Shown here in pieces: positions 1 to 64,000 of a stretch of DNA of 64,000 bases. The translations under genes were made by a program, and so were the position numbers. Each line of letters opens with the position of its first letter. The first letter of the stretch is position 1. The stretch spans positions 2,496,001-2,560,000 of the forward strand of contig CP084166.1 in NCBI GenBank assembly GCA_021513695.1. Reading direction: 5' to 3'. A model generated the notes under the pieces. The model was not told the origin of the DNA, did not search any database, and saw only the letters and a program-made list of their open reading frames with translations. This DNA is from Candidatus Heimdallarchaeum aukensis. Its GTDB lineage: Archaea > Asgardarchaeota > Heimdallarchaeia > Heimdallarchaeales > Heimdallarchaeaceae.

Positions 1-993
1 GAAGAAGCTGAGAAAAAAAGTGTTGAAACTGCAACTTATTTTGAAGAAAAACTTTTTCCCGGATTTTCTATGAAATTTGTTGAAAATATACTGGAAGAGT
101 TACGTCTACTAGGATTAGTTGATAATGGACATAAATTAACACAGAAAGGAATAGAAACAATAGAAGAAGAAGATGTTACTGTACCAGATGAAGGAACTTT
201 TGAAATACACGTTGTTAATGATGTTCTAATACCACAAGTTATTATTGATATCAAACCCCTTGAACCAAATTTATCAAGTGAACTAGCCATAAAAAGAAAG
301 CAAGGTAAACAATCAAAATTAGAGTTACCTGAATTAATCTTAAAAACAAAGGGAAGCACATTTAACATTTTTGACGACAAAAGGCGTAAAGTTACAATTC
401 ACGAAATACAAAAAGTAGGTTTAAAAAATAAAAATAATGAAAAATTAGACGTTGAATTAGCATTTGACGAAAAAAAATGGACACTCAAAGTTACTTTTAA
501 TAAAGAAAAGTTTGATCTGCACTTACCACAATGGTTTAATCAAACTGATGTTGTTGATAAAGTACTTACGTTATTCTCAGCAAAGGCTGATTTAAAACAA
601 TGGAGGTTACCGCAAGATCCGACTAAGCTAGAAAAAAAAGAAATTACTAGTTTTAATAAAAATTTCCAAAAAGATAATGTAAAACTTTCTTCATTAGGCA
701 AATTTAACATAGTTAGACTAATTGGCGTTCCCATTTTTCCGGATAGTCAAAAAAGTGCAGAAAAATGGTCAAAGAAATTATTTATTGAAAAAAAACTTTC
801 TAATTATATGACAACAAAAGATTTTGAGACTGAATGGCGACAAATGATCAAAGAATATAGTGGAAAGTTTGATAAGTTTGACCTACCACCTCCAAAAATT
901 ATGGATTTGTTAGATGAGATAACTTATGCTTCACAAAAATATTGGTTTCTGCAAGCACCATTAGATATGAATATTGAGGAGTTTGTCATATGA
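1..993 (+). CDS. hypothetical protein, probably 5'-partial (first in-window ATG at 70); first visible gene of a co-directional PLD / CARF-like / PIN-like cluster
   Basis: Frame 1 is open from nt 1 to the TGA at 991-993. That stop overlaps the next gene's start (ATGA at 990-993). 'LEELRLLGLVDNGHKLTQKG' looks like a winged-helix segment. No catalytic motif recognised. Confidence 0.55.
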   Translation, partial: EEAEKKSVETATYFEEKLFPGFSMKFVENILEELRLLGLVDNGHKLTQKGIETIEEEDVTVPDEGTFEIHVVNDVLIPQVIIDIKPLEPNLSSELAIKRKQGKQSKLELPELILKTKGSTFNIFDDKRRKVTIHEIQKVGLKNKNNEKLDVELAFDEKKWTLKVTFNKEKFDLHLPQWFNQTDVVDKVLTLFSAKADLKQWRLPQDPTKLEKKEITSFNKNFQKDNVKLSSLGKFNIVRLIGVPIFPDSQKSAEKWSKKLFIEKKLSNYMTTKDFETEWRQMIKEYSGKFDKFDLPPPKIMDLLDEITYASQKYWFLQAPLDMNIEEFVI

Positions 994-2522
994 TTAAACA
1001 AAAAGAACAGACTAACACTTATTTAAATGATAAAGAAGTTCCATCGCATTGGAGAAGTTTAATAAAAGAACAACCTGTTTTTAAAGATACCAACAAAATT
1101 ATTCCAATAGATAAAAAAAATAATCGATTTCGTACTCTTTTATTGAACTCTATAAAAAACGCAAAACAAACGATTATGATGTGTTCTTTTATTCTTAGTG
1201 ATCCTGATATTATTGATTCGTTATTAAAAGCTTCAGAAAGGGGGGTTAGGTGTTATCTATTATTTTCTACAGAAGCTCAATTGTCAAAGGAATATAAAAA
1301 AGAACAATCAGAGTTTGATGAAAAGACCCTAGAAGAACATAAGCAGATGTTAGATAGACTTGCTGGAAAAATTTTAGCTAGAACGTGTGATCATTTACAT
1401 GCTAAATTTTTGTTAGTCGATTATGGCAATCCAGAACAGAAGGGTTTCATTTCAACTGCGAATTTTACAAAAGAAGCGCTTACAAGAAATCAGGAACTAG
1501 GTGTAATTCTTAGTGATTCTGAAATAAATTTTCTATTTAATTTCTTTGTATTAGGTTTTTGGGTCGAAAGTAAAAATGAACTAGTAAGAAAAAATAATTG
1601 GGACGCTGTTAAATTAATTAATCTTAAACCACTAAAAGGAAATAATCAAATTTTTTATACTACTAGTTCCAACCAAACCCTAAAAAACGAATTAGAAAAA
1701 ATAATCGAGAATGAAACAAAAGAATTAGTGGTCTCAAGTTATGGGTTTGATGATGAACATCCTATTGTAGAGTTACTAATAAATAAAGCACAAAATATTA
1801 ACTTGACCATAATTACAAGACCAAGAGAAAAAAATCATAAAGTCATAGAAAAATTTACAAATGCTGGAGCAAAGGTTGTTGCTTATGATTATCTACATGC
1901 AAAGTTTATTCTTTCGCCTTCAACAAATCAAGGAATAATTATGACTGCAAATTTAGAGAGTAAAGGTCTAGAAACTGGTTATGAGGTTGGTATTAAAATT
2001 ACAAGAAAATATTTTGATGAACTGTTAACAATCTCAAGAGTCTGGATCGATTCTGCACCATTAATTTGGTATAATAAGACTTCTATTAAAAATTTGGAAC
2101 CTGGTACAATCAAAATTCCTAAAGGGAAGGATTATGATACCATAGAAATTATTGATGAGTTTATAGATGAGCAAAAGATAGAGCCACAAGATTTGCATAA
2201 AATGGAGAAGTTATTAAAAGAAGAACCTAAATTAAAGAAAAATCTGGATAACAAACTTCCAAAAAAGATTATTGTTAAGAGAACAATTATTCCTCCAGTA
2301 CTTCCAAAGGATGCAGTAAAAGTAGAGTCTAAGCAACTATTTACTAGTAAGAAAAGTAGAAGAAGAGAAGCTGACGTAAAAGATAAGGAAATAAAGTTTC
2401 CCTTTGAAACTTATCGTTTAAAGAATATATATTATGTTGTTGTTAAGTCATTAAAAGATTTAGAAAAACTTAAGGAATTCCCTAAATTTAGACAAACTGT
2501 ACGTATTGTAACTAAAGGCTAA
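990..2522 (+). CDS. PLD-superfamily protein with two HKD motifs (putative nuclease), Lys-rich C-terminal tail
   Basis: Two HxK(x4)D-type motifs: 'HLHAKFLLVDYG...GFISTANFT' and 'YLHAKFILSPSTNQGIIMTANLES'. Start overlaps the upstream stop by 4 nt. Confidence 0.8.
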   Translation: MIKQKEQTNTYLNDKEVPSHWRSLIKEQPVFKDTNKIIPIDKKNNRFRTLLLNSIKNAKQTIMMCSFILSDPDIIDSLLKASERGVRCYLLFSTEAQLSKEYKKEQSEFDEKTLEEHKQMLDRLAGKILARTCDHLHAKFLLVDYGNPEQKGFISTANFTKEALTRNQELGVILSDSEINFLFNFFVLGFWVESKNELVRKNNWDAVKLINLKPLKGNNQIFYTTSSNQTLKNELEKIIENETKELVVSSYGFDDEHPIVELLINKAQNINLTIITRPREKNHKVIEKFTNAGAKVVAYDYLHAKFILSPSTNQGIIMTANLESKGLETGYEVGIKITRKYFDELLTISRVWIDSAPLIWYNKTSIKNLEPGTIKIPKGKDYDTIEIIDEFIDEQKIEPQDLHKMEKLLKEEPKLKKNLDNKLPKKIIVKRTIIPPVLPKDAVKVESKQLFTSKKSRRREADVKDKEIKFPFETYRLKNIYYVVVKSLKDLEKLKEFPKFRQTVRIVTKG

Positions 2523-2556
2523 AACTGCAACTCAATAGATTTATAAATTGTAAAAT

Positions 2557-2560
2557 GGAG
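2557..2560 (+). promoter_or_regulatory. Shine-Dalgarno-like GGAG 8 nt upstream of the GTG start at 2569
   Basis: 'aaaatGGAGctaaaaaaGTG'. The nearby ATG at 2555 is in another frame and terminates after 14 codons. Confidence 0.3.
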
Positions 2561-2568
2561 CTAAAAAA

Positions 2569-3108
2569 GTGTCATACGATTTACTATATATTTCATTAAT
2601 GGGCTCATCAGAAAAAGCTGTAGCAAATTCAATATATGCTTCTTTAAAGAATTTAGTTAAAACTGATAAGAAAAATTGGGTTCTGGTGTTTGCAAAATCT
2701 AAATCAACACCAATAAATGGAGAAAGAATTGTTGAAATATTAGATGAGTATAAAAACACTTATACTAAAGCTAAATGGTACAACGCTCCTGTTGATTTTG
2801 ATGAGTTTGAAATTGAAGAATCCAACCTTCTTAAATCAATGGAACAGATAATAAATTATGTGGAAGAAACAGAAAAGAACTACTCTGACATCTTTATAGA
2901 TATAACACCAGGTAGAAAAGTAATGTCTGTTGCAGCCACTCTAGCCGCAATAAATCTCTGTAAATCATCAGAGTTCAATGATATCAAAATAATATACTAT
3001 TTGTTGAAAAATGTTGATGAACATAAAGATAAAGACGCACCTGAACTATATCCTGATGAGTACAAAGTGTCGAGTTGGTCTGTTAAAGATATAAGTAAAA
3101 GAATTTAG
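2569..3108 (+). CDS. small stand-alone CARF-like domain protein (possible cyclic-oligonucleotide sensor or ring-nuclease-like)
   Basis: N-terminal strand followed by polar residues ('LLYISLMGSSEKA'). 'DITPGRK' fits the CARF beta4 signature [DN]x[ST]xxx[RK] and resembles the DxTHG motif of Csx1-type proteins. At 179 aa it is a single-domain protein. GTG start. Confidence 0.45.
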   Translation: MSYDLLYISLMGSSEKAVANSIYASLKNLVKTDKKNWVLVFAKSKSTPINGERIVEILDEYKNTYTKAKWYNAPVDFDEFEIEESNLLKSMEQIINYVEETEKNYSDIFIDITPGRKVMSVAATLAAINLCKSSEFNDIKIIYYLLKNVDEHKDKDAPELYPDEYKVSSWSVKDISKRI

Positions 3109-3118
3109 AGGAAAAAGA

Positions 3119-4219
3119 ATGTCTGAAAAGCCAGTAATTTTGGAGTTTAGTGAGTTTTTTGAGAGTTATTTGTCAGAAAAACCTTTCATTATTCGAGGTT
3201 GGGATGAAGATGAGAATCAAGAATTTAGAATTGAATATAATGAAGGTATTACAACATTTGATAAAAATTTAAAACCCTTAGATATAAAGAATTATCTCTT
3301 TAATATTGGTATCTTCCCTTCTGATGAAAAATGGTGGAGAGAAAAAGCATTTAAAAAATTGGAAAAACGATATAATGAAGCAATTGAAGAAGAAGAGGTT
3401 CCTGCTCTGGGTTTAGATACAAATATAATAATAAATGGCGTTTTTATCAACAGGTTAAGAGGATTATTAAAAAGGAAACTTAAATGGGAAAATCCTCTCC
3501 TTCTACTGTCTCTTGCTTCATCTCACGAGCTTCACTATGGAGCAGAATCAAAATATAATGACTCGTTTTATAACAAATCAAAATTGGACAATATATGGGA
3601 ATTTATTTTATCACTAGATTCTCAAACACAGGAACTAGCTAAGACTGTTTTTGGCACCTATAAACCTATAGAAAACAAAAACATTTTGAGTTCTTTACAT
3701 TGTAAAAGAGGAAGAATAGGGCTTATAGGTTCATATAACTATTATAAACATAAGAAACTACCAAATACTCTCATCATAAAATCGATTCATCCTTATAATG
3801 TTGCAAAGTTTGATTCAGATGGGCATAAATATAAAGGAATTGATGCAATTTACGACACTTTAATTGCTTATGAGTTCACTCAGTTTATGACCTTTACAAA
3901 TACAAAAGTAACGATTTTAACAATGGATAATTCTTTAGCAAGTTTATTACAAAATGCATCAGTGGATGTAGTTTATATACCACCTCCAAGTAAATTTCAA
4001 TTACCAAAAGAAATAATTATCCCTCAAAGAAATTGTTCTATCCTTCTGAGAGAACTATTAGTAAGATCTCCTTTTATCGTTATTGAGGATGAAAATAAAA
4101 AAATAGTATTATCAATGATTTGGATAGGACAAACAGATGAAGAAAAAGCAAAAGGAGTAATTCATGGAGTAGTGAAAGAAAAAAATAAAACTAGATATTT
4201 ATTAATAAAGAGCCAATAA
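3119..4219 (+). CDS. PIN-like nuclease domain protein with uncharacterised ~95-aa N-terminal region
   Basis: 'ALGLDTNIIINGVF' is a typical first PIN acidic motif. Later candidate acidic positions are 'HYGAESKY', 'IDAIYDTLIAYE' and 'ILTMDNSLASLL' (T-x-D type last motif). GAGG lies upstream of the ATG. Confidence 0.45.
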   Translation: MSEKPVILEFSEFFESYLSEKPFIIRGWDEDENQEFRIEYNEGITTFDKNLKPLDIKNYLFNIGIFPSDEKWWREKAFKKLEKRYNEAIEEEEVPALGLDTNIIINGVFINRLRGLLKRKLKWENPLLLLSLASSHELHYGAESKYNDSFYNKSKLDNIWEFILSLDSQTQELAKTVFGTYKPIENKNILSSLHCKRGRIGLIGSYNYYKHKKLPNTLIIKSIHPYNVAKFDSDGHKYKGIDAIYDTLIAYEFTQFMTFTNTKVTILTMDNSLASLLQNASVDVVYIPPPSKFQLPKEIIIPQRNCSILLRELLVRSPFIVIEDENKKIVLSMIWIGQTDEEKAKGVIHGVVKEKNKTRYLLIKSQ

Positions 4220-4305
4220 ATTCTTATCATCTTTTTGTAATTCGCTTAATTGCTTCTTAAGTATTGAATAGATAAATTAAAGCAAGCTGATGCTAAAATA
4301 TTTAA

Positions 4306-5127
4306 GTGAAAAACACTTTTACTGTTATGGAAAATTGCTCTCTTTCTTCTAAAGATATGATTAAATTATACCTAGAAGTTGAAAAGGTTGCACGGTTTTA
4401 TGGAAAAATAAGACTTGTAGTCAATGATAAATTAAAGGCTGATCTTAAGGGAGAAGAGAAGACGAATTGTGGGCAGTTTCCTGCAAATAGTAAAAAGTTC
4501 CAAAAGTATTGGGGACTATTTAAAGAATTAAATATGAATACAAAGAAAATAAACAAATCCTATAAAACAATTAGTATTCCTAAAGAAGAATATAATAATT
4601 TAAAGAATAACAATAATAAATTAAAATATCAACGTTTTAATGTTCTTCGAGACTATTTTGCAATAAAAAGAATTCAAACTCTTCCACCAGAAAAAAAAGA
4701 ACAAATAATAATTACACTAGGATATAGAGATATCTTGCCACCAAACGTAGAAATGAAAACTTCAAATGAAAACCTAATCAAAATAATTGAAAATACAGAA
4801 GATTATTTAATTTATTTTAATTTGGAATCAGAGTTTGCGTTTCGTATGATATTTAGACATTTTTTGTGTTCGTTTTTGTTTAATGAACTTAACCTTTTTC
4901 CTGATAAAGAGATTCATATTTTAAAAAGAAATAGTTTGAAAAGCAAAAATAAGAATAATAAAGCTATTTCTAATCGTCTAATTATTTATAAGAGTGACAA
5001 GAAAAACTTTGAACTTATTTCAGAAACTACTTATCAAAACTTATTGAAACTTGTGGATGATACACAACTACACCAAAAACTTATGAAAATTCATTTAGAT
5101 TTTGAAAGAAATAAAGAAGGAATATAG
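4306..5127 (+). CDS. hypothetical Lys/Asn-rich protein (start uncertain: GTG 4306 or ATG 4327)
   Basis: Long ORF with no competing ORF on the other strand. No motif recognised. Confidence 0.4.
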   Translation: MKNTFTVMENCSLSSKDMIKLYLEVEKVARFYGKIRLVVNDKLKADLKGEEKTNCGQFPANSKKFQKYWGLFKELNMNTKKINKSYKTISIPKEEYNNLKNNNNKLKYQRFNVLRDYFAIKRIQTLPPEKKEQIIITLGYRDILPPNVEMKTSNENLIKIIENTEDYLIYFNLESEFAFRMIFRHFLCSFLFNELNLFPDKEIHILKRNSLKSKNKNNKAISNRLIIYKSDKKNFELISETTYQNLLKLVDDTQLHQKLMKIHLDFERNKEGI

Positions 5128-5172
5128 GACTAAAGAAATTAGTTAACAAGTTTTTATCATTAGATAAAATCA

Positions 5173-5949
5173 TTAATAATCATTAATGCAAATATCTTTG
5201 ATTTTAAAATTCTCTTTGCCTTCTTTAATTGGATACAAAAACCACCAACGCTTTGACAGCTCTTTTTCAGATATATTCTCTATGAGATTCGAAATAAAGT
5301 AAGAAAATGACAAGTTCTCTATTTTGTAGATAGAATACACATCATTAAGTTTGTCTTGCATTTCTCTTTCTAGCCATAATTTAATAAATAGATTTTCACC
5401 CATGCAAATATGATTTACAAACCCTTGACTATTTTTTAATGCTGCAATAATGTGTCCTTGAATTAATCCTTCATTTAAACTATTAGATCCACTATAAGCG
5501 AAAATTCCATTAAACTTGCTTTTTCCAATTATTTTTCCATTAAAAGACGCATTATCCATAATTTCTTTAATGTTGCTATTGTTTACTTTTGTTTTGACTT
5601 CAATGATACCTTTAACATTATCTGGTGTTGTAATTACAAAATCTCCTTCTACAAATAACGCTGGATATGTATTATCGTATAGAATTATATCTATTTGTTT
5701 TGATATTTCAGTTCCGAAATTCTCACAATTATGTTTATAATTAATTATGAATCCTGTTCCTATGCTTATGTTAGAAGGCAAAAAACGTTTAATAACATTT
5801 TTTAATATAGCTTCCTTAAATCTTCCTTCTTCTCCCCAGTGTCTATTTCCTATAAGATTTCTTACTCTATTTTGAACAATTTTCAACTCTCTTGTAATAG
5901 AACTATGAAATTCTTTAGGGTTTATATCCCATCTATTCCTCTGATTCAT
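5173..5949 (-). CDS. PD-(D/E)xK-type nuclease-like protein (resembles DUF6602 family)
   Basis: 'SKQIDIILYD...' followed ~30 aa later by 'VKGIIEVKTK' gives a D...E-x-K arrangement. Family assignment is from memory of the consensus, not a search. Confidence 0.5.
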   Translation of the reverse strand: MNQRNRWDINPKEFHSSITRELKIVQNRVRNLIGNRHWGEEGRFKEAILKNVIKRFLPSNISIGTGFIINYKHNCENFGTEISKQIDIILYDNTYPALFVEGDFVITTPDNVKGIIEVKTKVNNSNIKEIMDNASFNGKIIGKSKFNGIFAYSGSNSLNEGLIQGHIIAALKNSQGFVNHICMGENLFIKLWLEREMQDKLNDVYSIYKIENLSFSYFISNLIENISEKELSKRWWFLYPIKEGKENFKIKDICINDY

Positions 5950-6346
5950 ATGATTTATTCTTTTTGATGTTGAGTATATATTATTTACTACGTGTAATGC
6001 TTTACTGCTTATTCTTCCTACATTGATAACAGATAAATAAGTGGTTATGAGAGCAAATGATGTAGAATGATTAATCTTAATCGTAGTCTAGTGAGACTAA
6101 GGAAAATGTAGTAAAAAACTTAGGAAGAAGAACAGGTAGATAACAAAGTGGATAGTTCACAAAAACACAGATCTATTGGTAAAAAATGAACTGTTAGGAC
6201 ATAAAAGAAAAAAAGATAAATTAAGTAATCCATGATGACGAAATAAAACGGTGATATTAAACATATTTAAAAAATATAATTTAAAGATATACAATAATGA
6301 TTCGATTCATGAATTCTCAAGCAAGAATAATAGTAATATATAAAGC

Positions 6347-7109
6347 GGTAGTGTCTAGTTTTTTTCCGACAAAAATATTTGTGGGGACTCTAATAGTAAG
6401 ATATGAAAACACAAAAACTATCTGCTCTTTTTAAGAGATGCAGAGTCCCCAAAAAAATAATAATAAAAGCTATTTATGAATATATTGGTTCAAAGAATGG
6501 TTTGAGGACAGTAGCATGGAAGAATGGTTTAACGCATCAAACATTATTGTATTGGGTAAAGAAGTTCAGGCTCTTTAGGGAAAGTTTACATAGAGTTGTA
6601 GCAGAGAGAGGGGGAATACCAGAGATTATAGTAGTAGATGAAACAGAGATTAGGACCTCTCAAGGCTCAATATATCTGTGGTTCGCGTTAGATCCTTACA
6701 ACAAGACTTTACTGGGTTTTAGTATTACTAAAGGACGGAGTAATCTTGAATGTTTACTAACTTTCCGTTATTGGCTCAAATGTTGGGGTTTTAAGCCTCG
6801 TATTGTCGTTACAGATGCAGGGGTATGGTATCCTGTCTTACTTCGTCTAGGTATCAAAATCTCCGTTATCAAAGGTGGTTTACGCTCCTATATTGAACGT
6901 TTTAATGCTACTCTTAAGAGTTATCGTTGGTTTCATTCTATTCTCCACTGCACTTGTCCTATCCGTGCCGTCTATGGCTCTACTCATCTTTCTGGTTTTC
7001 TTACTCTCTTTATGCTCCATTATAATTTCGTTCGTCCTCATCAGAGCTTGGGACATCCTCCCCTTAGTTCCTTTTTACCTAGGAGGTGGTATAAAAACTA
7101 GACACTACC
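6347..7109 (+). mobile_element. IS6-like insertion sequence, copy A (763 bp), with its own flanking direct repeat
   Basis: Terminal inverted repeats: GGTAGTGTCTAGTTTTT (6347-6363) and its reverse complement (7093-7109). A 9-bp direct repeat ATATAAAGC abuts each end (6338-6346 and 7110-7118). Single DDE ORF inside. Confidence 0.85.
6403..7101 (+). CDS. DDE transposase (IS6-like; family tentative)
   Basis: Candidate D-D-E: 'VVDETEI', 'VVTDAGVWY', 'YIERFNATLK' (K at E+7). C-terminal 'YNFVRPHQSLG' is integrase-core-like. About 93% identical to the copy at 14619-15317. Confidence 0.85.
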   Translation: MKTQKLSALFKRCRVPKKIIIKAIYEYIGSKNGLRTVAWKNGLTHQTLLYWVKKFRLFRESLHRVVAERGGIPEIIVVDETEIRTSQGSIYLWFALDPYNKTLLGFSITKGRSNLECLLTFRYWLKCWGFKPRIVVTDAGVWYPVLLRLGIKISVIKGGLRSYIERFNATLKSYRWFHSILHCTCPIRAVYGSTHLSGFLTLFMLHYNFVRPHQSLGHPPLSSFLPRRWYKN

Positions 7110-7408
7110 ATATAAAGCATTGGCAATAGTTTTATCAATAAATTTTACTGTACAATCAGCTGGAGGACAAAGTTGGGAAGCTAAAATGGTGACATAGATC
7201 ATATCGCTGTGGAAGATTGTTATTAACTCAATATTAAGCCTAATAGAAAGAAGAGATTCAATAGAAGTATAATTAAGATATCTCGTGATAATAATTAACT
7301 GTTTATTACGTACGAAGCAGTGTTACTTTATCAAAATTACAAATAAATTGACGCTTCAATATTAAATTCTTGACATTCGTGGAGAAAGATTGATTTATCA
7401 ATTGATTA

Positions 7409-9922
7409 TTATTTATCTCTATTTATGAAATTCATTAAAACCTTTAAGCAAGAATATTCTTCTAATTTACCAATATAAACATTCTTGAATTCACCATTGA
7501 TTTTTTCTCTTAAAATTAAATGTTTCTGTTTATTTATTATCAGGCGCCCACCAGTTGGTTTAAATTTTCTAAAAATAAACCACAAACTTTGAGCTTCTGG
7601 AAAAGTAATTTTTTCTGCTAATTCTTTTGGTTTGTTCAATAATAATTTTCCATTTGATTTAAAACTCAGAGTAATTATTGCTTTAGTATCTCCTAGGTAA
7701 AAATCTCCAATCTCTAGTTTTTGCAAATCTTCTTCTTCAATTTCCTCTTTTTTCTTATATTCCTTTTCTAGCGGCTTTTCTGATATAAACTCTCCAAATT
7801 CTGACCACAAACGATATTCAATATTGCTTTCACCAATCACCTCATTCCAATTTAATTTATAGAATATTTTTTCATCTGTTGTGTTTTTTACATAAATATT
7901 GAACAATGTTGTGTGAGTTTTTCCTTTTGCTTTTCGGAGTATTCTTCCCAAGGATTGAATTCTTTGTATTTTTGAAGACGATGATGCCATTATAATTCCT
8001 ATATTTGTTGAAGGGATATCTACTCCTTCAATTAGTGCCTTAGCTGATAATAGAACTCTGGTTATTCCTCTTCTATACAAAGTTAAACCAATCCTATTAA
8101 GTGATGAAGGAAATCCTGAATGATAAATGCTTACATAGGGAGAATCTAATTCAACAAAAACTCTATTTATCTCCCCTATAAGTTCATGAAATAAAATAAC
8201 TCTATCGTTTCTTGAAATTGTATATAAAGGACTAGTTTCATCGCTATATTCTTGAATATTTTTTGAAATCACTCTATTTAATATTTTTAATGTGAGTTTT
8301 TTTCTATTTTCTGACTGATATACTAAGTCCTTCCTTTCCTTTATTTTTTTGAAGTATTGGTTAATAAGTGGATCTTTTTTTTCTTTACTCATTTTCTGTA
8401 GAACGGGATAAATATTTATCATGTCAAGTGATAGTTGAGGATATTTGTAATTTAATGCATCAATAATTTTACTTATTTCTTTAGTTAAATTTTCATATTT
8501 TCTTTTTTCATGATTTGTAAGGACTACTCCATAGTTGTAAATATTGTATTTTGGTATTATTCCATCATCAAATGCATTTTTGTAAGTATAATTTCCTATT
8601 ATTTCTCCTAATTCTCGAATAATAACTTCATTAAAAGCATCATCCGATTCTCTTTCTGGTGTAGCTGATAGTCCTAAAGTGTAAGATCTCTTAGCTTTAT
8701 ATATCTCACGAAACTTCGGGGCGCCAGATTTGTGACACTCATCTACAATTAAAAGATTTGCTTGTAATTTTTCTGTAACTTTTCCTATTAGATTGTTTTC
8801 TATTGCAGAATTAATGACAAAAATGAAAATTTCTTTTTGATCAAAACTGTCTGAATAATCACCACCTTTTAATGCAATTTTTGACGGTTCAACGTGTAGT
8901 TTTTCTATAAGATTATCATACCATTGTTCTAGAAGTACTATTGTTGGGACAACTATAGTAACTGTCAAATTTGGTTCAATTTTCTTCATTTCTTGAATAA
9001 TTGCCATGGCTAAGTGTGTTTTCCCAGCTCCAGTAACTACTTTAGCAATACCTCTTTTCTGTTTCATCCATCGTTCAAGGAATTTTGATTGCCATGAATA
9101 AAGAGAATCTTGCAATTGCCATTCTAGTCCTTTAGTTTTTTTTATCTCTTTTTTCATGTCAATAATTGGGTTTTTCATGAATTCATCAAAATCGTTTTGA
9201 TGTTTAAGTATTTGATATCTCCACTTTCGATTAGGGAGATGGGCTTTAATTGTTAAGTGATATAGTTTTCTCAATTCTCTTATTGGTACATCTCTTCTAT
9301 TTAGTTTCTGTAATCGAGTAAGTAATTCTTTACTTAAATTGTGGGCGTAGGATAAAATTTCTTTTCTATCTCTCTCTCCTAAACTAATAGTTCCTTGATA
9401 GTAGTGGATCACTCCACATAAATCTAATACTTTCAAAATTTCTGACAAATATCTTCTGATTGTGTCTACATTCTCAATTTCATAATCATTTGCTTTAAGT
9501 AAGGTAATAAACTTAGAAAGTTTCAATCCTGAATTGTTTTTGCAAACGATATCATAAACATCTGGTAAAAAGTAAGCCCATTCTAAATTTCGACAAAGGC
9601 ATTTTAAAATATAGTTTTTATATTTAATTTTTCCGTCTAAATATTGGACAGAAAGATCAGAGAGAAAATAAAATTCATCTAAATATAGCATTTTATATGT
9701 AACTAAGCTGCCCAAATATCTTTTTGCCGTAGTGACTTTTATCTTTCCTTCTAATGTGTTACATAGTAGTAGCTTTGCTTCTTCTTCTGTAACTTTTTTA
9801 TCACGCAATTGCTTTAGAAAATTCTTCATTTTTTCTTCTGACTCAAGAATTGGATAAATTAGAGTCATATGGGGAACTTTCTTTTTTGTATCAATCAAAC
9901 CATCTGTCATAATTATCATCAA
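7409..9922 (-). CDS. SF2 (DEAD/DEAH, ResIII/XPB-like) helicase with ~270-aa unknown N-terminal region and a C-terminal copy of the module shared with the two upstream genes
   Basis: Motif I 'VVTGAGKTHLA', II 'LIVDECHKSG', III 'LGLSATPE', VI 'IQSLGRILRKAKGK'. The C-terminal 102 aa (nt 7412-7717) carry 'IGDFY...FKPTGGRLIINK...VYIGKL'. Start is ambiguous (several Met within the first 19 codons). Confidence 0.85.
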   Translation of the reverse strand: MMIIMTDGLIDTKKKVPHMTLIYPILESEEKMKNFLKQLRDKKVTEEEAKLLLCNTLEGKIKVTTAKRYLGSLVTYKMLYLDEFYFLSDLSVQYLDGKIKYKNYILKCLCRNLEWAYFLPDVYDIVCKNNSGLKLSKFITLLKANDYEIENVDTIRRYLSEILKVLDLCGVIHYYQGTISLGERDRKEILSYAHNLSKELLTRLQKLNRRDVPIRELRKLYHLTIKAHLPNRKWRYQILKHQNDFDEFMKNPIIDMKKEIKKTKGLEWQLQDSLYSWQSKFLERWMKQKRGIAKVVTGAGKTHLAMAIIQEMKKIEPNLTVTIVVPTIVLLEQWYDNLIEKLHVEPSKIALKGGDYSDSFDQKEIFIFVINSAIENNLIGKVTEKLQANLLIVDECHKSGAPKFREIYKAKRSYTLGLSATPERESDDAFNEVIIRELGEIIGNYTYKNAFDDGIIPKYNIYNYGVVLTNHEKRKYENLTKEISKIIDALNYKYPQLSLDMINIYPVLQKMSKEKKDPLINQYFKKIKERKDLVYQSENRKKLTLKILNRVISKNIQEYSDETSPLYTISRNDRVILFHELIGEINRVFVELDSPYVSIYHSGFPSSLNRIGLTLYRRGITRVLLSAKALIEGVDIPSTNIGIIMASSSSKIQRIQSLGRILRKAKGKTHTTLFNIYVKNTTDEKIFYKLNWNEVIGESNIEYRLWSEFGEFISEKPLEKEYKKKEEIEEEDLQKLEIGDFYLGDTKAIITLSFKSNGKLLLNKPKELAEKITFPEAQSLWFIFRKFKPTGGRLIINKQKHLILREKINGEFKNVYIGKLEEYSCLKVLMNFINRDK

Positions 9923-10712
9923 TTGAGTAGATTATTTTGGGCTCTCTTGGTCTGTCAATTTGTATTTGATGCTCATATTTTCCCAGATAGATAGGATACC
10001 AACTTATTTCTTTATCTTTGTTTCGACGATCTTTTTGAGGTTTTGTATACTCATTTAACAAATTTTTTTGGAGATTAGAAAAATCACGCCATTGTTGATC
10101 AATTATATCGCTTTTTAATACATCTTTTTTTATTAGATACTTCATTCTATCTTGAGTAATGGCTGTCCACATGTGCCCATATTCATTTATCCAAATAGAA
10201 CCTGCATTAAGCCAATTATATGAATTCTGCATTCTTCCTCTTAATTGGCATATCCTTTTCAGAAAACTGTTATTAAAATTTTGTACATAATAAGTTATTG
10301 AAGTACTTTTTGTATTACTTTGAATTTTTTCTAGAAAATAAATTCGTCCTTCTCTAGAAAATTTATACTTTGAACCGTGCTTTCTTAAAAATCCTGTCCA
10401 TAAAGAGCCAATTTCTAGATTTCTGGGGTTAATCTCAATATCTTCAAAAACTAACTCCTTATTTAATTGTCCAACATAAACTGGCAACCATTCATTCTTC
10501 TTTTTTCTAATATAAGTAATAATCTCTCTTTCTTCATTAATTATTATTCGACCACTATTCTCCTTTCTGACATCAATTATGTCTTCTATAATCTTTGAGA
10601 CGTCAGTGGTTGTTGGAATTTTTATATCTCTATCTTTGTAGTAAATGCCATCAATATTATAAACATATTTTGACCCTCGAACATGCTTGTCATAAATATC
10701 TCCTTTTTTCAT
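9891..10712 (-). CDS. hypothetical protein made of two copies of the shared module
   Basis: Copy 1: 'KKGDIY..GSKYVYNIDG..ENSGRIIINEEREIIT..PVYVGQL'. Copy 2: 'IGSLW..GSKYKFSREG..AGSIWINEYGHMWT..YPIYLGKY'. ATGA overlap with the upstream gene at 10709-10712. Confidence 0.6.
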   Translation of the reverse strand: MKKGDIYDKHVRGSKYVYNIDGIYYKDRDIKIPTTTDVSKIIEDIIDVRKENSGRIIINEEREIITYIRKKKNEWLPVYVGQLNKELVFEDIEINPRNLEIGSLWTGFLRKHGSKYKFSREGRIYFLEKIQSNTKSTSITYYVQNFNNSFLKRICQLRGRMQNSYNWLNAGSIWINEYGHMWTAITQDRMKYLIKKDVLKSDIIDQQWRDFSNLQKNLLNEYTKPQKDRRNKDKEISWYPIYLGKYEHQIQIDRPREPKIIYSIDDNYDRWFD

Positions 10713-12403
10713 TTTAATACACCAATTCTCGATAAAAATTCATTATCATCTTCTTCTGACCATTCTTTCTCTAAATCATAAGGAGGTTTGAATTTTATAT
10801 TTCCTGAAAATTTACCTAAATAAATTGGAATCATTCCGTCTCTATCGGTTTTTTTCCTAATATCAATCAAATTTTTTTCAAAATTTGATAACTTTGATAT
10901 TTGGTTTAATATTCTTCTAGGATAAGGAGCAGAGTACATTAATGTCAATATTGCTCCATTCTCGTTTATTTTTATTCTTCCACCTTGTGGTTTAAATTGT
11001 AAAACTGTTTCCACTATCTTTTCATGCCCTTCAACAGCATAAAATTTCCTGCCAGATACTTTTATGAATAATTGTCGATTAGCATTAATTCCAAAAGTGG
11101 TTCCATCATATATACTTGGCCATAAATCTCCTTTTTTTAACTTTAAAGGTTTCCAGGAAATTTTATTTTCTTTGAAAATTATTTCTCCAGTTAACATTGT
11201 AACAAATATCTGTTTGTATTCGCCATTTACTTCTTTTTTAGTGATTATTTCTCCGCTTTCAGTGATACGAAAACTACCACCTAGTGGTCTACAATTAAGA
11301 AGTTTGTTTTTTACTCTATTATCAGAAAATTCTATCTCAAGTTTTGTGTCTGTACCACTCAAAGACCACCAAAAACGACCATCAGAATTAAAATGATATT
11401 TAGTTCCACGATAGATACTGTGGTAGGTTTCATTCTCTTTGGAGTCCAAAGGAGCTAACCAAAAATCAGAGCGATAAAGATATTGATCATGAGATTTTGT
11501 GGTGTTTATTTCTTCTCGTTTTTTTAATAGTTCTTTCCAGTTTTCTTGCAAAGATATTTTGCCGTCTTTTACTGTATTCACTAGTTTAAGTTCTTTTAAT
11601 GTTTCTAGCAATCTTAATCCGTTTTCTTCACCAATTAAAATCAAAATTTCATTTAATTTTAACTCCAGTTTATTATTGAATAAGAGCAAAATTAATTTTT
11701 CTAGTTCATATGGTGATGGATCAATAAGATCAATTTCATTGATTATATTTTGTAAAGTAAATTTGTTATCATCTTTTAAATTATCTATTTCAAATAGTTC
11801 ATCAATACTGTACTCAACTACGCCAAATTTTTCAATAATTAAAGATAGCTCTGATTGTTTAAAAACAAATTCATTTGATGAAGTATTAGATAAAAATTGA
11901 GTGAGATTAATTTCATTTAGAACATTAAACCATAGATGTTTATCTCTTTCAATTTGATTGGTATCGTAAGAACTATCTCCTTTAAAACAAACAATAGAAC
12001 TAATATGCCTAACTGGTTGTTGTATAAAGCGGGCTGAAATAGATTTTAATACTTCATTAATGTAGTTCATTAATTCATATCTCTGTGATCTAACTTGCCT
12101 GAAAATGTTTTTTCCTCCATTAATAGGCAATTTTTTATTTTGGTCAGTTACAACATACCATTCACTGTTTTCGGATCCAATTACTTTTCCTTCATAATTT
12201 TTGACTTCAACACTAATAATAGCTTTATCTTTGAGGATAATTAAGTCATACTGGTGTTTTCCAATAATATAATCTAAAATTATGTGAATTGTTTGCTTAC
12301 TATTTTGAAATTCATCATAGATATTTTTTAATATCTTAGTAATTTGTTTTTTTTCATTTTCTTCAAAATCTAAAAAACCTGAATAATATGCCTTCACAGT
12401 CAT
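10709..12403 (-). CDS. NERD-domain protein with central helical/wHTH-like region and two C-terminal copies of the shared module
   Basis: NERD-like 'YDLIILKDKAIISVEVKNYEGKVIGSENSEWYV...NIFRQVRSQRYEL' (aa ~50-112). Module copies at aa ~308-412 ('GTKYHFNSDG..RPLGGSFRITESGEIIT') and ~413-540 ('KKGDLW..KPQGGRIKINENGAILT..IPIYLGKF'). Confidence 0.7.
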   Translation of the reverse strand: MTVKAYYSGFLDFEENEKKQITKILKNIYDEFQNSKQTIHIILDYIIGKHQYDLIILKDKAIISVEVKNYEGKVIGSENSEWYVVTDQNKKLPINGGKNIFRQVRSQRYELMNYINEVLKSISARFIQQPVRHISSIVCFKGDSSYDTNQIERDKHLWFNVLNEINLTQFLSNTSSNEFVFKQSELSLIIEKFGVVEYSIDELFEIDNLKDDNKFTLQNIINEIDLIDPSPYELEKLILLLFNNKLELKLNEILILIGEENGLRLLETLKELKLVNTVKDGKISLQENWKELLKKREEINTTKSHDQYLYRSDFWLAPLDSKENETYHSIYRGTKYHFNSDGRFWWSLSGTDTKLEIEFSDNRVKNKLLNCRPLGGSFRITESGEIITKKEVNGEYKQIFVTMLTGEIIFKENKISWKPLKLKKGDLWPSIYDGTTFGINANRQLFIKVSGRKFYAVEGHEKIVETVLQFKPQGGRIKINENGAILTLMYSAPYPRRILNQISKLSNFEKNLIDIRKKTDRDGMIPIYLGKFSGNIKFKPPYDLEKEWSEEDDNEFLSRIGVLK

Positions 12404-12561
12404 AATTTTTCCTCATTATGATAAATTAAGACAACTTAAAAATATTATATCTGAATTTCTTAAAAGCTTTGCTTTAAAAATGCAAAAAATTGCTATTTAT
12501 GTAGATCAAATAAAATTAATTTTTTAATAATGACGAAATTCTGTAAAAAAATAAGTTTATC

Positions 12562-12611
12562 CTCTCTTTAAATGATAAAATTAAATAATTCCTTTTGTTA
12601 TTTAAAGAGAG
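12562..12611. promoter_or_regulatory. 12-bp perfect inverted repeat (CTCTCTTTAAAT / ATTTAAAGAGAG) with 26-nt spacer in the divergent NERD-operon / HNH intergenic region
   Basis: Arms at 12562-12573 and 12600-12611, read directly. One such repeat could occur by chance in an AT-rich 64-kb window. Confidence 0.2.
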
Positions 12612-12800
12612 ATTCAATTTAGTTTAAAAAAGGAATCCTAGAATTGATGTTTTACTGATAAAAGCACTTCCTTAATTCCAAGTTATATTATTTTAAACAA
12701 ATTTAATATAGATAATAATTAAAAAAGAATCTTGTGAGTTCGATATATTTATTCCTTCTTGATGACATTATTTTTATAATCTCTATTTAAATCATGAATT

Positions 12801-13994
12801 ATGGATGTTCTTCTTGCAATAGAATCTGTTCTTTTTGATGAGAAGAAAACTAGTACATACAAATTTGCTTTGGTAACTGCAATTATTGATTATGTCATAG
12901 AAAATCCAAACGAGTTTCCAGAAAACGGTTTTCACTATATACCAATTATTTATCTAGCAAAAAGGTGGTTATATTATTATTATCCATTGATGGTTTATGG
13001 GGAGAGAGGAGTTAGACAAGGATCAACACAGATATCTTTGCATCGATTTATTAGAGAATTTGTTGAAAAGCAAAGGGATAAGTCAATAAATTATTTTGAA
13101 CCTGAAGCAATTCTTAAAATTAAAGAAAGAATAGAAGATAATGAAATATTGGATAAGGAACTGATTTCTTTACTAATAAAGATAAGAAGAGTTATAATAA
13201 GCCAACCTTTACAATTCATTAAAATTGCCAGTAATAGTTTTATTCAAGAAGAGTTAGTAGAAGGAATAAAATTTAAAGATGAAACCTTTTCTCTCTTTGG
13301 ACTATATAACAGTTTACTAAAATATAATGAAAAAGAAAACTATCAAAGTATTAGATCGAAATCAACTAATTGGGAAGGAGAAAGAGGAGAACAAACTTGG
13401 TTGGAATTGGAAGCTGAAGAGACATTATTTATACAAATGGGACATTATACTTACAAAGAATTAGCAGAATCAAGATTTTTTATAAAAGATGCAATAATAA
13501 AAAGATGGTTAGAATATTCAGTAGAAAAGTATCTGCAAGCAGATGCTAAAGCAATTTATGCATTATTTTACGGACTAAAACTACATGAAAAAAGACTGGA
13601 AAGAGAATCAGGAAAAATACAGAAGATGAGAAAAATAGCCTTAACAGTTTTTAAACCGATGAAATGTATTTACTGTGGAAAAGAAATAAGAAAATTTGAA
13701 CTAGATCACCTAATACCTTGGTCAAAGTTTCCAGTTGATAGATTCTGGAATCTCTTTCCAGCATGCGAAAGTTGCAATAGAAAAAAATCAGATAAGATCA
13801 TAAGTATAGAAAGAAATATTCAAAGTAAAATAGCTGAATATTTAAAAGCGTGGCTGGAATATTTTATAGAAAATAAGGAAGAATTGGCAGTCCTAGGAGG
13901 AAAAGAAACTCACAATCTAAATATGGAAAATATAGAATCTTCAATTCATCTGTTATTAGAACAAATAAAAGAAATAAATCAGAATTTAATTTAG
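12801..13994 (+). CDS. HNH endonuclease with ~290-aa uncharacterised N-terminal region
   Basis: C-terminal 'CIYCGKEIRKFELDHLIPWSKFPVDRFWNLFPACESCNRKKSDK' has the CxxC...DH...N...CxxCN pattern. The N-terminus ('TSTYKFALVTAIIDYV') is unassigned. Confidence 0.85.
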   Translation: MDVLLAIESVLFDEKKTSTYKFALVTAIIDYVIENPNEFPENGFHYIPIIYLAKRWLYYYYPLMVYGERGVRQGSTQISLHRFIREFVEKQRDKSINYFEPEAILKIKERIEDNEILDKELISLLIKIRRVIISQPLQFIKIASNSFIQEELVEGIKFKDETFSLFGLYNSLLKYNEKENYQSIRSKSTNWEGERGEQTWLELEAEETLFIQMGHYTYKELAESRFFIKDAIIKRWLEYSVEKYLQADAKAIYALFYGLKLHEKRLERESGKIQKMRKIALTVFKPMKCIYCGKEIRKFELDHLIPWSKFPVDRFWNLFPACESCNRKKSDKIISIERNIQSKIAEYLKAWLEYFIENKEELAVLGGKETHNLNMENIESSIHLLLEQIKEINQNLI

Positions 13995-14013
13995 ACAGAA
14001 GAATTCAGCTTGA

Positions 14014-14400
14014 CTAATAGTCATCTGTTTCTTCTAAACAAATATAATTAAACAACTCAAATCCTTTTTCAGTTAAATTGTTGTTTGTTACCAGCTCTAA
14101 AGACAAAAGAAGATTCAGTAAATCAACAATTGCCTTTTGATTTAAAAAAGAATATTTTCTATGTAATTCAAGAAATAATCTTTTGTATATTTTTGCTTTG
14201 AGTATTTAGTGAGATTTTTGAAAATAAATAGCTAATAATATTTTATACTCTTCTAGATTGATACTAGCTGGAGAAAAAATTTGTAATGAACTTGTATAAA
14301 GATAATTCAATAGCTGTTCATTTTTGATTTTTATTTGATTCTTTTTTTCTATTTTCAAAAGCATTCTATTTTTGTAATTAAGAAAATTATACAAAAACAA
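14014..14400 (-). pseudogene. small wHTH-like gene interrupted by one in-frame TAA (14206-14208)
   Basis: The 64-aa ORF 14206-14400 continues in the same frame for 63 more codons after the TAA ('ILKAKIYKRLFLELHRKYSFLNQKAIVDLLNLLLSLELVTNNNLTEKGFELFN...') to the TAG at 14014-14016. The downstream half has no start codon of its own. Confidence 0.4.
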
Positions 14401-14610
14401 AAGGAAATTTATGATATATGGTTAACTTTTTCCACCGAACTTCTACTTATAAAATATACCAGATAATTATCGTTCACAATAACATTAATGAAAATTTTAT
14501 CCTCTTACAAAAATTTGCTAAAATCTTTTTACAAAAATATTTTAAGGTATCACTGTATGTTTTTCTCATCTCTTTAATGTGTGGGAAAGAAATAGGGTAT
14601 ATAGAAAACC

Positions 14611-15372
14611 GGTAGTGTCTAGTTTTTATACCACCTCCTAGGCAAAAAGGAACTAAGGGGAGGATGTCCCAAGCTCTGATGAGGACGAACGAAATTATAA
14701 TAGAGCATAAAGAGTGTAAGGAAACCAGAAAGATGGGTAGAGCCATAGACGGCACGGATAGAACATGTGCAGTGGAGAATAGAATGAAACCAACGATAGC
14801 TCTTAAGGGTAGCATTAAAACGTTCAATATAGGAGCGTAAACCACCTTTGATAACGGAGATTTTAATACCGAGACGACGTAATACAGGATACCATACCCC
14901 TGCATCTGTAACGACAATACGAGGCTTAGAACCCCAACATTTGAACCAATAACGAAAAGTTAGTAAACATTCAAGATTACTCCGTCCTTTAGTAATACTA
15001 AAACCCAGTAAAGTCTTGTTGTAAGGATCTAACGCGAACCACATGTACATTGAGCCTTGAGAGGTCTTAATCTCTGTTTCATCAACTACTATAATCTCTG
15101 GTATTCCCCCTCTCTCTGCTACAACTCTATGTAAACTTTCCCTAAAGAGCCTGAATTTCTTTACCCAATACCATAGTGCCTGGTGTGTTAAACCATTCTT
15201 CCATGCTACTGTCCTCAAACCATTCTTTGAACCGATATATTCATAAATAGCTCTTATGATTATTTTCTTGGGGATTCTGCTCCCTTTAAAAAGGGAGTAT
15301 ATTCTTAGTTTGTTCATATTTTCACATTAGAATCCCCAATAATATTTTTGTCGGGAGAAACTAGACACCACC
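14611..15372 (-). mobile_element. IS6-like insertion sequence, copy B (762 bp), inverted relative to copy A, with its own flanking direct repeat
   Basis: IRs: GGTAGTGTCTAGTTTTT at 14611-14627, and ...AAACTAGACACCACC ending at 15372 (one mismatch). A 10-bp direct repeat ATAGAAAACC sits at 14601-14610 and 15373-15382. Confidence 0.85.
14619..15317 (-). CDS. DDE transposase (IS6-like), copy B
   Basis: 232 aa, collinear with the 6403-7101 product. Differences cluster in the first 13 aa, with scattered substitutions elsewhere. Confidence 0.85.
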   Translation of the reverse strand: MNKLRIYSLFKGSRIPKKIIIRAIYEYIGSKNGLRTVAWKNGLTHQALWYWVKKFRLFRESLHRVVAERGGIPEIIVVDETEIKTSQGSMYMWFALDPYNKTLLGFSITKGRSNLECLLTFRYWFKCWGSKPRIVVTDAGVWYPVLRRLGIKISVIKGGLRSYIERFNATLKSYRWFHSILHCTCSIRAVYGSTHLSGFLTLFMLYYNFVRPHQSLGHPPLSSFLPRRWYKN

Positions 15373-15423
15373 ATAGAAAACCATTAGAAAAAATTTTAAT
15401 ATGATAACGTAGGAAGAAAAGAA

Positions 15424-16245
15424 ATGAAAAAAGAGAAAGAGGACGCAATTAAAAAATTTGCGAATATTTTTTCAATGACAGCGGGAAATAGAAGTATATA
15501 TAAACACCTGGATTTTCTATTTAAAGATGATTATAATGGTTCAACAAAGAGAGATCAAATTATCTATTTATTAAAGAAATATTATCCTGATAATAAAAAA
15601 CTTATGTACATCTTAAGAGAGATTTTTGCAGTTCATAATGTTTCTTTTGTTAAACGTAATATTGATAAAATCAATGAATGCCTTATAAATTTTAATCTAT
15701 ATGTTGATGAAAATTTAAAACTTAATGTAATTGATTCTGTGATTATGTGTCTTAATGAGGCTGAATTCATAGTCAATTCTCAATTAGACAATATTCCGAA
15801 AAACTTACCCCAAATGCCAGAAGATATCCTGGAAAAAGGAAAAAATATGGCTTATGCATATTTACTTTTATATATCCTTGAAAATTATTTGAGGTTATTC
15901 ATAAGCCAAGCTAATAAGAATAAAAAATTAGAATACAGCGCTGGACAGAAAAAGAAAATAGAAAATAGAAAAAATCAAGAAGAAAAAAACACGTATCACG
16001 CTGTAAGAGGTACAAATGATCTCTTTTATCTTGATCTTAGTGATTTATGTTCTATAATTGTAAATAATTGGAATAGTTTTATTAAATATTTTCCAAATCA
16101 AAATTTCATCAAAACTAGGCTTGAGGAATTAGTAATAACACGGAATCACGTTGCTCATAATAGTATCATTTCTGACAATGATTTCAGGAGATTAATAACA
16201 TATTTTGAAGATATCCTTAATCAAATAGCCTTTTACTTTCATTAA
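15424..16245 (+). CDS. HEPN-domain protein (Swt1-like R-N-x-x-A-H motif) with unknown N-terminal region
   Basis: 'LEELVITRNHVAHNSIISDNDFRRL' near the C-terminus matches the Rx4H HEPN signature. Confidence 0.5.
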   Translation: MKKEKEDAIKKFANIFSMTAGNRSIYKHLDFLFKDDYNGSTKRDQIIYLLKKYYPDNKKLMYILREIFAVHNVSFVKRNIDKINECLINFNLYVDENLKLNVIDSVIMCLNEAEFIVNSQLDNIPKNLPQMPEDILEKGKNMAYAYLLLYILENYLRLFISQANKNKKLEYSAGQKKKIENRKNQEEKNTYHAVRGTNDLFYLDLSDLCSIIVNNWNSFIKYFPNQNFIKTRLEELVITRNHVAHNSIISDNDFRRLITYFEDILNQIAFYFH

Positions 16246-16317
16246 GATCTGTGTATGTTGTTTGATATATGTGTAGTCTAAGTTTAGATATTGAACAGAC
16301 TTCTTTTTGATTATTCT

Positions 16318-17919
16318 TTATTTCTCAAGTTCTTCTTTTATAGATGGAGTTACCCCCCCATGTTTCATTCTACGTTTCTTAATATTAACTAAAAGTGTAA
16401 AAGGAACAGATAATCCTGTAACCATAGCTTCACCAGTAGCTAGCCCTTTAATTGCTTCGAAATCTTCTTTTGTCATATGTTCTGCAATGTTTTGTACATA
16501 ATTTTGGTCTTTTGGATTCATCATTCTTAGTATAAAATGGGTGTTACATTGGCTTAAAATGTCTGCATCAACTTTAGAAGGTCTTTGTGATACAATACAC
16601 AATCCCATACCAAATTTTCTTCCTTCAGAAGCAACTCTTGCAATTATCTGTTTAGAAGCAGAAGGGCTTGTTCCTGGAGGAATGAAATTATGTGCTTCTT
16701 CAATAATTGTTAAAAATGGCTTTATTTTTGATTCATAACTTGTTTTCCTCAAATCAAAGAGTTTTCTTAGAATTAATCCTACTAAAGCTTGTTGATCAAA
16801 AGCTTCAATTCCTCCTAAGTCTAATATTGATATTTGCCCTTTCTTTACAAATTCTGAAACATCAGTTCCTTTTCCAAAAGTAAAATATGGTCTTTTCAAT
16901 AGTGCTCTCATTTTATTTTCAAGTGCTCTTCTTGTTCCTTTGTGTTCTATTCTTTCTATTGACTTTTCTATTAATTCCTCAATGCTGGTTGGAGGATTTC
17001 CATCAAGTGCTTCCATATGTATTTCATCCCAACCTCGATCTAATGATGCACTCTGAGCCTCTGAAATACCATAGTACTGTGAAAGTAAAGTCTTGATTTG
17101 CCATGTCTCTAACTCTGCTGGATGAAACTTAACACTAATTGTTACTCTTTTTCTTCCATGAACATCTTCAAACTTCTTTTCAAGTAAATAATTAAATTCT
17201 CCAGGAACAAATGTTAGTACTGACTTTGAGATTTCACGTGCTTCTCTTGAATCTTCATTAGGAATAAGTGTTGAAGAATATTCGCTATGAGGATCAATAA
17301 GAATGATGGGTAGTTTGAGATTATCTATTAAATATAATTCTTCGAGAATAACACCAACAGTATAACTTTTTCCTGCTCCTGTCATTGCTAAAACTGAAAA
17401 ATGATGTGTTACAAGTTTTTCATAATCTATATATGCTGGAACATTATGATTATCTCTCAAATTACCAATAATAATTGTTCTATCCTTAATGAAAAAAGAA
17501 GAAACAAATTCATCATCGGCCATATAAATAATTGTACCAGGATTAAGAGGGATTCGAGGTCTGACAAAGGCATTTCCTATTTTTCTTCCAATTATTAAAA
17601 CTGAAAATCCCATCATTCCAGCAATTTCAGAAGCTAATCCTAAATGTTCAATAGTCATAGAACTTGCCTCTAAGTCTTTTGTTCTAAGTTTTGGCATCAT
17701 ATTTTCATCTAATAGTAATCTGTTTTTTGTCCAAACAGATATAACTCTCCCTAGTAAAAATTCTTGTTTTTTATTTTCATCTAGATATTGTATTTTTACT
17801 AGTCTACCAATACCAATACTTGGCGAGTCTTTCAGAGCAATTGCTTCTACCAAGTATGGTGTTGTTTTTCCATAAACTATTCCAACAGGTATGTTTTTTT
17901 TCTCTCTATTTTGTTCCAT
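16318..17919 (-). CDS. herA: HerA-type (DUF87/FtsK-HerA superfamily) ATPase
   Basis: Walker A 'LAMTGAGKSYT', Walker B 'LTIIEEAHNFIP', 'GMGLCIVSQRPSKVD'. The N-terminal barrel-like region is 'PVGIVYGKTTPYLVEAIA'. Lies 9 nt downstream of the nurA-like gene. Confidence 0.85.
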   Translation of the reverse strand: MEQNREKKNIPVGIVYGKTTPYLVEAIALKDSPSIGIGRLVKIQYLDENKKQEFLLGRVISVWTKNRLLLDENMMPKLRTKDLEASSMTIEHLGLASEIAGMMGFSVLIIGRKIGNAFVRPRIPLNPGTIIYMADDEFVSSFFIKDRTIIIGNLRDNHNVPAYIDYEKLVTHHFSVLAMTGAGKSYTVGVILEELYLIDNLKLPIILIDPHSEYSSTLIPNEDSREAREISKSVLTFVPGEFNYLLEKKFEDVHGRKRVTISVKFHPAELETWQIKTLLSQYYGISEAQSASLDRGWDEIHMEALDGNPPTSIEELIEKSIERIEHKGTRRALENKMRALLKRPYFTFGKGTDVSEFVKKGQISILDLGGIEAFDQQALVGLILRKLFDLRKTSYESKIKPFLTIIEEAHNFIPPGTSPSASKQIIARVASEGRKFGMGLCIVSQRPSKVDADILSQCNTHFILRMMNPKDQNYVQNIAEHMTKEDFEAIKGLATGEAMVTGLSVPFTLLVNIKKRRMKHGGVTPSIKEELEK

Positions 17920-17928
17920 TTTCCTTCC

Positions 17929-19053
17929 TCAATGTAGTAATTTTCTCATTTTTGAATTAATCAAATCTCTGGCAATATCTGGTGCAATATCTCGTATCTC
18001 ATAAATTAGTTGGGTAAAGACTTTGGATGAAAATGATTTTGTTACTCTTGTAAGTTCGTCTACAAAAACTAAAGGATAAGGATATCCAACAACAGGTGAA
18101 ATCCGACATAAGTCATTAAATAATTCAAATAGTGAGTCCAATTTGGATAAATCCCATTTTGGAAATTCTAGATATAGTGCATGAGATGAATTAGGATACA
18201 AATAATAGGTACTACAAACACCTTCTCTTTTTAAGATTGAAATTGGGATTTCACCATGGGTGATACCAGCGACTGAAACATCTAAAGGTTCAAAATAAGC
18301 TGGTTTATCAGGCGAATATTTTCGTATTATATGTTGTAAAGCTATTCTTTCTCTCCAAGATTCATTTTCAATTAAATTTCGAAGAATTTCTAACTTTTCT
18401 TTATTAATATTTAATTTATCCATTACTTCCTTATCACACTTTAAAGCTCTTAGATATTTAGCTCTTCTCGCATCTTTTGATACTGCAATTACACTCACTT
18501 TACTCTTTTTTAAAGCTAAATTAAAAAAATCATTAGCATTTTTTTGATACTTTAGGAAAGCATCTGACAATTCTCTTATGTTAGTAACATTTACAGAAGT
18601 ATCAGGAAATGTGATAGCTCCATCAAGTAAAACAAGAGTTGGAATATCATCATCTATTTCATTAATTGCTTTTTTTGCAACATAATATTCTAAAGACTTC
18701 ATGAAAGTGGATGAAACTATTGAAGCTATATCTGAAGCTGGAGTATCAAAAAGTTGAATATCATTAAAATCAGTAATTTTTGCCTTTCCAAGTGTAATCA
18801 TAAAGGCTCGAGCAGAAGCAACAGCAAATCCCACTCCTTCTAAAGATGTATGATCCATCCCCCCATCAACGGCTATAACTCTCCAATTTTCATCTGAAAA
18901 TGATTTATATTTTGGAATATTTATGATAAGATCTTTTAAAATTTTGAAGTTATTGGCCTGTCTTCTAACTTTTGCAACAAGTTTTGGTACTTCTATTCTT
19001 CTATATCTATCAATTTCTTTCATAATAAGATTGAAATTATCCATTATCTTCAC
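17929..19053 (-). CDS. nurA: NurA-like nuclease
   Basis: 'WRVIAVDGGMDHT', 'LVLLDGAITFPD', 'VIAVSKDARR' and 'VGYPYPLVFVDELTRV' match conserved NurA blocks. Adjacency to herA supports the call. Confidence 0.72.
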   Translation of the reverse strand: MKIMDNFNLIMKEIDRYRRIEVPKLVAKVRRQANNFKILKDLIINIPKYKSFSDENWRVIAVDGGMDHTSLEGVGFAVASARAFMITLGKAKITDFNDIQLFDTPASDIASIVSSTFMKSLEYYVAKKAINEIDDDIPTLVLLDGAITFPDTSVNVTNIRELSDAFLKYQKNANDFFNLALKKSKVSVIAVSKDARRAKYLRALKCDKEVMDKLNINKEKLEILRNLIENESWRERIALQHIIRKYSPDKPAYFEPLDVSVAGITHGEIPISILKREGVCSTYYLYPNSSHALYLEFPKWDLSKLDSLFELFNDLCRISPVVGYPYPLVFVDELTRVTKSFSSKVFTQLIYEIRDIAPDIARDLINSKMRKLLH

Positions 19054-19783
19054 ATTCTTTTAGCTTGTTATCTAATTCTGGCCATTTCAGCCTTAGTTGA
19101 TGTAATCTGTCATTAAAATCTGTAGCACATCCAATTTTTTCGTCTTTAATCTCTAAAATGCCTTTTTCAATAAAAATTTCCATCCATTCTGATATTTCAT
19201 CAATCTCAGCTAATCTGTAAAAATCGCTTAGGGATATTGATTCTCCGAAACTCATCAAAAAGGTTAATGAACGTTGAATTCCATCCCATACTCTTTTAGA
19301 GAATTTTGGAAATGCAGCTTCAGATACTGTGATATTTTTGAATATCTCTTTAAATATGTTTTTTATCAGTTCTGTTTCAAGTTTTCTGTGATACTCTGTA
19401 AAGTATGGCAAACAATAGATAAAGTTGTCTCGAATGATAGCAATAATGTGTTTTTGGAATTTAATTGTTTTGTCTTTAGCTTCTATTCCAACGTTTCCAA
19501 CTTTCAAGATTTCTCTCTGATTTTCAAATTTGATTGAATCTAAAGTAACCTCACAACTTTTTATCGTTTTACAAAAATGTTCAATATCTATTTTAGAAAG
19601 AGCGATTATTATTCCTATGCGGTTACTAGTTATTTCTTTTTTATAGTCTTCAATTAATGAGTAAGTAATTAAGATACAATTTGATTGTTTAATATCATCT
19701 GTTCTTGAAAATTCAGTGTCTTCTAAAATAAATTTTAGAGGATTATATATTTGAGGAGGAATGAACATCTTCATACTTAACAC
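19037..19783 (-). CDS. hypothetical protein (248 aa), operon member
   Basis: Its 3' end overlaps the nurA-like start by 17 nt. Its start abuts the stop of the 1224-aa gene. No motif recognised. Confidence 0.5.
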   Translation of the reverse strand: MLSMKMFIPPQIYNPLKFILEDTEFSRTDDIKQSNCILITYSLIEDYKKEITSNRIGIIIALSKIDIEHFCKTIKSCEVTLDSIKFENQREILKVGNVGIEAKDKTIKFQKHIIAIIRDNFIYCLPYFTEYHRKLETELIKNIFKEIFKNITVSEAAFPKFSKRVWDGIQRSLTFLMSFGESISLSDFYRLAEIDEISEWMEIFIEKGILEIKDEKIGCATDFNDRLHQLRLKWPELDNKLKECEDNG

Positions 19784-22700
19784 CTATGTAGAAATTGTTT
19801 TAATAATTAGTTTTCTATTAATTAGATCTTCTATACAATTATCTACTTTATTTTTACCAAACTTTTCGTACAATTTTTCTAACTCTATTGCTCTCTTTGG
19901 TCCCTCTTTTCCTATCTCAAAGGCTATATCTTTATATTTAGTGAAATGTTCTTCTAAAAATTTATCTGTTACTTGTTTAAGATTGTACAAATCGTCAATA
20001 ACATTAAAAGATATTTCACGTTTTGAATCAACTTTATTAAGTAAACTAGGGATTTCATTAATACTTTTTACATCTTGATTTGATAGGATTAGATCTATAT
20101 TTCGTTCCTTTATCCAATTAAAAAAATTTGAAATTTGATTTAGAATTTTTTGTACATTGCGAAGCAGTATAGTTTGAATATCCTTATAAAAAGTTTCAAT
20201 TTCAGCACAAATTCGTGCAAACCAATCTAAGTATTTGTTAGCAAAAAACGGATCCTCTGGTAGTTCTGCTTTTAAGACATCATTTTCTAATTCTCTAAAC
20301 TCTCTCTCACCAATTTTATCTATGATTGATGAAATTTCAGTACTATTCTCAAAAACATAATCCCATTTTTTAATATCAACCAATTTTAGATTTTTTAAAG
20401 TGCTTAAGTATTTGTTAATAATTTCTGTTTGTTTTTCTAGTTTGGAATACAATGAAGATATTTGACTTTTAGCTTCAATGTGCTTGTTAAGTTCCTTCTT
20501 TATATTCTCAATTTTTACAATAGCTTTGTTTATTTCATTAATTTTCTTTATTGAATTTAATACACTAATGATTTTTTGAACAATATTATTAATTTTCGGA
20601 TCTGATTTTTTACTATGTTTATTACATTCTGCACTTATCTGTTTTAACAAAATTCTTAAGCTTTCTAGCTCACTTGTCACTTTTGAATAATCTTCTTCAT
20701 ATGCTTCAACTACTTCTGAAAAATCCCTCAATTTTTCATGTAATTTGCTTCTTTCATTGTAAATTTCAACTAATAATTCTCCTGTAATGTCAATAAAGTT
20801 TTTAGGTACTATTTCTTCAATATCTTTAGCATTTTTCTCAATTTCAGAAAGTTCATTTTCTAAATTCTTCAACTCTTGTAAAGTTTCAATTTCTAAATTG
20901 ATTGTGTGAGTATTTTCAGAAAAATCGACTCTAATAGTTTCTAACTCTGTAAACTTCTCAACTAAATTTAAATATTGTTTGGTTACCTCGTTAAGGTAAG
21001 TTCTATCCAATTTAGGATTGTAAAAATCAAATTTAAATTTCTTTTTTGCCTTTGGTGCTTGATCTATTAGAATACCTTTTACTGTTAGGAGTCTGAGGAT
21101 CTCTATTTCTTCTAAAATTGAACATGAAAGAGCATATCGTCTTCTTAATCTTATTCTTGCCAATTCAGGATCAATAGAATGAGCAAAAACAGAAAACAGT
21201 TCTATTATATCACGTTCTATTAAACTTAATTTTTGTACTTTATTGAACTTGAAAAGGCTACCAAAGCGTTCAAGTTTAGTTTTTAATTCGTTTATTTTTT
21301 GGTTGTTGGGTTCTTCTGAAACAATTTCTTCCCATAATTCATAATAAGTATCTAGTAGATCGTTAAAATCTCTTTTTTGGAAAATTCTATTGTCAAGAGG
21401 TATTCTATCCATTTTGTCAAATTCAGTTCTTATTTCCTTTTGAGTGTTGGTAAGCCAAGTAATGAAATTGTTTTTTATATCATCATGATTTTTCTCTTGA
21501 TGTGTTTCTTTTGGATATAAAATGTGAATTAGATCTTTTTTAGGAATTCCATACACTTTAATTAAAGGACTGTCTCTAGGTTTTAAATCCACTATTCCAG
21601 TTAATTCTTGTGATAGTTTTTCATGTTTGATTATTTCGTCTGTTTCTTCAGGCACCAAAAATGTAATTGCTTCAAAAAGTTCTGAACTTTTTACACATAA
21701 CTTTAGGTAGGTTTTAAGAATATCTTTTATATCCTTCTCTATTGATGGCTTAGCAAGCATGATTGCATTTTTTGGAGAGTCAATTGCACATACCAAATCG
21801 TTAATATTCTTATCTTTAGTTCCTAAAACGGAAATATAATGCATTTTTAGTATTTCTTTTAGATTTTTTGAGAATTTAACTGATATTTTTCTAGAAGATT
21901 CATTATCAAATTGCTGTAATGCTTTTCTCTCACCACTTATTTCTATACCTCTTATCTGTTTTTCTTTAATTTCATTTTTCCATCTTTGTTCAGAAATAAG
22001 TATATATGATTTTGCTTTGTTTTCAAACAATTCTCTTAATTCTTCATTTAACGTTTTCAGATTTTTTTTCTTAACTGCAATATAAGTGTTATATTCGCTA
22101 ACTGGAACTGTAGTAGGATCGTAATTATTCTTTACTAAATCATTATCAATATATGTTGCATACTTTTTAATAAGTCTGATATTTCTGTATTGACTGTCTT
22201 TTTCGCTGTATTCGATGTCTTTAACTATTTCTTCGTAATTTTCTATATTATCTTCATAATTAATAATTAATAAATCATCAACAAGACCTGAATCGATTAA
22301 CCGGTTTTTAAAGAATTCTACCAAATTTTGATCGATGTAATTTTTAAGTTCAGCATCAGAAATTGCAGAGTGGTCAAAATAAATTCGAAAAAGTAATTTG
22401 TAGATTGTTTCTTCATTAATGTTTATTTCTTTTGCAAACTTTCTTGCTACCTCAATTAACGAGGAATTAATCTTTCTTAACGCATTTTCAAAATTCTCAT
22501 TATTTAATCCTAAGATTTCAGGTTTTTTTATTATCTCTTCAAAATGTTCTAAGGTGAATTGAATTATTATTTCTTCTTTTCTTTCTAAGGTTTTTTTTGC
22601 TAAATACACCACTAGTCTATCCATCAATTTTATTAACATTCTTGTATTAACATAGGTATATTCATGTACTAAGGCAGAAAGCTTAGCTAAAGCTAAAGCA

Positions 22701-23458
22701 GTTCCTTCACTAAATGGATAATAAGGGTTTTTTAAATTAATTAAATTCCTTAAATCTTGATTTGCGTAAAAGTAAATGTAGCGACGAACTAATCCAGCCA
22801 TCTTCCAATCTTCAGGCTCTGGAATTATTATTTTGAATCCAATTAATCTATTATCACTTATATCCGGGTGGTAACTTAAGACATAATTCCAAGATGGAAC
22901 ACCAAAACCTAAAACTAGCATAATATTTTTGAAATCACTAAACCTATCATTTCTTTCTAAAAATCTCCTAAAATCTTTAAAGAATCGATCCGCATCGTTT
23001 CTTGATATCTGATTATTTGAAATCATTCTAGGAATATCATCTATTTCATCGATAAAAATAATAACTCGTTTTGAGGTATTTTCATCTTTTAAATTTCTAG
23101 ATAATTGTTTTTTTAAAAAAGAGTATAAATTTAGTGTGTCTCTACTAAATTGAGTGAAAATTGATATTATACCTATACTTTTAGTATATCTAGCAAGATA
23201 TTTCATAAGTTCAGATTTTCCTGAACCATATTCACCAATTACTGCTAAAGCAATATTGTCCCTATAATTAGTTGATTCTTCTAGTTTTCCGATAGCTCGT
23301 ATTAAAGCATTTCTTACCCCTACTGGAGGTGGAACATCTTCGTCCAATCCTTTAGTAACCCCCATTGGATTAAAAGGATTACTTGTAAAACCAACCTTTT
23401 TGAATAAATTCATTTCGTTACTCATATTTAAAATCCTCCTTAATTTCAGTAATCCCAT
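19784..23458 (-). CDS. large P-loop NTPase (N-terminal AAA/ORC-like core) with ~900-aa Lys/Glu/Ile-rich helical, probably coiled-coil, extension
   Basis: Walker A 'GEYGSGKS' (aa 75-82) and Walker B 'VIIFIDEIDD' (aa ~131-140) lie close together at the N-terminus. The rest is low-complexity helical sequence. The true start is possibly Met12 or Met16. Confidence 0.65.
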   Translation of the reverse strand: MGLLKLRRILNMSNEMNLFKKVGFTSNPFNPMGVTKGLDEDVPPPVGVRNALIRAIGKLEESTNYRDNIALAVIGEYGSGKSELMKYLARYTKSIGIISIFTQFSRDTLNLYSFLKKQLSRNLKDENTSKRVIIFIDEIDDIPRMISNNQISRNDADRFFKDFRRFLERNDRFSDFKNIMLVLGFGVPSWNYVLSYHPDISDNRLIGFKIIIPEPEDWKMAGLVRRYIYFYANQDLRNLINLKNPYYPFSEGTALALAKLSALVHEYTYVNTRMLIKLMDRLVVYLAKKTLERKEEIIIQFTLEHFEEIIKKPEILGLNNENFENALRKINSSLIEVARKFAKEININEETIYKLLFRIYFDHSAISDAELKNYIDQNLVEFFKNRLIDSGLVDDLLIINYEDNIENYEEIVKDIEYSEKDSQYRNIRLIKKYATYIDNDLVKNNYDPTTVPVSEYNTYIAVKKKNLKTLNEELRELFENKAKSYILISEQRWKNEIKEKQIRGIEISGERKALQQFDNESSRKISVKFSKNLKEILKMHYISVLGTKDKNINDLVCAIDSPKNAIMLAKPSIEKDIKDILKTYLKLCVKSSELFEAITFLVPEETDEIIKHEKLSQELTGIVDLKPRDSPLIKVYGIPKKDLIHILYPKETHQEKNHDDIKNNFITWLTNTQKEIRTEFDKMDRIPLDNRIFQKRDFNDLLDTYYELWEEIVSEEPNNQKINELKTKLERFGSLFKFNKVQKLSLIERDIIELFSVFAHSIDPELARIRLRRRYALSCSILEEIEILRLLTVKGILIDQAPKAKKKFKFDFYNPKLDRTYLNEVTKQYLNLVEKFTELETIRVDFSENTHTINLEIETLQELKNLENELSEIEKNAKDIEEIVPKNFIDITGELLVEIYNERSKLHEKLRDFSEVVEAYEEDYSKVTSELESLRILLKQISAECNKHSKKSDPKINNIVQKIISVLNSIKKINEINKAIVKIENIKKELNKHIEAKSQISSLYSKLEKQTEIINKYLSTLKNLKLVDIKKWDYVFENSTEISSIIDKIGEREFRELENDVLKAELPEDPFFANKYLDWFARICAEIETFYKDIQTILLRNVQKILNQISNFFNWIKERNIDLILSNQDVKSINEIPSLLNKVDSKREISFNVIDDLYNLKQVTDKFLEEHFTKYKDIAFEIGKEGPKRAIELEKLYEKFGKNKVDNCIEDLINRKLIIKTIST

Positions 23459-24176
23459 AAGTGCCAGGTATGATGTTCTCGACTCCTACACCAAATTTAA
23501 ATTGAATCTGAAGATCATCTTTCAGTGTTTTTAATAGATTAAAAGCAGTTTCTAACGTCATTACTTTATTTGATTCTAGCACCTTCTGGGTAAAGCACTC
23601 TATGATGTCATATGTTCTCAATTGCTTTATTTTGGCTTCTTTTGAGATAATTCCTATACATTTTTTAAACAAACTAACATATGTTCTTGTTGTCATCTTG
23701 CTTTCATAATAAATTCCTTCTGATTCCTTTTTTAGTAATGAGCTCATTATTGCTAATGCTGTTAAAGTGTTAAATGTAGGTTCAGGAAGATTCCAACCAT
23801 AACTGAACTGTTTCTCCTTGATTAAATTAAAAAGGGATTTTTTACTTTCAAAAAATTTATCACTACTTTCATCTAAAAAATCAGTTAAAACTCTATATTG
23901 AGGTATCTGACTCATTAAAATGTTATGAAGCAAATCTGAAAACTTATCTTTTTCATTACGAAATTCAAACAATTTTTGACCATTTTGTGTGAATTTTAGA
24001 TATTTATTTTTCTCTTCTTCAATAATTCCAAGCTGTTTCATGAGTCTTCTAACATCATTACCTGATGTATCAAATTGTTTAAACTGTTCTACTGGAATTT
24101 TCCCTTTATATAGACCTATGGCTGTTAAACACCTCATAAATGAACCTTCAGTAACTTGAGGTAATGATTTAATCAT
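23418..24176 (-). CDS. hypothetical protein (252 aa), first gene of the HerA/NurA-containing operon
   Basis: Long ORF overlapping the next gene. No motif recognised. Confidence 0.5.
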   Translation of the reverse strand: MIKSLPQVTEGSFMRCLTAIGLYKGKIPVEQFKQFDTSGNDVRRLMKQLGIIEEEKNKYLKFTQNGQKLFEFRNEKDKFSDLLHNILMSQIPQYRVLTDFLDESSDKFFESKKSLFNLIKEKQFSYGWNLPEPTFNTLTALAIMSSLLKKESEGIYYESKMTTRTYVSLFKKCIGIISKEAKIKQLRTYDIIECFTQKVLESNKVMTLETAFNLLKTLKDDLQIQFKFGVGVENIIPGTYGITEIKEDFKYE

Positions 24177-24259
24177 CGAGTGTTTATTTAATTTTTATTA
24201 TATTTATTTTATGGAAAAAGTATGTTTTTTTTAAAAAAATATTATCTCTTTTAAGAAAA

Positions 24260-25267
24260 AAGCATGTCCAAAAATTCTTTTTCACCAACTATACAGTCCG
24301 AAGGAGTAAACGGTAGTTATAACAGAGGAGAGAACTGTACAAGGTAGAAAGGATGGTAGAGGGTAAGCGATCAAGTATCGGGGGAAGAGAGAGTTTGAGG
24401 AGACCAAAGACATGTTCAATACTACTACGATACTCGGGGTGGTGATTATGACGATAGAGACCAGGGTAGAGACGATGAGCTTGAACTATTGGTCCAAGAG
24501 GAGGAGGAGAGGGATAACGAGCATTACTTTTTGGGGGAATAACAGGAAAAAAGGAATGTTGGCTAAGAAGACCGACGATATTTTCTGTCCAGTAGGCACA
24601 GTCTCCATAGAATCGCAAGAAAGGTCTCAAGAGTGCAGAAGGAAGTTTCTGCCATAACAAACCGAAGACTTTACTATCGTGAGTGTTACTAGCAGAATGA
24701 GTAAGAGAGACTATAGCTCGAGAGGGTAAACCAACTATAAGGTGTATCTTCCAGAAAAGTTTAGTTTGGAGGTTTTCTTTAGTCCTCCTCTTGCCCACTT
24801 GAGAAAACGCCAAACAGAAGCTTGACGGATTTTAAACCCTGAACTATCCACCGCCATAGCTTTCAACCCTTTTTTCCTCACTATTTTCCTACCTAAATCT
24901 ATTATCCACCGCTCCAGCAACTCACTTTCTGTCGCTCTCCACACTGCATGAAAAGTAGATTTGGAAGGAATCTTCTTCATCCACCCCTCTTCTATCAAAA
25001 AAGCGCATAAAGACAACTTTTCCTCTAACTTCCTCCAAGCAATTCCTTCTATTCTAGCAATGATCGCTAAAGCCAGTATCACCCATCTTTCTGCTATTCT
25101 CTTTCTCCCTCTCTTGCTTTCTCTCGGTTCCTCTTTCACCAGTTTCTTAAGGAAAGGTTCATTAATGATTATGAATTCTCTTGCTTTGTGGGGGTCTATG
25201 ATCTGAAAGAAATTCATACTTCCGACATAAACCCCCACATTAATAAAAATTAATTTTTGGACATGCT
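24260..25267 (-). mobile_element. IS5/IS4-superfamily insertion sequence (~1.0 kb), visibly GC-richer than its flanks
   Basis: Perfect 16-bp IRs: AGCATGTCCAAAAATT (24261-24276) and AATTTTTGGACATGCT (25252-25267). Direct repeat TTAAGAAAA at 24251-24259 and 25268-25276. Confidence 0.8.
24289..25238 (-). CDS. DDE transposase split into two overlapping ORFs (24735-25238 and 24289-24813); the frameshift is either programmed or inactivating
   Basis: 'AMAVDSSGFK' (D) is in the first ORF. 'WKIHLIVG...THDSK', 'FYGDCAYWT' (D) and 'YRSSIEHVFGLLK' (E, K at +7) are in the second. The overlap contains 'CTAAAGAAAAC'. Confidence 0.7.
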
Positions 25268-25282
25268 TTAAGAAAATTTAAA

Positions 25283-26515
25283 TTAGTTTATTTTGTTTAT
25301 ATCTTCATTTTCTAAATAGTAATCTTGAATTATGTCAGAAAGATTGTAATTTTTAAAATATCCATTATTTAACTCTATTATGAATGGAATATATTTTCTT
25401 AATGGAGAGGTCTTTAAATACGTTTTTAACTGTTCTAACTTATCGCTAGTAAAGGGTAACATATTTTTTATTCGTTCAAATTCGTTTAAATAAACGTAAG
25501 CATTATGTAAAGCTCTTAAGTTAAAGCTTTTATCTAAATTCTCTCTTGTATGAGGATTCACTCCGCATTCGCATTTTAAAAATTCTTCTTCATGTTCTTC
25601 TTCGAGAACTTTTCTTGATTTATTTTTTCTAGGAAATAGAAATCTATCTGACAGTCCTGGTAATTGTATCGCGCCATGAGCAGCTTTTAATCTCCATCCA
25701 ACAGAATCAACAGAATCAGCTCCCGCTCCATAAATGAGATTCATTGTTGTAGTTCCTCCAATGCCAAATACATGAAGTTTACTTTTAGGAAACAATTTTT
25801 TGACTAATGCCGTTGCAGCAAAAACGAACATTGGGGCATTTAACCTTTTATCTTTTGAATGTGTTGGAATATTCTTTGAACCTTTGCTATATTTTAATAA
25901 TGGAACCATTGAACCTAATCCTATCCACTTTGGATACGAATTAGTATAATCTTTGTAAATCTCTAGGATTTTTTTAGAATAATTAATAATTTTTCTAAAT
26001 GAATGACCGTGAACGACAGGTATTAACGTTGTATCCAGATTTGCTTGTAACATCTTTTCTAAATTATCTAGTGTTTTTTTTTGCCTGTAATAGTTTTTGG
26101 AATATGTGGCTGTAGGATCTAAAGGATGATCTAAAACTACTGCATAATCCGGTGATGCCTTATTATACAATTTTATTAGATCTTCAACTTTAATTGAGAT
26201 ACCTTGTTTTTTTTGAAAAATAAAACCTCCACTATCCATCATAACATTAGAATTAATTTCTAAAAAATTTTTTAATCCTTTTTTCTCAATTTTTTCTCTA
26301 ATTTTTGGCTTGAAAATAATTTCTGCTCCATTTACTAAAATTCCTACATTTTTTGAAGTAAACTTGGCTATACTTTTGACTTTAGGTTGTGGATTTATAG
26401 GTGTTCCAAACCAAAAAAAAAGGTCATTTTTACCAGAGTTATTATCGAATATGTCACTTACTATCTGTTGCTCAGTTTTTTCATCATCAGAAGAAATTTT
26501 ACATGTAGTAATCAT
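25283..26515 (-). CDS. tRNA-guanine transglycosylase (TGT)-fold protein, DpdA/TgtA5-like candidate
   Basis: 'MMDSGGFIFQ' corresponds to the TGT DSGGFQ motif. 'LHVFGIGGTTTMNLIYGAGADSVDSVGWRLKAAHGAI' corresponds to the GxGxP...GxDxFD...A..G block carrying the second catalytic Asp. 'CECGVNPH' is only a partial Zn motif. No PUA-like C-terminus was seen. Confidence 0.65.
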   Translation of the reverse strand: MITTCKISSDDEKTEQQIVSDIFDNNSGKNDLFFWFGTPINPQPKVKSIAKFTSKNVGILVNGAEIIFKPKIREKIEKKGLKNFLEINSNVMMDSGGFIFQKKQGISIKVEDLIKLYNKASPDYAVVLDHPLDPTATYSKNYYRQKKTLDNLEKMLQANLDTTLIPVVHGHSFRKIINYSKKILEIYKDYTNSYPKWIGLGSMVPLLKYSKGSKNIPTHSKDKRLNAPMFVFAATALVKKLFPKSKLHVFGIGGTTTMNLIYGAGADSVDSVGWRLKAAHGAIQLPGLSDRFLFPRKNKSRKVLEEEHEEEFLKCECGVNPHTRENLDKSFNLRALHNAYVYLNEFERIKNMLPFTSDKLEQLKTYLKTSPLRKYIPFIIELNNGYFKNYNLSDIIQDYYLENEDINKIN

Positions 26516-26607
26516 TTATGACCCAACAAGTTAGTTGTTAATTGGTAATATAATAAATCTTACTTAGATACTTTCATTCATACAATAATAAATATTTTTA
26601 TCTATAA

Positions 26608-26717
26608 TAGTACTTCCGCAATAAGTTGACTGATTTCTATAGGTTAAAATTATAGGAGTTCATACTATCATTGGCGTGTTCTCAATTCATACTTTTTGAG
26701 ATAATTCGGAAGTACTA
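26608..26717. mobile_element. 110-bp MITE derived from the IS4/ISH3-type element family (copy 1)
   Basis: Termini TAGTACTTCCG...CGGAAGTACTA. Flanking direct repeat CTATAA (26602-26607 and 26718-26723). It is the exact reverse complement of 50806-50915. Confidence 0.85.
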
Positions 26718-27122
26718 CTATAAATCAAAAACGTTTTGTTTTTATTTTTTCTTCTATAGGTGAATTTGCTAAAATTGTTAGTTTTTTCACAGTAGAATTG
26801 GGTTACGCTTTTGTATGATTGAAGCATAAGGCTGATTCTTAATTTTTTTATATTCTATAAGCGTAAGTCAAAGCTTTTGAGTTATTATTTATTAATGAAT
26901 TATAAATTATACTGCATAAATAACCAGTACTTGCTGTAACAATACAAGCAATATGTTAATAAATAACAAAATCATAAATTCAAAAAAATAAAGTAGATTT
27001 AAAAACCTGTATAATAAATAAACTTAAGGAATAGAATTTAGATTAGGTTATTTTATAATAGGTATTTAATAATCATCAAATATTAACAAAACGTTTAAGT
27101 ATCGTTATTATTCCCTTTCTTT

Positions 27123-29267
27123 ATGGTTCAACCGAAGAAGCTTTATAGTTTTTTAGATTCAGAATTAAAAACTTATCAGTTTCCAGAATTTCAAAGACCA
27201 TATGTATGGGGCCAAAATGAGATATATGATTTAATTGATACAGTAGTAAGGGGATATTCTGTTGGATTGATACTACTTTGGGAAGGAGATAGTAATGCTC
27301 TGAATTATTCTCTTCGAGATTGGGTATCTCCTCCAAGCAATAGTGATCGTTTAAGACTAAAGTACATTCTAGATGGACAACAAAGAATAAAAACACTTTC
27401 AAGAACCTTCGGAATTGATTTTTTAGTCAATAATGGTTTTATGTCAGAAGTAAAAACTGATTCAATTCCAAGAGCACTCTCCAAATACCCATATTTTATT
27501 TTTCCATCTCGATCAAATTTCTTAAATGTTACAAAAAACAAAAAAAATCGCTGGGTTAGTTTCGATATTTTCTTAGATTTAGCTAAAGTTGACTTAAGTA
27601 AAGAAAAATGGTATGAACGCATATCTCCTGATTGCTGGGTTTCTTTATTGGATATTATGAGGATGAATTGGAAGAAGGAAGAAATAGCAGAATTTAGCAT
27701 ATTAACTGAGAAAAAAGGTCCACTTAATAATTTAGAATTTTTTATTGTTGAGTATAAAAATGGTAAAATTGAAAGAGATAACCCAAACAACAAGTGGTAC
27801 AAAAAACAAGAGGATGGTGTTCAAGATACAAACTTAGTAAAACCAATTAGATTCATTTACATTAACTCATTAGAAAATATAGAAGATATAATTAAATATT
27901 TTAGATTATATTACCAGTTAAACGGAAGTATTCAAATTTCTCAAGATAAAAATTTTCTACATTTAGAACTTAGGCGAGAATTGATTTCACTACTAAAAAT
28001 AAAGCCAACAGATATAGATTTATTATTTCAAGAAACAGAATCAGCAGAACTTACACAGTTAACGCATTACTTTTCTAGGTTAAATAGAGCTGGTGTGTTA
28101 CTGGATGTAGTTGATTTGCTTATAGCAAAAATTTATGGTGAGAGAAATGAGCCGTTTCCTTTGCGCAATATCTTACAGAACACCTTTAGCGATGATACTC
28201 TTCGAAATTTTTTTAATCTAAAAGATGATGATGACCCAAGTACAAAATTTAAACTATTATTACAAGTAGTTTCTCTTTACTTTTATAACAAACTATCTGA
28301 TGATGCAATATTAAAAATAACGCAGCAAAATTTGTTAGATTTTGAGTTTGAGAAATTCTCGATGACATCTATTCCAATAAATAAGAAAGTATTAATACGT
28401 GAATCATGGAGAAAAACAATAGAATTTTTGAGAGAGAAACTTGCTATAAATTCTATTTCTAAATTAAGGTATGACCGGTTGTTTGTTATATTAATGGCAC
28501 TTAATTATCATGTTTATAAAGAAGAAATACTAAACAAAAGCTATAGAGACTTATTTGAGAATGAGTTTGATGAGATTCTCAAAGTTTGGATACTAAGGGA
28601 ATCTATATCGTTCAATCTAGCAACTGGAAGTAATAAACCTCCTGAAAGATATAAAACATTTATAAATAAGAGTATACCTTCTATAATACGATGCATTGAA
28701 AATGAAGAAGAAATAAGTAGAAAAGAAATATTAGATGAAATATTCGTTCCCACTTTGTCAGATGAAAACTTATCAGATAAGGAGTTTGGAAAAGCTCTAA
28801 TGAGTATTTTGTTGAAAGAAAATGGGATTTACGATTTCTACGATAAAACATTGTCAAAAAAGATCACAACTTGTTCTCAAGTTATTGAAGATACAATAGA
28901 GCTACATCATATTTTTCCAAAAAATATGGTTAATGATGCCAATTTAAAGAGGGTATTTGATATAGGATTAAACTTGACACCTTTAAAGAAAAAGACTAAT
29001 AGTGATAAACTTGGTAATAAACACCCATTTAAATATATTCAAGAAATGATGGGGGAGATTCAAGATGAAGCTATATTCAACGAAATAATGAACTCTCATT
29101 GGTTGCCAGAATTAGAATGGTGGCGTGATATTATGCAAAAATACGATTATCCAGATAATGAAGATGCAATAAAAAATGTTGAGAAAATAAAAGAGCAATT
29201 TGATTTATTTATTGAAAAAAGAAAAGAAATTGTTTTAGATAAAATCAAACCCCTCTTATACTTATAG
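27123..29267 (+). CDS. GmrSD-family type IV (modification-dependent) restriction enzyme: N-terminal DUF262, C-terminal DUF1524
   Basis: 'YQFPEFQRPYVWGQNEIYDLIDTVVRGYSVG' and 'DGQQRIKTL' indicate DUF262. C-terminal 'IELHHIFPKN...GLNLTPLKKKTNSDKLGNK' indicates the DUF1524 His-Me finger. Confidence 0.8.
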   Translation: MVQPKKLYSFLDSELKTYQFPEFQRPYVWGQNEIYDLIDTVVRGYSVGLILLWEGDSNALNYSLRDWVSPPSNSDRLRLKYILDGQQRIKTLSRTFGIDFLVNNGFMSEVKTDSIPRALSKYPYFIFPSRSNFLNVTKNKKNRWVSFDIFLDLAKVDLSKEKWYERISPDCWVSLLDIMRMNWKKEEIAEFSILTEKKGPLNNLEFFIVEYKNGKIERDNPNNKWYKKQEDGVQDTNLVKPIRFIYINSLENIEDIIKYFRLYYQLNGSIQISQDKNFLHLELRRELISLLKIKPTDIDLLFQETESAELTQLTHYFSRLNRAGVLLDVVDLLIAKIYGERNEPFPLRNILQNTFSDDTLRNFFNLKDDDDPSTKFKLLLQVVSLYFYNKLSDDAILKITQQNLLDFEFEKFSMTSIPINKKVLIRESWRKTIEFLREKLAINSISKLRYDRLFVILMALNYHVYKEEILNKSYRDLFENEFDEILKVWILRESISFNLATGSNKPPERYKTFINKSIPSIIRCIENEEEISRKEILDEIFVPTLSDENLSDKEFGKALMSILLKENGIYDFYDKTLSKKITTCSQVIEDTIELHHIFPKNMVNDANLKRVFDIGLNLTPLKKKTNSDKLGNKHPFKYIQEMMGEIQDEAIFNEIMNSHWLPELEWWRDIMQKYDYPDNEDAIKNVEKIKEQFDLFIEKRKEIVLDKIKPLLYL

Positions 29268-29699
29268 TTTCATTTTCATTTTTTTATACTTTATAAGATC
29301 AGTGTTTACTCAATAAAACTGTGTTACAGTTTTTTGCATTAGATAAACATCCTTTATTAGCTTGAATATAAGTTTTCATTTTCTTTAAATTTGAAGAATT
29401 ATTACCTAATAAAGGTTTTTTCACTTTTTACATGTGATCTTTTAAATATCTCTATTAAATGTTTAAAATAATATTTTTGAAGCTTTGCAATTCTTTGTAA
29501 ATGATTTTATTTAATCCTTCATTTATTTCAGTTTTAAAAATTCAAAACAATACTATTCTTGGTGTAAGCGAAATATAAAATTGAAAAAGCAGACTCTTTA
29601 ACTTGTGTAACCACATCTTAAAATCAATAGATGTAACTGTATACATATGAAATTGCTCTATACAAATCCAAAAAGAAGGATAATATGGATGCTTTTAGA

Positions 29700-30275
29700 C
29701 TATGCAAAAACGCTGTTAGGCTGTTTTTTATGTTGTTCGTATACACTTGGTAGAGTCTTTAATAGCCATTGATATAATTTCAGGAATTCTTTTGCCTCTG
29801 TTTCAATATATTCTATTATTTCATCATATTTTTTATCTTTATATAAATCAAGTATATCCTCTCCTGTTTTCTTTTTTTTGGTAAAAGTATCTAATCTAGC
29901 ACCTTTAAATGATCCTTTATTTAGTATAAATAAGGTAGAACTAATATCTACGTGGGGATGAGTTAATAATTTCTCTAATTCAATATTTAGACCATATTTT
30001 TTAGCTCTTTTAGACAATACGATAAAATCATATTTTAAATTGGAACCAACAGGTGTAAAATTCCATTTATCTTTTATGTTTAATTTTCTAAGAAATTTTT
30101 TTATTATTTCTTCTTCAGAATTTTCCCAACTTTTAAGAATAGTTAAAGGCTCTCCACTTAATTTTTTTCCTGTTTGCTGCAATATTTTTTGGTATTGTAT
30201 AGTGATAATTTCATAATTGTAAGAATCTTCTTCTTTTTTACCATATGTTTCAATATCAAAATAATATGTTGTCAT
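29700..30275 (-). CDS. DEDD-type 3'-5' exonuclease (RNase H-like, PolB-exonuclease-like small protein)
   Basis: 'TYYFDIETYG' (Exo I, DxE) and 'GSNLKYDFIVL' (Exo II-like). Confidence 0.55.
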   Translation of the reverse strand: MTTYYFDIETYGKKEEDSYNYEIITIQYQKILQQTGKKLSGEPLTILKSWENSEEEIIKKFLRKLNIKDKWNFTPVGSNLKYDFIVLSKRAKKYGLNIELEKLLTHPHVDISSTLFILNKGSFKGARLDTFTKKKKTGEDILDLYKDKKYDEIIEYIETEAKEFLKLYQWLLKTLPSVYEQHKKQPNSVFA

Positions 30276-30499
30276 ATTATCATTATTTAATTTGAGAATA
30301 TTTAAATTAGTTGGTTTTAGTTGATAAACCTAGAAGAAAAAAGTAAATTTAACCTAAATTTAATAGAAAAGAAAGAATCAACAGAAGCAGAATTGGTTAG
30401 ATATAACTTATACTATAAAGGTTTGAATGTTTATTTTAAGTTAACACTGAAATTCAATTTTTCTTATTTCTCTTGTCTTTTATATTTTTCTTTATTTTT

Positions 30500-33400
30500 T
30501 CATTCTTCACAAGGCCCACCTACTATTTTTGAGTATGGGCAAGTTCTACATCTACTATACTCATCATCCTTATTTGGGTTTTTCACAAAGCCTTGTTCCA
30601 CATCAATTTTTATTCTGTTTTTAATAGCATCTTCAACTTGAGATTTGAAAGATTCAAGGTTATGATTTATTTTTACAACTTTGAATTGGGGATGTACAAA
30701 AACAATCAATGTTCCAATATCTTTGATATTTGGATAATTTTGTTTTAAAAGCCAAGCATATGTTGTTAGTTGATTCTCATACATTGTGTAGAGATCGCTG
30801 CTTTCATTTGGTGGATTTCCAGTTTTATAGTCAATGATTATCCATTTTTCTTCTTCAATTTTAAATAAAAGATCTATAGTTCCTGTTATTATAACGGGTT
30901 TATAATCATCGTAGGAAAATTTTGCTTGTAACTGATATTCTGTGAAAAAATCGGATGTTCTCTTATTGAAAAGATTTGAAATTGTTTTGTCTTTTAGATA
31001 AGAATTTATTATTTGTATAAGATGTTGTTTCGCATTATCAACTTGAATTTTACTAAGAATATTTAAAATAAGTTCAGAATCTATTTTTTCTTCTGAATTT
31101 ATTGCTTTATGAAATGATTCCATGAACAAATGGACTATATCTCCCCATTCTGCTGCTGAATTGATCCCCTTTGGAGGTGTTGTTCCTGGGGGTAAATGTT
31201 CCTCTCCAAATTTGCCAGATAAATAATAATTATCCACTTTATTTAAAACTGCATAGGCATATCTTCGGGGACAGAAAAGTAGATTGTAAAGTTCTTTTGC
31301 TGCAATAGATATGGGTACAAATTGTATATTTGCTAGTGTATTTAGTTTTTTAATTTTACTTCTTTTAACTTCTTTCTCATAATCTTTTTCTCTAAAAGAT
31401 AGAGGTTGATCTTCTTTAGGTGATGGCTTAATGATCTCTATTTTAATCTCTTCAACAATTTCTTTTTCTTCTAAACTATCGATAACTAGATTCTGTTCAT
31501 TCCAATTTAATGTTACATAAAAACAATCTCCTTCTGGGTTAAAATCTCTATTATTTAAAACTCCAAGTTTGTTTTGAATAGTATACATCCACCTAGTATA
31601 TTTATTTCCCTTAGGTTCTATAAGACCAAGATGAAAAATAAGATGATCTCTTGCTCTTGTAGTCGCAACATAAAAAAGGCGCCAAAATTCAGCAATATCT
31701 TTTTTGATAAATTGATTTAAAGGGTTGTTAAACTTAAAAACACCATTGTCTTCTCTTTTGTTACTAACCCAAAAGATTCCAGACGATAGATTACCAGGTA
31801 TTAATCTCTCTCCTGGGCCATTAATATCTTCTACTGTTTCTACATTAATATCAATTGGTTTAATAGCCACACCAATCTCTCTATCTAAAAATATTCTTTC
31901 CCTATAAGGGTCTCTTAATACATCTTTCACAAGCAGATCTGGAATAATTACTATTGGGAATTCAAGTCCTTTGCTTCTATGTATTGTCATTATTTTTACG
32001 CTATTTTTTGATTCGTAATCACCGATTTTTATGGTAGAATAATCTTGTTTTCCAGCATAAGCTCTATCTCGTAATACTTTTATTTTATAAACAAATTCAT
32101 TATACGAAAGTAGTTCTTCTTCTTCCCATTCTTTAATAATTTCAGTCAGTAATCTGAGATTTGCTAGAGTCTCAAAAGAACTTGAGGATGAAGAGAGAAA
32201 AACGATGTCTAATGCGCCATGATTAATTATTTTATCGATAAGGACTGCTTTTTCACCTTCTCTATCCCATCTTAGGTCATTTCTGAGTTTCAATAGCGCT
32301 TTTAATCTAATTAAATCTGTCTCCTTAATAATATTCTTTGAAGGTTGATTTTCTATTTCCATAAGTGCTTTTCTGAGCATAAAATTATGTGAAGCTAAAA
32401 ATCGAAGTGTTTCATCAGATATTGCAATTAAAGGAGAACGAAGTATATGTAATAATGCATATTTGTTGTGAGGGTTTGCAAACCAATCTAAAAAATCAAC
32501 AATTAAAGAAACTTCATGTTGTGCAAATAAAGAATTATCCAAAATCAGAGAATAGTTGATGCCGTATCTATCAAATAGCCTCAGAAAAGGATAGATCTTA
32601 CTTCTTCTTCTGAATAGTAAAGCAATATCTCCTGGCAAGGGAGATCTCTCTATTATTTCATCCTTTTCTTCTTCATAAATATTCAATCTGATTTTTTGGT
32701 CAAGAATATCCTTTATGCAAGAAACTATAGCTTCAGCATCTTTAGAATCCCAGTCAGCCCAATATATTGGCTTATTATTTGGTCCTTGGGTAAAAATGGT
32801 GTGGATGTTAGCAGTTTCTTTTTTATTTTTAGCGGTATTCCTTTTTGGAATTAACGGTACATAATCTACTTTTATTTTTCCAATTCTACCTGTAACATTA
32901 GAATCAAAAATCTCGCTGAATAGTGAATTAATGAGATAGATAATATCTGGTTGACTTCTAAAATTAGAAACCAATGCAACATATTCAGGATTCTTTATTT
33001 CAAAGGGCAAATCAATTTCATTTTTTGTTTTTGCATATTCTATAATTGAAGAGAATATTCCTGGCTCTGCTGATCTCCATTGATAAATTGACTGTTTAAC
33101 ATCTCCTATAATCATAATATTATTCTTTGTTCTAATTGTATCTTCATTTCGAATTAAATGTGAAATGATACGACACTGTACATAACTTGTATCTTGGAAC
33201 TCATCAATTAAAATATGATCAAACTTTAAGTTTAGACTTTTAACCCATGGACTTGTAGGATTTTTTTCTAAATATTCCCACAACATATATGCGATATCAA
33301 TATAGGTCAAATGTCCTGTTTTTTTAGTTTTTTCTGTATAAAGTTCGTCATATTTTTCTAGTAATAAGGTAAATTTATCGTATCTATCGCGCATCTCATA

Positions 33401-34222
33401 ATATATATGTTCAAGCGACTTTGACAATGTCAAAATTTCATCTTCATCTAGCTCATTCAATTTTTGTTCATTATTCTCGTTTGTAAGATTAATTATGATC
33501 TCTTTAGCTTGTTCTATTGAAAAAGGAGGAGTGTAATTAGAAAATAACATTGTAATTGTTTTTTTCATTTTCTTTGAGTAGTCTTCTCTAGTCCAACAAA
33601 ATTCTCTTGATTTTTGATGAACTTGACGTATCATGTCAAAAAGCCCAGGTAATCTAAAGTATCCAGTATACACTTCTTGGTATATTTCTTCCAACTCTTC
33701 AACGATATCTCTATATTTACTTTCTGTTTTAAGATAATCTTCAATCTCCTCAACAATTTCATCAGAATCCATTAAGAGAGCTACGTCAAATAAAGGGTAT
33801 AATGATATTTCAAGGCATATTTCTTGTAGCAACTTTAGAAGGTAAGAGTCAATGGTTTGAATAAATGACTCTGTTTCTAACCAACGGAAAAGATCATTGG
33901 ATATGGAAATGGTTTCATCCTTTCGAATCTCATTTAATCGTGACTTTAATTTAATTTTAAGCTGTCGAGATGCTTCTCTACCAAAAGATAGTACCAGTAT
34001 TCTTTCGAAAGGATTAATTTTTTCGTTGTTACGATGTTCTACTAAAGTAATATTGCTCAAAATTTCAATTAATGTGGTTGTTTTTCCTGTACCAGCTCCT
34101 GCATCAACAACCACTCGCCCTGAACCAAAAAAATATTTTTCCACAACTCTTTTCTGATCTTCAGTCAACTTTGATTTTTCTATTAATTCTTTTACTATTT
34201 TCAGTGTTGAGTCATTCATCAT
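30500..34222 (-). CDS. AddA/AdnB-like SF1 (UvrD-family) helicase fused to a C-terminal Cas4/RecB-type PD-(D/E)xK nuclease with Cys cluster
   Basis: Helicase motifs: 'DAGAGTGKTT', 'LIDEFQDTS', 'GDVKQSIYQWRSA', 'VSNFRSQ', 'TIHRSKGLEFP', 'FYVATTRARDHL'. Nuclease motifs: 'CPRRYAY', 'GTIDLLF...WIIIDYKTG', 'QLTTY', 'CRTCPYSKIVGGPC'. Confidence 0.85.
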   Translation of the reverse strand: MMNDSTLKIVKELIEKSKLTEDQKRVVEKYFFGSGRVVVDAGAGTGKTTTLIEILSNITLVEHRNNEKINPFERILVLSFGREASRQLKIKLKSRLNEIRKDETISISNDLFRWLETESFIQTIDSYLLKLLQEICLEISLYPLFDVALLMDSDEIVEEIEDYLKTESKYRDIVEELEEIYQEVYTGYFRLPGLFDMIRQVHQKSREFCWTREDYSKKMKKTITMLFSNYTPPFSIEQAKEIIINLTNENNEQKLNELDEDEILTLSKSLEHIYYEMRDRYDKFTLLLEKYDELYTEKTKKTGHLTYIDIAYMLWEYLEKNPTSPWVKSLNLKFDHILIDEFQDTSYVQCRIISHLIRNEDTIRTKNNIMIIGDVKQSIYQWRSAEPGIFSSIIEYAKTKNEIDLPFEIKNPEYVALVSNFRSQPDIIYLINSLFSEIFDSNVTGRIGKIKVDYVPLIPKRNTAKNKKETANIHTIFTQGPNNKPIYWADWDSKDAEAIVSCIKDILDQKIRLNIYEEEKDEIIERSPLPGDIALLFRRRSKIYPFLRLFDRYGINYSLILDNSLFAQHEVSLIVDFLDWFANPHNKYALLHILRSPLIAISDETLRFLASHNFMLRKALMEIENQPSKNIIKETDLIRLKALLKLRNDLRWDREGEKAVLIDKIINHGALDIVFLSSSSSSFETLANLRLLTEIIKEWEEEELLSYNEFVYKIKVLRDRAYAGKQDYSTIKIGDYESKNSVKIMTIHRSKGLEFPIVIIPDLLVKDVLRDPYRERIFLDREIGVAIKPIDINVETVEDINGPGERLIPGNLSSGIFWVSNKREDNGVFKFNNPLNQFIKKDIAEFWRLFYVATTRARDHLIFHLGLIEPKGNKYTRWMYTIQNKLGVLNNRDFNPEGDCFYVTLNWNEQNLVIDSLEEKEIVEEIKIEIIKPSPKEDQPLSFREKDYEKEVKRSKIKKLNTLANIQFVPISIAAKELYNLLFCPRRYAYAVLNKVDNYYLSGKFGEEHLPPGTTPPKGINSAAEWGDIVHLFMESFHKAINSEEKIDSELILNILSKIQVDNAKQHLIQIINSYLKDKTISNLFNKRTSDFFTEYQLQAKFSYDDYKPVIITGTIDLLFKIEEEKWIIIDYKTGNPPNESSDLYTMYENQLTTYAWLLKQNYPNIKDIGTLIVFVHPQFKVVKINHNLESFKSQVEDAIKNRIKIDVEQGFVKNPNKDDEYSRCRTCPYSKIVGGPCEE

Positions 34223-37200
34223 CTACATCTCCATTTTCTTCTGTAGGTAGGGTTAATATTGGTGAGTAACCACTGCAGAGCCTTCTGTAGTCACACAAAA
34301 CACACTCTGTATTTATGCGTTTTGAGGCATCAAAAATTCCTTTTTTAATATCCGATAATCTTTCATTTAGACTAGAAATCACATCGTCCATTTTTTGAGT
34401 AAAATCCCTTTTTTTTGTCCAAGAACCAATAAATATGGGATTAGAAAGGATGTCTTCCGGATAAATCTCTGAAACTTTATAATAACTGTATTTGGTTTTA
34501 GAGTACTGTTTGTATATTCCTCTACGTTTTCCAGAAAATGGTTCAATAAACTCTATGCCAAAAAAAGGTTTTCCCATTTTCGTTTCATATAAATATTGAG
34601 TAATCGCTATTCTAACATCATTTATTCTTCCACTTAAAAATTTGTTAAAATTACTTCCTTCAAAATTATCCGACAATGAGTACGATGTATTGTTGTAAAA
34701 AACAGGTAAATAAAATGTGTTTTTAGTTCCATCAGGTTTTGTGATTGTTATACTATCCATCCTATGTCTTGGAAAAAGAATAACACAACCATTATCTAAA
34801 ATTATATCTGTTTCATTTTCTACTTCCCAATTTCTGGTTATTTTATATTCAATTTCATTTATAACTATTTTTTCTTCATTTTCAAAAATAGGTTTGTACT
34901 TTTTACAATAATAATCTGAATATCGTTCAAAAATATTTTCTATTTTATCTTCAAAATCTATTCCTTTTATCTCCATTCGTTCAGGAACTTCTTGTTGAAT
35001 GAAGTTTAATAATTTATTTTTTTCTTCATCTTTCAGATATATTTTACGTAGAAGCTTTGGATAGAAACCAAATCGGTAATGTAATCTTTTTGTTGTGTAA
35101 AAAGGAATCTCACGTGAAATCTCATGACCTTTATACCAATTGAAATAAAATTGGTAAAAATAATATCTTAGTGGGCAATCATAAATAAGAGATAGTTCAT
35201 GGATTCTATAAGGATCACCAACTATTTTTTCAAAAATATCATTTGATAAATAAAATTGATTAACCTTTGCTTCAATTCTATGTGGAGGATTTAGGTATCT
35301 TTCAATTCTGTCATTTATTTCTTTTTCTTGAATATCCATATTTGCATAGGCGTAAATGTCAAGAAATTCTTCTTCTGTTATTTGTGGAAAAATATTATTA
35401 TTTGCTCTATGGAGAATCCAGTTATATAATTGTAGTATCTCCTTTTCAGAAAGTAATGCCAAGTTTTGTTGAAAATCGCCGGTGCTAGTTAAAATATTGA
35501 AGATCTCTGTAGGATAAATCTTTCTCTCTTTTTTCTTTATTTCTTTTACATTATCAGTAAAAGAAGACCAATCTAGTCTTCTACCCTCTCTGTCAAGGTA
35601 AGTTCGCGATAAAAATAAAGTGTCTTTAGAAGAAAATAATACCTGTTCAAAGAAGTCTAACTCAGAAGCATAATCATTTTCGGGGCTTAAATTGTAAATA
35701 TATCCATAAGAGGGATCTTTTTTTACTAAATGAGATTTCTTTCTTTCTAGTTCTTTTTTGATTTCTAGTGGTAGAAAGATTGAATCAGGACATTTTCTCG
35801 GAAATTCGTCGGTTTGAAAACCAAGAAGGAAAATATACTCCGCATCTCTAAAGTAAACGTTTGCAGCATCAATAAAACAGACAGTATTTTGATCAAAATT
35901 TTGAATACCAAAAGTTTCTCTACCTATTAATTCACCAAGTGCTTGAGAAACATATTTCCATTTAATTATATCAGCTTCATTTTTATTTAGTAAATAATCC
36001 AAATAAGCAGATAGGTTTGAAACTTTATTTTTCAATCTATTAGCTTGATATGTAGGGTGAGTTTGAAAAAACTGTTGTCTTTTGTTTTCTATTCCTGGTC
36101 CTTCAATTGAATGAGTTATAACTTTTCTAATATTTCGAATAAAGAAATAAATAAGAGAATTTATTATTCTGACAAAATCACTAGGTTTATTGGATGAAAT
36201 CTCTAATAGCTCTTTAATATAGTTCAAATATTCAATTATTATTTTTCTCAACCATGAAGGGAGTTCTGCTATAGCTTTTTTCCAATCTTCAAAAGATAAT
36301 TTTTCAGTATTTGACTGCTGTATAAGCTTTTTCTCTAAAAAATCTAAACTTTCTTCCAAACTTAAAAAAATTTTATCATCTAGAGGATACTTGGCTGAAA
36401 GACTCCTTTTAGGCAGACATAATCCTAATCTTAAGGGATTCATTATGTCTGCATAACTGATATTTTTCTCTTCTTCTATTTTAACAAGTAAATCAACTGT
36501 AGCTTTTAAGAAGCGATAAGCTGTAGAGTATGCTAAAGGATAACGCGTTTCTATAGAATAGGGAATTCCTGCAGTTTCAAAAATATTTTTGATGTAAGTT
36601 TTATATTTGCCGATATTTCTCGCTAAAACAAGTATCTCATGCGGTTGAACTTTTTCCAATAAGATTAATTTCCTTATTTGTTGAGAGATCTCTTTTATTT
36701 CCATGTAAGGGGAAGGTGCCGAAATAAAATTAATTTTTGTTTCATCAAATCTGTAGTCTTTCATATTTTTCTTTAAAAACAGTTTCCAATGAGAATATTC
36801 TGAAGATTGCTCTGAAAGTTTTTCAATAAGTGAAATATATTCATAATCAATGTTAATATATTTTAATCTTTGAATAAGCTGATCTTTTGTTCCTTTACCA
36901 ACAAAAATATGAACATTGAGCTCTGGAAACTTGTTGGCTATCGAAGTTATCAGATGTAAAGTAGGCGAGTCATAAACTGTTATTCCCATAACGTAAATGT
37001 TCTTTAAATTAGGATACAAATTTAACCATTTACTCTCTTCTCCGTTGTCAATTACTTGATAGGTTTCAGTAATTAAATGGCTCCTAGATAAGAAGTTATC
37101 ATTTTTTATCAGTTTCAATTCTTTATTCAGAAGATTGTGAATTATTTGAAAAACTTCATAAATTTCAACTGCTCTTATCTTCCAAAATGGAGATTCAATT

Positions 37201-37667
37201 TTGTTACACATTTCTAGTAATTTATCATGATCTAAACCACTGTTAGAACTTCTAAAATATTCATCTAATTCTTGATTAAAAATAGTTAGCACGTCTGGAT
37301 CTTTAAAGTCAATCTGTTGAAAAAATCTTTTTGTACTTATTGAAACTTTGATATCTCCATTTTTTATTTGTTCAACTATGTCTAAAATCAACTGCTTCCT
37401 AACAGATTCTGATAAAATTGTTGGTTCTTTATTCGTGTAGGTTTTTAGGATTTTTATGGCTAAATCTTCAAAAGTTGTTAATTCTACCTTGTTAGTAAAA
37501 TCTTTTACATTAAGAGCTAATTTTCTTCTTAGATTCTGCAAGACTATAAAACCAGGTAAAATACATAATGATTCTATCTTTTGAGAGGGAGTAGGACTTT
37601 CTAATTCTTTTAATCTTACAAATAAATATTTTTCAGGATTACCATAAAGAATAGATAATTTACCCAT
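34212..37667 (-). CDS. AddB-like subunit: degenerate (Walker-A-less) helicase-like region plus C-terminal nuclease-like domain with Cys cluster
   Basis: N-terminus 'LSILYGNPEKY' occupies the position where AddB has GxGKT. 'CPLRYYFYQF' and terminal 'CVLCDYRRLC' mark the nuclease-like domain. Size and the 11-nt overlap with the AddA-like gene support pairing. A catalytic D/ExK is not clearly recognisable. Confidence 0.6.
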   Translation of the reverse strand: MGKLSILYGNPEKYLFVRLKELESPTPSQKIESLCILPGFIVLQNLRRKLALNVKDFTNKVELTTFEDLAIKILKTYTNKEPTILSESVRKQLILDIVEQIKNGDIKVSISTKRFFQQIDFKDPDVLTIFNQELDEYFRSSNSGLDHDKLLEMCNKIESPFWKIRAVEIYEVFQIIHNLLNKELKLIKNDNFLSRSHLITETYQVIDNGEESKWLNLYPNLKNIYVMGITVYDSPTLHLITSIANKFPELNVHIFVGKGTKDQLIQRLKYINIDYEYISLIEKLSEQSSEYSHWKLFLKKNMKDYRFDETKINFISAPSPYMEIKEISQQIRKLILLEKVQPHEILVLARNIGKYKTYIKNIFETAGIPYSIETRYPLAYSTAYRFLKATVDLLVKIEEEKNISYADIMNPLRLGLCLPKRSLSAKYPLDDKIFLSLEESLDFLEKKLIQQSNTEKLSFEDWKKAIAELPSWLRKIIIEYLNYIKELLEISSNKPSDFVRIINSLIYFFIRNIRKVITHSIEGPGIENKRQQFFQTHPTYQANRLKNKVSNLSAYLDYLLNKNEADIIKWKYVSQALGELIGRETFGIQNFDQNTVCFIDAANVYFRDAEYIFLLGFQTDEFPRKCPDSIFLPLEIKKELERKKSHLVKKDPSYGYIYNLSPENDYASELDFFEQVLFSSKDTLFLSRTYLDREGRRLDWSSFTDNVKEIKKKERKIYPTEIFNILTSTGDFQQNLALLSEKEILQLYNWILHRANNNIFPQITEEEFLDIYAYANMDIQEKEINDRIERYLNPPHRIEAKVNQFYLSNDIFEKIVGDPYRIHELSLIYDCPLRYYFYQFYFNWYKGHEISREIPFYTTKRLHYRFGFYPKLLRKIYLKDEEKNKLLNFIQQEVPERMEIKGIDFEDKIENIFERYSDYYCKKYKPIFENEEKIVINEIEYKITRNWEVENETDIILDNGCVILFPRHRMDSITITKPDGTKNTFYLPVFYNNTSYSLSDNFEGSNFNKFLSGRINDVRIAITQYLYETKMGKPFFGIEFIEPFSGKRRGIYKQYSKTKYSYYKVSEIYPEDILSNPIFIGSWTKKRDFTQKMDDVISSLNERLSDIKKGIFDASKRINTECVLCDYRRLCSGYSPILTLPTEENGDVDDE

Positions 37668-38530
37668 GTTTAACTCATCTTCAATAAATTTTCTAAATTT
37701 TTAAATATTATTGGTAGTTATTATAAAGATTTAAAGAAATTTTTAAAAAAAGATTTGGTTTTAATGATGAGTATATGATTATCAAACTCTTGCTTTTTGT
37801 TTTATTCCTAAAATATTTATCCTTTATGTACAATTTAGTTTCATACATCGATTAAAAATTTTAAAACTAGTTACGAAAAAGGTTATCTTTATTACTTTTT
37901 AGAAAAAACTTTTATCTAAAATTTCTACAATGTCTAAGTGATAATTTGTTGATATTTGTAGTTTCTTTTTTTACTTTAGGTTCTCATGTATTTCAAACAA
38001 ATCTTTCAAAGTACAAGAATAGACATAAATTGTAAATCCTGGGAAGGCAACTATTATTTAATCTTGTGATTTTCAATTTCAAATATTTCAATTATTATGT
38101 ATTGTATTCTAACTGAAACAAATAACCACTATTGTTTAACAATTCTTTATATTACACATAAATAAAATACTTTTATATAGTTTATAAAAAATAAGTATCA
38201 TACTTTTTATGATTTTTTATGTTTATAAAATCAAAATGTGATTCCTCCTACAGTTCTGTGATAGATTCCTTTGTTTAGTGACAGTCACTTCTGAAATCTA
38301 TATTATCAACTTATTTAGGGTACAATTATAAACAATTTAAAAAGAATGAAAAAACTATAGACGGTGAATTTAGCATGTATAGTGAAGTAATCACTGACAT
38401 AAACATAATATTTTATAATTTTACAACATAATATTAACATGATTTAATCGTTTTTTATTAGTGTTTCCTTTATTTTGAGATTATAACAATTAGCACAACG
38501 TTTTAAAATTTTTTTATTACTATATTATTA

Positions 38531-38665
38531 ATGAAGCAAAAAGCGAAATTATTTTTTGAGAAGTTAAGAGATATATTTATAGGTGCCCAAGTTGAAGGAA
38601 ACTCTGGCTTTATCAAATTCATGAGTTGGAGTTTTGTAAAATAAAATTTTCAATTTGGTGGTAAG
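38531..38665 (+). pseudogene. internally deleted relic of a type III mod gene (5' ~110 nt fused to the last ~30 nt) immediately upstream of res
   Basis: The 37-codon ORF 'MKQKAKLFFEKLRDIFIGAQVEGNSGFIKFMSWSFVK' aligns to Mod aa 9-40 ('KEEQFFKQLKDIFCGARVEGDSGFINLMRIKS'). The 14 nt AATTTGGTGGTAAG at 38652-38665 are identical to the 3' end of mod (45562-45575). Confidence 0.6.
38657..38662 (+). promoter_or_regulatory. GGTGGT Shine-Dalgarno-like element 3 nt upstream of the res TTG start
   Basis: 'tttGGTGGTaagTTGagt'. The same sequence is the Trp-Trp-stop end of mod, so it may simply be a remnant of coding sequence. Confidence 0.25.
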
Positions 38666-41659
38666 TTGAGTGAGCGATTACCTTTAATTTATCAAGATCT
38701 GGTCAATGAAATTTCAATTGATGCAATACCAATTGAATGGTTTTCTAAAATTAATTTAAAAGAGTTTTCAAACAAAATTTCATTATATGATTATCAACAG
38801 CAAGCTTTAGAAAGTGCAATAAAATTTCTATTTTATTATTATAGTTTATTGCATAAATATTGCATCTCAGAACGTGAAAAACACAACATTGAACGAAAAA
38901 GCAAATTATACACTGAATTAGTGAATAGAGAAAAGACAATTGTAGAATCATTATTTATTGATAATAGAAAAAACAGAGCTCTTTTTTATCAGCTTAAACA
39001 GTATTATGGCGTAATACCTACAATGAACTACGAGAAAATATCCTTTAGCAACTTTGTTAACCGAATGAGTTTCTGGATGGCAACAGGTTCTGGTAAAACT
39101 ATTGTATTAATCAAGATCATTGAATTATTGTATGAACTTGGTCAAGCGAAATTAATACCTAACCATGATATACTAATTTTAACTCAAAGAGATGATCTTA
39201 TTGAACAGATTAGAGCTCATATTAGACAATTTAACGAAAAAAGAACTAAGAAGATAAAACTATGGAATTTGAGAAACTTTGATGCTGTAAAAAATGGACG
39301 AGTTTTAGTCTTTAGAGATGAAATTAATGTCTTTATATATAAATCTGATTTAATCTCAAATCAAACAAAAGAGAAACTGTTAAATTTTGAGGACATCGAA
39401 AACAATGGCAATTGGTATGTTTTGTTAGATGAAGCTCATAAAGGAGATAAAGAAGATTCAAAAAGGCAACAATATTATTCTGTCCTTTCGAGAAATGGGT
39501 TTCTGTTTAATTTTTCAGCAACTTTTACCGACCCTTGGGATATCATCACCACAACTTTTAATTTTAATTTGCAAAAATTTATTGAATCAGGGTATGGGAA
39601 GAATATTTTTCTTTCTGAGAAAGAGTTTATCTCATTTGAAAAAGAAAGGGATTTTAATGAGGAGAGTAAACGCAAAATTGTATTGCAAACACTCATTGTT
39701 CTAGCAGCTATAAAAAAGATTAGGAAAAAAATTGAACAAAGTTTAGGTGACAATTTTTACCATTCTCCACTACTTTTAGGCCTTGTGAATACAGTGAGTA
39801 CCAAAGATTCTGATCTTGAATTATTTTTTAAGGAGCTAGCAGCAATTGCTAAAGGAGAGATTAATGAAGAAGAAGTAACTATAGCCAAGCAAGATATATT
39901 AAAAGAAATTAAAAATACTCCAGGTTATTTTTTCGGAAAAAGTTCTATTAAATATAATGAGAATTTATTGGATAATATTAACTATAGTTGCATTCTTCAG
40001 GAGGTTTTTAACACTTCTACTCCAGGAAATATTGAGGTACTGAAAATTCCTCAAAACAAGCAAGAATTAATTTTTAAGCTTAAGACTTCTGATCTTCCAT
40101 TTGCCCTCCTAAAAATTGGTGATATCACAAGATGGCTAAGAGAAAAATTGACCAACTACGAAGTCTATGAATCCCATGACAATGAAAGTTATTTCAAAAA
40201 TATTTCTAACTCTGATTTCATTAATATATTAATGGGGTCAAGAGCTTTTTATGAAGGTTGGGATTCCAATAGACCAAATGTTATAACATTTATTAATATT
40301 GGAAAAGCAGATGCAAAAAAATATGTTATTCAAGCAATAGGAAGAGGAATAAGGATTGAGCCTGTAAAAGGAAAACGGAAAAGAATTAGTTTTCTTAAAG
40401 CTGAAATTGATCCTAGTATAGAAAAACAAATATATAATAAGTTAGCACCAGAGGATATAGCTCTAATTGAAACACTCTTCGTTTTTGGGACAAAAAAGAA
40501 ACACATTGCAGATGTTCTAGGTGCATTAAAAAGAGAAAAAATAACTGTTGGTAAATCCCTAGAATTAGCCAAAAATGATATGGCGATAGATTTACCTCTT
40601 TACATTCCAGTTTACAAGAGAAGAGCAACTTCGACAGAAGTTGAAAAGCTTCCAAGTTTTAAAGGAAATCCAAAGTTATTGAAAAAATATATTGAATGGT
40701 TAGATGATGATAAAGTACTTTTTGCCCTTCTTTCAGAAAATCAAAAAATTGAACCAAAAATAATTCAACAAATAAAAGAATACGTTGAAAAAGGAAAATT
40801 TGACATAAATGAAGATATGAACATAAATAATCAATTGAACAAATTAGTACGACATTTGACCCTAGTTCAAAGCGATTTTGAAACTTTAAAACCACTAGAA
40901 GAAGAGATAATTCATTTTAAAAATATTAGGCTTTTGTTGGATGATGAAGAAATAAGTAAAATAAAAGAAATTGTGAAAAAAGTTCAAAGATACAAATGTT
41001 CACAAAATGAAGAAATGAAATTGGATAAACTTTTAGAAAACAAAAAAATTACATTGAATGAATATAAGACAAAACTTAAACAGTTAGCTGAATATAAACA
41101 GGAAATAGAATATAGAAATATACTCTTTAAACACATGTTGCAACACTACTACAACCCAATGATTATCTCAAAAGAAGAGCACTTTACTCTAATAAAACAT
41201 ATTATCACCGTTCCAAGTGAAAAAAAATTCATAGAGAAGTTATCTAAATTTATTTCTGATGGTAAAAGTTTTTTTGATGAAGATTTTGATTGGTGGATAT
41301 TCAGCAAGTTAAATGAGCATTTAGATGAAGTCTATATACCCTATTATGATCCTGAACATGGGCGAATAAGAAAATTTATTCCCGACTTTATTTTTTGGTT
41401 TAAAAAGAATAAGAACTACGATATTGTCTTTGTTGATCCAAAAGGAACTGCACATATAAATTATGTAAATAAGATATTAGGTTACAAGGTTTTATTTGAA
41501 GAAAATAATATGGTACGGGTTTTCAACTTTAATGGTCTTAACGTCAGAATATATCTGCTACTTTATACTAGTGATAAAAATAAAGTACGTGCCTATTCAG
41601 AATACTGGATTGATAGTATTAGTGATATCAAAAAAGTTCTAGTGAGAAATGGAGAGTAG
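38666..41659 (+). CDS. res: type III restriction enzyme Res subunit (SF2 helicase + C-terminal PD-(D/E)xK endonuclease)
   Basis: 'MATGSGKTIV', 'VLLDEAHKG', 'FNFSATF' and 'QAIGRGIRI'. C-terminal 'IPDFIFWF...IVFVDPKGT'. TTG start. Overlaps the following mod reading frame by 11 nt. Confidence 0.85.
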   Translation: MSERLPLIYQDLVNEISIDAIPIEWFSKINLKEFSNKISLYDYQQQALESAIKFLFYYYSLLHKYCISEREKHNIERKSKLYTELVNREKTIVESLFIDNRKNRALFYQLKQYYGVIPTMNYEKISFSNFVNRMSFWMATGSGKTIVLIKIIELLYELGQAKLIPNHDILILTQRDDLIEQIRAHIRQFNEKRTKKIKLWNLRNFDAVKNGRVLVFRDEINVFIYKSDLISNQTKEKLLNFEDIENNGNWYVLLDEAHKGDKEDSKRQQYYSVLSRNGFLFNFSATFTDPWDIITTTFNFNLQKFIESGYGKNIFLSEKEFISFEKERDFNEESKRKIVLQTLIVLAAIKKIRKKIEQSLGDNFYHSPLLLGLVNTVSTKDSDLELFFKELAAIAKGEINEEEVTIAKQDILKEIKNTPGYFFGKSSIKYNENLLDNINYSCILQEVFNTSTPGNIEVLKIPQNKQELIFKLKTSDLPFALLKIGDITRWLREKLTNYEVYESHDNESYFKNISNSDFINILMGSRAFYEGWDSNRPNVITFINIGKADAKKYVIQAIGRGIRIEPVKGKRKRISFLKAEIDPSIEKQIYNKLAPEDIALIETLFVFGTKKKHIADVLGALKREKITVGKSLELAKNDMAIDLPLYIPVYKRRATSTEVEKLPSFKGNPKLLKKYIEWLDDDKVLFALLSENQKIEPKIIQQIKEYVEKGKFDINEDMNINNQLNKLVRHLTLVQSDFETLKPLEEEIIHFKNIRLLLDDEEISKIKEIVKKVQRYKCSQNEEMKLDKLLENKKITLNEYKTKLKQLAEYKQEIEYRNILFKHMLQHYYNPMIISKEEHFTLIKHIITVPSEKKFIEKLSKFISDGKSFFDEDFDWWIFSKLNEHLDEVYIPYYDPEHGRIRKFIPDFIFWFKKNKNYDIVFVDPKGTAHINYVNKILGYKVLFEENNMVRVFNFNGLNVRIYLLLYTSDKNKVRAYSEYWIDSISDIKKVLVRNGE

Positions 41660-42479
41660 TTATATGAACACAAAAGAAGAGCAATTTTTCAAACAATTAA
41701 AGGATATATTTTGTGGAGCTAGAGTTGAAGGTGATTCTGGTTTTATAAACTTAATGAGAATTAAATCTAGTTACTTTAATGCTCTATTTAACGAATTAAA
41801 AAAGGAAATTAATATTAAAATTGCAAATGAACCTTCTTTTAAAGAAGAGCTCTTTGATAAACTCTACACCTTCTTTAAAACTTATTTTTCAGATACTGGT
41901 AGTGTTTATTTTAACTATACTCCTTTAAAATCCAAAGTATATGAAAAAGTTTATACCAACAATGAAGACACAATGCTTTTTTGGAAAACTCATATGCTTC
42001 ATTATGTTAAAACAGCAAGAATATGGAATAATTTGAAAATAAGTTTAGAAATAAATAACAAAGATTACATCTTTTTATTTGATATATCTGATCTCAACAA
42101 ACAAGATTCTGCTGAAAAAAATGATGTTATTTATATTTTAGATAGCATCACTGATAACATTGTGAAGTTTAATGTTGTTTACTCAAAAAGAGGGAAAACT
42201 ACGAAATTAACAGAAATTGTAAAAAAACTATATAAAAACAACATTCCTATTGGAGTAGATCAATTATCTGGCCTTTTTATGATATTTGAAAAACAGAATG
42301 AGGTTGATTATTTCATTAATAAAAACGCCAACATGTTTCTAAAGGAACAGTTTAATATGTGGCTCAAACAATATGTTCTAGATGTAGATAGTATTTTTAA
42401 TAGACGGCGATTAAATCAATTGAAAATATTGCATGATATAGCTTATAAAATTATAGATTTCACAGGAAATAGAATATAG
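41649..42479 (+). pseudogene. truncated mod copy (N-terminal 271 aa + 5 junction-encoded codons) created by the duplication
   Basis: Identical to the 43013-45574 product up to 'YKIIDF', then 'TGNRI*' read from res-derived sequence. Confidence 0.8.
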
Positions 42480-42498
42480 AAATATACTCTTTAAACAC

Positions 42499-43023
42499 AT
42501 GTTGCAACACTACTACAACCCAATGATTATCTCAAAAGAAGAGCACTTTACTCTAATAAAACATATTATCACCGTTCCAAGTGAAAAAAAATTCATAGAG
42601 AAGTTATCTAAATTTATTTCTGATGGTAAAAGTTTTTTTGATGAAGATTTTGATTGGTGGATATTCAGCAAGTTAAATGAGCATTTAGATGAAGTCTATA
42701 TACCCTATTATGATCCTGAACATGGGCGAATAAGAAAATTTATTCCCGACTTTATTTTTTGGTTTAAAAAGAATAAGAACTACGATATTGTCTTTGTTGA
42801 TCCAAAAGGAACTGCACATATAAATTATGTAAATAAGATATTAGGTTACAAGGTTTTATTTGAAGAAAATAATATGGTACGGGTTTTCAACTTTAATGGT
42901 CTTAACGTCAGAATATATCTGCTACTTTATACTAGTGATAAAAATAAAGTACGTGCCTATTCAGAATACTGGATTGATAGTATTAGTGATATCAAAAAAG
43001 TTCTAGTGAGAAATGGAGAGTAG
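42499..43023 (+). pseudogene. duplicated res 3' fragment (C-terminal endonuclease region, 174 codons from an internal Met)
   Basis: Identical to the last 174 aa of Res. Whether it is expressed cannot be judged from the sequence. Confidence 0.75.
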
Positions 43024-45574
43024 TTATATGAACACAAAAGAAGAGCAATTTTTCAAACAATTAAAGGATATATTTTGTGGAGCTAGAGTTGAAGGTGATT
43101 CTGGTTTTATAAACTTAATGAGAATTAAATCTAGTTACTTTAATGCTCTATTTAACGAATTAAAAAAGGAAATTAATATTAAAATTGCAAATGAACCTTC
43201 TTTTAAAGAAGAGCTCTTTGATAAACTCTACACCTTCTTTAAAACTTATTTTTCAGATACTGGTAGTGTTTATTTTAACTATACTCCTTTAAAATCCAAA
43301 GTATATGAAAAAGTTTATACCAACAATGAAGACACAATGCTTTTTTGGAAAACTCATATGCTTCATTATGTTAAAACAGCAAGAATATGGAATAATTTGA
43401 AAATAAGTTTAGAAATAAATAACAAAGATTACATCTTTTTATTTGATATATCTGATCTCAACAAACAAGATTCTGCTGAAAAAAATGATGTTATTTATAT
43501 TTTAGATAGCATCACTGATAACATTGTGAAGTTTAATGTTGTTTACTCAAAAAGAGGGAAAACTACGAAATTAACAGAAATTGTAAAAAAACTATATAAA
43601 AACAACATTCCTATTGGAGTAGATCAATTATCTGGCCTTTTTATGATATTTGAAAAACAGAATGAGGTTGATTATTTCATTAATAAAAACGCCAACATGT
43701 TTCTAAAGGAACAGTTTAATATGTGGCTCAAACAATATGTTCTAGATGTAGATAGTATTTTTAATAGACGGCGATTAAATCAATTGAAAATATTGCATGA
43801 TATAGCTTATAAAATTATAGATTTCATTTCTCAGTTTGAAGATGAATTAGTGAAAATTTGGAATAAACCCCGTTTTGTTATTAATTCAAATTATATTATA
43901 ACTTTAGACAAAATTTATAATAGTGATGCTGGTGCAGAAATACTTGAAAAAATAATCAACCATGAAAAATTTACAGAACAAATTAATGAATGGAAAAAAT
44001 TAGGTTTTCTTGAGGATTTTGAGAAAAACAAGCTCTATAATACAACATTAATGGGTAAAGAGTTAAACGATGAGTATAAATTTTTACCTTTAGATACCAA
44101 GTTTTTTGATGAAGAACTTAAATTTTCAATCATATCACTATTTAATAACTTAGATGAATCCTTAGATGGTTGGCTTATACACTCCGAAAATTATCAAGCA
44201 CTAAAAACAATTCTACCTAAATTTAATAATAAAATTAAATCCATATATATAGACCCCCCATATAATACTGGTAGTGATTCCTTTATCTACAAGGATAAAT
44301 TCAAACATTCTTCTTGGTTAACAATGATGTGTGACAGGTTGGAGCTAGCTAAAGAATTGCTTTGTGATGATGGTGTTCTTTATTCTAGTATTGATGATAA
44401 TGAAGTGGATTATTTAAGTATTCTATTACAAAAAATCTTCGGTGAAAATAAAGTTGATAAAATGATTTGGAAAAAAGCCAGTGAAGGAAGATGGGGGAAA
44501 ATGAAAAATGTGCGAACTTTCCGTAAAGATCATGAATATGTACTTGTAGCTTTTAAAGAAAAAGAACAGTTGAATAAAATTATAGAAAAACCTCGGTTTT
44601 TAAAACGTTATGGTAATCCAGATAGTGATCCTAGGGGCAATTGGATGTCTGGAACAATATCTAGAAAGGAATCTGCTTCTAATCCAAACCATCCAAATTT
44701 TTATACTGTTACTTCTCCTTCTGGTAAAAAATTTACTAGACAATGGGATGTTCCAAAAGAAGAATTTGATAAACTTAATAGAGAAAAAAGAATCTATTGG
44801 GGGCCAACGGGAGAAAATGTTCCAAGGATTAAAGTATTTGAAAACGAGTACCGTGAAATCACACCCTATTCTGTTTTGATTGATAAAGGAAGTAATACTG
44901 AAGCAAAGGAAGAGTTTATTAATATACTAGGGAAAGAATATGAGAAAATAGTTCATATTCTTAACCCCAAACCGTCTAAACTTATTTCTACTTTACTTCA
45001 GCTTTCGACAAATAAAGATTCTATAATTGTGGATTTTTTTGCTGGTAGTGGAACAACTGCTCATGCTATAATGGCTCTGAATAAAAAGGATAATGGAAAT
45101 AGAAAATTCTTACTAGTTGAAATGGCTGAGTATTTTGAAGATATTATACTCCCTAGAATAAAAAAGTTAGCTTTTTCACTGAATTGGAAGAAAGGAAAAC
45201 CAGAGGATTATGATGGTAATGGAATTTTCATTAAGTATTTTCAATTAGAGCAATATGAACAAACATTACAAAAAGTAGTTTATAGAGAAGGTGATCCATT
45301 CCTTGACATAGAAAGTTCAGATATTTATTGCCAATATATTTTCCTTAAAGATCAAAAACTTCTAGATGCAATTGACATCAATTATGAAGAAAATAGGATT
45401 AAAGTTGATTTTTCAAAACTTTATTCAAATGTAGATATAGGTGAAACATTATCCTATTTATTAGGAAAAAAAATTAAGAGAGTTGACTCAAGCTACGTAA
45501 TATTTACTGATGGAGAACAAATAAATTATTACTCTCTTGACTTCAAGGTAATAAAACCATTAATTTGGTGGTAA
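43013..45574 (+). CDS. mod: type III R-M Mod subunit (beta-class N6-adenine/N4-cytosine DNA methyltransferase)
   Basis: Motif IV 'IYIDPPYNTGSD' precedes motif I 'VDFFAGSGTTAHA', which is the beta-class order. Confidence 0.85.
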   Translation: MESSYMNTKEEQFFKQLKDIFCGARVEGDSGFINLMRIKSSYFNALFNELKKEINIKIANEPSFKEELFDKLYTFFKTYFSDTGSVYFNYTPLKSKVYEKVYTNNEDTMLFWKTHMLHYVKTARIWNNLKISLEINNKDYIFLFDISDLNKQDSAEKNDVIYILDSITDNIVKFNVVYSKRGKTTKLTEIVKKLYKNNIPIGVDQLSGLFMIFEKQNEVDYFINKNANMFLKEQFNMWLKQYVLDVDSIFNRRRLNQLKILHDIAYKIIDFISQFEDELVKIWNKPRFVINSNYIITLDKIYNSDAGAEILEKIINHEKFTEQINEWKKLGFLEDFEKNKLYNTTLMGKELNDEYKFLPLDTKFFDEELKFSIISLFNNLDESLDGWLIHSENYQALKTILPKFNNKIKSIYIDPPYNTGSDSFIYKDKFKHSSWLTMMCDRLELAKELLCDDGVLYSSIDDNEVDYLSILLQKIFGENKVDKMIWKKASEGRWGKMKNVRTFRKDHEYVLVAFKEKEQLNKIIEKPRFLKRYGNPDSDPRGNWMSGTISRKESASNPNHPNFYTVTSPSGKKFTRQWDVPKEEFDKLNREKRIYWGPTGENVPRIKVFENEYREITPYSVLIDKGSNTEAKEEFINILGKEYEKIVHILNPKPSKLISTLLQLSTNKDSIIVDFFAGSGTTAHAIMALNKKDNGNRKFLLVEMAEYFEDIILPRIKKLAFSLNWKKGKPEDYDGNGIFIKYFQLEQYEQTLQKVVYREGDPFLDIESSDIYCQYIFLKDQKLLDAIDINYEENRIKVDFSKLYSNVDIGETLSYLLGKKIKRVDSSYVIFTDGEQINYYSLDFKVIKPLIWW

Positions 45575-45953
45575 GATCTACTCAATCAAAAAAATAGAGT
45601 ATAAATATTGTTTAAAGAAATTATCTGCCCATTAAATCATAATTTTTGTTGTTGTTTGATATCATTTTCTATATACAAACTCCCTAATCAACCATAAACT
45701 TGTGAACTACCTCTTTTATCTCTTATTTCCTTCCAAAGATGTTTTAACCACAATCTTTCTTAATTTCTCTAAGTTACGATCAGGATTGTTCATATTGTAT
45801 CATTTACCCTCGTAACCCACTTTTTATCTATTTGTTACCATTATGGGTGGCGTAAACAATTATTTTAAATGTTTTAGTAATATTTAAAAGATAAAAGATC
45901 TGCTTTGGACTAATTTATGCCTTCAGTGATAGAGCTAACCTTATCTTGTTTCC

Positions 45954-47033
45954 ATGACATATCAAAGGTGGAAGATTAAAGTGGGTGATATACTTACAGA
46001 TAAAAGTTTAAAATTCAGAAACAATTCAATTACTCTTGAAGTCTTTTGTGACGAAATAAACAAGGTAAGACTCCCCTATGATAATAGTTGGTGGATGTAT
46101 TTAGGTGCATTATTCGTTCCAGTAACCAAAAAACAAGAATTAATTGACACCCTTCTGAATCTTCGCTGTATTAAACATCATAACTGGCATTGGGATACTG
46201 CAAATTGCCCTCATAAGTGCAAATATCACACATCCAATAATGCTGAACTACACTTTCATAGTATCCATAAACGTATTGATAAATTTAAGATTGCAAAAAA
46301 GTGGCTATCTTTCTTAGTAGAGGAAAATAACAAGAGAGATCTTGGGTTAATTTATTTTTATATTCTTGGATTGGATTTAACTAAACTAAATCTTGAAAAT
46401 TTTGGAGAAAAAAAGGGTGTAGATATGAATATATATAATAGGTTTTTTAGAACCGTTATATCGGGAGCAAAATACTTCTTCAATGAATATGAAATCATTT
46501 TTATTAATAAAATTTACCATGATAAAGGAAATCAAGAAAAACATAGATACTTCCCATGGTATACCCCATACAAATTAAATATCAATGATAATAAGTTATT
46601 TATACTTGATAAAGACATTAGATTTGTAGATTCTAATCATAAGAACTATCCTGATACTATGGGAAATGATTTTCGTCGCGAATCTCAACTAATTCAATTT
46701 ATTGATATAATTCTTGGAAGTGTGCACTGTTTATTACATGCTACATCAAAACATCCTAAAAAAATTGAGCTTGCACAAATAATGGAACCATTACTGGAGC
46801 GATTAATGTATAAACCTCAAAATAAGAATAGTAAGTATCACTATTACAGAAAACAACAAATTAAGTTTTTTCCAAAAAATCCTATTAACACTCATGAAAA
46901 TAAGTTAAAACAGTTAGATATGCAAGGGGATCTTATTGAAACAAAAATATTAGAATCAAATAACTTTTACACAAAAAGAAAGATAATGTTAAAAGATCCA
47001 AAACAACAAACGCTTGATCCTTTCTTTGTATAG
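45954..47033 (+). CDS. hypothetical protein, possibly DUF3800-like
   Basis: 'VFCDEINK...WWMYLGALFVP' near the N-terminus and 'ESQLIQFIDIILGSVHCLL' near the C-terminus resemble the DUF3800 blocks. Weak, from memory of the consensus. Confidence 0.3.
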   Translation: MTYQRWKIKVGDILTDKSLKFRNNSITLEVFCDEINKVRLPYDNSWWMYLGALFVPVTKKQELIDTLLNLRCIKHHNWHWDTANCPHKCKYHTSNNAELHFHSIHKRIDKFKIAKKWLSFLVEENNKRDLGLIYFYILGLDLTKLNLENFGEKKGVDMNIYNRFFRTVISGAKYFFNEYEIIFINKIYHDKGNQEKHRYFPWYTPYKLNINDNKLFILDKDIRFVDSNHKNYPDTMGNDFRRESQLIQFIDIILGSVHCLLHATSKHPKKIELAQIMEPLLERLMYKPQNKNSKYHYYRKQQIKFFPKNPINTHENKLKQLDMQGDLIETKILESNNFYTKRKIMLKDPKQQTLDPFFV

Positions 47034-47352
47034 TGAAATAGTTTGACCTCATATGTTCTTTCATGATAAATTACTTTTAGTAAAAATTAGTTCACGTAAC
47101 ATCTTGTAACAGAGTTATATGTATTTTAGTTTTATACCAAAATAATTTTGAAAGTGAGCTAAAAGTTTTTCAATATCAACTACTATTCAATATCCTCTTT
47201 TCTTATTTGGTGGACTTAACAAAAAGGCATGTTCTTGTCGACAACTGGTGTCTTCTAAAAAGGTCTTGTGTGCAAAAATCGCTATTTTAAACTCCTTAAA
47301 CTAAATACACCTATCTTATTGAAAGGTAGGTTAAAATAAACATTTATTAGAT

Positions 47353-48540
47353 TTATCGATTCTTCAAATGTTCTAATTCTTTTAGATCTTTTATACTTTT
47401 GACAAGAATCTTCTTTTTAAACTCCGAATTATAGAAATATGCTAGTTGTTTATGGTCTATTTCTCGTTTGTATTTTACTTCTATTGCACAATCTTTCCCT
47501 ACTATAAAATCAATTTCTTTCCCATTAATGACACTGTAGCAAGGATTTTTGTTTTTTAGTTTTAAAAATACTAGATTCTCAAACAGTGCTCCCTTGTCCT
47601 TATAACCTACAAACATTGTTCGTATTCCTGTATCTGCAATATACACTTTTTTTGGTCCTCTTATTTGCTCATTTAATGATTTTGAACATTTAGGAACCAA
47701 GTAAATAAGATAGGTCTCTTCTAAATATGATAGATAGTTAGCAATTGTCTCATTTTTTATTCCTAGCACTTTTCTTAACTTATTAATTGTTAATCTTTTT
47801 CCTAGCCTCTCACAGAGCAGTACGAACAACTCTTCAAGCTTTTTTATATTCCTTATATTGTACCTGGAGACTATATCTTTGTATAGAATATCTTTAACCA
47901 ACTGTAGTAATTTCTCTTTATTTCTTGATAATACATATTCTGGCATTCCTCCTTCACGCAAATATTCTTCTACGTATTTCTCATATAAGTAGGATTCAGT
48001 TTTTGTTATTGTAAGATTATTAAAATTCAAATATTCTTCAAAAGTCAAAGGCTCTATTTTAACCACAATGTTCCGCCCAGTAAGGTAAGCTTTCTTATCC
48101 TTTACTACTAGACTATTTGAACCACTCGCATAAATTTTGACATTTTCACTATCGTGTAAGACTTTAAGTTCTCGTTCGAAGTCCTCCTTATATTGAACCT
48201 CATCAAAAAATAAGAATAATTTCTCTTTTCTTTTTAACCCGTGAATCTTTCTAACTTCCTCTACGATATCTAGCAGACTAATGGTGTCAAGTGCTGGATG
48301 CTCTAGACTTAAGTAAAGTAGTTTTTCAGGTTGTGCTATTTTGTCTTTTAAGATTTTTGCGATTAATTGCTTCATAATAGTTGTTTTTCCAACTCTTCTT
48401 AATCCCGTAATTATGACTATTTCTGAACTGTTCAATAATTTATATAATCTACTCAAATATTCTTCTCTTTTTATTCCTGGAGTAGAATATTCCTCTTCCC
48501 ACCATGGATTATACAAAAAGAGAATTTCTTCAAGATCCAT
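47353..48540 (-). CDS. AAA-type ATPase of the archaeal/bacterial DUF4143 (COG1373-like) family
   Basis: Walker A 'ITGLRRVGKTT' and Walker B 'LFLFFDEVQY'. The C-terminal region has 'EIDFIV...AIEVKY', a PD-(D/E)xK-like tail typical of this family. Confidence 0.75.
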   Translation of the reverse strand: MDLEEILFLYNPWWEEEYSTPGIKREEYLSRLYKLLNSSEIVIITGLRRVGKTTIMKQLIAKILKDKIAQPEKLLYLSLEHPALDTISLLDIVEEVRKIHGLKRKEKLFLFFDEVQYKEDFERELKVLHDSENVKIYASGSNSLVVKDKKAYLTGRNIVVKIEPLTFEEYLNFNNLTITKTESYLYEKYVEEYLREGGMPEYVLSRNKEKLLQLVKDILYKDIVSRYNIRNIKKLEELFVLLCERLGKRLTINKLRKVLGIKNETIANYLSYLEETYLIYLVPKCSKSLNEQIRGPKKVYIADTGIRTMFVGYKDKGALFENLVFLKLKNKNPCYSVINGKEIDFIVGKDCAIEVKYKREIDHKQLAYFYNSEFKKKILVKSIKDLKELEHLKNR

Positions 48541-48812
48541 ACTTTTTTATTTTCATTTTCCTATTAAAGTTTTCCTCTATACTGGAAAAAAAGAGTTATT
48601 TTTTCCCCCTTATGCCGTGAAATGTGTTTTACAAAAGAGCTTGGAGAAATTTGTAGTTAATATTATCAATCTTTCTGAGCTGAATAGTATTCATATAATT
48701 TAAAAAAGCTTAATAGTAGTATATCTCCAATTTCAATTAATACATCATCAGCTATTGTAGCAATTCTTTGTGCTTTTAATTAAATAAAATTATATAGTGA
48801 AATTATAAACTA

Positions 48813-49394
48813 TTGACAATGAGTTCTTATTATTTGGTGAACGAGAAGGAGTTCATATATATTCTTGCTTTTCTTTATAAATACCTAAAGAGGAGTAAAG
48901 AGTTTATCAATAGTATTTTTTTTCAGAAAGCAATATTTTTCCTTTCAAGAGATTTTCATGTTTTAGAAGAAAAATTAGTATTTCGTCCTCACAGATTTGG
49001 TCCTCACAGTTATAAACTAGAAAAGGTACTTGATTTACTGATTAATGAGGAAATTTTAAAAGAGAAAATTCAGGAAAAAGATAAAATATTTTTTCTCACT
49101 GAATATGGGAAAAGACTTGGTAAAGAAGCTTTTGATTTACTAACTGAAAAAGAACAAAATGTAATTGATTGGATAGTTGATCAACTAGTTGGGCTTACTT
49201 TAGATGAATTGCTTGCTCTTGTATACTATACGTATGAATATATGACAGTAAACTCTGAAATAAAAAAAGAGATTGATTCAAAGCGAAAAAAATTGGCGTT
49301 ATCATTGTTTCGGAAAGAGAAAATAACTTTTGAAAGAGCATCTGAGATTGCTGGAGTTTCAAAAGATGGGTTCAAAAAAATAATTAAGAACTGA
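48813..49394 (+). CDS. hypothetical protein, possibly Panacea/SocA (DUF4065)-like antitoxin domain with C-terminal HTH-like tail (start TTG 48813 or ATG 48819)
   Basis: 'FFQKAIFFLSRD...FRPHRFGPHSYKLEKVLDLL' resembles the DUF4065 core (QK..Y.....GP). The C-terminal 'ITFERASEIAGVSKDGFKKII' is HTH-like. Confidence 0.35.
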   Translation: MTMSSYYLVNEKEFIYILAFLYKYLKRSKEFINSIFFQKAIFFLSRDFHVLEEKLVFRPHRFGPHSYKLEKVLDLLINEEILKEKIQEKDKIFFLTEYGKRLGKEAFDLLTEKEQNVIDWIVDQLVGLTLDELLALVYYTYEYMTVNSEIKKEIDSKRKKLALSLFRKEKITFERASEIAGVSKDGFKKIIKN

Positions 49395-49536
49395 GGATTT
49401 ATTATTTATTTATAACATTGTTATCATTAATTAGAACTAAGACACTTGTAAAAAATGAAATCTTCAATATATACTTTTGGAAGGGACATTTTGTTATGGT
49501 TGTTTTTTATATTTTTAATAGATTTAATTTAATGTA

Positions 49537-50265
49537 CTACAATATTACAGCTGACTCTTTGAAATCTATGCTTTCTTCAAAACAAGTTTTTATAAATTTG
49601 ATAATCTTTTTTAAAGACATATTTGGTAACTCGCTGTGAGTGCAGTTTACTTTATAGACGAGTATATTATCCGCTAAACTTATCGTTGGATAATATTTGC
49701 TGTAGTCCTCTGATAAATTAATCATAAACGGAATTTTCAATTCTCTACATCTTACTATTACTCTCTCTAAAGTTGTTCCTGGATCCAAGAGAATTATACA
49801 GCTTATTTTTTCCATCAATTCTTTTTCATTCATCACTTTTTCTATTGTTATTTTTCCACCAAAAGAATAACCGATCAAAACTATTTTTGTGCTATCACTA
49901 ATTTTTTTTAACACATATTTCAGCTGTTCAATGTATTTTTTTCCTGTTTTGTCTATATTATGCAAATGTGGAGTGAGGTTAACTAGTCCCCAACCATTTT
50001 CTGCAAAACTCTTAAAATACAAGTACTTTGACGAAGAATGCATTTCTCCCTCTTTTACTAAATTATATGACCAAAAGGCTACTTTTTCAGGTATGCCTGG
50101 TAATATTACTCCAACTACTTTTGCTTTTTCAAAATTATTACTCGTTATTATATAATAATTTACTTTATTTTCATCAAATTGTTCTTTTATTGTTGTGACT
50201 TTCAGTTCTTTCATCATTCTTTTTGTTTCATAATGTTCAAAGCTATTGATTACTTCTATATTCAT
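49537..50265 (-). CDS. alpha/beta-fold hydrolase
   Basis: Nucleophile elbow 'LIGYSFGGK' (GxSxG). Size is typical for the fold. Confidence 0.6.
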   Translation of the reverse strand: MNIEVINSFEHYETKRMMKELKVTTIKEQFDENKVNYYIITSNNFEKAKVVGVILPGIPEKVAFWSYNLVKEGEMHSSSKYLYFKSFAENGWGLVNLTPHLHNIDKTGKKYIEQLKYVLKKISDSTKIVLIGYSFGGKITIEKVMNEKELMEKISCIILLDPGTTLERVIVRCRELKIPFMINLSEDYSKYYPTISLADNILVYKVNCTHSELPNMSLKKIIKFIKTCFEESIDFKESAVIL

Positions 50266-50805
50266 ATAACACTACAAAGTTACTTAACTTGTTAAAAGGC
50301 TTATGATTCTATGATAACATATTTGTTTCTGAAACACTTGATATCTGTTTCTATTTACCTGATGACATAACTACATCAAAAGTAATGTATCATAATATTG
50401 TATTTATTATTACTATTATGCTTTTGAGTTCGAGAAAAAGGATGAAGAACAATTGCTATTTTTATTCTCTCGATTTTTCAGTAACTGTTTCTCGCCCTCT
50501 CACTTAATAATTTGCCGAAAATCAAGGAAAAGTTAATGTGGACAAATTATTGAATTCAAAGAATTTTGATTTAACTTTTTTGCAATTTCTTCATATGTAT
50601 AATTCGGTAAAAACGAATGATAAAGGAAGAGAGACTCTAACTTTTATTATAGGATAATTTTCTTCTTAACTTGATGGTGAAAAAAACAGAAAAAGAGATA
50701 ATAGCTATTAATTGGAGGTACAGTTATAATATTTTTATCATAGAGAGTAAAAATAGTTGAAAAAGAATCGTTTTCATGTATACTTATAAAGATTGCTAGC
50801 AAAAA

Positions 50806-50915
50806 TAGTACTTCCGAATTATCTCAAAAAGTATGAATTGAGAACACGCCAATGATAGTATGAACTCCTATAATTTTAACCTATAGAAATCAGTCAACTT
50901 ATTGCGGAAGTACTA
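50806..50915. mobile_element. 110-bp MITE (copy 2), inverted relative to copy 1
   Basis: Same termini as copy 1. Flanking direct repeat CAAAAA (50800-50805 and 50916-50921). It matches the reverse complement of 26608-26717 at 110/110 positions by my base-by-base comparison. Confidence 0.85.
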
Positions 50916-51039
50916 CAAAAAATAAAAAATTACTTTTATTGATACTAAGATAGTATGATTTGATAATTCAAGTTGTTTATTAGCTCATTGTTGGTTTATA
51001 ACCAAAGATTTTAAGGTAAATAGGGAAGATTAGAAAACA

Positions 51040-51810
51040 ATGTCTTATAACTTTGAAAAATACCTATGCCGTTTTAATATATATCTGAAACAATGGTATA
51101 ACACTGATAGTGAGTTAGTGAAAAAAAATCTTCGATTAAAAGAAGGGCATACAGAGCGAGTAATAGAAAATATTGTTGAATTATCTAATCTACTACATCT
51201 TTCTGAAAGACAGAAATTTTTAGCTGAAGTTATTGCATTATTTCACGATATCGCTCGATTTAAGCAGTTTTACTATTACAAGACTTTTGATGACAAAAAA
51301 TCCTTTGACCACGCTGAAGAAGGAGTGAAAATTATTAAGGAAAATGGTTTCTTGAATGGAATATCTGTTGATGATCAATATAGAATTCTTTCTTCTATTA
51401 AATATCATAATAAAAAGACTTTACCAATAATAAAGGATGATAATGAAAAGCTTTTAGCCCGTCTTATACGTGATGCTGACAAACTAGACATTTGGCGTAT
51501 TGTAGGAGATGAGTTAGAGAAAAAAGATGAACCTTCAATCTCTTTGGGTTATACAGGAAATAGCAAATTTAATCCTGAGATTGTTAAACTAATAAAAAAT
51601 GAAGAATCTGTAGATTACAAGCTAGTTCGCTCAACATTAGATTTCAAGCTTGTAACTCTTGGGTGGATATATGATATTAATTTTAGAGAGACTTTTTTTC
51701 TTATTCGCAAAAATAAAGTGTTAGATCCAATACTCAATTCATTACCAGAAATTCCTGAAGTTTTGAGTATAAAAAAAACTGTAGAAGATTATGTTAGTAA
51801 ATTGGCTTAG
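51040..51810 (+). CDS. HD-domain metal-dependent phosphohydrolase
   Basis: 'GHTERV' ... 'ALFHDIARF' ... 'IRDADKLD' gives the H...HD...D pattern. Confidence 0.7.
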   Translation: MSYNFEKYLCRFNIYLKQWYNTDSELVKKNLRLKEGHTERVIENIVELSNLLHLSERQKFLAEVIALFHDIARFKQFYYYKTFDDKKSFDHAEEGVKIIKENGFLNGISVDDQYRILSSIKYHNKKTLPIIKDDNEKLLARLIRDADKLDIWRIVGDELEKKDEPSISLGYTGNSKFNPEIVKLIKNEESVDYKLVRSTLDFKLVTLGWIYDINFRETFFLIRKNKVLDPILNSLPEIPEVLSIKKTVEDYVSKLA

Positions 51811-51960
51811 ATTAGTTTCTCTTTTTTATTTTTTATTATTCTATTCTAATCGTTGTAATTAAGTTTCCTTTCCAATTTTTTGATGCCAATAATATTTAGC
51901 ATGTTAAGAAGTCAAATAGGACTTACAATAATAAAATGAAAGAAAAAATAGCAAGTGTAT

Positions 51961-53925
51961 TCAATATTTTCTTTTTCTTTTTAGTATTGAAATTGGTATA
52001 AGGATTACTGTACTAGTAAACATGAATGAATTTAACGTTAATGACTTTGTTGCTGTTTTCGTAAGTTCTGATTGGTGATAACCTGCTAGTTCCATCCACT
52101 TCCAAGCAGTAGCTAGATCGTGGTTGTACTTGATAATGTCATTATAATACCAGTATGCTTGTGCTGGGTAAATAACGCTGTGGGATATGAAGTAATCTCC
52201 ATCATGAAGAACATTGTTGATCTCTTCTCTGTTGATTGCGTATGCAATAGCTTTTCTGACAGCGAGAGCTTTTGTATATTCCTTATATCCTGGTTCAGTT
52301 AAGAAAACATGATTGTCGTCTCCACCGATGAAAGCTCTACTAAGGTTGAATCCTATGAAGTTAACATAGCTTCTTAGAGCTGATTGAACTTCAAATCTTG
52401 GATCAGTTTCCATCTCCTTTCTTATTTTTGGTAATGTAGTTATATGCACGATATCGAGTTTTCCTGCTTCAAATTCTGCTAATGCGGATGTTTGATCTGG
52501 AATAACACGAATATTAATGGTTTTAATGTCTAGGTCTTGTTCTGTTCCATCAATGGCCCCAATACCAAACCAGAATGGTGAAGCTTTCAAGACAGTAACT
52601 GAATTCTCTACATAATAGTCCAGCATGTACTTACCGCAGCCAAATGCAGAAGTACTGTATGCTGTCCATTGAGAATTGTTTAAGATGCCATTATGGATAC
52701 CAACCATTGGTACTCCACCAGAAGAGTAGGTGACAGTTGTATTACTGGTGTTCAAGAAGAATTCTGGCAAAAGTTTTGGTGTCATATATTTCCAGAAAGG
52801 AGCGTAGGGTTCAAGTTCTGTTGTTGTAGGGTCTCCGTCTATTTCTATCCAGAAGGATAGCGGGTCTGAAGGGTCAACCCATATGTCATTAATCCAATTG
52901 TAGTCCTCTGCGTCGTGATTGGTGATTGGATTAGCCCATGCAAGTAAGGTGAAAACAGCATCCTTAGCTGTCACCTGTTGATTTGTACCGTCACTGAATG
53001 CTCCATCATCAGCGTATATGAGTATGGAAGGGTCTACAATAGTACCGTTTTCATCAACAAGAGGACCACGACTACTATCACGTCCTGTGATATGAAAAGA
53101 TGGGTTCCAATAAATATTATCTCTGATTGTGATTTTGTAGAGATTGGGGTTGGTTTCATCTTGTTGCCAATCAACGATTAAACCAGTTTTTATAGGTTCA
53201 AAGCCAGGAGACATCTGCAGTAACGGTTCCATAATTAATGATGAGATGTAGGCGCTTGCTTCATCATCTTGTAACAACGGGTTCAATTCTGTCCATTTAT
53301 TATCAGAATCATAGAATTCTTCTGTTGAATTTTGACCTTCGTGTAAGGATGTGAACTCCATGTAAGGTAATGAATCAACTATACCCCACTCACTGTTATA
53401 TCCGTCTAATGTTGCCCAAGTAGCAACATATGAACGAGGACTGAAGAAAGGCAACATTGGCAAGATTTTGTCCATAATTAACTGTTGCCATTCATAGTAA
53501 TGTTGTTGTCTTTCTTCAAGATCCATTATGCGGTCTCCTTCTTCCAGCATTTCTTCATTTTCTGCGCCATAGGGAATTTTTGTATTAATTCCAAACATGT
53601 TGCGAGAGCCATTTTCACTAAAGACTTCTTTTAAATCAAGATCTTCATATCCCGCTAAATCTGCAAAAGCGAGATCACAATCATATGTTTCTGTTATTGT
53701 TCCAAAGAAGATATGAAATTCTGCGGGTTTTAAGTTTACTTTAATACCAATTTCTTTTAGATATTGGACACAGTAGAGCCAATAGTCTGTACTAAATTCT
53801 CCACCTTTTGTTTGATAATCTAATTCAAAAAAATAATTTTGGATTGATGTTTCGTTTTCACCAGAAATAGTAACAGTAAGAAATAATGTGGTAATCAGAA
53901 AAGAAAATAACACTTTTTTATTCAT
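51961..53925 (-). CDS. ABC transporter substrate-binding protein (family 5, oligopeptide/dipeptide/nickel type) with signal peptide and C-terminal TM anchor
   Basis: N-terminal hydrophobic 'VLFSFLITTLFLTVTISG'. C-terminal 'FMFTSTVILIPISILKRKRKY'. Size and overall composition are typical of family-5 SBPs. The family call is from general resemblance only. Confidence 0.6.
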   Translation of the reverse strand: MNKKVLFSFLITTLFLTVTISGENETSIQNYFFELDYQTKGGEFSTDYWLYCVQYLKEIGIKVNLKPAEFHIFFGTITETYDCDLAFADLAGYEDLDLKEVFSENGSRNMFGINTKIPYGAENEEMLEEGDRIMDLEERQQHYYEWQQLIMDKILPMLPFFSPRSYVATWATLDGYNSEWGIVDSLPYMEFTSLHEGQNSTEEFYDSDNKWTELNPLLQDDEASAYISSLIMEPLLQMSPGFEPIKTGLIVDWQQDETNPNLYKITIRDNIYWNPSFHITGRDSSRGPLVDENGTIVDPSILIYADDGAFSDGTNQQVTAKDAVFTLLAWANPITNHDAEDYNWINDIWVDPSDPLSFWIEIDGDPTTTELEPYAPFWKYMTPKLLPEFFLNTSNTTVTYSSGGVPMVGIHNGILNNSQWTAYSTSAFGCGKYMLDYYVENSVTVLKASPFWFGIGAIDGTEQDLDIKTINIRVIPDQTSALAEFEAGKLDIVHITTLPKIRKEMETDPRFEVQSALRSYVNFIGFNLSRAFIGGDDNHVFLTEPGYKEYTKALAVRKAIAYAINREEINNVLHDGDYFISHSVIYPAQAYWYYNDIIKYNHDLATAWKWMELAGYHQSELTKTATKSLTLNSFMFTSTVILIPISILKRKRKY

Positions 53926-54035
53926 TTCTCCTACTTCGCTTTTTTAAGTGGAAATTGAAAGAACATTTCTTTCATTTAATCACTGATAGTAACTTAAAAT
54001 CATGTTCATACACTTAAAAAAATTTCTGCTTTAAC

Positions 54036-55253
54036 TAGTACTTCCGAATTATCGTAAAAGTTATGGGTTGAAAGCCCGACAATAATAATATGAAACACTG
54101 TAACTTCAACCTATTAAAATCGGTCAAAAGTTTTTTAGAAAAACGCTTTCAACCCACAAGAGAAGATAGGAAAACAAGTATAAAAGTTTGTCACTGGATA
54201 AGAAAGATGGATTTTCCGCACAAAGGACAGAGGAAAAGAGGGGAAACAAAAGAAGAGGTTAAGAAGACTGTCATGGGGGCAGTGGTGGAACAAACATCTA
54301 TCGAGCAGTCAGCTGAACAATTTTCGACTAAAGACGGAGATACAATACGTTATCACTTGAACAAATTGGATATAAACGGCATATCAGAGGTTTTCATCTC
54401 TTCATTTCAGAAGTGTGGGGAACTATTGAAAAGAAAGAAGAAAATAAAGAGGCCATTAATACTAGCAGTAGACACGATGGACATACGATATTATGGGAAA
54501 AGAAGAGATGAGTATATTCACCAGTATAAAAATGAATGGTTTTATCGATATATCACGGTTTCAACAGTCAAATCACCTTATGGTGCTCTTCCTTTAGGTG
54601 CATTTCCCGTGTCAACTTTTGATTCTAAGGAGGGACTATTAGAATCGCTCTTCAACAAGTTTAGTCTTAAAAACAGGAGCATAAAGGTGTTGTATGCAGA
54701 TAGAGGTTTCTATTCTGTTGAAGTAGTGAAACTACTACAAGCCTACACTATTCCTTTTGTCATTGGGGCACGAGAAAACAAGAAGATTAGGTCATACCTG
54801 GAAAACTTTCCTAAAACAGGTAAAATAACTTCTGTTCCTTACACTATGAAAAGTGGGCAAGGTGAAACTACAGAAGTTATGTTGCATGCTTATTGGCTCC
54901 CAAAGCGGAAAGACTGGTTTGTGTGTATCAGTTGGCATATTTCTTCAGAGCAACAGATCTACGATTATTGTCATCGGTGGAGTATAGAGACATCCTACCG
55001 TCTTCTCAAGAGTATTAGTGTTTCTACAACTACCAATAATGCCACCGTCAGGTTCTTGTATCTTTGTTTTTCTCTTCTCGTCCTCGGTTTATATGTCTGT
55101 TTTCGCTCTTCTGTTATCCCTCCTTTTTTCACTCCCCCGTCTAACAAACCTTTGTTGAAACGCTCAAGACCTGTTACGCTCTATTTCACCTTGAGGTGTT
55201 TACGCTCAAGTTTGTATGGAGGTGAGATAGTCTAAGTTATTGCGGAAGTACTA
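54036..55253 (+). mobile_element. IS4/ISH3-superfamily insertion sequence (1218 bp), parent type of the MITEs
   Basis: Termini TAGTACTTCCGAATTA... and ...TTATTGCGGAAGTACTA. 6-bp direct repeat TTTAAC (54030-54035 and 55254-55259). Confidence 0.9.
54090..55235 (+). CDS. DDE transposase with Y(2)R(3)E(6)K signature (IS4-related)
   Basis: 'LAVDTMDIRYYG' (D), 'LYADRGFYS' (D) and 'YCHRWSIETSYRLLK' (YREK). Confidence 0.85.
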   Translation: MKHCNFNLLKSVKSFLEKRFQPTREDRKTSIKVCHWIRKMDFPHKGQRKRGETKEEVKKTVMGAVVEQTSIEQSAEQFSTKDGDTIRYHLNKLDINGISEVFISSFQKCGELLKRKKKIKRPLILAVDTMDIRYYGKRRDEYIHQYKNEWFYRYITVSTVKSPYGALPLGAFPVSTFDSKEGLLESLFNKFSLKNRSIKVLYADRGFYSVEVVKLLQAYTIPFVIGARENKKIRSYLENFPKTGKITSVPYTMKSGQGETTEVMLHAYWLPKRKDWFVCISWHISSEQQIYDYCHRWSIETSYRLLKSISVSTTTNNATVRFLYLCFSLLVLGLYVCFRSSVIPPFFTPPSNKPLLKRSRPVTLYFTLRCLRSSLYGGEIV

Positions 55254-55491
55254 TTTAACTGTTAAATTAAAGTTTATAGATAACTAAATCTCATTTTTTG
55301 TCACTCGTAGGTATAACTCAATTTTGCTAAGTAAAAGCGAAAAAAGTTTACACAAATTTGGAGGGATATTTCTTAATTTAGAAATTGATTAAAGCTTCAA
55401 TATTTACGTAAATATATTGTAGATTTGAATGATAGAACAGCTAAACTTTTCCTTTTTTCCAGAATCTTATTTTTTTCTACAATTAATGAGG

Positions 55492-55923
55492 TTAGACTTC
55501 TTTTTCCTTCTTTCTTAGAAACTCGACGATAGAATCACATATTATCGTGAAATCTTCCAGATCTTCTTTTAATAATTCAAAAACAAGTTCGTCATTTATT
55601 TTTCCATATCTGTGTTCAAGGATATTCCTAAAACTTTTCATTTTTCTAATTTTCTCTATTATTTCTTTGTCTAGTATCTTATTCTTTTCTATATTATCAA
55701 TAACACTTGATTCTCCGTCAGGAATACCTAGCTTCAAATCTGCATTTATTATTGCTAAAATATCTAAAACCAGTTCTATACTATATTCTAAACGCTTATA
55801 AATTCCATCTTTTATTAACCCTAAATTCAAAAACCCTTCTAAATCTGTGGGTAAATGGTTTGAAATAAGTTCTAGATTTTCTTCAATCTCTTCTAGTTTT
55901 GCTACAATTATGTCATTTCTCAA
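55492..55923 (-). CDS. hepT: HEPN/DUF86 toxin (HepT-like); TTG start
   Basis: 'SFRNILEHRYGKIN' is the RxxxxH(xY) motif. Located immediately downstream of the MNT gene. Confidence 0.75.
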   Translation of the reverse strand: MRNDIIVAKLEEIEENLELISNHLPTDLEGFLNLGLIKDGIYKRLEYSIELVLDILAIINADLKLGIPDGESSVIDNIEKNKILDKEIIEKIRKMKSFRNILEHRYGKINDELVFELLKEDLEDFTIICDSIVEFLRKKEKEV

Positions 55924-56299
55924 CTAAAACTCTCCTCACGTAATCTTCTCTATATTTTCTAAATCTTTCATAGTCCTTAATAGTTTTGTAGGCAATTTCA
56001 TAAAGTTCTTTGGTTTCGTATAAAACCTTTCCTTTTAAAACCTCTTTTTTTACAGCTAAAGGTAGTGTTTAATAAATTTGGATATCAAACTTTTCCGGTA
56101 GTTCTGCCAAATATTCTACTCTTTTTTTTATTGAAGTTCTTTCATCAATTCCTTCTCTGGTTACTAACGCAAGATCAATATCATTAAATCCGTAATTTTG
56201 TAAATAACTACCAAATAGGATAACTCCTACGACATCTCTATCCTTCTTGGCTTTTTCAACTATTTTTTGCAGATATTTATTAATAATATTTTCTTCCAT
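55913..56299 (-). pseudogene. mntA: minimal nucleotidyltransferase (MntA-like antitoxin) interrupted by an in-frame TAA at 56069-56071
   Basis: N-terminal 76 aa carry 'VILFGSY...FNDIDLALV' (GS...DxD). After the TAA the same frame continues for 51 codons ('TLPLAVKKEVLKGKVLYE...') to the TGA at 55913-55915, overlapping the hepT start by 11 nt as in intact MNT-HEPN operons. Confidence 0.7.
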
Positions 56300-56623
56300 T
56301 AATACTTAATAAAACAGTTGTTCCTTATATCTTTATTTATTTTTTATAGAAATTCAATTGAGTAGAGAAAAAATAGAACAAATAAATTTACATTATCTTT
56401 TTCTCAATTTTTATTTGTAATATTTTCCACTTTAGTCTTGTTTAGAGCAAATTTTTATTTCTAGTAATGCTTTTTTTTGAAAAAATTGACGTAAAACAAG
56501 TGTCCTACCTTTTCTTTTTTCCTGTTTCCTTCGATTTTTTATTTTTTACTGAACTCTGTTTGTATAATTTTATAAATGACTTTTGACCTATGTTGACTAT
56601 ATCAATAAAAATGGGGAAGTTTT

Positions 56624-59600
56624 ATGTTTCATAAATATTTTTCAAAAAGTCTTTTTGTCACGTTTTTAGCTCTTTTGGTAAGTTTTTCTTTATTCAACTT
56701 ACCGGCAAAAGCTAATTTTGATTCTAGAATAACTGATATTCAAGATAATTTCGGATCGAGTTCTAGTATTTCTGTTGATTCTTTTTCTTCAGGAGCTGAT
56801 AAAGAAGTCTATAATAAGGATAAAAGAAAAACCGATGTCTATCCTTCAAATTTTCTTTCAACCTCGGTTTTAGACAAATATCAATCTTCTTCTCTTTCTA
56901 AGCCTCAGATACTTTCTAGTAGTGTTTTATCAGAGCTGGAACGAACACCTAAGAATCGTTGGCAAAGTCAGATGGTAAAACTTATTGTTACTTTTGATCC
57001 CTCTTATAGTGATGTTAAGCATACTCTTTCTTTTTCCTATGGAGCTGAAATACTTGATAATATTCCTGTTGCATTTGTTACTACTAGTTTAGACAATGTT
57101 TTTTCGTTATCAACCCTTTCTGGCGTAAAAGGCTTATATTTAGACCAGTATTACCAGTTTATCGATCCTTCTTGGAAACAATTAGATGAGAGTGTTTTAA
57201 CTTATCCCTCTGAAGCATACATTGGGGCTAGAGCTCTCTTAGATTTGGGTATTACCGGTAGCGGAATTAAAATTGCTATTGTTGATACTGGTATAGACAA
57301 GTATCATTCTGATTTGGATGACTTTGACAATGATCCAAGCACAAATGACCCTAAAGTCATAGCTGAGATGTCCTTTATTGATTATGATAATGATGGGATT
57401 AATGATACAGATGCTATGGATGAATTTGGGCATGGAACTCATTGTGCTGGAATAGCGGCTGCGAATGGGTCTTTGCAAGGAGTAGCCCCTGGTGCTTATC
57501 TTATTAATGCTCGAGCTTTAGACGCTTTTGGTGGAGCATATGTTTCTTGGGTCGTTAACGCTATCGATTGGGCTGTTTCTCAAGGAGCAGATGTTATTTC
57601 TATGTCTATTGGATGGATGCCAGGAGATATTGTACAACTTTTAAACGATGCTTCTGATGCTGCGTGGGAAAGCGGTTCGATGGTGGTTGTTGCCGCAGGA
57701 AATAGTGGACCTTCTTCAGGTACTATTTCCAGTCCCGGAATGGCTTCTCGAGCTATAACTGTAGGGGCTTCTGATATGTTTAATGGGACTACTTATTGGT
57801 CAAGTAGGGGTCCTTCTACTAACGGTCTTATTGATCCTGATGTTATTGCTCCTGGGGCAGGTATTCTCTCAACTATTCCTAATAATATGTACGAAGTCTA
57901 TAGTGGGACTTCTATGGCCACGCCTGCCGTCGCTGGTGTTGTCGCTCTTTTAAAATCTGTTTTTCCATCAGTAGATATTGATCTTATTCGTAGTGCGATA
58001 TTAAGTACTGCAACAGACATGGGAAGAAGTGTTTTTGAACAAGGAGCAGGGATGATCAATGCTCTTGAAGCGTATAATTATCTATCCAACCCCCAAGCTT
58101 TTGTTTTTCCGAGTTTCACTGAAACCTCTCCTCTTAAACTTTCTCCCAATGAAATCTTAACTTATCAATTAGATATTTTTGTTGAACAAGTTTATAATTC
58201 TCTGTCTCTTGAACCAAGTGCTGAAATACTTCCATATGTTAGTACTAGTTTCATTGATTCTCCAGATTCTTCTGGATGGATTAGGGCAGCACTTACTGTT
58301 ACAATGCCTGATGCTCTCACAATTGGTAGTATTATTGTTAAAAATGGTTCAACTTCTCTTTACGAGGTGCCTCTTACGTTAGAGCCAGAGGAAGAAGCAA
58401 ACGACGCAAATACTTCTACAGATGCTGGAGAAACTTTATCCGGAGCCATCTCTCTTAATTTTGGTGTTTCCTACCCTGGTGAGCTTAAATCTGGTGACCT
58501 TCAAGACTTCTATAAATTTTCAGTTATTGAAGGAAAGAATTACAGCTTAGTTCTTACTGATTTGGAAAGAGATATCGATCTTTTACTAACAGATGAAAAT
58601 GGAACAGTAATAGCTTATAGTATAAATTATGGATTAGACGACGAACAGATTGCCTTTACTGCTCTCAGCTCTGGAGATTATTATGCAAGAGTTGTGGCTT
58701 ATGATTTTGGTTACTATACAATTCAAGTTAGCGAGATGGATTCTCTATTATCAGCTTCCAAGGTTCTTTTAACTAGAAATTATGATGACTTTGGTTTTGA
58801 CTCTGATTCTGATGGTCTATATGATAATCTAACAATTACGGTAGAAGTAGAAGTAAATGAAGCGGGTACATATGATTTCCTTTATACTATTTGTCAGAAT
58901 AGAGATGATTACATCTTTCCAAAATATTATGTTGCATCAGGATGGAATACGATATACCTTGAAGAAGGTATCCAAACGATTGAACTAGCAATTGATGGAG
59001 GATCTATTGAGCAGTCTAATTATGACGGTGATTATATATTAAGTGAGTTACTTATTGGTGATCCAACAACTTGGATGGTAATTGAGTATCTTCGAGATGA
59101 TTATGTTACAGGAACATATTCTCACACTGAATTTGATCCCCCTGAAGCCAGATTATTAAGCATATCTTATTCTCAAGAGAATTTAGATGGTGCTGGAGGA
59201 CCAGAACTGTTTACTATACAATGCTCTTTTGGTATAGACTTAGAGGAAGAAGTTAATGTTGTATTCTGGCTAATAGACTCTCAACACTTGTTTGGAGTAT
59301 ATAGTGAAACTTCTATTATGGGACCTCTTACTACAGATGTAATTTTTGAATTTTCAGGCTATAACCTACTCCAAATATTAAAAGGAGATATTGTTGTTGC
59401 TGGTGTAGTATTCAGTAGTGAAAATTATCTCTTCTTTTTACCTATATATGATACTAAATCTAGTGCTGATTTTTCGACATATGAACCCCTGTATACTTTT
59501 CAAATAACAGATAAAGTGGTGGACTATGACTCAAATGGATTATATGACACTTTAATGGTTGATATTCTTATCGACTCAAAGGTATCTACAGAGGTAGAAT

Positions 59601-61480
59601 TATATTACAATCAGCTCTTATATAGTCTTCCGGCTGAGAAAATGGTTCCTAGCTCGGGTTACGGTGAATACATCCAACAAACTATAAACGAAGGGAAAAA
59701 TCATATCTACTTCGAATATTCGTTAACTTCTGCTGGAGCGAGAAAATTAAGCGGTCCTTATTTGATACCTATTATTGTATTAACTGACTTTGTTTATAGA
59801 ACAATATTTACTGTGCATCATGTCTCTAATCAATACGACTATAACACATTTGATACTCCTACTGCTTATCTTTCAAAATTTTTAGGAAGTGAAAATGTTA
59901 TCTCTGAATTTGGAGGTATAAAACTCACATTTGAAATTATGGCAAAAAAAGAATTAGATGTTACAATTTCAATCGATATAGAATCTTATTATAGCCTAAC
60001 TGGTACTTATTTCTATTTCTGGCAAGTGTTTGAGGAACACATTTATACAGGAAAAAACAATATCTCTATTATTATTCCCTATCAAGAGCTTTTCTGGTAT
60101 AAATTTATTGGAGACCTAATTGTTAGACAAATATCTATCATTTCTTGGACTTCAGAAGACATTCTATACGATCAAATAATCATTCATGATGTGAATTATT
60201 TGGACTTTAGCTCTTTATTCGATGCTTATTTTGAGGGAACATATGACTTTGAATTCATAGACGATGATGCAGATCCACTTTATGAAGGAGTAAACTTCAC
60301 GTTTCCAATTCACATAAACAAAGCAGGAAACTATAAATTCACTTTATTTTTATCAAGTGGATATAGCATCCCATATAGTATTACAATTAGCGAATACTAC
60401 GAAGTAGGAAAACATTTTGTTTCCTTTGTTGTTCCTGCTAGTGCAATTGTACGAAGCGCTTCATCAAATAATAGGTTAGGTATATTCTGCTCCTTACAAA
60501 ATACCGAAAGTGGTTGGGATGATGAGTTTACAGACACATTTGAAGTAAAAGATATTAATGACTTTGACTATATTTTGCCTTTAACTTATTATAAGATTAA
60601 GTCTGTTTCCTCATTCGATAACAACAGTGACGGACTTTTTGATGGGATTAATATTGATTTACAATTAAATGCTAGCACAACAGGAACATACTATTTAAGT
60701 TTGTACTTCAGTACTTCTCTCCTCGGAGAATCCTATTTCCTTGATACAATTGATATACATACTCAATTCACTATTAATTCCCCTGGACTTTATGATATTG
60801 ATTTAACAATTTATTCATATGACCTAATAGGTACAAGCCTTTCGTTAAGTTATTTTGATTCTACAGAATTTGAATTAAATCTGGATGTTATAACAATATA
60901 TGACAACTTAGGAGAATATACGATTATAATAGATGAAAAAATTCCAAAAGCATTTGACATTACTAATTTTGACATGAGCCCTCCTGTTGAAATAATAGCT
61001 GTAACTGTAGATTTGGAGGATTTTACTGGCGATTCTGTAGCTGATTATTTAATTTTCACAATTGATTATGTTCTCAGTAAGCCTATACCATATATAATAT
61101 TTGAACTAAATATTGAAATCAGCTATTTGGATAATGGAATAGAATACTATATTTTCTATAACACCGAGTTGGGATTTTATCCTGAAGTTGGAGAGGACTC
61201 TGTTGAATTTAGAATCAATCTCTATCATATTTTCTACGATATTCCTGATGAATTTGAAATGTCATATGTTATTCTTGTAAATAATGGTGATTATGAAATA
61301 ATTACTTACTATTCTTCAGATAGAGAATCATTTAATACAATAATTGACACTTCTACTCCTACTCCTACTCCTACAAATACAACCCCAACAGAGCCAACAA
61401 AAAACGATTTTCCAATGCTAATTTCTTTTGCAGTGATATTTATACTTGGAGTATTCTTCCTTAAGAAAAAGAAAAGATAA
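56624..61480 (+). CDS. very large secreted S8 (subtilisin-like) serine protease with PPC-like domain, tandem ~120-aa modules, Thr/Pro linker and C-terminal TM anchor
   Basis: Catalytic 'IVDTGID', 'HGTHCAG', 'AAGNSGP' and 'GTSMATP'. Signal peptide 'LFVTFLALLVSFSLF'. C-terminus 'TPTPTPTNTTPTEPT...LISFAVIFILGVFFLKKKKR'. Confidence 0.9.
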   Translation: MFHKYFSKSLFVTFLALLVSFSLFNLPAKANFDSRITDIQDNFGSSSSISVDSFSSGADKEVYNKDKRKTDVYPSNFLSTSVLDKYQSSSLSKPQILSSSVLSELERTPKNRWQSQMVKLIVTFDPSYSDVKHTLSFSYGAEILDNIPVAFVTTSLDNVFSLSTLSGVKGLYLDQYYQFIDPSWKQLDESVLTYPSEAYIGARALLDLGITGSGIKIAIVDTGIDKYHSDLDDFDNDPSTNDPKVIAEMSFIDYDNDGINDTDAMDEFGHGTHCAGIAAANGSLQGVAPGAYLINARALDAFGGAYVSWVVNAIDWAVSQGADVISMSIGWMPGDIVQLLNDASDAAWESGSMVVVAAGNSGPSSGTISSPGMASRAITVGASDMFNGTTYWSSRGPSTNGLIDPDVIAPGAGILSTIPNNMYEVYSGTSMATPAVAGVVALLKSVFPSVDIDLIRSAILSTATDMGRSVFEQGAGMINALEAYNYLSNPQAFVFPSFTETSPLKLSPNEILTYQLDIFVEQVYNSLSLEPSAEILPYVSTSFIDSPDSSGWIRAALTVTMPDALTIGSIIVKNGSTSLYEVPLTLEPEEEANDANTSTDAGETLSGAISLNFGVSYPGELKSGDLQDFYKFSVIEGKNYSLVLTDLERDIDLLLTDENGTVIAYSINYGLDDEQIAFTALSSGDYYARVVAYDFGYYTIQVSEMDSLLSASKVLLTRNYDDFGFDSDSDGLYDNLTITVEVEVNEAGTYDFLYTICQNRDDYIFPKYYVASGWNTIYLEEGIQTIELAIDGGSIEQSNYDGDYILSELLIGDPTTWMVIEYLRDDYVTGTYSHTEFDPPEARLLSISYSQENLDGAGGPELFTIQCSFGIDLEEEVNVVFWLIDSQHLFGVYSETSIMGPLTTDVIFEFSGYNLLQILKGDIVVAGVVFSSENYLFFLPIYDTKSSADFSTYEPLYTFQITDKVVDYDSNGLYDTLMVDILIDSKVSTEVELYYNQLLYSLPAEKMVPSSGYGEYIQQTINEGKNHIYFEYSLTSAGARKLSGPYLIPIIVLTDFVYRTIFTVHHVSNQYDYNTFDTPTAYLSKFLGSENVISEFGGIKLTFEIMAKKELDVTISIDIESYYSLTGTYFYFWQVFEEHIYTGKNNISIIIPYQELFWYKFIGDLIVRQISIISWTSEDILYDQIIIHDVNYLDFSSLFDAYFEGTYDFEFIDDDADPLYEGVNFTFPIHINKAGNYKFTLFLSSGYSIPYSITISEYYEVGKHFVSFVVPASAIVRSASSNNRLGIFCSLQNTESGWDDEFTDTFEVKDINDFDYILPLTYYKIKSVSSFDNNSDGLFDGINIDLQLNASTTGTYYLSLYFSTSLLGESYFLDTIDIHTQFTINSPGLYDIDLTIYSYDLIGTSLSLSYFDSTEFELNLDVITIYDNLGEYTIIIDEKIPKAFDITNFDMSPPVEIIAVTVDLEDFTGDSVADYLIFTIDYVLSKPIPYIIFELNIEISYLDNGIEYYIFYNTELGFYPEVGEDSVEFRINLYHIFYDIPDEFEMSYVILVNNGDYEIITYYSSDRESFNTIIDTSTPTPTPTNTTPTEPTKNDFPMLISFAVIFILGVFFLKKKKR

Positions 61481-61609
61481 GGATAAAACTATTCGGTTTC
61501 TTTTTTTTATTTTTTCAATATACGCTGCAAGGTCAAAGTTGAATCTTTTTCTGCTTCATTTTAATTTAAATAAGCTTGATTAGAAAATAAGGAAAAAAGT
61601 GATTTTTAT

Positions 61610-63202
61610 TTAGTTAGTCTCTTGTAATATCAGTTCAATTAGTGCATTGTAATCTCCATATTCGCTTTCAAATTTGTAATCTGGTAATACAAAAGTTTCT
61701 TCGTCAGCTTCACCATTTGCTTTTATTCCCATTACTTGCGGTATTCTGATTACTAATTTGCTATTAGGTAAAACAAATACTATTGGATCGATTCCTATTC
61801 CATCTCCTCCTGTATACGTACCATATAATTCTGCAAAATGTGTTTGCTTACATGCATATGCAAAACTTTCTGCTGCTGAATATACCGAATCACTTGTTAA
61901 TAGATAGATTTTTCCATCAAAGTTAAACTGGTGTTGTGGTTCTATAGTTTCTTCTTCCCAATATAAATCTGTGAAGTCTTCAGTATATACTTCTGGAGGA
62001 AGGGATACTGTTACATCTTCTTTTGGCATATTAAGAGTAATTGATCGATTTTCTCGGAAATAGTTGACATAATCACCATCTCTAAAAGCAAGATAGTATT
62101 CATACTTTAAGGTTGTTTTAGCTAAAGGCTCAATAATATTTTCGTACCAATACCTAGTTGAACCTCCGTAATTATCTCTTATGTCAAAGATTAATTTAGA
62201 ACAATTTTCTATTTGTTTATAGAAGTTGAAAAGCATTGTTTTATCACTATCTATATACATACTGCTAAAAGAACTTAAGTAGACATATCCACAATCTTCT
62301 GATAATTTTGTTACATAGTTACTTTTGGCTGATGAATAGCTCCAAATTTTTGGAAAAGTAGAAAAACTGACATTTACCATTGCATCGTTAGTGGCGTTTT
62401 TTACTGTAAAGACAGCATTTTCTCCAAATAGTTCTGGTGTGATAATTCGAACATAGAGTTTTTCTCGAAAAGGATCGAAACGAAGATAGGTTTTCCTATA
62501 GCTTTCTTTGATTGCATTATCTATTGGTGTTCCATTTACTGCTATAACGATTGATCCATTTGTAATATTATATTTTTCTTTCCAATTAAATGAATATCCT
62601 TCAACTATAGTGTAATTTCCTTGTGAATAAACCATTTTTGCATCATAATCTTGTTTTTGTGGTAGTTTTTTCATTATTTGGTACCAATAAAATTGTGCAT
62701 CAGCTACTTGTTCGTTGGTAAAAACTTCAACATAAGCCCCCATGTTATATTTAGAATATATTTGTGCATAGTAATCAAATAATTCATAAGGTATAATGGT
62801 ACAATGAAGATTTTGTAAAGCTGTAATAGCTTCTGATATGATCTCAAGGAATTCTTCATTTGAATCCGCTTGCTTGATTTTGTCAATAAAATATTCCTTT
62901 AGATCAAGCCAGTTAAAGCCATGTGTTCGTTGTTTTAATACTAGATATGGATAATTCTCTTTGATTACATTGTAGAAGAATTTGAAATCTTCAATTCTCT
63001 CTTTTGTCCCCATATCTTGTGGTTCTATTGAAGTAAGTGCAAGGGGAAAATCATACTTGGGTTGAACAATAAATACGGATAAAATGGCTGAAAAACTAAT
63101 AATTACTACAGAAAGAGTAGAAATTAATACTATTGTCTTTCTTTTCATTTTATCACCTTTTTTCTCTAATTTAAGGTCATTGAAATATTTAAATTTGTCC
63201 AA
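61610..63202 (-). CDS. S41-family (tail-specific/C-terminal processing type) peptidase with N-terminal TM anchor
   Basis: 'FDIRDNYGGS' and 'LLTSDSVYSAAESFA' match S41 blocks. N-terminal 'IVLISTLSVVIISFSAILSVFIV'. Confidence 0.65.
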   Translation of the reverse strand: MDKFKYFNDLKLEKKGDKMKRKTIVLISTLSVVIISFSAILSVFIVQPKYDFPLALTSIEPQDMGTKERIEDFKFFYNVIKENYPYLVLKQRTHGFNWLDLKEYFIDKIKQADSNEEFLEIISEAITALQNLHCTIIPYELFDYYAQIYSKYNMGAYVEVFTNEQVADAQFYWYQIMKKLPQKQDYDAKMVYSQGNYTIVEGYSFNWKEKYNITNGSIVIAVNGTPIDNAIKESYRKTYLRFDPFREKLYVRIITPELFGENAVFTVKNATNDAMVNVSFSTFPKIWSYSSAKSNYVTKLSEDCGYVYLSSFSSMYIDSDKTMLFNFYKQIENCSKLIFDIRDNYGGSTRYWYENIIEPLAKTTLKYEYYLAFRDGDYVNYFRENRSITLNMPKEDVTVSLPPEVYTEDFTDLYWEEETIEPQHQFNFDGKIYLLTSDSVYSAAESFAYACKQTHFAELYGTYTGGDGIGIDPIVFVLPNSKLVIRIPQVMGIKANGEADEETFVLPDYKFESEYGDYNALIELILQETN

Positions 63203-63355
63203 ATTTGGACTATTTTTCTGAATTGATTACTTATTGACTAAGGTTATTTTTGAGAAATTATAGGAATTTTGAGATAAAAATTAGAAAAAAGAAGTTAAAA
63301 AAAAGAATTGAATTAGCCTTTCGTTTTTTTACCAATATTTTCATCTATAAGACTT

Positions 63356-64000
63356 TTATTCTTCTAAATGTTCAAATTGACTGTTGTATATTTCAGCGTA
63401 GAATCCGTTTTTCTCAAGTAGCTCTTTATGTGTTCCTTGTTCTACAATATCTCCATCTCTCATAACCAATATTAGATCTGCATTTCGAATTGTTGAAAGT
63501 CTGTGTGCTATTACAAAACTTGTTCTGTTTTCCATTAACTTGTCCATTGCTTTCTGTATTAGTAGTTCTGTGTGTGTATCCACTGAACTCGTTGCTTCAT
63601 CTAGAATTAATATTTTTGGATCTTTTAGAATTGCTCGAGCTATTGTTATTAGTTGTTTTTGCCCCTCGGAGATATTTGTTACTTCTTCATTTATTTCCAT
63701 ATTATAACTACCTGGTAGTGTATCTACAAAGTGGTCAACATAAGCAGCTTCAGCCGCCATTACTACCTCTGCATCTGTTGCATCTAGTTTTCCATATCTG
63801 ATATTTTCTAGTATAGTTCCACTGAATAACCATGTGTCTTGTAAAACCATTCCAAAGTTTTCTCTTAAGTCATATCTAGTGAGGTCTCTTATATCTACTC
63901 CTTCTAATAGAATTGCTCCGTCATTTACATCGTAGAATCGCATAAGTAATTTAACCATTGTTGTTTTTCCTGCTCCTGTGGGTCCAACAATTGCGATTTT
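63356..64000 (-). CDS. ABC transporter ATP-binding domain (exporter type), N-terminal part lies beyond the window
   Basis: Walker A 'GPTGAGKTT' (63959-64000, read in frame upstream of the listed ORF), signature 'ISEGQKQL', Walker B 'ILILDEATS' and H-loop 'IAHRLSTI'. Confidence 0.85.

Follow-up and report, generated by a model that had tools for sequence, protein, structure and literature searches.

There is still no agreement on how BREX systems stop invaders, and among their core components BrxC is the least understood. The biochemistry of the NurA-HerA nuclease-translocase pair is well known, and the chemistry of TGT-type modification is known too. BREX-Related Capture (BRC) couples a BrxC-like ATPase, HerA/FtsK and a TGT (PMC12839542, 2026), and its definition includes PglZ, DUF6079, an active STAND NTPase and DUF4007, with GNAT often present as well (PMC12839542). 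The locus described here was found in a stretch of 64,000 nucleotides from Candidatus Heimdallarchaeum aukensis, referred to as the window. Like BRC, it combines a BrxC-like giant with an ORC/Cdc6-type AAA+ head and a HerA/FtsK translocase in the same tight operon, together with a TGT and small accessory proteins. Both systems are rare, and BRC occurs in archaea as well as in bacteria. However, PglZ, DUF6079, the STAND NTPase, DUF4007 and GNAT were not detectable at our locus, where NurA fills the nuclease slot. The HerA found there belongs to the archaeal repair type, in contrast to the BRC HerA, which was described as DndH-like (PMC12839542). NurA goes unmentioned in the text and text supplements of PMC12839542, and no relevant paper on NurA together with BrxC, DpdA or TGT was found in the open-access literature.

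Other known systems resemble parts of the locus. In BREX the partners of the giant ATPase are PglZ and PglX, whereas here they are NurA-HerA and a TGT, and the giant carries a terminal HTH that BrxC/PglY (DUF6079) does not have. The Dpd system (DpdA-K) also has a TGT-fold enzyme by restriction-type genes, and preQ0 genes are near in one of the loci examined here, but the ParB-like ATPase DpdB, DpdC and the DpdD-K helicase/nuclease set are missing. DpdA was the sole PADLOC Dpd match, and the DpdB and DpdC profiles of PADLOC, NCBIfam and Pfam did not match any gene. The canonical archaeal Mre11-Rad50-HerA-NurA operon likewise has a HAS-barrel HerA in tandem with a NurA whose acidic triad is intact, but our locus has no Mre11 or Rad50, lies in a defense island, and its NurA and HerA score far under the NCBIfam equivalog cut-offs. 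Its function, as we infer it, would be that of a previously undescribed archaeal restriction system guided by modification.

The giant ATPase and its predicted fold

The giant AAA+ ATPase, gene B, was identified in the ORF list and its translation as 1224 codons at 19784..23458 (this and all following coordinates are on the minus strand). Because two full-length homologues begin at M12, the start is probably this residue (23425), giving a protein of 1213 aa. The family motif NPFNPMGV (residues 27-34, 23357..23380) is followed by a VGxR/ExEL element before the P-loop, and its P(F/L)xPxGV pattern was kept in all 19 aligned family members (gene B alignment). A regular-expression scan found exactly one Walker A, GEYGSGKS (residues 75-82, 23213..23236), and exactly one hhhhDE Walker B, IIFIDE (133-138), within VIIFIDEIDD (residues 132-141, 23036..23065), after which comes the almost invariant R144. 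Both motifs are thus placed in the first ~140 residues, as had been predicted. Within the Walker A, all family members share G78, G80 and K81, and nearly all share Y77. K81, D137/E138, R144, R204 and R273 are invariant or almost so in 13-19 members from both branches of the family.

The original prediction had argued that the protein is not Rad50/SMC-like in spite of its coiled-coil look, and this was confirmed. The resemblance to Rad50, SMC and DndD consists of a long helical region and a tie to NurA-HerA-type machinery in archaea. However, the head is unsplit, with both Walker motifs within residues 75-141, and its fold is predicted to be AAA+ and not ABC, which ruled out an SMC/Rad50 identity. 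The regular-expression scan detected no LSGG signature, no second Walker B and no CxxC among the six scattered cysteines, so that the zinc hook and the C-terminal signature or Walker B half are indeed absent as stated earlier; a hinge is missing as well. Pfam gave only weak P-loop matches at residues 68-172 (AAA, E 3e-4), ABC_tran matched the P-loop alone (E 0.085), and there was no SMC_N, AAA_23 or Rad50 match.

Two AlphaFold2 models were built from 3-sequence alignments, with pLDDT of 63.5 and 76.8 and pTM of 0.36 and 0.50, and the confidence was low in the alpha/beta domain and the second winged helix described below. The predicted head forms an AAA+ alpha/beta base with a helical lid (about residues 46-315, 22514..23323), and two short helices follow beta2 at about residues 106-122, where an initiator-specific helical insert would be expected, in a model from a shallow alignment. 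By position and motif, R204 (22847-22849) is a candidate Arg finger and R273 (22640-22642) a candidate sensor 2. ORC/Cdc6 chains were the best Foldseek matches of the head, and the solved N-terminus of BrxC ranked seventh. A first winged helix-turn-helix (wHTH; about residues 345-400, 22259..22426) with the secondary structure H-H-H-strand is predicted straight after the lid, as in ORC/Cdc6-STAND proteins. TrmB/HTH profiles matched homologues at the same place (P0016, 27.9 bits with a gathering cut-off of 25.6; P0005, E 2.7e-4), and the ORC alignments span 400-500 columns, long enough to take in this domain. [quoted passage not shown] It shares with Orc1/Cdc6 the base, lid and winged helix, the sensor-2 motif xxR..(I/L)K and a Box VII-like D(I/V)xxxR, but it is three times larger, has no origin context and has no match at the sequence level.

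The wHTH is followed by an alpha/beta middle domain of ~245 aa (about residues 408-652, 21503..22237), modeled with about 9 strands interleaved with helices and a three-helix insertion. This domain is poorly conserved and had no match in Pfam, PDB or PADLOC. A second wHTH (about residues 746-812, 21023..21223) was modeled as three helices and a two-strand wing at a pLDDT of only about 50-64, and an ALSCS...KGILI block in this region is kept in alignment A1. The C-terminal arm of ~370 aa (about residues 815-1183, 19910..21016) is helical and coiled-coil-like, and it is the least conserved part of the protein. A heptad-periodicity scan flagged residues 822-1026 and 1070-1126, and the model has helices of 50-56 residues at 893-948, 974-1025 and 1070-1119; the helical look is confined to the C-terminal third. 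The protein ends with a putative HTH/winged-helix-like module (about residues 1186-1224, 19787..19903), in which G1186 and an L..L...Y(V/I)T block are kept out to the Thermoproteales (alignment A7). The C-termini of P0005, P0016 and P0017 gave weak HTH Pfam matches, and the family profile matched the archaeal winged-helix chain 2xvc at this module. The original prediction of an AAA/ORC-like head and a long helical arm therefore holds for these two parts, and structure prediction of the head agreed with it, but the three domains between them and the terminal HTH had been overlooked.

A rare family with a distant link to BrxC

The family is very rare and has no established family name; 18 relatives were found among 1.84 billion representative proteins. 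They split into a low-GC Asgard-like branch and a Thermoproteales branch. The Asgard-type branch is known from about seven loci. It had no match in a pattern-limited scan of 185,579 species-representative genomes, in which Thermoproteales members were missed by design, and two further loci were found in 241 million metagenome records. The Thermoproteales relatives occur in Pyrobaculum, Thermoproteus and Vulcanisaeta, including the complete genomes of P. neutrophilum and V. souniana.

The PF10923 BrxC/BrxD proteins P0060 (E 1.9e-9) and P0062 are the closest outgroups by sequence. They were among the six proteins returned by a search with a 13-sequence head profile and a word pre-filter, and the N-terminal segment of the ATPase aligned to a PF10923 protein with an hhalign probability of 98.3%. 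The PF10923 profile matched the window ATPase at residues 72-108 only (16.9 bits, E 3e-3), below the gathering cut-off of 22.2, whereas the Thermoproteales relatives exceeded this score with 27-33 bits (P0012, 27.2; P0013, 33.3), the match of these two covering only profile positions 15-92 of 414. An N-terminal NPF-type segment, a VGxE element and the Walker A region are common to BrxD/PF10923 and the giant. However, BrxD is a stand-alone ATPase of ~370-440 aa and the match spans only about 80 residues.

The DUF6079, DUF499 and PADLOC BrxC profiles had no match at E<=0.1 in the window ATPase and seven relatives. The two AlphaFold2 models have the order AAA+, wHTH, alpha+beta, wHTH and long coiled coil, which matches the published BrxC domain order (PMC12839542, section 16) in a comparison of domain order only. 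Since matches to the BrxC, DUF6079 and DUF499 profiles are absent, the link to BrxC rests on fold, domain order and an N-terminal profile match of ~76 columns. The loose resemblance to BrxC/DUF499 proteins that had been proposed is thus supported by the domain order and the weak PF10923 similarity, and not by the family profiles. Direct family assignment with Pfam, NCBIfam and PADLOC yielded only weak P-loop matches. The PADLOC matches to LmuB (E 3.5e-3) and DruC (E 0.016) both fall within the coiled-coil region and were discarded as compositional. PDB sequence searches with the single protein and with 3- and 17-sequence profiles returned only a ClpX P-loop/Walker B stretch (best E 5e-3) and coiled-coil noise, and a ClpX kinship based on the string 'IDEIDxIxR' was given no backing by the fold ranking.

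A conserved operon with NurA and HerA

The ATPase gene is translationally coupled to its neighbors, and the gene junctions in the operon overlap or abut. Gene A, an orphan of 252 aa (23418..24176), overlaps the ATPase start by 8 nt. It directly precedes the ATPase gene in the window and in L001/L002, L003, L004, L005 and L007, and it had no match in Pfam, PADLOC or PDB. Gene C, an orphan of 248 aa (19037..19783), begins at the base that follows the ATPase stop codon. Its slot is filled by a gene of 170-306 aa in every locus, Thermoproteales included, and these genes form three subgroups with no detectable homology to one another. No Pfam or PADLOC match of genes A and C at E<=1 recurred among members. 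We considered them as BrxA/DUF4007 and BrxB, but there was no profile, PDB or hhalign support, and therefore the analogy is positional only. The profiles of PglX, PglZ, BrxA and BrxB did not match any operon gene, and neither PglZ nor PglX was found among the scanned window ORFs of at least 230 aa or in related loci, which agrees with their reported absence from the neighborhood.

NurA (374 aa, 17929..19053; Pfam NurA E 1.5e-11) has an intact acidic triad, D63, E122 and D144, which does not vary among six NurA proteins of these loci, and it scored 23 bits against an NCBIfam equivalog cut-off of 400. The adjoining hexameric translocase HerA (533 aa, 16318..17919) matched DUF87 (Pfam, 6e-36), HerA_C and the HAS-barrel, PADLOC HerA (4e-56) and the NCBIfam archaeal HerA (208 bits, equivalog cut-off 970). 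A NurA carrying RNase H-like acidic residues and a HAS-barrel HerA that has an FtsK-like ATPase are thus side by side, as expected for end-resection genes. In the Asgard-like branch the order of a 250-aa gene, the giant ATPase, a 240-300-aa gene, NurA and HerA is fixed. It recurs unchanged in the window, L001/L002, L003 and L007, where the ATPases are nevertheless only 21-44% identical. In the Thermoproteales branch a triad of ATPase, small gene and NurA is found on the chromosome, in surroundings of the housekeeping type that contain neither HerA nor TGT.

These observations bear on a housekeeping role in DNA-end processing, in which the ATPase would replace Rad50 or assist HerA as a loader that brings NurA, with or without HerA, to breaks or stalled forks, and the TGT would be incidental or modify tRNA. 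The Thermoproteales triad fits a repair role at least in that branch; moreover, the system's HerA has its highest scores (208-251 bits) with archaeal models of DSB-repair HerA, and neither Mre11 nor Rad50 is present to take that role. On the other hand, the Asgard-type branch is extremely sporadic, lies in defense islands and is struck by IS elements, L007 has a second NurA-HerA pair alongside the locus, and a PUA-less TGT always adjoins the Asgard-type operon, in one case together with QueT and QueC. We therefore regard a housekeeping role as unlikely for the system.

In the window the locus lies within a defense island of ~48 kb that contains HEPN, GmrSD, NERD, HNH, PLD, an R-M cluster and IS elements. 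Remnants of an integrase and a transposase flank the locus, and the next gene in the window is the GmrSD type IV enzyme. If the giant were an ORC-like initiator or a partition ATPase belonging to an integrated element, NurA-HerA would act in replication or packaging of the element. This would agree with these remnants and with ORC/Cdc6 as the best structural matches. However, the conserved block has no replication, capsid or conjugation genes, the same block stands in differing flanks, and the IS elements were inserted into it and do not belong to it, so we consider such a function very improbable.

The TGT-fold enzyme and the proposed mechanism

The short TGT-fold transglycosylase (410 aa, 25283..26515; Pfam TGT 3e-15) is DpdA-like in having no PUA domains, the tRNA-binding part of TGTs. 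It matched the archaeal TGT 1iq8 (E 4e-8) and PADLOC DpdA (2e-8), and its catalytic Asp and Zn ligands are kept, with D94, D129, D270, C315, C317 and H337 invariant in four loci. Its NCBIfam scores were 72 bits for archaeal tRNA TGT and only 29 bits for DpdA (cut-off 200), both under the cut-off. It is nearer to archaeal tRNA TGT and the enzymes of the Sulfolobus viruses STSV1 and STSV2 than to bacterial DpdA, and its sole viral relatives are the TGTs of STSV1, STSV2 and STSV4. The gene adjoins the operon, on either side depending on the locus, in all four independent loci with both flanks visible (the window, L001/L002, L003 and L007); the linkage rests on four loci since only about seven of the Asgard-type branch are known. 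In L007, QueT (1e-29) and a fragment of QueC (1e-17) come after the TGT.

We propose, with a probability of roughly one half, that the locus is a BREX/Dpd-like system for distinguishing self from non-self, in which the giant ATPase serves the five-gene operon as an ATP-driven scaffold for sensing DNA and works together with the neighboring TGT. The TGT would exchange guanines of host DNA for preQ0 or a derivative, and self DNA would be marked in this way. The ATPase would oligomerize on DNA through its Arg finger and read the modification status with its wHTH, alpha/beta and wHTH surface, while its helical arm and gene C would dock the NurA dimer and the HerA hexamer. On unmodified, foreign DNA, NurA-HerA would be licensed to translocate and degrade processively. 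Thus 7-deazaguanine would replace the methylation by PglX, and NurA-HerA would replace PglZ. The ATPase may also provide the ATP-dependent step that DpdB provides for DpdA.

This last step could instead be the whole function of the ATPase, which would then stand in for DpdB by loading or activating the TGT on DNA and picking its sites, with NurA-HerA acting independently on unmodified DNA. DpdA needs the ATPase DpdB for preQ0 insertion (PMC10164549, as given in PMC12839542), a DpdB homologue is absent here, and self-DNA methylation in type 1 BREX generally requires BrxC among its components (PMC12839542). However, the coupling of the ATPase gene is with gene C and NurA and not with the TGT, which switches sides between loci, and the Thermoproteales retain the ATPase and NurA without a TGT. 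A role restricted to modification is therefore doubtful, about as much as one in housekeeping.

The logic could also be reversed as in type IV systems, where the TGT-fold enzyme would remove or exchange 7-deazaguanines of viral DNA, and the ATPase would recognize the resulting lesions for degradation by NurA-HerA. Related TGTs are encoded by archaeal viruses, and hosts therefore meet deazaguanine-modified DNA. A glycosylase-based defense against modified bases has been reported (bioRxiv 10.1101/2025.10.29.685425), and the neighboring GmrSD is a type IV enzyme. On the other side, QueT and QueC beside the TGT of L007 point to precursor supply, i.e., insertion rather than removal, and the enzyme has retained every catalytic and Zn residue of a transglycosylase. 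We consider the reversed logic improbable.

A wider version of the proposed self-marking system is more tentative. The giant may represent an unrecognized AAA+ family of BrxC architecture with NurA as its ancestral obligate partner. The Thermoproteales would have a chromosomal ATPase-adaptor-NurA machine with no need of HerA, and in the Asgard type HerA, a DNA-binding protein and a DNA-guanine transglycosylase would have joined the same core, resulting in restriction by 7-deazaguanine self-marking with a DSB-resection engine as executioner. The Thermoproteales triad suggests that HerA is not the only partner of NurA, a point that matters for DNA-end processing in archaea. A BrxC-style ATPase with NurA-HerA and a modification enzyme offers a simpler, testable arrangement of sensing, marking and killing. 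If the proposal is true, the range of 7-deazaguanine DNA marking, which takes in bacteria and viruses, widens to include the chromosomes of archaea, possibly Asgard archaea, BREX-like immunity gains a third chemistry, and the archaeal NurA-HerA pair its first role in defense.

An IS4/IS5-type DDE transposase, encoded by two overlapping ORFs (24289..25238; Pfam DDE_Tnp_1 3.6e-8), sits between the TGT and gene A and is outside the system. Its GC content is 0.345 compared with about 0.28 around it, and at the same place L001 has a mere 120-nt gap. The TGT gene, which lies upstream of this insertion, had been overlooked in the original prediction.

Motifs and fold of the giant ATPase

The giant ATPase is encoded by an intact open reading frame of 1224 codons on the minus strand (19784..23458). 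Both full-length homologues begin at M12 of this frame, which makes 23425 the probable true start and gives an 8-nt overlap with the stop of the gene before it. The original prediction held that the protein is not Rad50/SMC-like despite its coiled-coil appearance, and the motif scan agrees. One Walker A (GEYGSGKS, residues 75-82) and one Walker B (IIFIDE, residues 133-138) were found, both near the N-terminus as anticipated, and neither a CxxC nor an LSGG signature was detected, as expected for a protein predicted to lack a zinc hook and a C-terminal signature or Walker B half. The six cysteines are all isolated. Pfam gave no match to SMC, Rad50 or AAA_23, and an SMC/Rad50 identity was ruled out, as the split ABC head, the hook and the hinge are all missing.

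Pfam matched the protein to AAA (E 3e-4) and, below threshold, to BrxC_BrxD (PF10923, E 3e-3); NCBIfam and PADLOC gave no meaningful match. A sequence search of the PDB returned only P-loop similarity to ClpX (E 5e-3), with all matches coming from residues 132-147 after Walker B (window 23020-23065, minus strand), IFIDEIDDIPRMISNNQISRN, which are nearly collinear with ClpX. Since the ClpX clade is not favoured by the fold ranking, this likeness probably reflects a common AAA+ motif that arose by convergence.

Both AlphaFold models were built from 3-sequence alignments; that of residues 12-830 has a pLDDT of 63.5, with 70-82 in the head. It contains an AAA+ base and lid, and Foldseek matched it to ORC2 (4e-5) and ORC4 (8e-5) over alignments of 400-490 columns, in line with the AAA/ORC-like head proposed originally; the best PDB fold matches are no more than one Z unit ahead of classical AAA proteins. 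Domains were called from secondary-structure strings and from Pfam HTH matches in homologues. A first winged helix at ~345-400, with TrmB/HTH Pfam matches at the same place in the family members P0016 and P0005, is followed by an alpha/beta domain (408-652, ~245 residues) that contains a helical insertion, a helical linker and a second winged helix (746-812, low confidence). The predicted long helical arm is present in the models as ~370 residues (815-1183), and a terminal HTH at the C-terminus is conserved as far as Thermoproteales. BrxC proteins are 1200-1300 aa long and consist of an ORC/Cdc6 AAA+ domain, a wHTH, a fast-evolving alpha+beta domain of ~200 aa, a second wHTH and a coiled coil of 250-500 aa (PMC12839542). 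As modelled, the domain order of the giant ATPase is this published order, and we regard the assignment of fold and architecture as highly probable.

Family members and conserved residues

A search of 5.8 billion proteins returned two homologues (43% and 35% identity), of which one comes from a Heimdallarchaeaceae MAG. When 1.84 billion representatives were searched exhaustively with hmmsearch, 18 proteins matched at E<=1e-3, including two further low-GC full-length members (P0005 and P0006) and proteins of 950-1140 aa from Pyrobaculum, Thermoproteus and Vulcanisaeta, annotated as 'hypothetical' or 'ATPase'. Across 19 family members the N-terminal P(F/L)xPxGV element, K81, D137/E138, R164xxLE, the Box VII-like D199xxxxR204 with a candidate Arg finger and the sensor-2-like R273xx(I/L)K are invariant or nearly so, and a VGxExEL-like element and R144 are nearly invariant. 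With these catalytic and oligomerisation elements conserved, the giant ATPase looks competent in both respects.

With a 13-sequence head profile, the nearest outgroups were PF10923 (BrxC/BrxD) proteins. One of them, P0060, matched at E 1.9e-9 and aligned to the family with an hhalign probability of 98.3% over the N-terminal 76 columns only; two Thermoproteales members passed the PF10923 gathering score, with matches confined to the first ~80 profile positions. Judged from sequence, these matches place the head beside BrxD/BrxC-type ORC/Cdc6-STAND ATPases. Outside the head, the protein has sequence relatives only within the family itself. Beyond the loose resemblance to BrxC-size NTPases suggested originally, the giant ATPase shares the domain order of BrxC, but membership of the BrxC family is not demonstrable, and we describe the protein as an orphan family with BrxC architecture.

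Gene coupling and proposed function

In the window, a TGT gene (25283..26515) is followed by an IS4/5-type DDE transposase in two overlapping ORFs (24289..25238), the orphan gene A (23418..24176), the giant ATPase, the orphan gene C (19037..19783), NurA (17929..19053) and HerA (16318..17919), all on the minus strand. The operon genes overlap or abut. The related loci L001/L002, L003 and L007 have the same arrangement (A, ATPase, C, NurA, HerA), and the truncated loci L004, L005 and L008 keep the same local order. A short TGT adjoins the operon in every locus with both flanks visible (four independent loci), preceding it in the window and L001/L002 and following it in L003 and L007; none lies upstream of gene A in L004 and L005, of which only that flank is visible. 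In the TGTs, the Zn ligands are conserved, as are the aspartates that bind the substrate and act as nucleophile, and the proteins align to ArcTGT 1iq8 without its PUA-containing C-terminal half. Within the phage collection, the only proteins related to them are TGTs from the Sulfolobus viruses STSV1, STSV2 and STSV4. NurA keeps D63, E122 and D144, and the highest HerA scores came from archaeal repair HerA models, still far below equivalog cut-offs. Genes A and C gave no matches in profile and structure-database searches, and the gene C subgroups could not be aligned with one another.

This conserved coupling marks NurA as a partner of the giant ATPase, joined in the Asgard-type branch by HerA and TGT; that NurA, HerA, TGT and the ATPase form one functional unit is likely. 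Thermoproteales keep only a triad of the ATPase (950-1140 aa in Pyrobaculum, Thermoproteus and Vulcanisaeta), an orphan gene of 170-220 aa and a NurA-like gene (250-307 aa), for example at L011 10001-14104 (P. neutrophilum CP001014.1). The triad lies in chromosomal rather than island-like surroundings, and neither HerA nor TGT lies next to it in L006, L011 or L012. The triad would fit a housekeeping end-processing complex, a reading that we find unlikely for the window's branch given its sporadic distribution, TGT linkage and island context. The locus sits in a ~48-kb defence island (window 1-48000), most of the window, which holds a PLD nuclease (990-2522), ResIII helicases (7409-9922 and 38666-41659), NERD (10709-12403), HNH (12801-13994), HEPN_Swt1 / PADLOC PDC-M34B (15424-16245), GmrSD (27123-29267), an N6/N4 methylase (43013-45574), DUF3800 (45954-47033), AAA_14-DUF4143 (47353-48540), UvrD-PD-(D/E)XK, an R-M-like cluster and IS remnants.

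Among described systems, the closest is BREX-Related Capture, reported from 45 taxa. It has a BrxC-like DUF6079 protein, PglZ, a STAND NTPase, DUF4007 and HerA/FtsK, to which some loci add GNAT/TGT (PMC12839542). Both systems have a BrxC-type giant, HerA and TGT, whereas by profile the present one lacks PglZ, as originally noted, and also DUF6079, DUF4007, STAND and GNAT, and has NurA as an added component. NurA is not mentioned in the text or text supplements of PMC12839542 or in the text of the HerA-capture paper (PMC10853773), and the open-access literature held nothing relevant on NurA with BrxC, DpdA or TGT.

By analogy with BREX and Dpd, we propose with a probability of roughly 0.5 that the giant ATPase belongs to a modification-guided NurA-HerA-TGT system. 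TGT would mark host DNA with preQ0 or a derivative, and the ATPase would assemble into oligomers on DNA and sense its modification status through the wHTH / alpha-beta / wHTH surface. The helical arm and gene C would hold NurA-HerA, which would degrade unmarked DNA; a small adaptor between a BrxC head and an effector has a precedent in the solved BrxC-BrxB-PglZ complex (9zll, 9zn5). Restriction guided in this way is a tentative proposal, slightly short of an even chance. In addition, the ATPase may take the place of DpdB in driving base exchange; that it is a modification motor and nothing else seems improbable. A reverse, type IV-like logic against deazaguanine-modified viruses is less probable still, and a role as a mobile-element initiator very improbable.

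Insertions and additional genes at individual loci

The IS4/IS5-type insertion at 24289..25238 has a GC of 0.345, richer than its surroundings (~28% in the window). An rve-integrase IS occupies the same TGT/gene A gap in L002 (2220-3131); in L001, with an identical ATPase, the gap is only 120 nt. Insertion elements seem to have targeted this junction repeatedly, and expression of TGT may be uncoupled by the insertion.

By eye, a small HEPN-like ORF lies upstream of gene A in L004 (11-562, +), and restriction-endonuclease-like and HNH-like ORFs in L005 (32-1908, -). An SMC-like gene is also present in the triad region of L006 and partly of L012, and L006 has an actin-family gene there, possibly crenactin/arcadin.

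The L007 TGT is directly followed by a 364-aa protein (13617-14711, +) whose N-terminus matches PCNA_N (23.5 bits, cut-off 20.3) and Hus1 and whose C-terminal ~100 residues appear HTH-like by eye, and then by QueT (1e-29), an N-terminal QueC fragment (1e-17) and DUF2400. To our knowledge, a sliding-clamp-like partner for a DNA transglycosylase would be unusual. The same contig carries a second, much more divergent pair of NurA (312 aa) and HerA-like (486 aa) genes on the other strand (2-2394, -), ~2 kb upstream of gene A, and thus two NurA-HerA modules side by side.

In the window, a 1151-aa ORF without a Pfam match (34212-37667, -) overlaps the start of the 1240-aa UvrD + PD-(D/E)XK protein (30500-34222), and the two may form an AddAB-like pair whose second subunit is an orphan.

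Follow-up and report, generated by a model that had tools for sequence, protein, structure and literature searches.

Do archaea possess an AddAB-type helicase-nuclease and, if so, what is it for? RecBCD and AddAB are said to be absent from archaea, in which end resection proceeds via Mre11-Rad50-HerA-NurA (bioRxiv 10.64898/2026.05.08.723854). The question is raised by a 64,000-nucleotide stretch of DNA (CP084166.1:2496001-2560000; hereafter the window) that comes from the Asgard archaeon Candidatus Heimdallarchaeum aukensis. A preliminary description of this window, made from the sequence alone, reported an AddAB-type helicase-nuclease pair in an archaeal-looking genome, and treated such enzymes as bacterial, archaea typically using HerA-NurA-Mre11-Rad50. 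The first of these statements is upheld by motifs, a fold match and the Asgard host. The second reflects the common view cited above, but Cromie (2009), as PMC2887965 cites that work, had already suggested that AddAB was transferred 'even into the archaea'.

The locus contains three intact genes on the minus strand, as judged from ORF calls. The AddB-like scaffold subunit (1151 aa) is encoded at 34212-37667 and the AddA-like motor-nuclease subunit (1240 aa) at 30500-34222, the end of the former gene overlapping the start of the latter by 11 nt (34212-34222), exactly as first reported; this overlap is consistent with translational coupling. The third gene (29700-30275), for a stand-alone exonuclease of the DEDDy type (191 aa, beginning 'MTTYYFDIET'), lies 224 nt downstream of the AddA-like gene, adjacent to it without overlap, and so is the small 'FDIET' exonuclease described as following immediately on the same strand. 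On the other side, an AT-rich spacer of about 1 kb (37668-38665) separates the AddB-like start from a divergent type III restriction gene and presumably holds the promoters of both. This gene opens a type III-like restriction-modification block on the plus strand (38666-45574) that comprises a Res helicase (997 aa), two unknown ORFs (276 and 174 aa) and a Mod methylase (853 aa), with Pfam matches to ResIII (3.6e-18) and N6_N4_Mtase (5e-35). The block may be functionally linked to the pair. The locus is flanked by genes for the exonuclease, for GmrSD and for type III Res, and HerA and NurA, said earlier to belong to the same island, are encoded at 16318-19053. The window itself is a large defence island with the pair inside it, which agrees with the defence setting initially proposed.

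The AddA-like subunit had been described as a complete UvrD-family motor with an intact Cas4/RecB nuclease, and its Pfam matches (UvrD-helicase 5e-36, UvrD_C 2e-27, PDDEXK_1 2.9e-22), invariant motifs and four cysteines all bear this out. The SF1A UvrD-type helicase is intact, with Walker A (GxGKT), DExx and motifs III-VI; G44, G46, K47, T48, D340, E341, Q343 and R856 are among the residues that are invariant in a 25-sequence alignment. The RecB-family nuclease, in which 'IIIDYKTG' and 'QLTTY' are found, is intact as well (D1117, D1131-x-K1133 and Q1151...Y1155 are invariant in the 25 sequences). It is accompanied by a Cas4-type set of four cysteines (C984, C1225, C1228 and C1238) that occurs in most of the clade, and the NCBIfam cas4 model matches the C-terminus (5.5e-8). 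The best PDB match is AddA (3u44_A, 3.6e-26). Scores against the NCBIfam AddA models fall below the equivalog cut-offs (addA_Gpos, 265.8 vs 707.65 bits; addA_alphas, 190.6 vs 860.75).

The AddB-like subunit matched no family in a Pfam search, and its match to NCBIfam addB_Gpos (1e-9, 36.7 bits) is far under the equivalog cut-off of 903.7. When its family profile was compared with the PDB, AddB was found at 9e-11 (3u44_B) and RecC at 0.012. The AF2 model (pLDDT 85, pTM 0.72) has AddB as its best Foldseek match (4cej_B, E 1e-29, TM 0.57, full length); the AddB chains 4cej_B and 3u4q_B match it with E 1e-29 to 6e-28 and TM 0.54-0.59 over about 1260-1290 alignment columns, and are followed in the ranking by RecC (E 3e-18) and then AdnA (E 5e-16). 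The profile also retrieves genuine bacterial AddB: all six of the distant matches sampled were best fitted by the AddB model, whose equivalog cut-off one of the six exceeded. In the predicted structure, the subunit has the AddB fold, that is, helicase-like N-terminal domains and a C-terminal nuclease-like domain. The RefSeq label for this protein is 'hypothetical protein', and the pair has therefore gone unrecognised in archaeal annotation.

Is the AddB-like subunit catalytically active? An N-terminal Walker A is found in AddB of the B. subtilis type, and the (D/E)xK motif of an active RecB-type nuclease reads 'VDYK' in the AddB proteins of B. fragilis and B. subtilis. The archaeal protein was thought at the outset to have lost Walker A, and it has: its N-terminus reads 'ILYGNPEKY', without a P-loop, and a search of this region in all 31 family members for [AG]x4GK[ST] found no instance. 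Nor does the family alignment contain a conserved (D/E)xK between C831 and C1122, in accord with the earlier failure to find a clear one; at the position of 'IIDYK' (motif III) the nuclease-domain alignment, which is of low confidence there (hhalign probability 10.9%), places 'PVFYN'. The subunit may have a non-canonical active site, as the main subgroup retains E938, R969 and D971. The retention of 'CPLRYYF' and 'CVLCDYRRLC' was likewise noted before, and their cysteines (C831 in the former; C1122, C1125 and C1131 in the latter) proved to be invariant in 31 sequences. This arrangement, one upstream and CxxCx5C downstream, is of the Fe-S type and would hold a putative cluster; in AddB, four cysteines hold an Fe-S 'staple'. 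The subunit is thus predicted to combine an inactive SF1-like N-terminal region with a RecB/Cas4-like C-terminal domain that lacks (D/E)xK.

Which known system does the pair resemble? Like AddAB of Bacillus subtilis (3u44, 4cej), it has two adjacent genes and subunits of about 1150-1240 aa, of which one is an SF1A motor plus RecB-type nuclease and the other has a full-length AddB fold with four Fe-S-type cysteines flanking the nuclease-like domain. Unlike B. subtilis AddAB, both archaeal proteins lie far under the NCBIfam equivalog cut-offs, the AddB-like protein is only about 13% identical to its counterpart and has neither Walker A nor (D/E)xK, the AddA-like protein has four Cas4-type cysteines of its own that the nearest bacterial AddA lacks, the gene order is B then A, and the named hosts are all archaeal. 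In being a helicase-fold scaffold that is dead as motor and as nuclease and has a RecB/AddA-type partner, the AddB-like protein resembles RecC of RecBCD (1w36, 8b1t), from which a single active nuclease per complex is expected. It keeps the four Fe-S-type cysteines, however, which RecC is not known to have; also unlike RecBCD, there is no gene for a RecD-like (SF1B) second motor in the locus. AdnAB of mycobacteria (6ppj, 7sjr) is another heterodimer of two UvrD-like/RecB-nuclease-like subunits. Both subunits of AdnAB keep their ATPase and nuclease motifs, and identity with AdnAB was rejected because the AddB-like partner has no P-loop and no (D/E)xK. A PADLOC search gave Gabija GajB, which shares a UvrD-type helicase core, as the best matches of the AddA-like protein; these span the helicase core only, and no GajA (OLD-family ATPase-nuclease) was matched among the neighbours, so that Gabija was rejected too. 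GajB, moreover, is not known to have a C-terminal RecB nuclease. On grounds of sequence and fold the pair appears to be a divergent version of bacterial AddAB, forming a small family that has so far been named only in archaea.

The pairing is conserved. In 12 of 12 distinct loci (11 found by tblastn, plus the Natribaculum plasmid NZ_CP095399.1) the AddB-like gene directly precedes the AddA-like gene, and tight junctions recur: the genes overlap by 1 nt in loci L014 and L020 and by 4 nt in L022, and lie 5 nt apart in L002 and L021. Carriers include Thorarchaeota, further archaea represented by MAGs, and Halobacteria, where the pair is found on plasmids as well as on chromosomes; Haloarcula amylolytica and Halobacterium sp. 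NMX12-1 are among the haloarchaea that have it. A word-indexed search of 5.8 billion proteins returned only four AddB-like homologues, none of them from the sister Heimdallarchaeum species, and the AddB-like profile found 48 representatives at E<1e-30 among 1.84 billion. The view that the pair is accessory and sporadic, without lineage-wide presence, is supported. Was it acquired horizontally, as had been surmised as one option? A simple transfer from bacteria does not fit: the AddA-like proteins form a single clade in 50/50 bootstraps, its named members are all archaeal, and scores fall from 350 bits or more within it to 195 bits or less for the nearest bacterial AddA. Monophyly and this distance argue against a recent bacterial import, and any bacterial origin would therefore be old. 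The present spread looks intra-archaeal, via plasmids and islands. Across loci, the surroundings are mobile or rich in defence genes, with integrases, PIN, Mrr, pAgo, DndB, HsdM, methyltransferases and ResIII among the neighbours. In 6 of the 12 distinct loci (the window, L014, L019, L020, L021 and L022) the pair has a DNA methyltransferase no more than 10 kb away, and methyltransferases or ResIII/DEAD helicases adjoin the pair in L015, L017, L019, L021 and L022. L002 has no obvious defence neighbours near the pair; a RecQ-like (RQC) gene is found there.

What might such a pair do? We think it probable that the overlapping genes encode a heterodimeric AddAB-type helicase-nuclease with one motor and one nuclease, whose likely role is the destruction of linear or restriction-cut foreign DNA; the heterodimer is predicted from gene coupling and homology. 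The complex would load onto double-stranded DNA ends, where the AddB-like scaffold, via its Fe-S domain, would bind the end and split the strands; the sole motor, in the AddA-like subunit, would power translocation, and the sole active nuclease, in the same subunit, would degrade the DNA. AddAB has one motor and two nucleases, and a design with one of each would stand midway between AddAB and RecB-RecC. In bacteria, RecBCD and AddAB destroy foreign linear DNA. Such a role, rather than core chromosomal repair, would be the most likely one here because the pair is sporadic, on plasmids and in defence islands, and often next to DNA methyltransferases or ResIII helicases. The defence-island context is suggestive only, DNA methyltransferases being common in such islands. 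Since bacterial AddAB serves in repair as well as in defence, neither role excludes the other.

A bolder proposal, which we advance tentatively and with some doubt, is that the pair represents an old archaeal AddAB lineage in which one motor and one active nuclease, of the Cas4-type Fe-S kind, are accompanied by a catalytically silent, Fe-S AddB/RecC-like scaffold. Borne on plasmids and defence islands with restriction-modification genes, it would fill the 'RecBCD role' in the immunity of archaea: it would remove DNA cut by restriction or injected in linear form, and might supply fragments to CRISPR adaptation or pAgo. If true, such a lineage would overturn the routine view of archaea as lacking a RecBCD/AddAB equivalent. 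The family occurs in cultivable, genetically tractable haloarchaea and would offer a handle on how archaea dispose of linear foreign DNA, and on whether an end-processing nuclease feeds archaeal restriction, Argonaute and CRISPR adaptation, as in bacteria. It would equally be a handle on the evolution of the AddB/RecC scaffold, of which it may represent an intermediate state with the putative Fe-S cluster kept and the nuclease and ATP site lost.

Could the pair instead be an ordinary recombinational-repair AddAB that resects chromosomal breaks to load RadA, possibly under Chi-like regulation, as a back-up to Mre11-Rad50-HerA-NurA? AddA and AddB from B. subtilis, the nearest relatives that have been characterised, act in repair, and L002 has its RecQ-like gene and no clear defence genes nearby. 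We nevertheless consider this unlikely, given the sporadic presence on plasmids and in defence islands, the lack of homologues from the sister Heimdallarchaeum species in the word-indexed search and the absence from the AddB-like protein of the nuclease motif responsible in AddAB for cutting the 5' strand and leaving a 3' tail. Alternatively, the pair might be an accessory dedicated to the restriction-modification module next to it, which would degrade DNA once restriction has cut it or would otherwise function with that system alone. The model would be the UvrD-Cas4 fusions of bacteria and mesophilic archaea, which are commonly found beside type III Mod/Res genes (Hudaiberdiev et al. 2017, PMC5704561) and which the AddA-like protein resembles in its UvrD helicase, its four-cysteine Cas4-like nuclease and its restriction-modification or defence neighbourhood. 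The divergent type III Res/Mod block 1 kb away fits this idea, as do the methyltransferases or ResIII/DEAD helicases that adjoin the pair in the loci listed above. Those fusions, however, are described in PMC5704561 as a stand-alone gene, with no AddB-like partner mentioned, and Halostagnicola larsenii XH-48, a carrier of the pair, has no Cas4-family entry in the supplementary tree and table of that paper. Moreover, the neighbouring methylase or helicase varies by locus (type III, N6_N4 alone, D12 or type I HsdM), is several kb off in some and is missing from L002; the AddB-like/AddA-like pair is the only invariant part. Dedication to one such module accordingly seems quite improbable.

The remaining question is whether the exonuclease belongs with the pair. 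In its family alignment D7 and E9 (DxE, ExoI) are invariant, the ExoII residue is acidic, and conservation reaches at least 90% at D110, Y156 and E160, the last two forming the ExoIII motif Y156-x3-E160. Its profile finds the Pfu polymerase exonuclease domain in the PDB (3.4e-4), and its AF2 model (pLDDT 91) matches TgoT/KOD polymerases in Foldseek (TMq about 0.62), the RNase H-like fold fitting the exonuclease domains of Tgo, KOD and Pfu polymerases; the Pfam DNA_pol_B_exo2 score (15.9 bits) is under the cut-off of 24. By motifs and model, it is a stand-alone DEDDy 3'-5' exonuclease of the family-B polymerase proofreading kind. The preliminary description had made it part of a triad, and the three genes could be taken for one operon in which it supplies the missing second nuclease: they share a strand, with the 224-nt gap, and the arrangement is kept in a 96-98% identical metagenomic relative, where P0001, P0063 and P0007 lie together on a 19,906-bp contig. 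Yet these two loci are the only ones with the exonuclease beside the pair. It is missing downstream of the pair in all other loci where downstream DNA is present, the pair occurs in none of the five exonuclease loci examined, and 3'-5' DEDDy chemistry would be no substitute for the AddB 5'-strand nuclease. The operon reading is largely refuted by this distribution, and we regard it as extremely improbable. Elsewhere, homologues of the exonuclease are stand-alone, beside CBASS-like or type ISP genes or, in Dehalococcoidales, in a housekeeping context; it is a neighbour rather than a conserved component of the pair, and is probably an independent island gene.

The AddB-like gene (34212-37667, 1151 aa), the AddA-like gene (30500-34222, 1240 aa) and the exonuclease gene (29700-30275, 191 aa) form one block (29700-37667) on the minus strand, with every ORF intact. 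The first two overlap by 11 nt (34212-34222) and a 224-nt gap precedes the exonuclease gene. G+C content of the window is about 28%, and Rfam and tRNA scans found no rRNA or tRNA in it. All the motifs cited in the preliminary description are present in these ORFs, the gene overlap is as it stated, and its impression of an archaeal host was right: the source, Candidatus Heimdallarchaeum aukensis, one of whose proteins has 100% identity to the 191-aa exonuclease, is an Asgard archaeon with a circularised genome (Wu et al. 2022, PMC8813620).

In tblastn searches of all fetched loci, an AddB-like gene was followed by an adjacent AddA-like gene on the same strand at 11 distinct loci: the window, an uncultured-archaeon MAG (L002), three metagenomic groups (L005; L006-8; L015), Halostagnicola larsenii (L014), Saliphagus (L017), Halalkalirubrum (L018), Haloarcula amylolytica (L019) and two further contigs (L020 and L021). 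At the junctions the two genes overlap, or lie apart, by a few bases. A 93.9-kb plasmid of Natribaculum luteum has the identical order, its AddB-like gene being labelled 'hypothetical protein' in RefSeq. Because this order holds at all 11 loci and on the plasmid, the two genes are one unit. On the metagenomic contig L015 the AddB-like gene (6704-10001) is split into two ORFs of 423 and 679 aa, for which the possible causes are a frameshift, pseudogene formation and misassembly.

The AddA-like protein has the Pfam domains UvrD-helicase, UvrD_C and PDDEXK_1, as expected of the UvrD-family motor with an intact RecB/Cas4 nuclease proposed at the outset. Among curated models it scores best with Gram-positive AddA (266 bits), then with RecB and the AddA of alpha-proteobacteria (each about 190 bits); every one of these scores lies well under its equivalog cut-off. 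The closest solved structure is B. subtilis AddA (3u44_A, 3.6e-26), then RecB and PcrA, with AdnB weak. In a 25-sequence alignment Walker A, DExx and motifs III-VI are invariant, as are the nuclease residues D1117, D1131, K1133, Q1151 and Y1155. The protein also carries the four Cas4-type cysteines C984 (in 'CPRRYAY'), C1225, C1228 and C1238, a set common to most members of its clade but absent from the nearest bacterial AddA (Planctomycetes). In PADLOC it drew only generic GajB (UvrD-core) matches, and no system was assigned. Its PHROGs matches were generic helicase and exonuclease ones; the AddB-like protein and the exonuclease had no PHROGs match, and a tblastn search of a phage collection found none.

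Is the partner really an AddB? It belongs to no Pfam family and its curated match, to the AddB model, is weak (1e-9). The matches of the family profile to B. subtilis AddB (9e-11) and to RecC (0.012) fall in the 2A-domain region. Used for an exhaustive HMMER search, this profile gave 48 strong representatives (E<1e-30) and then a long weak tail (967 at E<1e-3); six sampled tail members were all matched best by the AddB model, one of them above its equivalog cut-off, so the homology to AddB is genuine yet very remote (about 13% identity). The AlphaFold2 model, built from 31 homologues, is confident (pLDDT 85, pTM 0.72), and in structure it is matched best by AddB chains, across its full length (E 1e-29, TM 0.57), ahead of RecC (3e-18) and AdnA (5e-16).

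The partner had been described as lacking Walker A and any clear D/ExK, and both points hold. An N-terminal P-loop is missing from all 31 family members; an aspartate resembling that of Walker B, D233, is kept. The four cysteines of 'CPLRYYF' and 'CVLCDYRRLC' (C831, C1122, C1125 and C1131) are invariant, with the spacing of the AddB/Cas4 Fe-S 'staple', and no conserved (D/E)xK lies between C831 and the triad beginning at C1122. Profile-profile alignment with the AddA-like nuclease domain sets 'HRMD971' on motif II and 'PVFYN' on 'IIDYK' at low confidence (probability 10.9%), a placement consistent with the predicted beta-strands of the model; at this same alignment probability of 10.9%, motif III would have changed from Asp to Phe and from Lys to Asn. 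Judged by sequence, the canonical catalytic lysine is lost. E938, R969 and D971 are conserved within the main AddB-like subgroup, given which a non-canonical active site may exist. The protein thus resembles AddB in fold and in its retained Fe-S cysteines, and RecC in its predicted function, motor-dead and nuclease-dead. In many family members, though not in the window protein, a further cysteine-rich segment (CxxxCxxCx5-7C), possibly a second metal site, is inserted after the motif-III-like strand and ahead of the C-terminal cysteine triad; examples are the retrieved proteins P0183, P0187, P0190 and P0192 of the Halobacterium-containing subgroup, and a named carrier is Halobacterium sp. NMX12-1.

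The exonuclease proves to be a true DEDDy enzyme, of the type that proofreads in family-B polymerases. The preliminary description placed it directly downstream on the same strand and spoke of a triad, but the distribution of homologues and of pair loci speaks against a conserved partner. The homologues are stand-alone genes: in Heimdallarchaeaceae they adjoin SMODS genes of CBASS-like kind, another has a type ISP enzyme as its neighbour, and in Dehalococcoidales the context is a housekeeping one. The pair occurs in none of those loci, and the exonuclease is absent from all other pair loci that include downstream DNA. The exonuclease is for these reasons outside the pair's system. A 366-aa gene downstream of the pair on L002 was rejected as a relative (BLASTP E 0.01 over 24 residues, no Pfam family). 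The homologues on the Heimdallarchaeaceae contigs L009 and L010, together with that on L011, show 59-67% identity and neighbour SMODS/ThiF/JAB genes or the type ISP restriction enzyme; in Heimdallarchaeia the exonuclease family may reside in defence islands in its own right.

Where did the pair come from? A word-indexed search gave only four homologues of the AddB-like protein and no close copy from the sister species, from which we infer its absence there. Named members of its family are from Thorarchaeota and Halobacterium, and one carries the IMG label 'helicase/nuclease subunit B'. Strong relatives of the AddA-like protein number about 77 (350-980 bits, 29-42% identity, in nearly all cases across 96-100% of its length); all those with a name are archaeal (Halostagnicola, Haloarcula, Halobacterium, Natronorarus, Haloprofundus, Halorussus, Thorarchaeota). 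Beyond them come bacterial AddA proteins, mostly of Planctomycetes, at no more than 195 bits. In a neighbour-joining tree of 121 retrieved sequences the 78-member AddA-like clade appeared in 50/50 bootstraps, with a mean distance of 2.18 between groups vs 1.14 within the clade; the comparison with AddA of B. subtilis, RecB of E. coli and AdnB rests on HMM and PDB scores. A scan of species-representative genomes found four loci, all archaeal, and, resting on one peptide pattern from 8 sequences, undercounts the distribution. Clade support, archaeal names and the drop in score argue that the pair is no recent import from bacteria. Of the horizontal acquisition first suspected, what stands is an accessory pair that is mobile among archaea, the AddA-like clade being apparently a deep archaeal lineage.

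The window is one long defence island, with genes for a PLD nuclease, ResIII-NERD-HNH, Swt1-type HEPN, HerA-NurA with a 1224-aa AAA protein, a DpdA-like TGT, GmrSD, DUF3800, AAA_14, HepT and several transposases, and a divergent type III R-M block beside the pair. Elsewhere the pair's neighbours include integrases, PIN and an SRA-HNH enzyme (L014), Mrr, SNF2, HsdM and PLD (L015), Mrr (L005), DndB and Csa3-type regulators (L020), pAgo, an SMC-like ATPase and AlwI R-M (L021), an adjacent N6_N4 methylase (L019) and a ResIII helicase (L017). At 6 of 12 distinct loci a DNA methyltransferase gene is no more than 10 kb from the pair. This recalls the association of UvrD-Cas4 with type III R-M (Hudaiberdiev et al. 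2017, PMC5704561), a likeness of context.

What is shown for the pair is its domain content and motif status, its fold, its gene coupling and its distribution. On the proposed mechanism, the two proteins would form an AddAB-like heterodimer in which the Fe-S-bearing AddB-like scaffold binds a DNA end and parts the two strands; translocation would be driven by the 3'-5' motor of the AddA-like subunit, whose nuclease would be the sole cutter. The RecB nuclease switches strands; unless this one did likewise, a one-nuclease enzyme would not obviously leave a recombination-ready 3' tail. That, with the accessory and mobile distribution, favours DNA destruction in defence over core repair. Of the end-degrading defence machine originally envisaged, an AddAB-type pair in a defence island is observed, and the defence role would follow by inference. 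An AddAB-type complex is very likely and a primary use in defence somewhat favoured; the combined reading we consider probable. That archaea lack RecBCD/AddAB is a repeated view (bioRxiv 10.64898/2026.05.08.723854), and Cromie 2009 (PMC2725590), as cited in PMC2887965, suggested AddAB transfer 'even into the archaea'. The literature searched gave no description of this family, of its silent Fe-S scaffold or of its two cysteine sets. No new principle is involved: the pair is an exception, clean and testable, to the textbook generalisation on archaea, and it occurs in cultivable haloarchaea.

An SF2 DEAD/ResIII helicase gene overlaps the AddA-like 3' end at two loci (L015, 13579-14826; L021, 16907-19345), which may be a three-gene variant of the pair; on L021 a pAgo (Piwi) gene (5500-8169) lies about 2 kb upstream. 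In the window, two ORFs of 276 and 174 aa that match no Pfam family (41649-43023, plus strand) lie between Res and Mod of the type III-like R-M block. The accessory HerA-NurA set noticed earlier is indeed present (16318-24176, minus strand): HerA (533 aa) and NurA (374 aa) are followed by a 248-aa unknown, the AAA-domain protein and a 252-aa unknown. HerA matches PADLOC defence-type models (PDLC04105, 189 bits) and no Mre11/Rad50 adjoins, and this looks like a separate defence-type module, not a canonical repair operon. The TGT/DpdA-like gene (25283-26515, minus strand; Pfam TGT 3e-15, PADLOC DpdA 2e-8) has no further dpd genes near it and adjoins a DDE transposase broken into two ORFs (24289-25238, minus strand). 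The GmrSD-like gene (27123-29267, plus strand, 714 aa), with the GmrSD N-terminal domain (DUF262) the only one detected, is convergent with the exonuclease gene and has candidate system PDC-M55C as its top PADLOC match. Two inverted rve-integrase IS copies (6360-7109 and 14611-15360; 750 nt each, 93% complementary) bracket 7.5 kb of DNA with genes for a ResIII helicase, an unknown protein of 273 aa, and one NERD and one HNH protein, an arrangement that resembles a composite transposon with a defence cassette. At about 52000-60000 the G+C rises from about 0.27 to 0.34-0.37 and the genes encode a solute-binding protein, a subtilase, an S41 peptidase and an ABC transporter; the defence island probably has its edge here.

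Follow-up and report, generated by a model that had tools for sequence, protein, structure and literature searches.

The restriction-modification (R-M) locus of Candidatus Heimdallarchaeum aukensis, as deposited in a circular genome of 3,081,793 bp, contains a perfect direct repeat across the junction of its res and mod genes. This raises the question of whether the second copy belongs to the organism, and to how many of its genomes, or whether it arose on the way to the deposited sequence. In the window, by which we mean the whole 64-kb stretch of DNA that was analyzed, positions 41099-42462 are identical to positions 42463-43826 over 1364 nt with 0 mismatches, just as a first, sequence-only reading of this DNA had stated. 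Comparison of the window with itself by BLAST returned the repeat as 1365 nt at 100%, and neither this comparison nor a repeat search revealed any other long direct repeat in the 64 kb. A chance origin is ruled out by 1364 identical bases. Both units lie on the + strand, and each consists of Res codons 812-997 followed by Mod codons 1-271, such that the whole nuclease motif of Res is contained in each.

The novel joint falls between positions 42462 and 42463 (42451-42474, a feature without strand) and reads TTATAGATTTCA on its left side and CAGGAAATAGAA on its right side. This 24-mer occurs once in the window. The register of the repeat can be slid by one base only, as the A at 41098 equals the A at 42462, and the microhomology at the joint is therefore 1 nt and not the 2 nt proposed previously; the CA/CA seen at the joint corresponds to no sequence in common between the flanks. 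A recombinase site or repeat was sought at the unit ends and none was present. Insertion of a mobile element was also considered and rejected, as the unit has no terminal repeats, target-site duplication or transposase.

Composition of the restriction-modification locus

The two genes that the repeat touches are both intact in the deposited sequence, as had been claimed for them. The res gene (38666-41659, + strand) encodes 997 aa with a predicted SF2 helicase and a predicted C-terminal PD-(D/E)xK nuclease, and the mod gene (43013-45574, + strand) encodes an 853-aa beta-class N6A/N4C methyltransferase with an N-terminal extension of ~400 aa. In Mod, motif IV (DPPY414) precedes motif I (FAGSG676), which is the beta-class motif order, with the target-recognition region between the two. 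Mod also matches the Pfam family N6_N4_Mtase, the PADLOC model MTase_III PDLC03638 over its full length (E 9e-207), and the Mod chains 6k0w_B (1e-41) and 4zcf_A, the EcoP15I Mod (1e-37), in the PDB. Res matches the Pfam families ResIII, DEAD and SWI2_SNF2, with a precomputed PF27151 match at its C-terminus, and carries the motifs GSGKT141, DEAH255, SAT284, QxxGRGxR556 and PD906-x16-DPK926; these are invariant in 14/14 aligned Res sequences (the resident protein and 13 relatives). Its homologues are named 'type III restriction enzyme' in their source records. Searches with Res gave nothing at E<=1 in PADLOC, no match in NCBIfam, and no match among PDB sequences with either the single sequence or a 14-sequence profile, which indicates a divergent lineage. 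By its architecture we file the locus as a Type III-like R-M system with a divergent Res. Type III systems cleave DNA in an ATP-dependent manner that needs two inversely oriented unmethylated sites, and their Mod subunit carries out hemimethylation.

Compared with the EcoP15I/EcoP1I-type enzymes, the locus is alike in having a beta-class Mod that matches EcoP15I Mod, a Res that joins a helicase to a C-terminal PD-(D/E)xK nuclease, and adjacent, co-oriented genes. It differs from them in the ~400-aa extension of Mod, in the lack of a PADLOC or PDB sequence match for Res, and in its gene order. In Type III systems mod is usually upstream of res, and the order is mod to res in all of the ~45 relatives of this locus that have both genes, whereas here res comes before mod, with a decayed mod 5' stub ahead of both. 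The stub, a 37-aa ORF (38531-38644, + strand) ending 22 nt upstream of res, is 58% identical to residues 6-36 of the resident Mod by tblastn and has counterparts in the first ~30 mod codons of 68 related loci; an exact look-up of the 37 aa found it in the Illumina-like contig described below only. Together, the permuted order and the stub point to a putative older rearrangement of the operon. When the locus was searched for among genome contigs, relatives were found at 35-60%. As a separate observation, the R-M system resides in a 24-kb island flanked by two perfect, inverted copies of a ~110-nt sequence that is similar to a miniature inverted-repeat transposable element (MITE).

The duplication adds two gene fragments, both of which are present in the ORF inventory at the sizes claimed earlier. 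Mod' (41649-42479, + strand; 276 aa) comprises Mod residues 1-271 followed by the five new residues TGNRI, and matches positions 1-272 of PDLC03638. Res' (42499-43023, + strand; 174 aa) begins at an internal ATG, lies within Res 812-997 and retains the nuclease motif. In GenBank both are hypothetical proteins: Mod' is UJG40414.1 (locus tag K9W45_11300), with its start at 41664, and Res' is UJG40415.1 (K9W45_11305), in a 166-aa version. The apparent overlap of the res and mod reading frames hinges on the choice of start codon, the ATG at 41664 used by GenBank being 4 nt after the res stop. Among relatives, mod is normally a single ORF of 810-920 aa, and the disrupted copies break at varied positions from 167 to 420 aa and never at 271; thus, Mod' mimics no conserved stand-alone protein. 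Homology searches for near-identical Mod' or Res C-terminus fragments from other runs found none, and the many short matches to these two segments are partial or frameshifted genes seen through an apparent length filter, and not a stand-alone domain.

These data bear on the functions that had been suggested for the second unit. Nothing was found in favor of dominant-negative or regulatory fragments; both full-length genes are intact, and the cut at residue 271 corresponds to no conserved stand-alone protein in relatives. A reversible, amplification-type switch likewise gained nothing in its favor: with both full genes intact, the second unit does not turn the system on or off. In this respect the locus is also unlike the phase-variable mod genes of 'phasevarions', as it has no simple-sequence repeat switch and its two genes remain intact despite the duplication. 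The duplication probably has no functional effect, and Mod' and Res' are probably by-products of it. A scan for bacterial promoters and terminators, which has no relevance to an archaeon, gave counts equal to those of shuffled sequences, and Rfam and tRNA scans returned no matches.

Assemblies of the individual sequencing runs

The source genome was obtained from one DNA sample, FW4588, by assembling Illumina PE150 reads with metaSPAdes, using LRScaf twice to scaffold the contigs with Nanopore reads of DNA from REPLI-g multiple displacement amplification (MDA), of which one run was also PCR-amplified, and polishing with Pilon at 346x (PMC8813620). LRScaf acts by joining contig ends only, and two contigs are 'merged' if the gap between them is estimated to be negative (PMC6902338). 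Assemblies of individual runs, available as Logan contigs, provide an independent view of the locus.

In run SRR15988954, intact Mod and Res are both encoded on contig SRR15988954_754 (22,778 bp), which agrees with the window at 100% from ~26690 to 50831 save that it has one unit only; unit 2 (42463-43826) is missing from it. Two more contigs of this run, aligned over 6.4 and 8.9 kb, likewise agree with it at 100%. Because the identity is 100% over >35 kb, we take the run to derive from the same population as the genome, and it fits the Illumina data used for polishing. No 31-mer occurs twice in Logan contigs, which derive from unitigs simplified by SPAdes-like heuristics (PMC12424806), so that a one-unit contig is forced by construction. 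The edges of the unit are a different matter. With a joint covered about as deeply as the flanks, two different k-mers would follow the last one of the unit, and the contig would have to stop at that point. SRR15988954_754 crosses both unit edges unbroken in this k=31 assembly, from which it follows that the joint path is absent from the run or weak enough to be removed. That contig ends can be read as branch points is validated by the same contig, both ends of which stop ~30 nt inside the 110-nt repeat, a true two-copy sequence. We conclude that the two-unit form is not the fixed or majority state in the SRR15988954 population. On the identity that we infer for this run, SRR15988954_754 displays a mark of a false duplication in an assembly, namely a second copy that is missing, with unbranched edges, from an independent assembly of the same reads, although no Logan contig could contain the repeated 31-mers.

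In runs SRR15988958 and SRR15988959, the sole differences between the contigs and the window are deletions of 1-2 nt in A/T runs of at least 6, and from these Nanopore-type homopolymer errors we infer that the two runs are the Nanopore data of the project. One contig, SRR15988958_1075, aligns to 43797-47418 of the window. Its start equals 43827-30, that is, k-1 before the first base past unit 2, which is the start expected if the path forks after the last k-mer of the unit. The other ends of the three contigs from these runs fall within single-base runs, 3-6 nt long and for the most part 5-6 nt, and the end at 43797 does not; the probability that it would coincide with the unit edge by chance is roughly 1 in a few thousand. 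The start at 43797 therefore indicates that sequences in SRR15988958 diverge right after the last base of the unit. The joint is the obvious candidate for this divergence, which is seen at the right edge only; searches for the left edge and for the joint sequence itself returned neither.

Searches of protein and metagenome collections were also made. Ten simulated ORFs with Nanopore-type frameshifts, along with edge partials, were absent from the collection, as were partial genes used as controls, and the absence of these controls shows that genes touching a contig edge are simply not stored there. Exact look-ups of the 276-aa Mod', the 174-aa Res' and the partial Res C-terminus starting from 41099 yielded nothing new. 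In the JGI metagenome contigs the joint 24-mer was absent and so was the wild-type edge; the collection lacks this locus, and the absence of the joint from it is uninformative.

Origin of the second unit

The explanation that we consider best, and to which we would give close to an even chance, is that a real but unstable tandem duplication exists in a minority of genomes and was put into the consensus by the assembler. The normal, dominant form of the locus would then have one unit, in the order stub-res-mod. An illegitimate template switch or unequal exchange, with 1 nt of microhomology, would have duplicated 1,364 bp that reach from the 3' part of res into the 5' part of mod, presumably in vivo, and the product would be carried by a minority of the genomes in the sequenced enrichment, at a frequency that may be roughly 0.1-0.3 (very roughly 10-30%). 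Tandem duplications are lost fast by homologous recombination between their copies, and a mixed population is therefore to be expected. Reads spanning the joint, which would then be present among the Illumina reads as well, would create a loop in the assembly graph (L-U-J-U-R); an assembler or scaffolder that passed this loop once would make the minority two-unit form the deposited consensus. With the joint edge in a metaSPAdes graph, loop traversal would give exactly L-U-J-U-R. As LRScaf joins contig ends only, ends at the unit edges would imply an Illumina graph that already contained the edge for the joint.

The locus would in this case resemble the spontaneous tandem duplications of prokaryotes, which are microhomology-mediated, RecA-unstable and heterogeneous within populations. 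It is like them in its perfect head-to-tail copies, its joint with almost no homology, its minority or mixed state, and the lack of a mobile-element signature. It differs from them in its organism, an Asgard archaeon that is uncultured and was sequenced from an enrichment, in an in vivo origin that is only presumed, and in that no selected benefit of gene dosage is evident, only gene fragments having been added. The sequence-only reading had left a choice between very recent illegitimate recombination and an assembly artefact. That framing fits the data, with the amendment that one unit dominates in the Illumina-like assembly and that a branch appears at the unit edge in the Nanopore-like run; heterogeneity of one versus two units in the population, which it had also raised, is consistent with this pair of findings. 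Two considerations weigh against the minority duplication. The range of frequencies at which metaSPAdes would keep a joint that Minia would drop is narrow, and a subclonal duplication at a frequency of at least 10% would need drift or selection.

A technical origin, in which all cells carry one unit, is less likely but a serious rival, the strongest of the alternatives. Here the joint would exist only in amplified or long-read material, as an MDA or PCR chimera, or LRScaf would have abutted or gap-filled overlapping contig ends, and Pilon, working with single-copy reads, would have made the two copies identical. The history of the assembly suits such an account, combining metaSPAdes contigs, two rounds of LRScaf with MDA reads (one run PCR-amplified) and Pilon polishing. 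Merging at negative gaps is part of LRScaf (PMC6902338), and an independent benchmark attributed extra duplication to LRScaf scaffolding (PMC10166144). No branch occurs in the Illumina-like contig at either edge of the unit, and over the ~39 kb compared nothing but the extra unit differs. The locus thus shares with the false duplications of scaffolded or hybrid assemblies (PMC10166144) a perfect tandem copy in a genome made with LRScaf and Pilon, and the loss of that copy from an independent short-read assembly. It departs from them in that the unit edge coincides with a branch in the assembly of a long-read run, and in that the Illumina graph shows nothing that would make contigs end here: LRScaf works on the ends of contigs, and this k=31 graph gives no reason for ends at these positions unless the joint is present. 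The direct chimeras formed by phi29 in MDA are alike in rejoining the same strand within 10 kb, and MDA-amplified DNA was used for Nanopore sequencing. However, MDA chimeras are random and unique to a sample, with overlaps typically of 5-8 nt (PMC9984789), whereas the overlap here is 1 nt and the joint seemingly recurs in many reads. The branch in the Nanopore run needs many reads with the joint, and a single jackpot chimera would be unlikely to supply them if thousands of genomes entered the MDA reaction.

An excised circle of 1,364 bp is improbable. Such a circle, popped out by recombination or formed as a random micro-circle, would be present at a low level and boosted by rolling-circle MDA, and its joint reads or concatemers would have misled the assembly of a chromosome with one unit. 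Amplification by phi29 favors small circles, and the joint signal comes from the MDA/Nanopore-like run, with no strong counterpart in the Illumina-like one. However, no evidence of concatemers was obtained, the unit ends lack a recombinase site or repeat, and reads consisting of concatenated units alone would give a scaffolder no cause to set two of them between the flanks. Even less probable is a fixed duplication, with two units in all cells and the GenBank record as the true consensus. The two units are present in the deposited, Pilon-polished sequence and both fragments are annotated in it, but a joint at full coverage would break the Logan contig at both unit edges, as the 110-nt repeat does, and no such break is seen. 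Least probable of all is the idea that the unit changes its copy number recurrently and reversibly and so sets the balance of restriction against modification. The translation of mod might be uncoupled from that of res, or the Mod N-terminal or Res nuclease fragment might act, and past cycles of duplication and deletion at this locus could explain the permuted res-to-mod order and the mod stub.

Meaning for the reference genome

The two-unit state is an already known kind of event or artefact, and beyond this the main value of the analysis is a correction to the annotation of a reference Asgard genome. UJG40414.1 and UJG40415.1 are fragments made by the second unit and do not represent the dominant state of the genome, which should not be taken to encode additional genes of the Mod or Res kind. 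A minority duplication, if real, would be a small case of genomes that differ in structure within a population of uncultured Asgard archaea, probably one of no consequence. As a separate matter, the permuted Type III locus with its mod stub offers a modest clue to the ways in which R-M operons may be rearranged.

Repeat-bracketed segments in the window

Two perfect inverted copies of an element of about 110 nt, located at ~26608-26717 and ~50806-50915, bracket a 24-kb island with defence-type gene content, comprising DUF262/GmrSD, AddAB-like genes, res and mod, DUF3800, a PDC-S01 ATPase, UPF0175 and an Arb2-like gene. The element carries terminal inverted repeats of 11 nt and is predicted to fold strongly (z -4.5), and a search of Rfam with it gave no match. 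The ends of the one-unit Logan contig from the presumed Illumina run (SRR15988954_754) fall about 30 nt inside each of the two copies. The inverted copies could be a pair of miniature inverted-repeat transposable elements (MITEs) or could delimit an invertible segment. Within the island, two minus-strand genes at 30500-37667 encode a helicase-nuclease pair similar to AddA/AddB (1240 and 1151 aa); its AddA member combines UvrD helicase domains with a PDDEXK/Cas4-like C-terminus. This pair occurs in an Asgard archaeon and lies directly upstream of the restriction-modification locus.

A second pair of inverted repeats, each of 766 bp and 93% identical to one another, was located at 6347-7109 and 14611-15372. 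Each copy codes for a 232-aa rve-type integrase/transposase, and between them lie a second ResIII/DEAD helicase (837 aa), a 273-aa ORF, a NERD-domain protein (564 aa) and an HNH protein (397 aa). The layout of the segment is similar to that of a composite transposon.

Logan contigs from Nanopore-like runs

Three Logan contigs of runs SRR15988958/59 correspond to positions 43797-47418 (L073), 44494-46501 (L077) and 55364-63289 (L078). Their sole differences from the window are deletions of 1-2 nt in A/T runs of at least 6 bases, and most of their ends lie in homopolymers. These two features therefore make it possible to identify Logan contigs of Nanopore runs, which can then serve as rough independent evidence.

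The Res family and the arrangement of the mod-res gene pair

Alignment of Res (38666-41659) with its relatives revealed a widespread family, with approximately 40-45% identity across many bacterial and archaeal phyla. No match to this family was found in PADLOC (E<=1), NCBIfam or PDB sequences; Mod, the partner of this unmatched Res, has a dedicated full-length PADLOC model, MTase_III. In two related loci from metagenome-assembled genomes (L026:5753-9685 and L056:9956-13747), one continuous open frame (1311 and 1264 aa, respectively) joins the N-terminal half of Mod, up to residue ~490-517, with the greater part of Res. Either they are natural Mod-Res fusions or deletions, or they result from misassembly.

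All of the related loci with both genes (~45) have the order mod-res, whereas in the window res (38666-41659) precedes mod (43013-45574). Moreover, a 37-aa ORF on the plus strand at 38531-38644 lies 22 nt upstream of res and is the decayed remnant of a Mod N-terminus: it shares 58% identity with residues 6-36 of the resident Mod, and in 68 related loci the initial ~30 codons of Mod match it. Together, the stub and the departure from the gene order of the relatives suggest an older duplication/deletion at this locus, or replacement of mod.
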